A DNA stretch of 24,000 nt from Candidatus Desulfofervidaceae bacterium. Its GTDB lineage: Bacteria > Desulfobacterota > Desulfofervidia > Desulfofervidales > Desulfofervidaceae. The notes under the pieces are model-generated. The model searched no databases, was not told the DNA's origin, and saw only the letters and a list, made by a program, of their open reading frames with translations. Location of the stretch: positions 38,659 through 62,658 of the forward strand of contig JALWFG010000019.1 in the NCBI GenBank assembly GCA_027038965.1, given 5' to 3'. This document shows, piece by piece, positions 1-24,000 of the stretch. A program made the translations under genes and the position numbers. The number at the start of each line of letters is the position of its first letter. Position 1 is the first letter of the stretch.

Positions 1-342
1 GTGGGATACAAAATCATTTCCTTATATGGTTTGACTCAGAAATATCTTCAAGTCCAGCATCTTTATCAAACCTATGATGTTTTAGCCATTGGGCTGGCAG
101 GATTTACGCCTTTGCCCTACAAGCTTTTTACTATTACGGCTGGGGCCTTCAAACTCAGTTTTTTCCCTTTTTTAATCACTTCTATAGTGGCTAGAAGTGC
201 CCGTTTCTTTCTTGTAGCAGGTTTTTTTTATGTCTTTGGAGAAAGAGTCCAAACGTTTATTAACCGGTATTTCAATTGGTTAGCTACCGCCTTCGCCGCA
301 CTTTTTGTCTGCGGTTATTTTTGTATAAAATGGTTGTTTTGA
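1..342 (+). CDS. DedA/YqaA-family inner-membrane protein, C-terminal part (5' end lies outside the window)
   Basis: The ORF runs from the window edge to TGA at 340-342. It is hydrophobic, and FTPLPYKLFTITAGAFKLSFFPF...ARSARFF is typical of the DedA/YqaA (SNARE-associated) family. The GTG at position 1 is only a window artefact. Confidence 0.6.
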   Translation: MGYKIISLYGLTQKYLQVQHLYQTYDVLAIGLAGFTPLPYKLFTITAGAFKLSFFPFLITSIVARSARFFLVAGFFYVFGERVQTFINRYFNWLATAFAALFVCGYFCIKWLF

Positions 343-366
343 AGGTGTACACCAAACTTCCCAATC

Positions 367-395
367 TTTACACTCCCTATAAAAAACACTATAAT
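367..395 (+). promoter_or_regulatory. Sigma70-type promoter of mnmG, near-consensus, apparently giving a leaderless transcript
   Basis: TTTACA (367-372), 17-nt spacer, TATAAT (390-395). The -10 ends 6 nt before the mnmG ATG (402-404), and no Shine-Dalgarno lies in between. Confidence 0.45.
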
Positions 396-401
396 TAAGC
401 T

Positions 402-2288
402 ATGCTTGTTTATCCAAAAATCTTTGATGTCATTGTGGTCGGAGCTGGTCATGCCGGTTGTGAAGCCGCTCTAGCAGCCGCCAGGATGGGGCATTCCACC
501 CTTTTAGTTACTATTAATACTGACCGCATTGCCCATATGTCTTGCAATCCGGCCATTGGAGGACTAGCCAAGGGACATTTAGTAAAGGAGATTGATGCCC
601 TAGGTGGAGAAATGGCCAAAAATATTGATGCCACAGGGATTCAATTTCGGCGGCTTAATACCAAAAAGGGTCCTGCCGTTTGGTCATCTCGGGCCCAGGC
701 CGATATGGAACTCTATCGGCAACGTATGAAACAAATAGTAGAAAAGCAGCCCAATCTGTGGGTAAAACAGGCAGTTGTAGATGAAATTTTGGTAGAGGAT
801 GGTATAGTCAAAGGAATTAGAACCAGCATTGATGAAGTCTATCCTGGCAAAACGGTCATTTTAACTACTGGTACGTTTCTAAAGGGCCTTATTCATATTG
901 GGCTAAAGAATTTTCCCTCTGGACGCATGGGGGACCCACCCTCAAACAAACTTTCCGAATGCCTCAAAAAATTGGGTTTTGAAATTGGGCGCCTTAAAAC
1001 AGGCACTTGTCCCCGTTTAGACGGCCGCACCATTGACTACGATGCCTTGGAACCTCAATATGGCGATAATCCTCCTCATCCATTTTCATTTTCTACCGAA
1101 AGGATAGAACGAGCCCAAGTTCCTTGTTATATTACCTATACCAATGAAAAAACTCATGAGATTATAAAGAGTGGACTGGACCGTTCGCCCCTTTTTACCG
1201 GGGTCATTAAGGGTGTAGGGGCCAGGTATTGTCCTTCTATTGAGGATAAAGTAGTGCGGTTTCCAGAGAAACCCAGACATCAGATATTTATTGAGCCAGA
1301 AGGGCTCAGTACAATTGAAGTTTATCCTAATGGCATTCCTACTAGCTTACCCATAGACATTCAATTAAAGATGGTGCGCAGTATTAAGGGGCTTGAAAAG
1401 GCCGAAATCATTCGTCCGGGATATGCCATTGAATACGATTATGTTAATCCCATTGGGCTCAAGTCATCTCTAGAAACAAAGCTTGTAAAGGGACTCTTTT
1501 TTGCAGGGCAAATCAATGGCACTTCAGGATACGAGGAGGCGGCAGCCCAGGGTATCATTGCAGGGATCAATGCAGTTAAGTATGTGCGTGGAGAGCAACC
1601 CGTTATTTTAGATCGGGCTCAAGCCTATATTGGGGTCCTTATAGACGACCTTGTTACCAAAGGCACTAATGAACCTTATCGGATGTTTACCTCTCGGGCT
1701 GAGTATCGTTTACTTCTAAGGGAAGATAATGCCGATTTGCGGCTTATGCCATTGGGGTATGAATTAGGGTTGGTGAGTGAAGAGACCTATCAGCGCCTTC
1801 AGCAAAAGAAACGCTTGATTGAACAAACCTTAAAAAAACTAGCCGAAATCAAGCTCAGACCAAATGTCAGTACCAATGAATTGTTAAAAAAAATTGGCAC
1901 TGCTACCTTAAAAAATCCTGCTACTTTAAAAGATATCTTAAGACGGCCTGAGGTCAACATCTATGAGCTATCCATATTTGAAGAAAGTTTAAAGGCCTTA
2001 CCTCAGGCGGTGGCTGAAGAGGTTTCCTTCCAAGTAAAGTATGAAGGCTACATTAGGCATCAACAAGAGCAAGTAGCCAAATTCAAAAAGATGGAGGAGA
2101 TGAAAATTCCGCCAGATTTGGACTACAATCTCATTCCCGGACTTTCAAATGAAGTAAAAGAAAAATTGTCCCGTGTTCGTCCCACTTCACTGGGACAAGC
2201 TGCCCGGATTTCGGGTATTACCCCAGCCGCTCTTAGTATTTTACAAGTATTCTTACATAAAGGAAAATGGGTTGGAGCTCGTGGGTAG
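402..2288 (+). CDS. mnmG: tRNA uridine 5-carboxymethylaminomethyl modification enzyme MnmG (GidA)
   Basis: 628-aa ORF with N-terminal FAD fold [22 protein letters not shown], plus [24 protein letters not shown] and [16 protein letters not shown]. Length and motif order match MnmG/GidA. Confidence 0.97.
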
Positions 2289-2307
2289 CCTGGGGCCAAT
2301 GAGAAGG

Positions 2308-3111
2308 TTAAGGGCTAATGGTAGAAATAAACTGACCTATAGGCAAAAAGAGGCAAAAAAGTGCTCCTAACGCTAGAAATGGCCCGAAGGGTATGGGAAA
2401 ATAGCGGTCTTTTCCCTTGGCTAGTATCCAGAAGATACCTACGATACTTCCGGCTAAGGAGGCTAAAAAGATTACGGCAGGCACGACCCTTATTCCCAAA
2501 AATGCCCCAATCATCGCCATGAGCTTAATATCTCCTCCCCCCATTCCCTCCCTTTTGGTTACAAAATAATACCCATAGGCCACCAAGAATAAAATCCCCC
2601 CACCTAAAGCGGCGCCTAAAAGAGAACTTTTAAAGGAAATAATAGATAGTCCTTGATTGAGAGTAGATGGCAGATGGTTCTTGCTTAGGTAATTTAAAAA
2701 AAGGTTGCCTGAAATTCCTAAGACAATGCCTGGAAGACTAATACAGTCGGGAATAATCTGATGTTTAATGTCAATAAAGCTGACTGCAATTAAGGCATAA
2801 ATAAATACAAGGTAATAAATAAGGGTTAAAGACAATTTCCATTTGCAGTAGGCCAAAACGCTAAAGATAGCTGTGATCAATTCCACCAGGGGATATTGCC
2901 ATGAAATGGGATGTCCACAGTACCGGCAATGGCCCTTTAATAAAATAAAGCTTAATAAGGGGATATTATCCTTCCATTTAAGTCGATGCTTGCATTGAGG
3001 GCAATGAGAAGGAGGGAAGACGATTGATTTTCCTTCTGGCAAACGATAAATGCATACATTAAGAAAGCTTCCTACTATTAACCCCCAGACAAAAAAAATA
3101 AAAAGAAACAT
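2308..3111 (-). CDS. pilD: Prepilin peptidase (peptidase A24, PilD-type)
   Basis: 267-aa polytopic membrane protein. It has the CPQC...CRYC zinc motif of the N-terminal domain and the two catalytic Asp motifs FIDIKHQIIPD and GGGDIKLMAMIG. Confidence 0.9.
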   Translation of the reverse strand: MFLFIFFVWGLIVGSFLNVCIYRLPEGKSIVFPPSHCPQCKHRLKWKDNIPLLSFILLKGHCRYCGHPISWQYPLVELITAIFSVLAYCKWKLSLTLIYYLVFIYALIAVSFIDIKHQIIPDCISLPGIVLGISGNLFLNYLSKNHLPSTLNQGLSIISFKSSLLGAALGGGILFLVAYGYYFVTKREGMGGGDIKLMAMIGAFLGIRVVPAVIFLASLAGSIVGIFWILAKGKDRYFPIPFGPFLALGALFCLFLPIGQFISTISP

Positions 3112-3159
3112 TATATTTTGGCCCTGATTTTAAGTGTTAAGGCAGTTTTTTACTCTCAA

Positions 3160-3570
3160 CTAATTTACGTCTTTCCCTGAAATGCCCAGTCGCCTGTCAA
3201 TGGCCTTTTTGATAATCATAGAGGCGTCTTTGTCTCCGAAGATCCCTACTCGTATACCAACCCAAACCATACCTGATGGTTTGTTTTTTATCTTGATAAT
3301 CACCATTTTCCCATCGGCCTTTTTGGCCTTAATTTCAGCGTTGATAGCGTCTTTTTCTACCTTTTCGGTTGTAATATGAAGGTCGGAGAGCGCCAATTTA
3401 GTCGCCTGCCATACCTTGTCGTAGGGAGCAATGTAACTTACCTCAAGCTGACCTTCTACGAATTTATAACCAGCAATACCGATTCCTGCACCTGCTCCTA
3501 CCAAAACAGCGGCACAACTGCAAAGACCCAAAACACCTATCAAGACAAATCCCAATAACAAACGACGCAT
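3160..3570 (-). CDS. Small secreted/lipoprotein of unknown function (possibly DUF3568-like)
   Basis: Signal peptide MRRLLLGFVLIGVLGLCSC with Cys residues. A GGGGGA RBS lies 7 nt before the ATG at 3570; the track's upstream ATG at 3585 has none. The family assignment is tentative. Lies 48 nt upstream of pilD on the same strand. Confidence 0.7.
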   Translation of the reverse strand: MRRLLLGFVLIGVLGLCSCAAVLVGAGAGIGIAGYKFVEGQLEVSYIAPYDKVWQATKLALSDLHITTEKVEKDAINAEIKAKKADGKMVIIKIKNKPSGMVWVGIRVGIFGDKDASMIIKKAIDRRLGISGKDVN

Positions 3571-3620
3571 CTTTGTTTCCCCCAATGATGATTAACTCCG
3601 TTTTAATTTTAATATGTGTC

Positions 3621-3649
3621 AATCTAACAAAGTTTACTAGAATGGTCAA
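3621..3649 (-). promoter_or_regulatory. Putative sigma70-type promoter for the lipoprotein-pilD unit
   Basis: On the minus strand: TTGACC (3649-3644), 17-nt spacer, TAGATT (3626-3621). It lies about 50 nt upstream of the 3570 start codon. Confidence 0.4.
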
Positions 3650-3713
3650 GAATGCCAAAAACCGCAATCCGGACTTGGTTTCAAAGTCGCAAATTTTGAC
3701 ATTTATCTAAGGG

Positions 3714-4484
3714 TTAATTACCACCGCTCTGTTTCATCGCGTCTAAGGTAGCTTGGATAATAGCCAATCCAGCTACAGCCGCTGTTTCGGCCCTCAAAAC
3801 ATAGGACCCAAGATGAACAGGAATAAATCCTAAACCAAGCATCTCTTTGATTTCCTCTGGACTTAATCCGCCTTCAGGACCAATAAACAAACAGATCATG
3901 GCGCTTACCTTTTGATTCAATACATTTAAAATTGGTTGGGAAGATTGCTCTCCTTTTGCCTGTCCTTCTCTTGGCCCTAATGCCATTAGTTTTAAGGTAT
4001 CCTGAGGAATGTCTCCCGCCTTCACGGGACAAGGTTCAAAAATAATTTGAGGCAGGTAAAGACAACCACTTTGCTTAAGGGCCTGAATGGCAATTTCCTG
4101 CCAGCGTCTTGTCTTTTCGGATATATTTTTAGGACAAGGAACAGAATACTGGGTTAAACAAATATTTATTTCCCATACCCCCAGTTCGGTGGCCTTTTGA
4201 ACAACCATTTCCATGGCCTTGTTTTTAAGAAGAGAAATGATGAGTCTTATCTTGGTTTGAGGGGGCGGAAAGAATTGCCTTTTTACAATCTCTATCTCTG
4301 CCTTATTCCTTTTAATGCCAATGATTTTTCCTATATATTGATGCCCTTGTCCATCAAGGCATTCTATAAGACCATTTTTCTCAAAACGGAGGACATTTTT
4401 GAGGTGATGAAATTCCCTTCCTTCTAAAACAACCTTATGCCCTTCGGGCGGTGAGATAAAAAAGCGCCTTAGATGATGAGACAT
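3714..4484 (-). CDS. rsmE: 16S rRNA (uracil1498-N3)-methyltransferase RsmE
   Basis: Motifs LLKNKAMEMVVQKATELGV and LFIGPEGGLSPEEI of the RsmE (SPOUT) family. Start taken at ATG 4484 (MSHHLRRFF), which has GAAGGAG 7-8 nt upstream. It overlaps the prmA stop by 16 nt. prmA-rsmE is a widely conserved gene pair. Confidence 0.9.
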   Translation of the reverse strand: MSHHLRRFFISPPEGHKVVLEGREFHHLKNVLRFEKNGLIECLDGQGHQYIGKIIGIKRNKAEIEIVKRQFFPPPQTKIRLIISLLKNKAMEMVVQKATELGVWEINICLTQYSVPCPKNISEKTRRWQEIAIQALKQSGCLYLPQIIFEPCPVKAGDIPQDTLKLMALGPREGQAKGEQSSQPILNVLNQKVSAMICLFIGPEGGLSPEEIKEMLGLGFIPVHLGSYVLRAETAAVAGLAIIQATLDAMKQSGGN

Positions 4485-5317
4485 GCCCACTCTCCTTCGG
4501 TAAGGCACTTCCGAGGAGGACGGTCTAAGACTGAAGAAATCTTTTCTATTTCACCTGTAAGAATACCTGAGAGGATGAGGGTTTTGTTAGCGATTTGAGT
4601 AAGGGCGTTTAGCAAGGGTAAGATAATTTTAGTTTCCAAGTTGGCTACTACCCAGTCATATTGCCCTACTTCTGGATTAACTGTGTCTTGAACAAATCGG
4701 AGGTGAGAGACCTTATTTAAGGCCGCATTTTTGGAAGCCGCTTCAATGGCCAAGGGATCGGTATCAAGGGCAGTAATATGCCTAATACCCAATTTGGCCG
4801 CATAAATAGCCAAAATGCCTGTTCCTGTACCGACATCGAGCATGCTTTGAGGTGTCTCTAAAGGATAAAGTGCTTCCATGGATTTAAGACAAAGCCTGGT
4901 GGTTTCATGAGTGCCTGTGCCAAAGGCCATGGCAGGCTCTATAAAAAGGGCAATTTCGCCTTTTTGAGGACTATATTTCTCCCAGGCTGGAAGAACAATC
5001 AACCTTTTTGATATCCGCTGAGGACGAAAATACTGACGCCAGTTTTCCTGCCAGTTTTCTTCGTAAAATTCCTCCCAGTCACATTTTATTTGGGCGTCAG
5101 GGAATAGACTTAAAAGCAATTCTACTTGGACCTCCAGGGAAGCCCTTTCTTTTTCCCAGAGATGGGCCGGATGATAACTAAAGAAGGAGACCTCGTTACC
5201 TTCTTCTTTGACTTCAATGCCCCGCCTGGTTACCTTGTTAATGATTTCCATTACTAAAGGGGCAATCTCTGCGCTTGTTTTCCATTTGCCTCGATACCAT
5301 TTCCTCTTTTCTGTCAT
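4469..5317 (-). CDS. prmA: Ribosomal protein L11 methyltransferase PrmA
   Basis: 282 aa with FIEPAMAFGTGTHETTRLCL and the SAM-binding LDVGTGTGILAIYAAKLG motif, both characteristic of PrmA. Confidence 0.93.
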   Translation of the reverse strand: MTEKRKWYRGKWKTSAEIAPLVMEIINKVTRRGIEVKEEGNEVSFFSYHPAHLWEKERASLEVQVELLLSLFPDAQIKCDWEEFYEENWQENWRQYFRPQRISKRLIVLPAWEKYSPQKGEIALFIEPAMAFGTGTHETTRLCLKSMEALYPLETPQSMLDVGTGTGILAIYAAKLGIRHITALDTDPLAIEAASKNAALNKVSHLRFVQDTVNPEVGQYDWVVANLETKIILPLLNALTQIANKTLILSGILTGEIEKISSVLDRPPRKCLTEGEWACLII

Positions 5318-5423
5318 GATGTTAAATGGTAAGGGAAATACAAAAATGGGTCAAGGGATAAGGCTATTACAAACAGCATTTTGACAAAATGATTTAGAAT
5401 TGGCAAAAAGGGAGGGAGGTTTT

Positions 5424-6077
5424 ATGAAAGAATTGAATGCCCGAAAGTGGAAGAGGCTCTTTGAAATAGCTCAGGAATATTATCAAGAAAATGGACTTTC
5501 CCATCGTTGGGATCACGTGATAAGGGTGGAAAGATTGGCTGAAAGGATTGCCCTTGAAGAAGGGGCAAATCTTGAGGTAGTAAAGGTGGCGGCCCTTTTA
5601 CACGATATTGGGAGGAAAAAGGAGACCGAAACCAAAGGGAAGGTCTGTCATGCCGAATATGGGGCAAAACTGGCAGAAAGGATTCTTAAAAAGGAAGGCT
5701 TTTCTGAAGAATTCGCAAGCCGCGTCATTAAGGCCATAAAGAGACATCGTTTCCGAGGCAAGACTCCTCCTGAAACCCTAGAAGAAAAGGTGGTTTTTGA
5801 TGCCGATAAGATTGATAGCCTTGGAGCAGTAGGTATTGCAAGGGCATTTTTATTTGCAGGAGAAATAGGAGCAAGGCTTCACAACTCAGAAGTTCTCCTT
5901 GAAGAAACCAAGCCATATACAATAGAAGATACGGCTTGGAGGGAGTATAAACTAAAACTCTCTAAAATAAAGGATCGCCTTCTTACCAGAACAGGTAAAA
6001 AAATAGCAAAAAAACGCACGAAGTTTATGCAAAGGTTTTTTGAAGAACTAAATGCCGAGGTAGAGGGTATAAGATAA
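5424..6077 (+). CDS. HD-domain metal-dependent phosphohydrolase (YedJ-like architecture)
   Basis: H...HVIRV, ALLHDIGR and VFDADKIDSLGAVGIARAF motifs of the HD superfamily. Start placed at ATG 5424, preceded by AGGGAGGGAGG. The track's TTG at 5400 is probably an over-extension. Confidence 0.85.
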   Translation: MKELNARKWKRLFEIAQEYYQENGLSHRWDHVIRVERLAERIALEEGANLEVVKVAALLHDIGRKKETETKGKVCHAEYGAKLAERILKKEGFSEEFASRVIKAIKRHRFRGKTPPETLEEKVVFDADKIDSLGAVGIARAFLFAGEIGARLHNSEVLLEETKPYTIEDTAWREYKLKLSKIKDRLLTRTGKKIAKKRTKFMQRFFEELNAEVEGIR

Positions 6078-6168
6078 AAAAATGGGTTGCCCACTAGTCA
6101 CTCATTTAACCATTGACACAGGTCTTTGACTCTGATAAGCAAAATTAAATAAATTGAAGGCAGTATAT

Positions 6169-9100
6169 ATGTATTCTCCAATGGCCTATTTCTCAGAGCT
6201 TTGCCCCAATTGTGGGTCAAGAATTTCCGATGTTCGTCTTTTTAAGGGTTTACCCTGTTCTCATTGTCTTGAAGAGACCCAAACAGGGTCTGTATGTGAA
6301 GTCCTCAAGGCAAGCGGAAAGATGCAGGGTATGGCCACTTTTTGCCAGCTTCAGGAAGAGACTAAAAAGTTTGAACACTTTTTTAAAAGAAATTTGGGAT
6401 TTGGGCCTTGGTCTCTCCAGCTTAGTTGGTTTAAAAGGGCATTTTTAAAAAAATCATTTGCCATTGTGGCCCCCACAGGGGTGGGAAAGACAACCTTTGG
6501 GATGCTTTATGCGGCCTATATTCAGGCCCCAAGTTATATCATTCTGCCTACTAAAATGTTGGTAGAGCAGGTTTGTGAAAAACTTTCTAAGATGGTTCCT
6601 TGTAAAGAAATTGTGGCCTATTTAGGCAAAAAGGGGCAAAAGGAGCTCATTCAAAGTGCCGGTTATAGAATCTTGATCACCACGGTAAACTTCTTCTATC
6701 GCAATGCCGAAATTCTTCCCAAGAACTTTTTTAAATTTGTCTTTGTAGACGATATAGATGCCATTTTGAAATCTTCTAGGAGGGTAGAACTCCTTTTTCA
6801 ACTGCTAGGATTTGATGAAGCTAATATTGCTTCAGCCTCAAAAATCCGGCTTTCTCAAGAAGAGTTGAAAAGGATTAAGGCCATTAGGGAGAAAATGGAT
6901 GTAGTGCTTGTTGTCTCTTCGGCCACAGTTCAACCTAAGCCCAGGAGAATGCTTCTATTTGAGCGACTACTTGGATTTGAGATAAGCCGCACCCAAATCA
7001 AGTTAAGAAATATTGTAGATGCCCTTGAGGAGGTAAAGGACGAAAAAGAGGCTTTAAAAAAGGCGGTTGCTTTTATAAAAGAATGGGGTGGCGGGACCTT
7101 TGTATTTGTGTCTTCAGAAAGGGGAAAAGAAGGTGTAGAAAAAGTCGTTTCTTTTTTAAATAAGTGCAAAATAAGGGCCATTTCCTATGAAAATTTTAAA
7201 GGGAAAAACAAAGAGGCCTTCAGACAGGGCAAGATTCAAGCCGTAGTAGGAATAGGGACTGCTTATAACAGCTTGGCTAGGGGAATAGATTTACCTGAGG
7301 CCGTCCGTTATATCGTCTTTATTGATGTGCCCAAAATGGTGTTTCCTGCTTCTGTAGGCCTTAATCCCCGAAGGCTTTTTGGAATTCTGCTTGCCTTAAA
7401 GGATTTGCTTCCAGTAGATAAAAACAGCCTCTATCTTTCCTACCTAAAAAAATATCTAGGATTGTCTGAAGCCCAATTGGCGCGAGTGATGGAGCGATAT
7501 CCCAAAACAAGAGAGCGTCTTCAGGAAATAGCCGATTTTTTAGATGGCCTTTTAAAGGATAAATCTTTTAGAAAGCGTATTGAGGGATCCGATACAGTAG
7601 GATTTCAACAAAAAAATGGCAGGTGGTTTATAGTGGTAGCCGATGTTAATGGCTATTTACAGGCCTCAGGGCGGGCATCACGCCTATTTGCAGGAGGCCT
7701 GAGTAAAGGTTTGGTGGTAACCTTTTATTGGGACAAAAAGGCCTTAAATAGCCTTTTAAAACGGCTAAAAAATAGTGCTCCTCTTGGAGGAGAAATAAAA
7801 TTTTGGCCTCTTAAAGAAGTAAATTTGAAAGGCCTCTTTGAAGAAATTGATAAAGACAGGGAGAAGATCAAATCCCTTATAACTGCTGTGGGCTCAAAGC
7901 AAACGTTTTCCCAACCAAAAGATTTATTTACGCCCACTCTTGTCATTGTAGAGTCGCCTACAAAGGCCAAAACCATCGCTGGCCTTTTTGGTAAACCAGC
8001 CAAGCGAAAAATAGGAAATTTGACTGTCTATGAAGTTAATCTTGAAAATCGTTTGCTTTGTATTACGGCTTCTTTGGGACATGTATGTGATTTGATTACT
8101 AATGAAGGATATTTTGGAATAATTGAGGAAGACGGAAGGTTTTTGCCGATTTATGCCCCTATAAAACGATGTGGGCATTGTGGTGTTCAAACCGCAGATG
8201 CCCTATGTCCATGGTGTCACAATCCTCCTTCACAGACCAAGAAAGAAGTCATCTTAGGACTCAGACAAATGGCTATAGAGGTGGACGAAATTTTTATTGG
8301 CACAGACCCAGATACCGAGGGAGAAAAGATCGGGTGGGATCTTTTTCTACTTTTGCGGTGTTTTAACCACCATATCTCGCGGATTGAGTTCCATGAAGTT
8401 ACCCGCCAGGGTCTTTTAAGGGCCATAAAAAGGCCCCGTGAGTTTTCTCTCCCCCTTGTTAAGGCCCAAATTTTACGGCGGGTAGCCGATCGATGGGTGG
8501 GTTTTGTATTATCACGTCAACTTTGGGAGGCATTTGGCAAAAACACCCTTTCGGCCGGCCGAGTTCAAACCCCTGTCTTAGGATGGGTGATAAAAAGAGA
8601 GCAAGACCGAAGGCAAAAGAAGGCTGTAATTACCTTCCTTTTGAATGAACATCCCCTTTCCTTTGAAGAGCTAGACCTTAATAAGGCAAGAAAAATCTTT
8701 GCTGGGCTTGATAATGCCCAAATAGAAATAGTTTCTTGGTGCCAAAAGGATATTTCCCCATCACCTCCGTATGATACCAGCTCTATATTGATAGATAGTT
8801 CGCATATTCTCCACCTGTCCGCTCAGAATACGATGCAAATTCTTCAAGAGCTCTTTGAAAAGGGACTTATTACTTACCATCGCACTGATTCCACCCATGT
8901 ATCTGAATTTGGCCAGAGCATTGCCTTAGAATATATTACTCAGAAATTTGGACGGGATTTTTGGGCCAAAAGGTCATGGGGAAAGGCGGGCACTCATGAA
9001 TGTATTCGTCCTACTCGGCCCTTAGACGATGAGGAGCTTAGGTTTCTTGTAGCCACAGGGGAAATATATCTCAACCAACCCAAACAGGCAATTAGGCTCT

Positions 9101-9681
9101 ATCGCCTCATCTTTAACCGTTTTATGGCCTCACAGATGAGGGAAGCCCAAGTGAAGGTGACAGAAATAAGAATGCGTTTCCCTGATTTATCTGGAACGTT
9201 CTTAAGTGAACACACCTGGCAAATTTACTCCGAAATTATAAAGCCTGGCTTTGATTTGGTTACTCCTCTTAAAGTAATTCCCCTGACTACTCCCCTTAAA
9301 ATTGAAAAAAGGGAACTTAAGTTTGTTCCCCAAACTCCACCCTTTACTGAAGGTAGTTTGATAGAGGAGATGAAGAAAAAGGGCCTGGGCCGTCCTTCCA
9401 CTTACGCCAAGATTGTTTCGGTGCTTTTAGAAAGACGTTATCTTATTTCCCGAAAGGAGTTTCTTTTCCCCACTCGTTTGGGAAGAGATGTTTTTAATTT
9501 TTTGGAGGCTAACTACCATGAGTATATTGATGAAGAATTTACCCGATTGCTTGAACAAAAGATGGATGCTGTAGAAAAGGGACAGGAGGATTATCAGGTG
9601 ATGCTTCATAGCATCTTCAAATGGGTGATAGAAGGAGACACACTTAACAAAGACGCTATGAGAAAGGTGTTGAATGTATAG
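6169..9681 (+). CDS. rgy: Reverse gyrase (SF2 helicase-like domain fused to type IA topoisomerase)
   Basis: N-terminal zinc finger CPNCG...CSHC; helicase motifs APTGVGKTT, VDDID, SSAT and QASGRASR. Then Toprim VESPTKAKTI, inserted zinc finger CGHCG...CPWC, DPDTEGEKI, and catalytic-Tyr motif ITYHRTDS. Start uncertain between TTG 6154, ATG 6169 (GAAGG 8 nt upstream) and ATG 6181. Confidence 0.97.
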   Translation: MYSPMAYFSELCPNCGSRISDVRLFKGLPCSHCLEETQTGSVCEVLKASGKMQGMATFCQLQEETKKFEHFFKRNLGFGPWSLQLSWFKRAFLKKSFAIVAPTGVGKTTFGMLYAAYIQAPSYIILPTKMLVEQVCEKLSKMVPCKEIVAYLGKKGQKELIQSAGYRILITTVNFFYRNAEILPKNFFKFVFVDDIDAILKSSRRVELLFQLLGFDEANIASASKIRLSQEELKRIKAIREKMDVVLVVSSATVQPKPRRMLLFERLLGFEISRTQIKLRNIVDALEEVKDEKEALKKAVAFIKEWGGGTFVFVSSERGKEGVEKVVSFLNKCKIRAISYENFKGKNKEAFRQGKIQAVVGIGTAYNSLARGIDLPEAVRYIVFIDVPKMVFPASVGLNPRRLFGILLALKDLLPVDKNSLYLSYLKKYLGLSEAQLARVMERYPKTRERLQEIADFLDGLLKDKSFRKRIEGSDTVGFQQKNGRWFIVVADVNGYLQASGRASRLFAGGLSKGLVVTFYWDKKALNSLLKRLKNSAPLGGEIKFWPLKEVNLKGLFEEIDKDREKIKSLITAVGSKQTFSQPKDLFTPTLVIVESPTKAKTIAGLFGKPAKRKIGNLTVYEVNLENRLLCITASLGHVCDLITNEGYFGIIEEDGRFLPIYAPIKRCGHCGVQTADALCPWCHNPPSQTKKEVILGLRQMAIEVDEIFIGTDPDTEGEKIGWDLFLLLRCFNHHISRIEFHEVTRQGLLRAIKRPREFSLPLVKAQILRRVADRWVGFVLSRQLWEAFGKNTLSAGRVQTPVLGWVIKREQDRRQKKAVITFLLNEHPLSFEELDLNKARKIFAGLDNAQIEIVSWCQKDISPSPPYDTSSILIDSSHILHLSAQNTMQILQELFEKGLITYHRTDSTHVSEFGQSIALEYITQKFGRDFWAKRSWGKAGTHECIRPTRPLDDEELRFLVATGEIYLNQPKQAIRLYRLIFNRFMASQMREAQVKVTEIRMRFPDLSGTFLSEHTWQIYSEIIKPGFDLVTPLKVIPLTTPLKIEKRELKFVPQTPPFTEGSLIEEMKKKGLGRPSTYAKIVSVLLERRYLISRKEFLFPTRLGRDVFNFLEANYHEYIDEEFTRLLEQKMDAVEKGQEDYQVMLHSIFKWVIEGDTLNKDAMRKVLNV

Positions 9682-9696
9682 AAAGGGGAGCAAACA

Positions 9697-10557
9697 ATGG
9701 CAGTGATTTGTCCCAAATGTGGAAGGCAATACGATATTACCTTACTTGATTTTCAAAGCCATATTATATGCGAATGTGGCTATAAGATTACCAAAGACGA
9801 CCTCCATCGTCACCACCTGTCCTTTACAGGTAAGGCGGATGTCTATGTGATTATTCCCGCCAGATATGCAGCTAAAAGATTTCCTGGAAAGCCCTTGGTG
9901 AAATGGAAAGGTTGCCCTCTTATCCAGCATGTCTACGAATGTGCGCTTAAGTCCACACTGGCTAAAGAAGTTATAGTGGCTACAGACGATGAACGTATTA
10001 TGAACGCCGTTACCTCCTTTGGAGGTAAGGCAATAATGACCTCGTCTAAACACCCTTCAGGGACAGATCGTTTGGCCGAAGCCGCCTCTTTATTAGGGCT
10101 CAAACCTGAAGATGTTGTTGTCAATGTTCAGGGGGATATGCCATTTTTTGATTCAGAGATTATTAAAGAAGTATCCCAGCCCCTTTTTGAAAATCCCCTT
10201 ATTTTTATGGCCACTTTGGCTCAAAAGATTGAAGAACCAAGAGAAATTTTTGATCCTAATTGCGTTAAAGTGGTGTTTGATATTCATGGCAAGGCCTTAT
10301 ATTTTTCCAGGGCCCCTATCCCCTATGACCGAGATAAAATGGGAGGGACCTATTTCAAACACCTAGGGATTTATGCCTACAGAAGACACTTTTTGGATAA
10401 ATTTGTTTGTCTTAAGCCGACCCCGTTAGAACAAATAGAAAAACTTGAGCAATTGAGGGCCTTGGAGCATGGTTATCATATCTTTGTGACTGAAACCTCA
10501 CATAAGGCCATAGATGTAAATACACCAGAGGATTTAAACCGTCTAGAAGAGGTGTAA
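9697..10557 (+). CDS. kdsB: 3-deoxy-manno-octulosonate cytidylyltransferase (CMP-KDO synthetase) with a ~50-aa N-terminal Cys4 zinc-ribbon-like extension
   Basis: VIIPARYAAKRFPGKPL, VATDDERI and SGTDRLAEAA motifs of KdsB begin only at residue ~51. Residues 1-50 carry CPKC-x16-CEC. A strong RBS (AAAGGGGAG) precedes the ATG at 9697. An internal in-frame GTG at 9847 is an alternative start. Confidence 0.92.
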   Translation: MAVICPKCGRQYDITLLDFQSHIICECGYKITKDDLHRHHLSFTGKADVYVIIPARYAAKRFPGKPLVKWKGCPLIQHVYECALKSTLAKEVIVATDDERIMNAVTSFGGKAIMTSSKHPSGTDRLAEAASLLGLKPEDVVVNVQGDMPFFDSEIIKEVSQPLFENPLIFMATLAQKIEEPREIFDPNCVKVVFDIHGKALYFSRAPIPYDRDKMGGTYFKHLGIYAYRRHFLDKFVCLKPTPLEQIEKLEQLRALEHGYHIFVTETSHKAIDVNTPEDLNRLEEV

Positions 10558-10561
10558 TGTC

Positions 10562-11425
10562 ATGTATTTACCTAAACCAATTTTAAAAAAACACCTTCTG
10601 AGGCTTCTAGAAGCCGATTTGGGCATGGGGGATATCACTACCAATGCCCTGTGTGGCGAGGAACTCTCCCAGGCAGTGATAATTTCCAAGAACGAACCAA
10701 GTTGTATTTTAGCAGGAGTAGAAGAAGTAGAGGCCTTGGCTGAAATATTTGAGATAAGGGCAGAGGTATTTTTAAAAGATGGGGATGAAATAAATCAAGG
10801 AGATATTATTTCAAGATTGGTAGGCAAGGCCAAGGATTTGTTGGCCTTAGAACGCACGGCCTTAAATTTGATGATGCGAATGAGTGCTATTGCCACCATG
10901 ACAAAAAAAATGCAAGGGCTTATAAATCAGGTGGGCAGCAGGTCTCGGATTGCGGCTACTAGGAAAACACTGCCTGGATTTATCTATTTTGACAAAAAGG
11001 CCGTGGCTATTGGAGGTGGGGACACTCATCGCCTTCATTTAGAAGATATGGTTCTTATAAAAGACAACCACATCATTCTAGCTGGGGGGATAGAAAAGGC
11101 CCTCAAGAGGGTAAAAGATAAGGTAAGTTTTAGCAAAAAGATAGAAATTGAGGTAAAAAATGAAACAGAGGCCGTTCAAGCGGCTAGGTTGGGTGCCGAC
11201 ATTGTGATGCTTGACAATTTTTCGCCCCTGGCAGTTAAGCAAACCATTTCTCTATTCGAAAAAGAAGGTTTAAGAGAGCGGGTTCTCATTGAAGTTTCAG
11301 GTAACATCAATGAACAAAATGTGGTAGAATATGCTAAAGCCAATCCTGATATTATTAGTTGTGGTGCCTTGACGCATTCAGTAAAGGCAGTAGATATGAG
11401 TATGAAGCTGATGATAATGGACTAA
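10562..11425 (+). CDS. nadC: Nicotinate-nucleotide pyrophosphorylase (quinolinate phosphoribosyltransferase)
   Basis: 287 aa with ATRKTLPGF, GGGDTHRLHL-DMVLIKDNHI and ADIVMLDNFSP motifs of the NadC/ModD family. GAGGTG RBS lies 7 nt upstream. Confidence 0.88.
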   Translation: MYLPKPILKKHLLRLLEADLGMGDITTNALCGEELSQAVIISKNEPSCILAGVEEVEALAEIFEIRAEVFLKDGDEINQGDIISRLVGKAKDLLALERTALNLMMRMSAIATMTKKMQGLINQVGSRSRIAATRKTLPGFIYFDKKAVAIGGGDTHRLHLEDMVLIKDNHIILAGGIEKALKRVKDKVSFSKKIEIEVKNETEAVQAARLGADIVMLDNFSPLAVKQTISLFEKEGLRERVLIEVSGNINEQNVVEYAKANPDIISCGALTHSVKAVDMSMKLMIMD

Positions 11426-11453
11426 GTCTTGTGAAGAGAAAAGGGGTCCCAAC

Positions 11454-12896
11454 ATGGGCTTAGAAATAGAACCGCTGGATAAATATAAATGGCGTATTCC
11501 CAAACAAGGGGATATGCGGACCGATGGAATTATTTATATTACAGCAGAGATGCTTGAGCTTATCAAACACGATGAAAGCATCAGGCAAGTGGCCAATGTG
11601 GCTTGTCTGCCAGGCATTGTTGGACCTTCAATGGCTATGCCTGATATCCATGCCGGCTACGGATTTCCGATTGGGGGTGTGGCCGCCTTTGATTTGGAAA
11701 GGGGAGTTATAAGCCCTGGAGGAGTGGGGTATGATATCAATTGTGGGGTACGCCTATTGCGCTCCAATTTAGAAAAGGAGGAAGTTCTACCCCTTATTGA
11801 AGATTTAGTAGATACCCTATTTGTGAATATTCCTACCGGAGTAGGTTCTTCTCGCAAGGACTTTAGGTTAAAGCAAACCGAATTAAAAAAGGTCTTGAAA
11901 AATGGTGCAAAATGGGCTGTCAGTAAAGGTTTTGGAAGTCAGAGAGACTTGGAACATATTGAGGCTGGAGGGTGCCTACCCCAAGCTGATCCCCAATTGG
12001 TTTCTAAAAAGGCCTACGAAAGGGGTAAAAGCCAGCTTGGTACCCTAGGTTCAGGCAATCATTTTGTAGAAGTGGGTTATGTAGATGAAATTTACCACGA
12101 AGAAATTGCACAAAAGATAGGACTTTTTAAAAACCAAGTGACAGTCATTGTCCATACAGGTTCTAGAGGATTGGGTCATCAGGTTTGCGATGACTATATT
12201 AAGGTGATGCTTAAGGCATCTGCTAAATATGGTATTAAGCTTCCAGATAGACAACTTTGCTGCGCTCCAATAAAATCCCCTGAAGGACAGGAGTACCTGG
12301 CGGCTATGGCCTGTGCTGCCAACTTTGCCTTTGCCAATCGGCAGATGATTACCCATTGGATAAGGGAAACCTTTGAGGGATTATTCAAAAAATCTTATGA
12401 AGAACTAGGACTCGATCTCATTTACGATGTTTGTCATAACATTGCTAAGATAGAAAGGCATGTTTACCAGGGGCAATCAGTTACCCTTTGTGTGCATCGC
12501 AAGGGTGCTACTAGGGCATTTGCTCCAGGACATCCTGAGGTTCCATTGGCCTATAGAGAAATAGGACAACCAGTCTTAATACCTGGAGATATGGGTAGGT
12601 ATTCCTATGTCCTGGTAGGGACTCAAAAGGCCATGGAGGAAACTTTTGGCAGTACTTGCCATGGAGCAGGCCGGGTAATGAGCCGCCATCAAGCCATTAA
12701 AATGGCTAAAGGGCAGAATATTGCCGCCCAAATGAAGGGGAAGGGGATATATGTAAGGAGTGCCGGGAGGAGAACCCTAATAGAGGAAATCTCTGAGGCC
12801 TATAAGGATGTGAGTGATGTAGTTGAGGTAGTGCATGGAGCAGGCCTTGCCAAAAAGGTAGCCAGACTAAAACCTTTGGGGGTGATTAAGGGATAG
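11454..12896 (+). CDS. rtcB: RNA 3'-phosphate/2',3'-cyclic phosphate ligase RtcB
   Basis: 480 aa with [28 protein letters not shown] and the C-terminal CHGAGR motif that holds the nucleophilic His. Classic RtcB. Confidence 0.97.
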
Positions 12897-12898
12897 AA

Positions 12899-14428
12899 AT
12901 GTTAGCCTCAATTTTGAGCAGTGCGGTTTGGGGGATAGAGGCCTATCCAGTAGAAGTAGAGGTGGACATTCAGCAGGGATTGCCTGCTTGGACCATAGTA
13001 GGACTGCCTGATCCCGTCGTAAAAGAAAGCAAAGAGCGAATAAGGTCAGCTATCAAAAATTGTAGTTACAAATTCCCTTCAGAGCGCATTACCATTAATT
13101 TGGCTCCAGCCTCACGAAAGAAAGAGGGCTCAGCCTTTGACTTGCCTATTGCTATTGGGCTTTTGGTAGCCAATGGTCATATTAAAGGCAGTCATATAAA
13201 CAAGTATCTCTTTTTAGGGGAACTATCCCTGGATGGGAGTGTGAAGCGGGTAAGAGGTGTTCTCCCCATAGCCCTTTTAGCAAAAGAATTGGATGTAAAG
13301 GGAATAATCATTCCCATTGAAAATGTTGCCGAAGCGGCCATTGTGCCTGCAATAGAAGTGATTGGAGCAAGACATCTTACTGAGGTGGTTGAGTTTTTGA
13401 ACGGATTAAAAGACTTACCCAAGATAAGCCTTGAGCCGAAAGAGGTTTTTAATAGCTCAGAGGTAGATGATGTTGATTTCCAAGAAATAAAGGGTCAAAC
13501 TCATGCCAAAAGGGCACTTGAAATTGCTGCGGCTGGCGGCCATAATGTCCTTATGGTAGGTCCTCCAGGAACTGGGAAAACCATGCTGGCGAGGCGGCTC
13601 CCCACCATTCTTCCACCGCTTAGCTTTGAGGAGGCCCTTGAAACCACCCGCATTTATAGTGTCGCGGGGCTTTTGCCTCCAGGGCATTCCTTAATTGCTA
13701 GAAGACCATTTCGAGCGCCGCATCATACCATCTCTGACGCGGGGCTTATTGGAGGAGGCCAGATTCCCAGGCCTGGAGAGGTTACCCTGGCCCATAATGG
13801 GGTTCTCTTTCTTGATGAGCTTCCTGAGTTTAAACGCCATGTTTTGGAGGTCTTAAGGCAACCGCTTGAAGACGGCGAAGTAACCATTTCTAGAGCAGGG
13901 GCCAGCATGACCTATCCGGCAAGATTCCTCTTAGTAGCTGCGATGAATCCCTGTCCATGTGGCTATTTAGGAGATTCAAGACATCAATGCACTTGTTCCT
14001 ATGCTCAAATTAGGCGTTATAGGGCAAAGATATCAGGTCCTCTTTTGGACAGAATTGATTTGCATATTGAGGTTCCGTCTGTAGATTGTAAAGAATTAAA
14101 GCAGATTCCAGAGGGAGAGACGTCTGCTGAAATCAGGAAAAGGGTAATAGCGGCCCGAAATATACAACTAAGACGTTTTCATAATCTTGGCATTTACTGT
14201 AATGCCCAAATGGGAGTCAAGATGATTGATGAATTTTGCCAGCTAGATCAAGAGGGGCAAAGATTGTTAGACACAGCTATGGAGAGATTGGGACTAAGTG
14301 CCCGGGCTTATATGCGTATTTTGAAAATTGCAAGGACTATTGCTGACTTAGAAGGGGAAAAGAAGATTTTGCCCCAGCATATTGCCGAAGCCATTCAGTA
14401 TAGGTCTTTGGATAGAGAAATCAGCTAA
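12899..14428 (+). CDS. yifB: YifB/ComM-family Mg-chelatase-like AAA+ ATPase
   Basis: 509 aa. N-terminal Lon-protease-like ChlI domain, Walker [11 protein letters not shown], Walker [11 protein letters not shown], Cys cluster CPCGY...C.C, and the C-terminal Mg_chelatase_C-like region [18 protein letters not shown]. The start lies 2 nt after the rtcB stop. Confidence 0.93.
14360..14428 (+). repeat. Left copy of 69-nt imperfect direct repeat (functional 3' end of yifB: last 22 codons + stop)
   Basis: Aligns without gaps to 21531-21599 with 60/69 identities. Encodes [22 protein letters not shown]. Confidence 0.9.
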
Positions 14429-14530
14429 AGCGCGTGGGGACGAGACATATTTTAAACCGGATAGGTTTTCATGTTGTCTCGCAAGGCCGATTAGGGGGGA
14501 GGTTTTCCCTGCCCCCTTTGGCCTTTGGTC

Positions 14531-15061
14531 TTAACCTAGGATGGCCTTCTGAAACTCCTCAAAACCTATCCTGTCAATAAATCTTCCCAATCGTTCTCCC
14601 TTTTTGGCGTTTTTTTCATAGAAGTTGATGATCTTATCAGCCAGTTGCAGGGCCTCTTCAGAGGAAACATTGTCGGTAAGCTTGCGGGCCAGCATAGGAC
14701 GGGCACCGCCACAGCCACCTACTAGCACAGTCCACCCCTTGGGCTTGCCCACAAAGCCCAAGTCTTTGATGCAGGTCTCCGCACACTGGTTGATACAACC
14801 CGAAACCCCGATCTTGAACTTGGTAGGGAGGGCATAACCGTGGTAGCGTTTATCCAGCTCAGCTCCCAGGGCCAGGGAATCCTGCTGCCCCAGGCGGCAA
14901 AAGGTGGTGCCGGGACAGACCCTGATGCTGCGGATACAGCCCCCCACCGCCGCCCCAGGGTTAACTCCAAGTTCTTCCCAAACCTTATCAATGTCCTCTT
15001 CTTTTAGCCCCACCAGGGCGATGCGGTCGGCACTGGGAAAAAGCTTGGTAGAGACAGGCAA
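14531..15061 (-). pseudogene. 5'-truncated nitrite/sulfite reductase-like (siroheme/4Fe-4S domain) gene remnant
   Basis: Carries the C-x5-C (CIRSIRVCPGTTFC) and C-x3-C (SGCINQCAETC) cluster-ligand motifs and the C-terminal ERLGRFIDRIGFEEF tail. No ATG is present, only a TTG. An in-frame stop lies 3 codons upstream (15071-15073). Most of the N-terminal ferredoxin-like half-domain seems to be missing. Confidence 0.6.
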
Positions 15062-15065
15062 GAAT

Positions 15066-15122
15066 GAGGGCTAAAGGCTGAGGCAAGAGCAAAGGCAAAG
15101 GGCTAAAAGGCTAAAGGAAAGA
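15066..15122. repeat. Purine-rich low-complexity tract with degenerate GGC(T/A)AA(A)GG units
   Basis: GGCTAAAGG at 15069-15077 and 15109-15117, GGCTAAAAGG at 15101-15110, with GGCAAGAG/GGCAAAGG in between. It sits exactly at the truncation point of the reductase remnant. Confidence 0.6.
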
Positions 15123-15177
15123 CTTTGCGTCATTTGCTTTTTTTACAGGCCAGGTGTTTGTATGGGCCCTTAACCTC

Positions 15178-18100
15178 TTAAGCAGACCTTCTGTTTCTAA
15201 AGCGACGCGCCAGGGTCAGGAGCTTATCTAGCAGGGCATAGAAGAGGGGCACGTAGACCAGGGTGAGGATGGTGCCCACGAGGAGGCCACTGATGGCCAC
15301 TACCGCCAGCGGGGAGAGCCTTTCCAGGCCGATGGCCCACTCGGCGGCGATGGGGATCATCCCGGTAATGGTGGAAAGGGCGGTCATGAGGATGGGGCGG
15401 GTTCGGGCCCGGATGGCCCCTTCGATGGCGGTATAGAGGTCAGCCCCGCTTTTCCTGGCCCGCTCGATGAAGTCCAAGAGCAGGATGGAGTTGTTTACCA
15501 CCACGCCTGAAAGGAGGATCATGCCCATGGAGGCCGGCATACAGAAATGTCGCCCCACCAGGAGGAGCCCCCAGATGGCCCCGATGAGCGCCAGCGGTAT
15601 GGCCACCATGATGGTCAACGGGTGCCTGAAGGAGTGAAAGGTGGGCACCAGGGAAAAATAGAGCAGGATCAGGGAGAGGATCAGGGCCTTCTTTAACCGG
15701 CCAAAGGATTCCTTCATGGGCTTGATTTCACCCTCCTGGGAGAGGCGAAACCCCGCGGGGACAGGGAGGCCTTTGAGCGCCCTTTCTACCCCGGCCTGGA
15801 GGTGGCTTATGGCGGTCTTGCGGCGGTAACCCAGGACGTCGATTACCGGGGAGAGGTTTTCCCGGACGATGATCCCACGCACGAAGGTCGCCTGCACCTG
15901 GGCCAGTTCCCTCAAAGGCACCGGCCCCTCGCGGGTGGGGACAAAGGTGTCCAGGAGGTCCGAAAGCGAAGACCGTTCTCTCTCGGGAAAGCGCAGGAGA
16001 ATACGGTAGGGTCGTTCTTCTGGGACGCGCCAGAGCGAGGCCTTGGCCCCGGCAAAGGCGGCGGAGAGCTCCTTGGCCAGGGCCTGAGGGGAGAGGCCGT
16101 AGCGGGCGAGTTTTTCAAGCTTAGGCCTGATCCAGTATTCCTGGCGGTCAAAGTCCCAGGTGTGAGAGAGGCTTACCAGCCCTCGCACGCGGTGGAGCCT
16201 GCTTTCGACTTCTAGGGCCAGCTTGTGGAGGAGATAGGGATCTCGCCCGGAGATCATCACGTCTATCGGGGCGGCGATGGAGGAGAGCGGGGTGGCACCA
16301 AACTCGAAGACATGCAGGCTCTTTAGCCCCGGAATTTTCAGAAAGTCGCGATAGAGCCGGTCTTCTATAGTCCAAATGGATTCTTTGCGATGGAAGCGAT
16401 CCACGAAATGCGCCGTGATGACCCCCTGCCGCGGGGTGCGATCCGCCCCGAAACTGATGACCCCGGGCTCAGAGCCCATGACGGTGGCCATGCGGATGAA
16501 GCCAGGTGTTTTTTTGATGCGGTCTTCCATCTCCCGAATGATCCCCTCGGCTTCTTCGATGGGGGTATTCGGGGCAACTTCAAAAGAGACTTTGATAATC
16601 CCGGTATCCATAGGGGGCATGAGGTCCCGGCCCACGAGCGGCATGATCTTCTTGGCACTGAACCCTAGAAGGGCGATGGCTGGCAGGATGAGGAGCAGTT
16701 TGTAGCGCATACCAAAACGAAACAGGGCCAGATAGAAGCTCCGCAGCCTTTCAAGAAAGGCCTCGCTTACGCGGGAAAGGACTTTTTCTAGCCGGGAGCT
16801 CTCGCCGCGGTGCAGCACGTACGGGGCTAGCAAGGGAATAATGGTCACCGAGACCACATAGGAGGCGGAAAGGGCCATGGTGAGCACCACCGCCAGCTCG
16901 CGCAGGATCTTTTCCACGTAGCCACCCACGAACATGATGGGGATGAGGACCAGAATAGTGGTGAAGGTGCCGGAGAAATCGGTGAGCATGATCTCTTTGG
17001 TGCCGGAGATGGCGGCTTCCTTGGGGGAGAGCCCCTTTTCCCGGAGGTGTCTTTCAATGTTTTCCGCCACTACGATGGAGTCGTCTACCAAGAGCCCTAC
17101 CGCCAGGATGACCGCCGTCATGGTGACGATGTTGAGCTCCATCCCGAAGAGCTTCATGAGAAAGAAGGTCAGGAAGTAGGTCACCGGGATGGAGACGGCG
17201 GCCAGAAGCGTGGCCCTTACCCGGGCCATGAGGAGGAAGATCACCGCCACGGTGAGGATGATGGCGTCCCGCAGGGCCCCGATGAGGTTGGAGACTGAGG
17301 TGCGAATGATATTTTCCTGGGTATCGGCGATGGAAAAACGCAGCCGGGGGTATTGTGGAGCCAAGCGTTTGAGGGCCTCTCTGGCGGCCTTGATGGTGGC
17401 CATCACGTTTCCGTTCTCTGGCCGGAGGATATTGATGGCAATGGCTGGGGCGCCGTTACCGTGAAAGAGACTCGCGCGGTCGGCGTGGGTCACGTGGATC
17501 TTGGCGATATCCCGCAGGTGTATGGCCTCGCCGTGGTGGGGAATGGTGAGCGTGGCCAATCTTTCGGGCTCGCGCACCTCTCCGGCTAGCTTGATGAAGA
17601 TCTCCTTGCGATTGGTGCGGATCACCCCGGAGGGGAGATTGGCGTTTTCGGCATAGAGGGCGGCTGAGACGTCTGCCAGGCTTAGGCCGTAGCGGGCAAG
17701 CGCCTCCCGGTCCACCTCTATCAGAACCTCGGGCTCGTAACCGCCGAAGACTTCCACGTCACCGATCTCGGGGACGTTTAGCAGCGCGGGCTTGATATAC
17801 TCCTTGGTAAGCCGTCTGACCTCGGAGAGACTGAGATTCGAACCTTCCTTAGGCCTTACGGCCACGGTCATCACCGGGGTGGTGGCGTCACTCACCTTGA
17901 AGATCCGGGGCGGCAGGAGCCCCGGGGGGAGGTCACTCAAGATGCGGTCAAGGGCGGCGGAGACGTCTACCTGGGCGGCGGAAAGGCCCTTTTCGTAGTC
18001 GAATTCTACCGAGACCACGGCCACCCCGTCCCGGGAGACCGAGCGCACCTTGCGCACCAAAGAAAGCGTGGCAAGCTCTTTCTCTACCGGGATGGCCACT

Positions 18101-18285
18101 TGTCTCTCCAGATCCTCTGCCGAGGCCCCAGGAAGCTGAAGGACCACCACCACCCGGGGATAATTGGCGTCGGGGAAGAGATTGAGGGGCAACTCCCGGA
18201 AGCTTTTGATCCCGAGTACTACCCCGAGGAAGAGGAGGGCCAGGATGAGATGGGGATATTTGAGGTAACGTTCTACCAGGTTCAT
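15178..18285 (-). CDS. RND efflux transporter permease subunit (AcrB/HAE1-like)
   Basis: 1035 aa with 12-TM RND topology. The TM4 motif LAVGLLVDDSIVVAENIERH is AcrB-like. There are large periplasmic loops after TM1 and TM7. Confidence 0.95.
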   Translation of the reverse strand: MNLVERYLKYPHLILALLFLGVVLGIKSFRELPLNLFPDANYPRVVVVLQLPGASAEDLERQVAIPVEKELATLSLVRKVRSVSRDGVAVVSVEFDYEKGLSAAQVDVSAALDRILSDLPPGLLPPRIFKVSDATTPVMTVAVRPKEGSNLSLSEVRRLTKEYIKPALLNVPEIGDVEVFGGYEPEVLIEVDREALARYGLSLADVSAALYAENANLPSGVIRTNRKEIFIKLAGEVREPERLATLTIPHHGEAIHLRDIAKIHVTHADRASLFHGNGAPAIAINILRPENGNVMATIKAAREALKRLAPQYPRLRFSIADTQENIIRTSVSNLIGALRDAIILTVAVIFLLMARVRATLLAAVSIPVTYFLTFFLMKLFGMELNIVTMTAVILAVGLLVDDSIVVAENIERHLREKGLSPKEAAISGTKEIMLTDFSGTFTTILVLIPIMFVGGYVEKILRELAVVLTMALSASYVVSVTIIPLLAPYVLHRGESSRLEKVLSRVSEAFLERLRSFYLALFRFGMRYKLLLILPAIALLGFSAKKIMPLVGRDLMPPMDTGIIKVSFEVAPNTPIEEAEGIIREMEDRIKKTPGFIRMATVMGSEPGVISFGADRTPRQGVITAHFVDRFHRKESIWTIEDRLYRDFLKIPGLKSLHVFEFGATPLSSIAAPIDVMISGRDPYLLHKLALEVESRLHRVRGLVSLSHTWDFDRQEYWIRPKLEKLARYGLSPQALAKELSAAFAGAKASLWRVPEERPYRILLRFPERERSSLSDLLDTFVPTREGPVPLRELAQVQATFVRGIIVRENLSPVIDVLGYRRKTAISHLQAGVERALKGLPVPAGFRLSQEGEIKPMKESFGRLKKALILSLILLYFSLVPTFHSFRHPLTIMVAIPLALIGAIWGLLLVGRHFCMPASMGMILLSGVVVNNSILLLDFIERARKSGADLYTAIEGAIRARTRPILMTALSTITGMIPIAAEWAIGLERLSPLAVVAISGLLVGTILTLVYVPLFYALLDKLLTLARRFRNRRSA

Positions 18286-19376
18286 GAGCCCCTCGTGATC
18301 ACCCTCTGTCCGGGATGAAGCCTTAAGAGGAGCCCTGGATCGCCCACGACCACGGGCTCGCCGGGCACGAGTTTGCCCTTAAGCACGACCTGGTCGGCAC
18401 TCTGTCCCAGCACCTCCACCGGCACCAACACCAGCCGCTCCTCCCGCACCACATAGACGGCAGGATTTTTTCCCGGTACCAGGGCCTTGAGGGGCAGAAC
18501 GAAGCCCTCGGGTTCTTTGAAGACGAGATCGACCCCCACCGAGGCCCCGGAGGGGAGGCCAAAGGGGCGCTCTTTGAGACGAATCTCGGCGGTGGCCAGG
18601 GCCTCCTCCCCCACCGCCGGATGCACCCGAAACACCCTGGCCGCCTGCCGCCTTTTCCCCAAGGTGAGGTAGGCCTTGGTGCCCCGGGCCAGGAGGCCGG
18701 CCTTTTCCTGGGGAATCTTTACCAACACGCGGTAGCCGGCCTGCGGGTCTTCAAGCTCAAGGATAGGGGTCCCGGGGGTGGCCAAGTCACCAGGGTCTTT
18801 GAAGCGTTTGGTCACCACCCCGGAGAAAGGGGCGGTGATCCGGGCGTAAGTGAGATCGGCCTTCACCGCGGCCATTTCCTGGCGGAGCTGTACCACCCGG
18901 GCCTTGGCCAGCTCAAAGGCGCTTTTTGAGAGATCGAAGGCCTCCTGGGAGATGGCCTCGTGGGCCAAGAGCTTTTGATTGCGCCGCAAGATCGCCTCCC
19001 GGGTGAGAAGGTCGCTTTGGGCGGCGTTGAGTTCGGCCTTGAGGGTGGCCAGGCGCGTAAGCAAGCCCTTGGCCTCGATCTCGACCAGGAGTTCTCCCTT
19101 TTTGACCGGGTCGCCTTCGTACTTGGTGACTTTTAAAAGGTAGCCGGTGAGCTTGGTGGAGAGGCTTGCGGATCTAAGGGGTCTGATGGTCCCTAAGTAA
19201 TGTTCTCTGATCTCGAGCCGTCCTTTCTTGACCAAGGCGGTTTTCACGGGGAGGGGGACCTTTGGTGGTGGCGGGGTCTTTTCTAGGGCGGCCTTTTTCA
19301 TCTTTACCAGACGTGCTGCCCCGGCCACGAGGGCCAATATCACCAGAATGGTAAGCAAGAGCTGGGATTTTTTCAT
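18282..19376 (-). CDS. RND efflux periplasmic adaptor (membrane fusion protein, HlyD family)
   Basis: 364 aa with an N-terminal membrane anchor, lipoyl-like GDPVKKGELLVEIE, a coiled-coil hairpin and a beta-barrel C-terminus. The stop overlaps the RND start (ATGA). Confidence 0.9.
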   Translation of the reverse strand: MKKSQLLLTILVILALVAGAARLVKMKKAALEKTPPPPKVPLPVKTALVKKGRLEIREHYLGTIRPLRSASLSTKLTGYLLKVTKYEGDPVKKGELLVEIEAKGLLTRLATLKAELNAAQSDLLTREAILRRNQKLLAHEAISQEAFDLSKSAFELAKARVVQLRQEMAAVKADLTYARITAPFSGVVTKRFKDPGDLATPGTPILELEDPQAGYRVLVKIPQEKAGLLARGTKAYLTLGKRRQAARVFRVHPAVGEEALATAEIRLKERPFGLPSGASVGVDLVFKEPEGFVLPLKALVPGKNPAVYVVREERLVLVPVEVLGQSADQVVLKGKLVPGEPVVVGDPGLLLRLHPGQRVITRGS

Positions 19377-20683
19377 GGGAGGTACTCCTTACTCATCTGG
19401 CCGGTGGCGAGTTCGAAGGCCACCCGGGCGGTTTTCAGGTTGTAGTAAGCCTTTACCAGGGCGGTCTTGGCCCGGAGCCAGGCTTCCTGGGCGGAGAGGA
19501 GGTCTGTCACCGCGCCGGCGCCGGTCTGGTAGCGCACCCTCTCCCGTTCGAAGACTTCCCGGGCATAGGCCTCGGTGGCCTGGTATTTTTCTAGCTGGGC
19601 CCGGGCGGTCTGGATTTGAGTGAGGGCCGTAAGGATCTCTTCCCGGGCCTTGAGGCGCACCGCTTTCAGGTGTTCCTCGGCGGCCAGGACCTGGGCCTGG
19701 TTTTCTCGAAGCCGGTTTCTTTTGCCGCCGGAATCAAAGAGATTGAGCTCGAACCTAAGGCCCGCGGTCCAGACCTCTTCGTCGTGGTGGAGGCCGGCCC
19801 CGGCCCGTCGCCCGTAGGAGGAAAAGAGGGCGACCGTGGGCCAGTAGGCCCGTTTGGCACGCTCCAAGGAGGCCTCGGCCTGTTTGACCCGAAGGGCCGC
19901 GGCCTTTACGTCCGGACGGGCGGCAAGGTAAGTCTCCCCCTCCTCCTCGGCGGGGAGGTCCGATGGGGCCGCTTGGAGGTCCCCGGTAACCTCAAAATCC
20001 GGCCGTTCTTCACCCATGAGGAGGGCGAGGAGGTGTTTGGCCAGCCGAAGATTTTCCTTGGTGGCAAGCAGGGCGGCCTCTTCTTCGCGTAGGGCCCGTT
20101 CAAAATAGAGGAGATCGAGTTTGGCGATCTTCCCCAGACGATATTTGAAGGCGGCCTCTTGGTGCTGTCTCTTAAGGAGAGAGAGCTGTTCTTCTTGGGC
20201 CTGGGCCAGTGTTTTGAGATAGAGAATCTGGTAATAGACCTGTTTCACGTTGGCGATGAGGTCTTCGGTAGACTGGTGGAGGAGACTTTTTTGGACTAGG
20301 GTCTCAAGTTCTTTGATCTTTACTTCCCGGGCTACCCGGCCGCCTTCGTAAAGGGGTAGCGAGAGCTCTACCTCCCAAAAATAGATGTCCCGGCTGAAGG
20401 CCGGGAACTGTCCCCAGCCCTTGATGGGAAGCACCGCCACCGGGTCACTGTGGCGTTCGGCCTGGGCTACGAGATCGGCCCGAAGCCAGCGGTTGGCCGC
20501 GGTGGCTTTCCTGGCGTAGGAGGCCGCCTTTATCTCTTCTTGGCGAGAACGAAGCTCCGGGTGGGTGGAGAGGGCCTTCTTGATGGCGGTGTCCAGGGTG
20601 AGGGTCTTGGCCCCGGTCTTTGCCGGGAAGAGGAGGGCGCAAAGCAAAAGGCCTAGGACAAGGGGCTTGAGGCTACTTCTCAT
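19373..20683 (-). CDS. TolC-family outer-membrane efflux factor
   Basis: 436 aa with signal peptide MRSSLKPLVLGLLLCALLFPAKTGA. Two tandem helical/beta OEP-type repeats have an Ala/Leu/Glu/Arg-rich heptad character. The stop overlaps the MFP start. Confidence 0.88.
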   Translation of the reverse strand: MRSSLKPLVLGLLLCALLFPAKTGAKTLTLDTAIKKALSTHPELRSRQEEIKAASYARKATAANRWLRADLVAQAERHSDPVAVLPIKGWGQFPAFSRDIYFWEVELSLPLYEGGRVAREVKIKELETLVQKSLLHQSTEDLIANVKQVYYQILYLKTLAQAQEEQLSLLKRQHQEAAFKYRLGKIAKLDLLYFERALREEEAALLATKENLRLAKHLLALLMGEERPDFEVTGDLQAAPSDLPAEEEGETYLAARPDVKAAALRVKQAEASLERAKRAYWPTVALFSSYGRRAGAGLHHDEEVWTAGLRFELNLFDSGGKRNRLRENQAQVLAAEEHLKAVRLKAREEILTALTQIQTARAQLEKYQATEAYAREVFERERVRYQTGAGAVTDLLSAQEAWLRAKTALVKAYYNLKTARVAFELATGQMSKEYLP

Positions 20684-21344
20684 GCAGGCCCTCCAAACCC
20701 TTTAGTGCAAAGACAACGATGTATTCCACGAGGACCCTTTTGAAGGTTTCGTCGTAGTCACGGCCGGTCAAGACGCTCACCTTGGGACGGGCAAAGTTGA
20801 AATAGAGGATCTGGGCCAGGAGGCTAAGCACCGCAAGAAGCAGGGCCTCTTCGGAAAGCTTGGGAAAATGGTCCCTTAAGGCTTCCATTACTTCAGATAC
20901 CAGGGGCCTTACGGCCTCTTCGGAAATCACCGCAAAGGCCTTGGTGGGCTCGGTAATCTCACGGGCCAGCAATCGGTAGTGAATAACCCGTTCCTTATCG
21001 TTCATGGGGCCACAGAGCACGGCCTCAGCAAGCGCCCTGATGATGGCTTCGGCTGAGGGCGGGGCCTCTTTATTAAGGCGGGCTCGAAAGTCTTTCCGTA
21101 TGCGCCGGGCCCGTTCGAGAAAACACTCCCGAAAGACCGCAAAGTAAAGGTTCTCCTTGGAACCAAAGTGGTAGTTCACCGCCGAGAGATGTACCTTGGC
21201 GCGGGAGGTGATCTCTCGCACAGTCACCCCATGAAATCCCTTTTCGGCAAAGAGCTCTTCCGCTGCAACAAGGACCTTTTGGCGAGTATCTCGGTCTTTC
21301 TTTGGTCTAGGAGTTGCTAACATACGAACATTTATATCAAACAT
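20673..21344 (-). CDS. TetR/AcrR-family transcriptional regulator, first gene of the efflux operon
   Basis: N-terminal HTH TRQKVLVAAEELFAEKGFHGVTVREITSRAKVHLSAVNYHFGSKENLY. The stop overlaps the OMF start by 11 nt. The start may instead be the second ATG at 21323. Confidence 0.9.
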   Translation of the reverse strand: MFDINVRMLATPRPKKDRDTRQKVLVAAEELFAEKGFHGVTVREITSRAKVHLSAVNYHFGSKENLYFAVFRECFLERARRIRKDFRARLNKEAPPSAEAIIRALAEAVLCGPMNDKERVIHYRLLAREITEPTKAFAVISEEAVRPLVSEVMEALRDHFPKLSEEALLLAVLSLLAQILYFNFARPKVSVLTGRDYDETFKRVLVEYIVVFALKGLEGLHEK

Positions 21345-21530
21345 TCATTCGAAAAGCAAGGGGGAATTTTTAGGAAGCGGGAATCTTGGGCGTTTGGCAG
21401 TTAGCAAAAATTTTATAAATTGGTAGTCCCTACTGCTTCCCAAAAAGCAAATACCATTACCATTAAAGGGCTGCAGGACACTTTTCTGCCCCTTCTAAAT
21501 CGGCGATTGGGCGGGTATTTTAAAATACAA

Positions 21531-21599
21531 AAGAAAATTTTGCTCCAGCATATTGCCGAAATCATTCAATATAGGTCTTTGGATAAAGAAATGGTCTAA
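21531..21599 (+). repeat. Right copy of 69-nt direct repeat: orphan relic of a yifB 3' end (22 codons + stop, frame intact)
   Basis: 60/69 identical to 14360-14428. Translates in the same frame to KKILLQHIAEIIQYRSLDKEMV*. There is no upstream coding continuation. Lies 53 nt upstream of tRNA-Phe. Confidence 0.9.
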
Positions 21600-21615
21600 A
21601 AATATTTTAGACATC

Positions 21616-21642
21616 TTGACAGACAGAATTATTTTTTATACC
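21616..21642 (+). promoter_or_regulatory. Possible tRNA-Phe promoter
   Basis: Consensus -35 TTGACA at 21616-21621. The best -10-like hexamer is TATACC (21637-21642), at a short 15-nt spacing. It would start transcription a few nt before the tRNA 5' end. Confidence 0.3.
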
Positions 21643-21652
21643 TTAAGGAGCA

Positions 21653-21728
<76 letters not shown>

Positions 21729-21746
21729 GCAAAAGCAAGTAATTAA

Positions 21747-21782
21747 GGCCAGTTAGGCCAAGCTCCTAACTGGCCTTTTTGT
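21747..21782 (+). terminator. Rho-independent terminator after tRNA-Phe
   Basis: Perfect 11-bp stem GGCCAGTTAGG (21747-21757) / CCTAACTGGCC (21765-21775) with a 7-nt loop, followed by TTTTTGTTT. Confidence 0.8.
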
Positions 21783-21825
21783 TTGTAAAAAGGCAGGGGT
21801 AAACATGGGGTAAAGATAGACCCTG

Positions 21826-22359
21826 CTAAAAGTTTTTGAAACCATCCCATTTGTCCCATTTTTCTGGCGCCCATGCTACGGGCTTCTTGGACCCCGGGGG
21901 AAAATATCGGCCTTCTCTAAGGCAATATTGCAAGACTTCACACCAGTTGAAAAATGTTTCGTATTTTCTCTTGTTCCCAAGCTTCTGGAGCTCCGTTCTG
22001 ATTTTAAGCGGTATTTTAGGAAGAAGACCCGCTAGCTCTCTGCTGGTAATTGTGGGAAAATCTGAAGAAATGTCTTTTGCGTCCGCCTGTTTTAAAACAT
22101 ACAACCTTCGGCCAAGAAGGAGGTAATGAAAAGGAATAATCCTATTTTGAATAGATGAGAGCGAAAAGCCAGTTTCTTTTGCAGCAGTTTCGGGCAAAAC
22201 AAGGACCGTGCTGTTTTTCCGATTCCACCACTTGGCAACTGGATCATTAGTGTAGCTAAGCTGATCCAGAACAACAGGAAACGGAAAAAAATACAAATAT
22301 AGAATTTTGCCAAAAGGCGAAAGGGCGTAAATTGGTCCCGTCTTTTTTATACTGGACAA
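21826..22359 (-). CDS. Hypothetical protein; apparently the C-terminal ~2/3 of a gene split by a frameshift (see 22256-22582)
   Basis: 177-aa ORF that begins only at a TTG with no RBS. Its first residues (SSIKKTGPIYALSPFGK) read like the wing of the winged-helix domain encoded by the upstream overlapping ORF. No family recognised. Confidence 0.6.
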   Translation of the reverse strand: MSSIKKTGPIYALSPFGKILYLYFFPFPVVLDQLSYTNDPVAKWWNRKNSTVLVLPETAAKETGFSLSSIQNRIIPFHYLLLGRRLYVLKQADAKDISSDFPTITSRELAGLLPKIPLKIRTELQKLGNKRKYETFFNWCEVLQYCLREGRYFPPGSKKPVAWAPEKWDKWDGFKNF

Positions 22360-22582
22360 CTACAGCCTGCTTTTTCTCAAGGCTTTGGAGGGACCTCTTA
22401 CACGCTTTCCCAATAGCTACCTGGATGGAGCTGAGGGAGAGGGCCCCGTGCCAGAGTAGATGTAGAATTTCCTTTTCTAGGGCGTGAATCTGGACTTGTT
22501 TTTTCTTTTTTCTGCCCTTTTCCACGCTTATCTTTTTTCTCCTTTTTAATTTTTTGTCAATAGTTTTGTTGTTTTTTATCAA
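22256..22582 (-). CDS. Winged-helix DNA-binding N-terminal fragment of the same split gene
   Basis: A Lys/Arg-rich N-terminus is followed by ALEKEILHLLWHGALSLSSIQVAIGKACKRSLQSLEKKQAVVVQY, which is wHTH-like. The frame decays into SVSCCSGSA after the A6 run. The start is TTG 22582, or GTG 22525 with AAGGAG 13 nt upstream. Confidence 0.45.
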   Translation of the reverse strand: MIKNNKTIDKKLKRRKKISVEKGRKKKKQVQIHALEKEILHLLWHGALSLSSIQVAIGKACKRSLQSLEKKQAVVVQYKKDGTNLRPFAFWQNSIFVFFSVSCCSGSA

Positions 22583-22610
22583 TAGGTTTTAACAGTTAAA
22601 TCAATAGGTT
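22557..22610. repeat. Three iteron-like direct repeats TCAATAG(G)TT at an exact 22-bp period
   Basis: TCAATAGTTTT at 22557, TCAATAGGTTTT at 22579 and TCAATAGGTT at 22601. The second and third copies share the 11-mer ATCAATAGGTT. They lie at the 5' end/upstream of the wHTH gene, next to an AT/homopolymer-rich spacer (22611-22766). Confidence 0.6.
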
Positions 22611-22766
22611 AAGACAAAATAAAGCATTTCTTTTGATTTTTACGAGAGAAAACAAAAACAGTTTTTTTACTTCGCTTTAACCTCTTTTACTCTCTTTTTT
22701 TGTTTTTTGTCGGAGAAAAAAAGACACTAATTTTTGGTAGGAGAGAAAAAAAAGAGGTAAGCGAAA

Positions 22767-23414
22767 ATGCAAAAGAGAAGAAAGGAAAAAGAGAGAAAAG
22801 AGAATCTGCTGCTCTTCTGGCAGGTTCAAGAACAAGTTCAGAATTTTTTTGAAAACAAGGGTATTTACGCAACAGAGACGATCACAGCATATGTGACAAT
22901 ATGTGTTGCCGTTCAGGCCATCAACCACAAGTGGAAACAAGTCTACGACTGGAAAATTGCCGAGGCCCTGGCTCAACTCTACCGTCACGAACCAATCGAA
23001 AGGCCCCGAATGCAAGGAAAATCGGCCATTCTTCGCTTTCTGGCAACCTGGGACGCGTGGACCTTGGAGAAGCACCCCACTGTCCACTTTTCAACCCTAG
23101 AGAGAACAGACGGCAGCCTGCTGGCTGAGGAGTTTTTGATCCCGACCGACGAACCGGCCCCGGAATCGGAACCAACAGAGAAAATCAAAGCAGAAATTGA
23201 GCAATTTTTTGGCGGGATTTGGGCCTATGCCGAAGCGGCCCTTGAAGAAAACCTGCGGAGAAATCAGCGAAAAAAGGAAAGGGAACGGCTAAAACAGCAG
23301 CAGCTTTTTGCCATATCTTCTGAGCCCAAACCCAGGGAAAAGAAAAGAAAAAAGCACCCCCGGCGCAGGCGCCGGCCGTTTAGGCCCGGGCCAGGGCCGG
23401 CGGCACCGGCTTAG
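22767..23414 (+). CDS. Hypothetical protein with basic N-terminus and extremely basic, Pro/Gly-rich C-terminal tail
   Basis: 215-aa ORF with AGAGGT 9 nt upstream of the ATG. Divergent from the wHTH gene. No family recognised. The tail is KKRKKHPRRRRRPFRPGPGPAAPA. Confidence 0.6.
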   Translation: MQKRRKEKERKENLLLFWQVQEQVQNFFENKGIYATETITAYVTICVAVQAINHKWKQVYDWKIAEALAQLYRHEPIERPRMQGKSAILRFLATWDAWTLEKHPTVHFSTLERTDGSLLAEEFLIPTDEPAPESEPTEKIKAEIEQFFGGIWAYAEAALEENLRRNQRKKERERLKQQQLFAISSEPKPREKKRKKHPRRRRRPFRPGPGPAAPA

Positions 23415-23562
23415 GCCGGCCGGGATTGCACTTTTGCACTTTATTGATAGGGAGGTGATGAGGGATGTAGCAAGGGCAAGGCAGTAAAAAGGAGGGAAAG
23501 CCAGAGGCGGAGGAGGAGGAAAAGAAGGAAAAAACAAAAAAACAAAACAAGGAGGTAAAACG

Positions 23563-24000
23563 ATGATTGACCTTGAAACCTACGGTTACGAGGTGGAGTT
23601 TGCCGCAAAGAACGGCGACGAACTCAAAAAAATCGGGCTCCATCCTTTTTTTACGATCCTCCCTCCCTCTCATGTAGTTCGAGATGGTTGGTTGTGCGCT
23701 TACAAAAATCACAGAGATGAAAAAAAGAAAGTCGACATAATCGAGATAGAAAAAATTTGTCCGATGTTCTGGATTTCAGCCGTGGCGAACCCCGTAGAAG
23801 GGGATGAAGGCGGCGTGATGATCCTTAAGCGAGCAGATGGAGCCGCAAAAGTCTTTTCTTACCGCGACATTTCCGACCCCCGGAAAGCGGGCTGCATCTT
23901 AGCCGACTTTCTGGAGGTGCCTTTTACTACCGATACTAGAAAAACAGTATTGCTGTATTTGCGGAGTTTTTTCCTAAAAAACCTAAGAAATATCCGCAGC
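23563..24000 (+). CDS. Hypothetical protein, N-terminal 146 codons (runs off window); possibly the N-terminal region of a DUF927-type primase/helicase replication protein
   Basis: My own translation: MIDLETYGYEVEFAAKNGDELKKIGLHPFF...ICPMFWISAVANPVEGDEGGVMILKRADGAAKVFSYRDISDPRKAGCILADFLEVPFTTDTRKTVLLYLRSF. It is open to the window end, and AAGGAGGT lies 7 nt upstream. This ORF is not in the supplied track because it has no stop. The functional guess rests on remembered family pattern only. Confidence 0.7.
   Translation, partial: MIDLETYGYEVEFAAKNGDELKKIGLHPFFTILPPSHVVRDGWLCAYKNHRDEKKKVDIIEIEKICPMFWISAVANPVEGDEGGVMILKRADGAAKVFSYRDISDPRKAGCILADFLEVPFTTDTRKTVLLYLRSFFLKNLRNIRS

Follow-up and report, generated by a model that had tools for sequence, protein, structure and literature searches.

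How a G+C-rich cluster of efflux genes came to lie between yifB and the gene for tRNA-Phe, with the last codons of yifB repeated at its far border and yifB itself left intact, is the question raised by this locus. The window (the whole stretch of 24,000 nt analysed) stems from an uncultured thermophile that possesses a reverse gyrase, has a GC content of about 42% and is related to Ca. Desulfofervidaceae. An earlier note on this DNA had read the arrangement as the scar of an integrated circular molecule, and the structure is indeed that which additive integration of such a molecule leaves behind.

Anatomy of the island and its bracketing repeats

The features of the region are the following:

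12899..14428, forward strand: intact yifB/comM-family AAA+ ATPase, 509 aa (TIGR00368, 680 bits, positions 2-499 of 499)
14358..14429, forward strand: repeat copy A (attL-like), last 23 codons of yifB and stop; its first 8 nt are the junction core AAAAGAAG (alignment, repeat finder)
14430..14457, forward strand: 17-nt GC-rich insert (14430-14446), then ATATTTTAAAC (14447-14457)
14465..14521, forward strand: ftsZ' scrap (...LSRKAD and stop, ending at 14494), then a G/C-rich hairpin; left end of the foreign DNA
14531..15061, reverse strand: truncated small nitrite/sulfite-reductase-domain gene, 176 aa (PF01077)
15062..15177, no strand: linker with GGCTAAAGG-type short repeats (sequence reading)
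15178..18285, reverse strand: RND efflux permease, 1035 aa (PF00873, E=1e-200)
18282..19376, reverse strand: periplasmic adaptor (MFP), 364 aa (TIGR01730, 161 bits)
19373..20683, reverse strand: outer-membrane factor (OMF/TolC family), 436 aa (PF02321, two domains)
20673..21372, reverse strand: TetR-family regulator (to 21344; PF00440, CecR_C) with conserved upstream operator/promoter region
21373..21480, no strand: AT-rich filler, right end of the island
21481..21528, reverse strand: inverted 48-nt yifB scrap of another lineage, equivalent to yifB nt ~1418-1467
21529..21612, forward strand: repeat copy B (attR-like), orphaned native yifB 3' end (to 21600), then native spacer
21616..21777, forward strand: native tRNA-Phe unit with TTGACA...TATACC promoter-like motif, tRNA and terminator hairpin
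21653-21728, forward strand: tRNA-Phe(GAA), 53 nt beyond the stop of copy B
21745-21777, forward strand: terminator hairpin of the tRNA-Phe unit

The 3' end of yifB is duplicated over about 70 nt and the two copies bracket an island of 7.1 kb. In a MAFFT alignment 14358-14429 and 21529-21600 match without gaps over 72 nt at 88% identity (family D1 of the repeat finder). This repeat outranks all direct repeats of the window in length and quality, the runner-up being 38 nt long at 71%. The earlier note had counted 60/69 identities with frame and stop kept and had proposed a formal pairwise alignment; the count was correct on realignment, and the tRNA position (21653-21728) places the orphan copy 53 nt before tRNA-Phe as it had described. 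Its reservation that the match might belong to a dispersed repeat family falls away, because DNA of the same species has the core at these two places only and the other 175 fetched loci lack it (179 loci overall).

Past the stop of copy A the segment ATATTTTAAAC (14447-57) resembles the native spacer ATATTTTAGAC (21602-12) that follows copy B. The chance of such a post-stop extension is estimated at about 0.01, and by this match the duplicated unit may reach about 86 nt. The 17-nt GC-rich insert on the copy A side breaks the match and has to be listed as a point against the circular-integration model.

Foreign cargo in a formerly empty site

GC in 500-nt windows amounts to 0.54-0.66 at 14.5-21.0 kb versus 0.39-0.48 outside (one window 0.52), GC3 to 0.61-0.77 in island genes versus 0.36-0.44 in host genes, and the tetranucleotide distance to the host reference to 0.049-0.063 inside versus 0.021-0.032 outside. 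All three plots, proposed earlier as checks on a compositionally foreign interval, show the step.

The island is composed as a mosaic: an ftsZ' tail next to the truncated small nir gene, the linker, an intact TetR-OMF-MFP-RND operon and the AT-rich filler. In L097, a Thermodesulfobacteria-like locus, ftsZ is convergent with a small nir gene; the 3' end of that ftsZ (FLRRKAD and stop) is matched by the ftsZ' scrap of the island, and the nir regions of L097 (5979-6493) and of the window (14522-15036) share 79% nucleotide identity. Best full-length relatives of the truncated NIR_SIR gene are 88% and 85% identical (the latter from Thermodesulfatator atlanticus). An assignment to nirB proper was rejected; the gene codes for a NIR_SIR protein of about 219 aa and is devoid of some 45-50 N-terminal codons. 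The closest homologs of the RND permease are 83-84% identical, those of Thermosulfuriphilus and Thermosulfurimonas 70% and 63%, and the chromosomal operons of L093 and L094 show nucleotide homology to 15221-21360 of the window at 72-74%. Judged by these homologs, the island DNA is evidently from another bacterial phylum, Thermodesulfobacteria-like. In donor-like genomes the pieces are unlinked and both lie in core neighbourhoods, the operon in the order mfd..recO..operon..dnaE (L093, L094) and the nir piece as Rrf2-nir convergent with ftsZ (L097). Neither linker nor filler has a match among the fetched loci, and no further copy of the island turned up in a different context (best pump 84% identical, maximum of 46% in a metagenome TetR scan). 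All in all the island is of an ordinary type, except that it also holds 48 bases of yifB from another species, and its present role would be the supply of a TetR-regulated tripartite RND efflux pump.

Domain searches detected no integrase or transposase in the island, and its non-coding gaps of 102, 116 and 184 nt are too small for one; together with the truncated NIR_SIR gene this agrees with the earlier description. Mobilisation by the neighbouring tRNA-linked element, proposed there as a possibility, is not supported. The element beside tRNA-Phe, a replicon of small size, has iterons and codes for a DUF927 primase/helicase, but it shows no recognisable recombinase; it starts past the native tRNA terminator, is not integrated in the tRNA, and the tRNA 3' end is not repeated.

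The search for an empty site among relatives, suggested by the same note, was successful. The nearest relative, whose yifB is 81% identical, has 57 nt between yifB and tRNA-Phe, which supports the proposed ancestral order. The rtcB-yifB pairing is kept in every relative examined, and in the empty-site relatives (L085-L088) tRNA-Phe is 76/76 identical, with promoter-like motif and terminator conserved too. Composition, Thermodesulfobacteria-like homologs and the empty site bear out the presence of foreign DNA between yifB and tRNA-Phe, and we consider this insertion, jointly with the ancestral order, as very probable.

Decay of the orphan copy and the inverted scrap

The six mismatches with G/C in copy A and A/T in copy B are real on alignment, but the earlier conclusion that the gene-attached copy is donor-like had to be abandoned. 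Polarised by five ortholog outgroups, copy B carries the derived state at 7/9 mismatches and copy A at 0/9. Six changes of copy B are GC-to-AT transitions, invariant AEAIQYR and LDR residues are broken in it, and at all five non-synonymous differences copy A has the family consensus (5/5). Only 2 differences are synonymous. The copies are mutually closest (62/71 versus 47-57/71 to orthologs), the yifB end of the 81%-aa relative matching copy A at 53/71 nt. Since the outgroups assign the changes to copy B and copy A is nearest to copy B, copy A is of host type and it is the orphan's decay that shows up as G/C asymmetry. After correction for this decay the two would have been about 96-100% identical at birth. 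That the orphan is the displaced native yifB end was rightly recognised: it is contiguous with the promoter-like motif, tRNA-Phe and terminator conserved in the empty-site relative, and it lies in frame, stop-terminated, exactly at the yifB end position of that relative.

Directly before copy B the inverted scrap matches the yifB of L089 with 44/47 identities (94%, score 72) versus a score of 26 for the host's own yifB; shuffled controls (n=1000) reached a maximum of 28. It is the top-scoring tile of the window, and BLAST over all loci fetched gives it E=2e-8. Host yifB and scrap show about 10 synonymous differences in 16 codons versus 2 between copies A and B, therefore the scrap was not copied from the host gene. 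Its inner end (host-equivalent 14364/5) and the start of copy B (14358) overlap by 7-8 nt, and the core AAAAGAAG corresponds to yifB nt ~1460-1467 within the quasi-palindrome GGGGAAAAGAAGATTTTGCCCC. A scrap that ends at the site where the repeat starts suggests an earlier junction there in another host, and it is these 48 nt that suggest a “previous host” of the island DNA. The inversion of the scrap forces an extra step on every model and is counted against circular integration; candidates are wrong-orientation integration with aberrant excision, an inversion event, and gene conversion that later affected copies A and B.

Entry of the island and comparison with known systems

From the observed anatomy, foreign origin, empty site, direction of decay and foreign scrap we infer a circular intermediate, an order of events and an enzyme. 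Gene-preserving integration of a circular intermediate is moderately probable. Initially, rtcB-yifB would have been followed by a spacer of about 55 nt and tRNA-Phe. At an earlier stage the island DNA would have been joined at the AAAAGAAG site to the yifB of a different lineage, likewise Desulfofervidaceae-like, with the 48-nt inverted scrap at the right end as its presumable surviving trace. Entry would most likely have been additive (Campbell-type), the circle bearing the final ~70 nt of yifB in host-type form, perhaps together with 14 nt of spacer. A single reciprocal crossover within the shared segment would have produced an intact yifB (copy A) on the left, and on the right the native 3' end, no longer translated, would have been orphaned before the tRNA-Phe promoter (copy B). 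Afterwards the insertion, apparently old and fixed, would have seen the orphan drift by about 10%, mainly by GC-to-AT transitions, with selection holding copy A. The enzyme would not be island-encoded, but either a site-specific recombinase (acting in trans or since lost) or RecA acting on the near-identical segment of ~72-86 nt, and each of these candidates by itself is doubtful. A recombinase is found neither in the island nor elsewhere in the window, and across 62 diverse loci none recurs beside yifB.

A tyrosine-type recombinase, in trans or decayed, for which the AAAAGAAG core in yifB served as partner of an attP-like junction, can be put forward tentatively. The island would then be a CIME-like relic with an earlier stay at this core in the yifB of a different lineage. 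Two independent junctions (host repeat boundary and inner end of the L089-type scrap) in two yifB alleles share the same 7-8 nt, and a random yifB fragment is estimated to end within 8 nt there in about 1% of cases. Furthermore, the overlap is as long as the crossover region of a recombinase, the quasi-palindrome encloses the core, and CIMEs lack recombination genes by definition (PMC5704250). However, a cognate integrase was found neither here nor beside yifB elsewhere, such an enzyme does not need near-identity at birth over ~70 nt, the boundaries differ in other lineages, and the inverted scrap demands wrong-orientation integration followed by aberrant excision.

A single homologous crossover by RecA between the chromosome and circularised DNA with a near-identical yifB end of ~72-86 nt is slightly less likely again. 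It dispenses with an encoded recombinase and fits the identity of A and B at birth. It also fits orphan lengths that vary as for arbitrary homology (much longer than here in L010, with 392 nt or more of yifB and a deletion inside it, and shorter in L043) and inter-copy differences that are mostly synonymous in both these genomes, as between two once-functional alleles. A segment of ~80 nt is, however, close to the lower length limit of RecA recombination, and the circle must carry a host-type segment beside an L089-type scrap. The coincidence with the scrap would be a matter of earlier rearrangements of the incoming DNA; the model does not account for the 7-8 nt shared by scrap end and host-type segment start.

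Entry without any circle would mean that a linear foreign fragment recombined at the fragile quasi-palindrome in an illegitimate or replicative way (by template switching or by homology-facilitated illegitimate recombination), which is distinctly improbable. A target duplication of ~86 bp would result, together with a patchwork of templated pieces, the inverted scrap among them, and several joints inside the island hold gene scraps (ftsZ', nir', linker, filler, inverted yifB scrap). Inverted short junction segments and insert-flanking duplications are typical of template-switch repair; the duplicates were essentially identical at birth and the junction is in the quasi-palindrome. Yet microhomology at the joints is not evident on reading the sequence, the scrap is L089-type and hence not templated from the host gene, and the pieces of the mosaic may just as well have been put together before they arrived.

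The version of the earlier note, with copy A as a higher-GC replacement end from the island's source lineage, is very improbable. The G/C bias at six mismatches speaks for it, as do the replacement ends carried by elements such as e14 (PMC13626634), but the outgroup polarisation contradicts it and copy A is nearer to copy B than to any ortholog. A Thermodesulfobacteria yifB end is expected to lie far below 88% identity, the 81%-aa relative being already at 53/71 nt, and the post-stop ATATTTTAAAC matches a host-specific spacer. A chimera of metagenome-bin assembly or a 69-72-nt match from a dispersed repeat family is practically negligible: the contig is metagenome-assembled and its right junction is found only here and in the ENA counterpart L081, but contigs from four samples (this one and three further) carry the island with the same left junction, the core is absent elsewhere in the 179 loci, and the orphan ends in frame where yifB ends in the empty-site relative.

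Gene-preserving integration of a circular intermediate also has parallels. In two unrelated genomes, L010 and L043, an orphan yifB 3' fragment follows an intact yifB with recombinase-less cargo in between. The left boundary of the orphan lies at yifB nt 1150 (L010), 1489 (L043) and 1460 (here), thus there is no evidence for an attachment site conserved across phyla. The element e14 duplicates the 3' end of its target (icd/icdC) and spares the gene (PMC13626634), as happened with yifB here. Finally, cis-mobilizable elements (CIMEs) are defined by retained attL and attR in the absence of recombination genes (PMC5704250), and copies A and B of the recombinase-free island resemble such a pair.

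The duplicated yifB end and its ancestral arrangement

The top direct repeat of the window, according to both repeat finder and alignment, joins 14358-14429 to 21529-21600 over 72 nt without a gap and with 88% identity (runner-up: 38 nt at 71%). It consists of the last 23 codons of yifB plus the stop, with frame and stop codon kept in both copies as described in the earlier note. Its core is absent elsewhere among the 179 fetched loci, which speaks against a dispersed repeat family. The first copy (copy A) completes a full-length yifB of 509 aa that covers TIGR00368 end to end and closes with the family-consensus C-terminus; the second (copy B) is an orphan. The foreign composition of the island between them is borne out by computation: GC per 500-nt window is 0.39-0.48 outside (with one window at 0.52) and 0.54-0.66 across 14.5-21.0 kb, GC3 is 0.36-0.44 in eleven host genes and 0.61-0.77 in five island genes, and the tetranucleotide distance to the host reference is twofold higher within the island than outside.

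A single tRNA-Phe(GAA) gene (21653-21728; ARAGORN, Rfam) follows 53 nt past the stop of copy B, and Rfam matched nothing but this tRNA in the window. Signs of integration into a tRNA gene are absent: there is one tRNA only with no partial copy, and the island lies 124 nt upstream of it. Terminal inverted repeats were not detected at the insert ends (alignment score 11, P=0.69 against shuffles), and a structured or hairpin-forming circle junction was ruled out (z=-0.9). At the left end a 17-nt GC-rich insert (GCGCGTGGGGACGAGAC, 14430-14446), missing on the orphan side and in the empty-site relative introduced below, separates the yifB stop from a spacer-like ATATTTTAAAC; its CGAGAC is able to pair with GTCTCG in an ftsZ remnant 29 nt downstream.

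The host YifB is most similar to proteins from metagenomes (81-76%) and to one assigned to ‘Candidatus Desulfofervidaceae’ (75%). These affinities and an encoded reverse gyrase (6154-9681; zf_Rg, DEAD, Toprim and Topoisom_bac domains in annotation L081) point to a thermophilic relative of Desulfofervidales as host. Exactly this yifB, together with the identical left junction, is present on contigs of four samples, and within its 90% cluster no island-free variant was found, so that the island appears fixed in the species. A yifB scan of the genome collection returned, among the matches listed, only 60% relatives. A same-species empty site was not found; the known one belongs to a different species, the nearest other lineage (L085-L088, YifB P0002, 81% amino acid identity). 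There rtcB-yifB is followed after a 57-nt gap by tRNA-Phe, an empty site of the kind foreseen in the earlier note. Its tRNA is identical to that of the window (76/76), the spacer motif reads TTGACA...TATAAT there and TTGACA...TATACC in the window, and the terminator hairpin of tRNA-Phe is kept. Judged by this empty site, copy B is the native yifB end, and its previous description as displaced native end stands. We regard a foreign insertion into an ancestral yifB-tRNA-Phe order as highly probable.

More distant relatives have other genes (fmt/def or secA) downstream of yifB; the rtcB-yifB pair is kept in all relatives examined. The window RtcB (11454-12896) has ‘intein-containing RtcB’ as best NCBIfam match (764 bits, under the cut-off of 1150), and since this match covers the extein part only, no intein is present. 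About 340 nt past tRNA-Phe, the empty-site relative has a DDE_Tnp_1 transposase gene (L086 5125-5958), so that the stretch behind the tRNA varies in that lineage as well. Where the window has the replicon-like element described below, this relative has an IS transposase; sequence on either side of tRNA-Phe is therefore variable.

The nine mismatches between the copies were polarised with five orthologs as outgroups. All five share the base of copy A at four positions and the majority does so at three more; the remaining two mismatches are ambiguous, and at none is copy A derived. Altered in copy B are P, A, R, I and S of the conserved tail ILPQH-AEAIQYR-LDREIS, among them the alanine of AEAIQYR and the arginine of LDR that are invariant in 16/16 homologs read, and six of its changes are GC-to-AT transitions. 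Because of this polarity, the broken conserved residues and the transitions, copy B is a decaying orphan; with its decay subtracted, the copies were about 96-100% identical at duplication. Copies A and B agree at 62/71 positions and either of them agrees with any ortholog at 47-57/71. The suggestion that copy A is donor-like, drawn from its G/C against A/T in copy B, fails, since outgroups show B as derived and A is nearer to B than to any ortholog; copy A is host-type. Such an asymmetry of repeat copies can reflect orphan decay and not a donor signature, and it is the outgroups that decide. Longer YifB homologs (523-525 aa) were ruled out as 3'-end replacements, as they carry N-terminal extensions only.

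Cargo of the island and the element beyond tRNA-Phe

All island genes lie on the minus strand and comprise a truncated NIR_SIR-domain gene and genes for an RND permease, a periplasmic adaptor, an outer-membrane factor and a TetR regulator. Since every ORF was assigned to families other than integrase and only 402 nt are non-coding, no recombinase gene is hidden in the island, in keeping with the previous failure to recognise an integrase or transposase. The predicted cargo is a tripartite RND efflux system (PF00873 positions 11-1020/1021, TIGR01730, PF02321 twice, PF00440) whose genes overlap or abut in an order kept in the donor-like locus L093. Operons in two NCBI genomes match it with 72-75% nucleotide identity over 15221-21360 and 83% at the protein level, and are found there in a core neighbourhood (mfd, surA, recO ... 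dnaE); nucleotide conservation extends into the TetR operator region. Neither nir nor yifB occurs beside the closest pump homologs (83-84%), all of them chromosomal. Named relatives of the pump are from Thermosulfuriphilus (70%) and Thermosulfurimonas (63%). A metagenome TetR scan, which reached 46% at best, gave no further copy of the island. The L093 homolog of the TetR gene starts 21 nt further downstream than the ATG listed here (21323-21344). Because the stretch above the L093-type start overlaps the conserved operator-like sequence TTTTCGAA.GA.TGTTTGATA..AATGTTCG, the second ATG is probably the true start.

The truncated gene of the island, already noticed as such, is not nirB proper: it represents the C-terminal 176 aa of a small NIR_SIR protein of about 219 aa, with Thermodesulfatator-type proteins (85-88%) as best full-length relatives. 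In the donor-like locus L097 the small nir gene is flanked by the gene of an Rrf2 regulator on one side and by ftsZ, in convergent orientation, on the other. Nucleotide homology of the remnant to this locus spans 14522-15036 (79%), and 14474-14494, TTGTCTCGCAAGGCCGATTAG (...LSRKAD and stop), matches the L097 ftsZ end (...FLRRKAD and stop); the nir-ftsZ synteny is thus retained in miniature within the window. For a 99% variant of the nir remnant (P0241) the genomic location was not found. The nir and RND pieces are separated by a 116-nt linker with GGCTAAAGG repeats; in its part 15062-15125 GGCTAAAGG occurs twice and GGCTAAAAGG once, accompanied by related GCAAAGG units. The right end of the island is formed by a 108-nt AT-rich filler. 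Segments 14429-14530, 15037-15177 and 21361-21480 have no match among the fetched loci. As the pump and the nir/ftsZ remnants are unlinked in donor-like genomes, the insert is a mosaic in which two or more separate stretches of Thermodesulfobacteria-like chromosome are combined with fillers.

After the native terminator of tRNA-Phe a replicon-like element of about 4.6 kb begins (window 21790-24000, continuing in contig L095 1-4700), which in two samples was assembled as a contig of its own, 4861 nt long. It encodes a DUF927 primase/helicase of 657 aa (PHROG 8841 DNA primase/helicase, E=6e-46) and several ORFs without family, and has ten iteron-like repeats GGGATAACC/GGTTATCCC (L095 3930-4260). 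Neither Pfam nor PHROGs revealed an integrase or recombinase in it, and it showed neither a repeated tRNA 3' end nor an att-like repeat nor a circular overlap. Its suspected role as mobiliser of the island is unsupported, given the missing recombinase and tRNA 3' repeat. The ORF adjacent to the tRNA (21826-22530, minus strand; L095 108-863) comprises 251 aa in L095, whereas in the window and in the fetched locus L096 a 1-nt indel breaks it into 177 aa and a piece upstream. Neither Pfam nor PHROGs match this ORF, and its AF2 model, at a pLDDT of 36, is unusable.

A foreign yifB fragment at the junction and the mode of insertion

The 48 nt that adjoin copy B on its left (21481-21528) are, when read on the opposite strand, a fragment of yifB. 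This fragment is most similar to the yifB of another lineage, L089 (44/47, score 72), ahead of the yifB loci L092 (61) and L090 (55), is the best-scoring tile of the whole window and gives E=2e-8 by BLAST against all fetched loci. Against the host's own yifB the score is 26, inside the shuffle range (maximum 28 in 1000 shuffles). There are about ten synonymous differences in sixteen codons between host and fragment but two between copies A and B, therefore it was not copied from the host gene at the duplication, and an origin from host yifB is ruled out. The island-facing end of the fragment corresponds to host position 14364/5 and copy B starts at the equivalent of 14358, so that two junctions, in two yifB alleles, overlap by 7-8 nt (AAAAGAAG) within the quasi-palindrome GGGGAAAAGAAGATTTTGCCCC. 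We read the fragment, from its 48 nt, as a putative fossil of an earlier junction of the TetR end with an L089-clade yifB at the same site. The old junction would be expected in the L089/L092 clade as ...TTAGAAGGGG(A/C)AGAAAA followed directly by TGTCCTGCAGCCCTTTAATGG; searches with pump homologs and the metagenome TetR scan found no island copy in an L089-clade genome. A 48-nt scrap of the target gene from another lineage can in this way record the previous host of an island.

A single reciprocal crossover of the chromosome with a circle that carried a yifB 3' end would yield the intact gene, the insert and the orphan native end, and in this structural respect the earlier note was right. The junction of the circle would read ...GGGTATTTTAAAATAC joined to AAAAGAAGATTTTGCCCC..., and the restored empty site would consist of the yifB end, then ATATTTTAGACATCTTGACA, then tRNA-Phe. 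Integration of such a circular intermediate is the reading to which we incline, with some reservation. As its enzyme a site-specific recombinase is at best a tentative candidate, for which speak the coincidence of the two junctions within 7-8 nt, an overlap of crossover size and the palindromic context; if it acted here, this recombinase is still to be found. RecA, an equally doubtful candidate, would fit copies near-identical at birth, the lack of a recombinase and the differing lengths of similar orphans at other loci. Thirdly, the target duplication may have been created by illegitimate or template-switch insertion, which suits the patchwork and the inverted fragment but is at odds with the foreign origin of that fragment and with the coincident coordinates. 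Every model requires an extra step that sets a host-type segment beside the inverted L089-type fragment.

Orphan yifB ends also occur elsewhere. Two of 80 unrelated yifB loci (L010 and L043) carry low-GC cargo without recombinase between intact yifB and an orphan 3' fragment:

L010, 11543-13692: cargo encoding two unknown proteins
L043, 11537-13791: cargo encoding a metallophosphatase and a glycosyltransferase

The differences between the copies are mostly synonymous in both loci; defence-system models did not match either cargo, and no recombinase was found near the inserts. The L010 orphan comprises yifB nt 1150-1262 and 1474-1541, i.e. a span of at least 392 nt with an internal deletion of 211 nt. 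L010 is not a parallel with the same coordinate, because its ‘-69’ edge is a deletion boundary. The left boundaries of the orphans in yifB are 1150 (L010), 1489 (L043) and 1460 (window, at the ILPxH codons), therefore no site is conserved across phyla, and among 62 diverse loci no recombinase or integrase family recurs downstream of yifB. In a further unrelated locus, L031 (11498-14070), a tandem unit of about 1.26 kb has its start in the final 35 nt of yifB and includes a gene for a luciferase-like monooxygenase; an insertion was ruled out here in favour of plain tandem duplication, by which orphan yifB ends can thus arise as well. Partial yifB is present in the viral contigs L180, L181, L182 and L183-L186. 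In L182 (4173-7240) only residues 381-506 of yifB are present, with dprA behind them and with the genes of a prophage tail and of a large serine recombinase (555 aa) adjoining, a disruptive use of yifB as attachment site by a serine recombinase.

The yifB 3' end at the AAAAGAAG quasi-palindrome could also be the attachment site, in this clade, of a hitherto unrecognised class of recombinase-less ‘hitcher’ islands. A helper element or the host would then provide the recombinase that moves them among related thermophiles, sometimes in either orientation, the inverted fragment would be the footprint of one hop, and the orphan ends of L010 and L043 would be distant relatives of the phenomenon. We consider this quite improbable; what speaks for it is the L089-type fragment ending at the same site.

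Comparison with known islands

An intact gene with an insert and an orphan end is the product of one crossover, with e14 and icd/icdC as the classic case. The element e14 (and phage 21) sits in the icd 3' end of E. coli K-12, and the pseudogene icdC is the displaced fragment (PMC13626634). As in our island, a conserved gene for a protein is hit at its 3' end, the gene is kept intact via an alternative end at the left edge, and the native C-terminal fragment persists as an orphan pseudogene at the far end. However, e14 has its own integrase and excises on SOS induction, whereas the window island is devoid of a recombinase; the replacement end of e14 brings element-borne substitutions, whereas the window copies were near-identical at birth and differ by orphan decay.

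The CIMEs of streptococci, e.g., at the fda 3' end, have attL/attR flanks and no integration and transfer genes (PMC5704250). Likewise, our island is flanked by attL/attR-like direct repeats of the target-gene 3' end, and integration and transfer genes are absent. Its repeats, however, have diverged to 88% identity, with copy B drifted at 9/69 nt. CIMEs descend by decay from ICEs or IMEs that can be identified, and cognate elements with their specificity occur alongside them; the island contains no remnant of an ICE or IME, and the 62 yifB loci, the surroundings of L010/L043, the neighbouring replicon and the metagenome TetR scan yielded no cognate element.

Transposons of the AbaR/Tn6019 type are Tn7-like, carry tni genes and generate a short target duplication. 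Such resistance islands inside Acinetobacter comM (PMC6412058) share with our island the target gene family (comM = yifB) and the resistance-type cargo, but they interrupt comM, whereas the window yifB is intact, transposition genes are missing and the insert ends are not inverted repeats. Large-serine-recombinase prophages and pipolins are documented to target yifB as well (PMC11551731). These elements split the gene mid-way (at residue ~381 in L182) without long duplication and with the recombinase at the junction; in the island, by contrast, a domain search found neither a Resolvase nor a Recombinase domain, and yifB is intact.

The repeat of SGI1 measures 18 bp. Islands of the SGI1 and MGI types are described in PMC8409611 as gene-preserving at the 3' ends of trmE, yicC or guaA with short direct repeats, some of them relying on helper elements for movement. 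They possess their own integrase and mobilisation functions and far shorter repeats than the integrase-free island of the window.

No cognate integrase gene lies beside either att-like site. As in 3'-end islands, the repeats are target-derived, the gene is full-length, composition and origin are foreign, and relatives have the empty site. We therefore regard it as a real, old and fixed yifB-preserving genomic island with a Thermodesulfobacteria-derived RND efflux operon as cargo, and the inverted scrap of another lineage's yifB at the same site is its one unusual feature. It represents a clean, dated case of gene transfer across phyla in uncultured thermophiles of hydrothermal habitats, the donors being Thermodesulfobacteria-like and the recipient Desulfofervidales-like, in which a predicted intact and regulated efflux pump was fixed at a housekeeping locus without damage to this locus. 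The previously known insertion modes at yifB/comM, transposons and serine-recombinase elements, both disrupt the gene; to these the island adds a gene-preserving use of the yifB 3' end.

Follow-up and report, generated by a model that had tools for sequence, protein, structure and literature searches.

The tRNA-Phe-proximal end of a probable integrative island in a thermophilic Desulfofervidaceae bacterium

Organisation of the locus

The DNA analysed here (the window) is a 24,000-nucleotide stretch from the genome of a heat-loving Desulfofervidaceae bacterium of hydrothermal vents, and the block of interest runs from the end of an intact tRNA-Phe(GAA) gene (21653–21728, plus strand, identified by ARAGORN) to position 24000. 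The tRNA terminator and a short tandem repeat are followed by the gene of a winged-helix regulator (21826–22525, minus strand), three short repeats (22557–22610, plus strand) and a divergent intergenic region rich in A/T and homopolymers, as read from the sequence (22611–22766). Beyond this region lie, on the plus strand, the gene for a 215-residue orphan protein (22767–23414) and the 5′ part of a helicase gene (23563–24000). The ORFs of an earlier note on this DNA stand as described; they are of 177, 108 and 215 residues, with a further one open from 23563 to the end of the window.

The same note held that the sequence changes character directly after the tRNA terminator. This was overstated: the GC content of the block ranges between 0.35 and 0.55 (0.346 in 22501–23000) around a genome value of ~0.41, so that composition alone does not mark a boundary. 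The boundary itself is real, and lies inside an attachment (att) repeat at 21676–21756.

Integration site and attachment sequences

The tRNA-Phe gene is the target of integration, and two relatives within the family have the same gene at 100% identity. An 81-bp direct repeat, attL (21676–21756, plus strand), comprises the 3′ 53 nucleotides of the tRNA and 28 nucleotides downstream, and is found again as attR on a contig other than that of the window, C10, at 29846–29766, where 79 of the 81 positions are identical and no tRNA is called. The C10 copy adjoins cydAB together with the gene of a tyrosine integrase (PF00589, 1.3e-31), an intact ORF of 385 residues that starts 317 bp from attR. The proposal, made from the window alone, that the block is the edge of an integrated element is thereby supported, since both the direct repeat of the tRNA 3′ end and the recombinase that it called for are present; the suggestion of foreign DNA on the right side of the tRNA gene likewise holds, the block being the tRNA-proximal end of what is probably a ~31-kb tyrosine-recombinase integrative element, here referred to as island A.

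In the variable loop, attL carries the native G, the same as in the relatives, and attR carries an A. The mismatch pattern of attL versus attR fits a crossover within the repeat, which probably took place between the two mismatches. The tRNA terminator is a hairpin formed by a 13-bp inverted repeat of 100% complementarity followed by a T run (21745–21777, plus strand), the right arm of which is element DNA; in the attR copy, divergence starts within the left arm and no hairpin is formed.

The tandem repeat GGGGTAAACAT / GGGGTAAAGAT (21796–21817, plus strand) contains candidate arm-type integrase binding sites, and their 17-mer pattern occurs three times in the whole genome, always just inside the att sites of island A or of a sibling, island B, described below. 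The shorter motif GGGTAAA, which was picked post hoc, occurs 13 times in the four att arms (912 bp in total), where 0.3 occurrences are expected, and its repeats in both arms are likely to be arm-type sites.

The winged-helix regulator and its upstream repeats

The regulator has 232 residues when intact. In the window its gene is split into two minus-strand ORFs of 177 (21826–22359) and 108 residues (22256–22582), which overlap in different frames. The frameshift lies in a T6 tract (22343–22348; A6 on the coding strand). One letter of this tract is missing at full depth from runs X2, X3 and X4, whereas X1, which is the source sample, retains it; the regulator is frameshifted in this sample alone and intact in the other three runs. 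An intact 232-residue gene is called on a contig (L051) from another run. A word-based search found no homologue of this protein and profile searches no family match, the Atlas offered only weak winged-helix, MarR and WhiP leads, and the AlphaFold2 model (pLDDT 36.6) was too poor for a fold search.

Upstream of the gene are three TCAATAG(G/T)TT repeats (TCAATAGG repeats) starting at 22557, 22579 and 22601, exactly 22 bp apart, a precise phasing that had been correctly noted before. With one mismatch allowed, the motif is found five times in the window, where 1.6 matches are expected, and a cluster of three stands at 22557–22610. As the repeats occupy the place expected of an operator, 32–85 bp ahead of the regulator's GTG start codon, they are more likely to be an operator of this gene and of the divergent promoter than a replication origin. 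They had been taken for part of an origin or partition site; far stronger iteron clusters, each with an AT-rich stretch, lie directly 3′ of the replication genes in island A, island B and a relative's island, and no partition genes were seen.

The replication operon and candidate origin

The 215-residue protein, encoded by the first gene of the helicase operon, is 48–50% identical to the product of a 194-residue gene that occupies the corresponding place in island B, and distantly matches a 189-residue ORF directly upstream of a homologous helicase in the relative G003 (hhalign probability 68%, E 5e-5). Apart from one paralogue in the same organism, neither a search by words among 5.8 billion proteins nor an HMM scan of all 1.84 billion cluster representatives found a relative; its profile had no match in IMG/VR and the Atlas gave weak leads only. 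The AlphaFold2 model (pLDDT 48.4) was too poor for a fold search, and a predicted complex with the helicase scored 0.00, which was counted neither for nor against. The orphan status originally given to this protein and to the winged-helix protein is upheld, neither being assigned to a named family. The 149- and 157-residue proteins and the small membrane proteins of the island also belong to no named families.

The gene at the end of the window runs 1.5 kb beyond it and encodes a DUF927/MCM-like replicative helicase of 657 residues, as had been guessed from its N-terminus. It matches PF06048 (1.7e-19), HTH_56 (Cch; 2.9e-4) and phrog_8841 (6e-46) and, among PDB entries, 8tch (the SaPI 'Pathogenicity island protein'; 1.5e-7) and 5dgk (SCCmec Cch; 0.0046). 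Against NF047345 (NCBIfam Cch1) it scores 42.9 bits with a cut-off of 700, making it related to, but not a member of, that family. No primase domain was identified in the N-terminal 140 residues. On the strength of these profile and PDB matches, the helicase belongs to the SaPI-Rep/SCCmec-Cch (DUF927) group. It had no match in IMG/VR, and alignment against the genome collection returned only the G003 copies and weak matches to the core in gut MAGs.

Outside the window, 10 of the 42 GGTTATCCC copies in the genome are gathered within 325 bp (C19:64309–64634), at a distance of 100–440 bp 3′ of the stop codon of the helicase gene, with plus-strand copies to the left and minus-strand copies to the right of an AT-rich stretch (64404–64460). 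A like iteron layout is seen after the replication genes of island B (five 21-bp iterons) and 3′ of a helicase on the G003 island. The published SaPI origin has the same arrangement, with opposed iterons around an AT-rich centre directly downstream of the helicase, and SaPI-type helicases find their own origins via a C-terminal winged helix (PMC9371898). The GGTTATCCC cluster is most likely the replication origin of island A, a candidacy that draws on its layout.

Extent, cargo and distribution of island A

Island A was extended through two additional sequences, a contig from a different run that serves as a bridge and an unbinned scaffold from the source sample; the size of ~31 kb includes a join between this scaffold and the integrase end on C10 that passes through an unassembled multi-copy repeat and was deduced, not sequenced. 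It carries HicAB and small membrane proteins, including ones that end in ISDDDD, and a defence cargo of HEPN/AbiU2, a short pAgo, the identity of which was confirmed, and a type I restriction-modification (R-M) system. The island also encodes a TraG_N protein of 1281 residues (PF07916 over the full length, 6.6e-67). A word-based search with an 832-residue protein found no homologue. A repeat or IS interrupts the island, and both its integrase and its helicase are intact.

The block is not conserved in relatives: the helicase is found in 1 of 40 and was not found in the genome of the same genus, and the 215-residue gene is found in none of the 40. A housekeeping block was rejected, the genes being orphans and not found in relatives. 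The genome of the same genus has an ordinary gene after yifB and tRNA-Phe; its tRNA-Phe neighbour corresponds to source contig C5, not to cydAB, and gene order there is too disrupted to permit a proper comparison of the cydAB flank with an empty site. Neither an excised circle nor an empty site was seen in the contigs of the four runs, which break inside the att core and thus cannot tell attP/attB from attL/attR. In X2 and X3 the depth of the island is close to that of the chromosome, so island A was not replicating freely in these runs.

Transfer genes and the sibling island at tRNA-Sec

Apart from TraG, no conjugation gene accompanies island A. In the source genome, profiles PF12846, PF11130, PF12696, PF03432 and PF08751 gave nothing above threshold, with control genomes positive, so that VirB4, TraC, a coupling protein and a relaxase were not found; nor was TraH (PF06122). 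The Pfam list of the unbinned scaffold holds no conjugation ATPase, coupling protein or relaxase, and a complete ICE (MPF-F) was rejected for want of these three. No helper ICE was found in the source genome, and TraG_N alignment against the genome collection gave no match. An F-type ICE with TraC, TraF and TraH is present in G002, a relative within the family; the TraG of this ICE is 35–39% identical to that of the island and is followed by homologues of the island's 149- and 132-residue genes.

Island B lies at tRNA-Sec with an 80-bp repeat. Compared with island A, its integrase is 83–84%, its TraG 66% and its 157-residue protein 85% identical, and a comparison of the two islands gives dN/dS values of 0.22 (TraG_N) and 0.23 (157-residue gene). 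TraG is full length in both islands, and the integrase of B is frameshifted. The replication modules are unlike, with DUF927 in A and DnaB-N/AAA_25 in B. Between its att site and the 194-residue gene, B has no ORF of at least 90 residues and no repeats of the TCAATAG(G/T)TT type. Defence genes carried by the 30–40-kb islands include Gabija-like genes.

Discussion

With TraG present and no other conjugation gene, island A comes closest to an SGI1/MGI-like mobilizable island that depends on a helper and has a SaPI-type replicon. SGI1 has TraG/H/N and a replicon, and MGIs keep a helix-turn-helix (HTH) gene beside a DUF927 gene (PMC7449626; bioRxiv 10.1101/2021.06.18.448947). In the account that we consider probable, the integrase would have carried out recombination between the chromosomal tRNA-Phe gene and an attP that imitates its 3′ part, giving rise to the 81-bp direct repeats and leaving island DNA to provide the tRNA-Phe terminator. 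The window would then hold the control and replication end of the island, in which the winged-helix regulator may act through the three 22-bp-phased repeats in its own promoter as an operator, opposite a divergent operon of the 215-residue orphan and a presumably self-loading helicase of the SaPI-Rep/Cch type. Replication is predicted to start at the inverted GGTTATCCC iterons around their AT-rich centre, 3′ of the helicase gene. The island would excise, replicate as a circle and make use of the F-type transfer machinery that a helper ICE provides, with the TraG of that ICE replaced by the island's own, as in SGI1.

Other readings of these elements differ chiefly in what they make of TraG and of the replication genes. 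If A and B were decayed F-type ICEs, which had lost their transfer apparatus and become fixed, immobile islands, TraG would be a leftover; from the relative's ICE gene set only TraG and its downstream neighbour remain, A contains a repeat or IS, the regulator of A (in the source sample) and the integrase of B carry frameshifts, and in X2 and X3 island and chromosome have equal depth. However, two diverged siblings retain an identical gene subset, with TraG full length in each and purifying selection on both TraG_N and the 157-residue gene (dN/dS as above), the att repeats are nearly perfect, the integrase and helicase of A are intact, and so is the regulator in three of the four runs, all of which makes simple decay unlikely. 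Still more improbable is a phage satellite of the PICI/SaPI kind, which a helper phage would package after excision and replication. The relationship of the helicase to SaPI Rep, the SaPI-like iteron layout and the regulator gene divergent from the replication operon would all suit such a satellite, but PHROGs and Pfam showed no terminase, capsid-remodelling or other virion gene (such as terS, cpm or ppi) in the nine ORFs scanned on C19, precomputed Pfam matches over the rest of the island include no virion or packaging genes, IMG/VR holds no relatives, the size of ~31 kb is twice that of a SaPI, and a conjugation protein is carried instead. A prophage was rejected since virion genes are lacking, and the virus-like nature suggested in the earlier note is not borne out, nothing phage-like having emerged from the PHROGs, Pfam or IMG/VR searches.

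The three repeats invite a different interpretation of the control region, in which they and the AT-rich spacer form an iteron origin and the 232-residue protein is the two-winged-helix Rep initiator of an integrated iteron plasmid. Their 22-bp spacing corresponds to about two helical turns, beside an AT-rich tract and a gene, the low-confidence model (pLDDT 36.6) suggests two helix-turn-helix-plus-wing units in the protein, and the archaeal replication initiator WhiP is among its weak Atlas matches. Yet there are only three copies against the 10 iterons 3′ of the helicase, island B has neither a counterpart ORF of at least 90 residues nor such repeats but has iterons after its replication genes, and SaPI-type helicases recognise their own origins by a C-terminal winged helix (PMC9371898). 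The gene is also broken in the source population while the island is kept, although an integrated island would not need it. This interpretation is accordingly improbable, if somewhat less so than the satellite, and the helper-dependent island with an operator at the repeats remains the preferred reading.

Island A is a fresh version of a familiar element type, not a new type, and the 'unrecognised type' of the earlier note does not stand: the helicase falls into the SaPI-Rep/Cch group, and the plan of integrase, replicon, TraG and defence cargo is that of known mobilizable and defence islands. Like SGI1 and the MGIs (MGIVchHai6, MGIVflInd1 and the dusA and yicC islands), it is a tyrosine-integrase island of 20–40 kb with its own replicon and cargo, and like SGI1 it carries F-type mating-pore subunit gene(s) without a transfer apparatus. 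The identity between island TraG and ICE TraG is also comparable, ~37% for SGI1 and its helper and 35–39% for island A and the G002 ICE, and the regulator near the DUF927 gene in island A recalls the HTH regulator gene conserved beside the DUF927 gene in MGIs (PMC7449626; 10.1101/2021.06.18.448947). It differs in its insertion site (a tRNA gene, as opposed to trmE, dusA or yicC), in its mating-pore genes (TraG with TraH not found, as opposed to TraG/H/N in SGI1), in its replicon (a DUF927 helicase, as opposed to rep/trfA in SGI1-type islands; PMC7449626; 10.1101/2021.06.18.448947), in its thermophilic Desulfobacterota host and in a cargo of defence rather than drug-resistance genes.

SaPIs and PICIs share with island A a homologous helicase (8tch, E 1.5e-7), opposed iterons around an AT-rich centre just downstream of it, a likeness of sequence pattern only, and a regulator gene diverging from the replication operon. 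In contrast, island A has no packaging or capsid-size genes, is twice the size and has its integrase at the far end, and its helicase is unlike the SaPI Pri-Rep helicases in that no primase domain was identified in the N-terminal 140 residues. SCCmec and other SCC elements similarly combine a DUF927/MCM-like helicase, a Cch-type C-terminal HTH and a small partner gene directly upstream, but use Ccr serine recombinases at rlmH where island A uses a tyrosine integrase at tRNA-Phe; the upstream partner in island A is an unrelated orphan, and the helicase, at 43 bits, falls short of the Cch1 cut-off of 700. Pipolins and other tRNA-linked defence islands resemble island A in their small core of integrase and replication gene, large and exchangeable defence cargo, direct repeats and hot-spot location (PMC11551731). 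The piPolB of the pipolin core is found on neither A nor B, the single match to PF03175 (DNA_pol_B_2) in the genome being on contig C21.

Desulfofervidaceae are a family of thermophiles that reduce sulfate in partnership with methane- and alkane-oxidising archaea, and we know of no description of their mobile elements. In a bolder proposal, which we hold to be doubtful, A and B would be members of a hitherto undescribed family of islands that are mobilized by a helper in thermophilic Desulfofervidaceae and that reached the SGI1 strategy independently, with their own TraG remodelling the mating pore of an F-type ICE to evade exclusion, a swappable SaPI-type replicon, near-identical integrases with shared GGGTAAA arm sites retargeted to tRNA-Phe or tRNA-Sec, and the lineage-restricted 215-residue protein as a new helicase partner or origin factor.

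The 30–40-kb islands would move defence systems among Desulfofervidaceae, including short pAgo, type I R-M, Gabija-like genes and AbiU2. That a replicon and one conjugation gene have been kept suggests a relationship of helper and hitchhiker between F-type ICEs and the islands in hot sediments. With the same backbone and arm sites but a different tRNA target and replication module, the A/B pair is a natural experiment in which the exchange of integrase core specificity and of replicon modules can be studied.

Attachment site and integrase of island A

The only tRNA gene in the window (ARAGORN), tRNA-Phe(GAA) at 21653–21728, is followed by a perfect 13-bp hairpin and a T run (21745–21777). An 81-bp repeat, made up of the 3'-terminal 53 nt of this tRNA and 28 nt downstream, is located at 21676–21756 (attL) and again at C10:29846–29766, on another contig of the same genome (attR), with 79/81 identity and no tRNA call at the second copy. 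An intact tyrosine integrase of 385 aa (PF00589, 1.3e-31) starts 317 bp from attR, whilst cydA and cydB lie beyond attR. The edge of an integrated element that the earlier note had placed at tRNA-Phe is thus borne out, by both the direct repeat of the tRNA 3' end and the recombinase that it had proposed to look for. The changed sequence character noted after the tRNA does not extend to base composition, which is not distinctive (block GC 0.35–0.55, genome ~0.41).

At the first att mismatch, attL has the native variable-loop G of the tRNA, as in relatives, and attR has A; at the second, the hairpin is completed by a C in attL, and attR has T and is without the hairpin. Both mismatches fit a crossover between them, and the tRNA-Phe terminator is now supplied by island A, the element whose left edge is in the window. 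Just inside the att repeat there is a tandem of GGGGTAAACAT and GGGGTAAAGAT (21796–21817), and its 17-mer pattern occurs three times in the genome, always just inside an att site of island A or of its sibling at tRNA-Sec, island B. GGGTAAA is found 13 times in the four att arms (912 bp in all), where 0.3 would be expected, a figure to be read as that of a motif picked post hoc, after being seen. The tandem and the GGGTAAA repeats are candidates for the expected arm-type integrase sites.

In a same-genus genome, the next gene after yifB and tRNA-Phe lies 178 bp further on, and the source genome has its homologue on contig C5; group synteny is too fragmented for a clean empty site in the suggested comparison of unoccupied tRNA-Phe loci.

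Regulator, repeats and orphan gene

The ORFs after tRNA-Phe are arranged as previously described, with overlapping minus-strand ORFs of 177 aa (21826–22359) and 108 aa (22256–22582), a 215-aa ORF (22767–23414) and, from 23563 onwards, an ORF still open where the window ends. When contigs from four vent metagenome runs are aligned to the locus, one letter of a T6 run at 22343–22348 is absent in runs X2–X4 and retained in X1, the source sample, and the gene caller predicts an intact 232-aa regulator on the X2 contig. The split regulator is therefore a variant belonging to one population rather than a feature of the island. The 232-aa protein has no match in protein-family searches and winged-helix leads only, all of them weak.

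Three TCAATAG(G/T)TT repeats at 22557, 22579 and 22601 (spacing exactly 22 bp) are located 32–85 bp upstream of the GTG start, as chosen for the intact regulator gene. We read them as a candidate operator for the regulator in the divergent promoter region, and an iteron origin remains a rival reading of the same repeats. Island B, between its att site and a 194-aa gene, contains neither a regulator-like ORF of at least 90 aa nor repeats of the TCAATAG(G/T)TT type; the best candidate for the island A origin lies elsewhere, beyond the helicase gene.

Replication helicase and candidate origin

Contig C19, of which the window covers 38659–62658, extends 7.3 kb past the window, and the open ORF completes to a 657-aa protein in which the DUF927 domain guessed at earlier is detected (PF06048, 1.7e-19), together with a weak match to the Cch C-terminal HTH (HTH_56, 2.9e-4). 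It matches phrog_8841 'DNA primase/helicase' (6e-46) and, among solved structures, the SaPI 'Pathogenicity island protein' 8tch (1.5e-7) and the SCCmec helicase 5dgk (0.0046). Since these scores are accompanied by only 43 bits against NCBIfam Cch1 (cut-off 700), the helicase is a relative, not a member, of the named Cch/SaPI families. Across the ATPase core, its identity to DUF927 proteins of plasmids and phages is only 23–36%.

Ten of the genome's 42 exact copies of GGTTATCCC are found at C19:64309–64634, 100–440 bp past the helicase stop (cluster C19:64299–64639, or 6300–6640 of locus L009, 1.6 kb past the window end), on the plus strand to the left and the minus strand to the right of an AT-rich stretch (C19:64404–64460). 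The same layout is that of SaPI origins, where 6–12 iterons directly downstream of rep surround an AT-rich centre, at least two per side in opposite directions, and are recognised by the C-terminal winged helix of the helicase (PMC9371898). This sequence pattern makes the GGTTATCCC cluster the best candidate for the origin of island A. Two further islands are laid out likewise. In island B, five 21-bp repeats in tandem (16874–16979 of its C3 stretch, L010) and an AT-rich stretch come directly after its replication genes, and in an island on G003:C45, in a family relative, inverted copies of GGRACGGGACACCT flank an AT-rich stretch 160–420 bp past the helicase.

Among 40 relatives, helicase homologues are found in G003 only (three copies, 36–42% identity), each adjoining a tRNA (Arg-CCT, with an integrase; Met; Arg-CCG), and the 215-aa gene in none. 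These G003 loci (L043, L044, L045) are three more DUF927-helicase islands. Directly 5' of one G003 helicase, a 189-aa ORF can be aligned to the 215-aa family across 155 columns (hhalign probability 68%, E 5e-5), which suggests that a two-gene module of orphan plus helicase may predate this species.

Full extent and cargo

L047, a bridging contig from another run that is 99.2% identical to C19, spans the C19 end, and identifies an 832-aa ORF of C19 as the C-terminal part of a 1281-aa protein whose N-terminal 493 aa match TraG_N across the whole model (6.6e-67). Beyond the C19 end L047 is only 87% identical to C16, so C16 belongs to island B and the continuation of island A is absent from the genome bin. 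It is found on a 17.9-kb scaffold from the source sample that is not in the bin (L056, ENA scaffold_2083) and encodes 157-aa and 85-aa proteins, HEPN/AbiU2, a HicA pair, type I hsdS/M/R, DUF6236 and a short pAgo (PADLOC, 4.6e-59) with three unnamed neighbour genes. Because scaffold_2083 and the C10 end both run into a multi-copy repeat, we infer this final join, which gives a total of ~30–31 kb plus the repeat.

The unassembled multi-copy repeat that breaks the assembly is probably an insertion sequence. Eight contig ends have 126 bp in common (C1, C3, C5, C13 and C21 left; C7, C10 and C17 right), and C6, C10 (left), C15, C18 and scaffold_2083 end in a repeat of a second family. One repeat-caused break is inside island A, adjoining a truncated PIN-like gene. 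Word depth in run X1 is 55 for the regulator-to-helicase contig (L009 1–7238), 85 for the chromosomal flank and 78 for the TraG part, and equal in the other runs; strain heterogeneity in the sample may, tentatively, account for this.

Sibling island B

At their right ends, C19 and C3 are identical over 127 bases. C3 encodes a 194-aa paralogue of the 215-aa orphan (48–50% identity) and a paralogue of the large minus-strand ORF; its replication genes are of another kind, coding for a DnaB N-terminal domain protein, an AAA_25 ATPase and a 276-aa protein. To the left of the 194-aa gene, C3 has a partial tRNA-Sec of 80 bp with 97.5% identity to the complete tRNA-Sec of C16; the latter adjoins a frameshifted integrase 83–84% identical to that of island A. 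On the basis of this tRNA pair and the integrase, island B runs from C3:53256 via the C16 start to tRNA-Sec (C3:53184–60209, L010 12975–20000, plus C16:1–31006), and its att repeat is 80 bp long. Found on the C16 part are TraG_N, DUF6602, a ResIII helicase, an N6 methylase, a Schlafen-type protein, PglZ, a Gp49/HTH pair and a Gabija-like pair of OLD/AAA_15 and UvrD; the Gabija-like pair, PglZ, the Schlafen-type protein and the methylase make up a large defence cargo.

TraG and transfer

TraG is full length in both islands, and dN/dS between them (0.22 for TraG_N, 0.23 for the 157-aa gene) indicates purifying selection, which argues against plain decay. The source genome contains one TraG_N region, and searches of it for VirB4/AAA_10, TraC, TraH, a coupling protein and relaxases of two families found none, whilst the same searches were positive in control genomes. 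The complete genome G002, also from this family, encodes an F-type set (TraC, TraF, TraH) and a TraG 35–39% identical to those of the islands, followed downstream by homologues of their 149-aa and 132-aa genes. The F-type conjugative element of G002 (TraC, TraF, TraH, TraG; C1:976000–1019500, L072–L074) has an Eco57I-type methylase-nuclease and an SNF2 helicase (defence) inserted between its TraC and TraF-TraG parts. Small membrane proteins with acidic C-termini are encoded near TraG (L009 7167–7469 and 9139–9390; L010 17278–17655), two ending in ISDDDD and that of island B in NNDDE; our own suggestion is that they might act in exclusion, as partners of TraG.

The nearest described parallel is the behaviour of SGI1, whose own TraG, TraH and TraN take the place of the IncC helper's and so bypass entry exclusion; SGI1 also replicates after excision (PMC7449626; PMC5389848, PMC7433901). 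SGI1-related MGIs conserve an HTH gene adjoining a DUF927 gene (PMC7449626; 10.1101/2021.06.18.448947). By analogy, we infer that island A would be mobilised in a helper-dependent manner; neither an excision product nor an oriT or a helper was observed.

Relation to known elements

Island A is not of an unrecognised type, as had been supposed, and combines three known features, namely a tRNA-targeting tyrosine integrase, a SaPI/Cch-type replicon, and a single conjugation subunit with defence cargo. The third of these recalls mobilizable and defence islands such as pipolins (PMC11551731); no piPolB is located on island A. Elsewhere in the genome, an open frame of 828 aa contains a DNA_pol_B_2-type family-B DNA polymerase (C21:129560–129961; PF03175, 2.1e-7), which may be the mark of a pipolin-like or viral element. 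Islands A and B stand out by their backbone with TraG only, by genes that are truly lineage-restricted, by their host and, between the two siblings, by the swapped replication modules and swapped tRNA targets.
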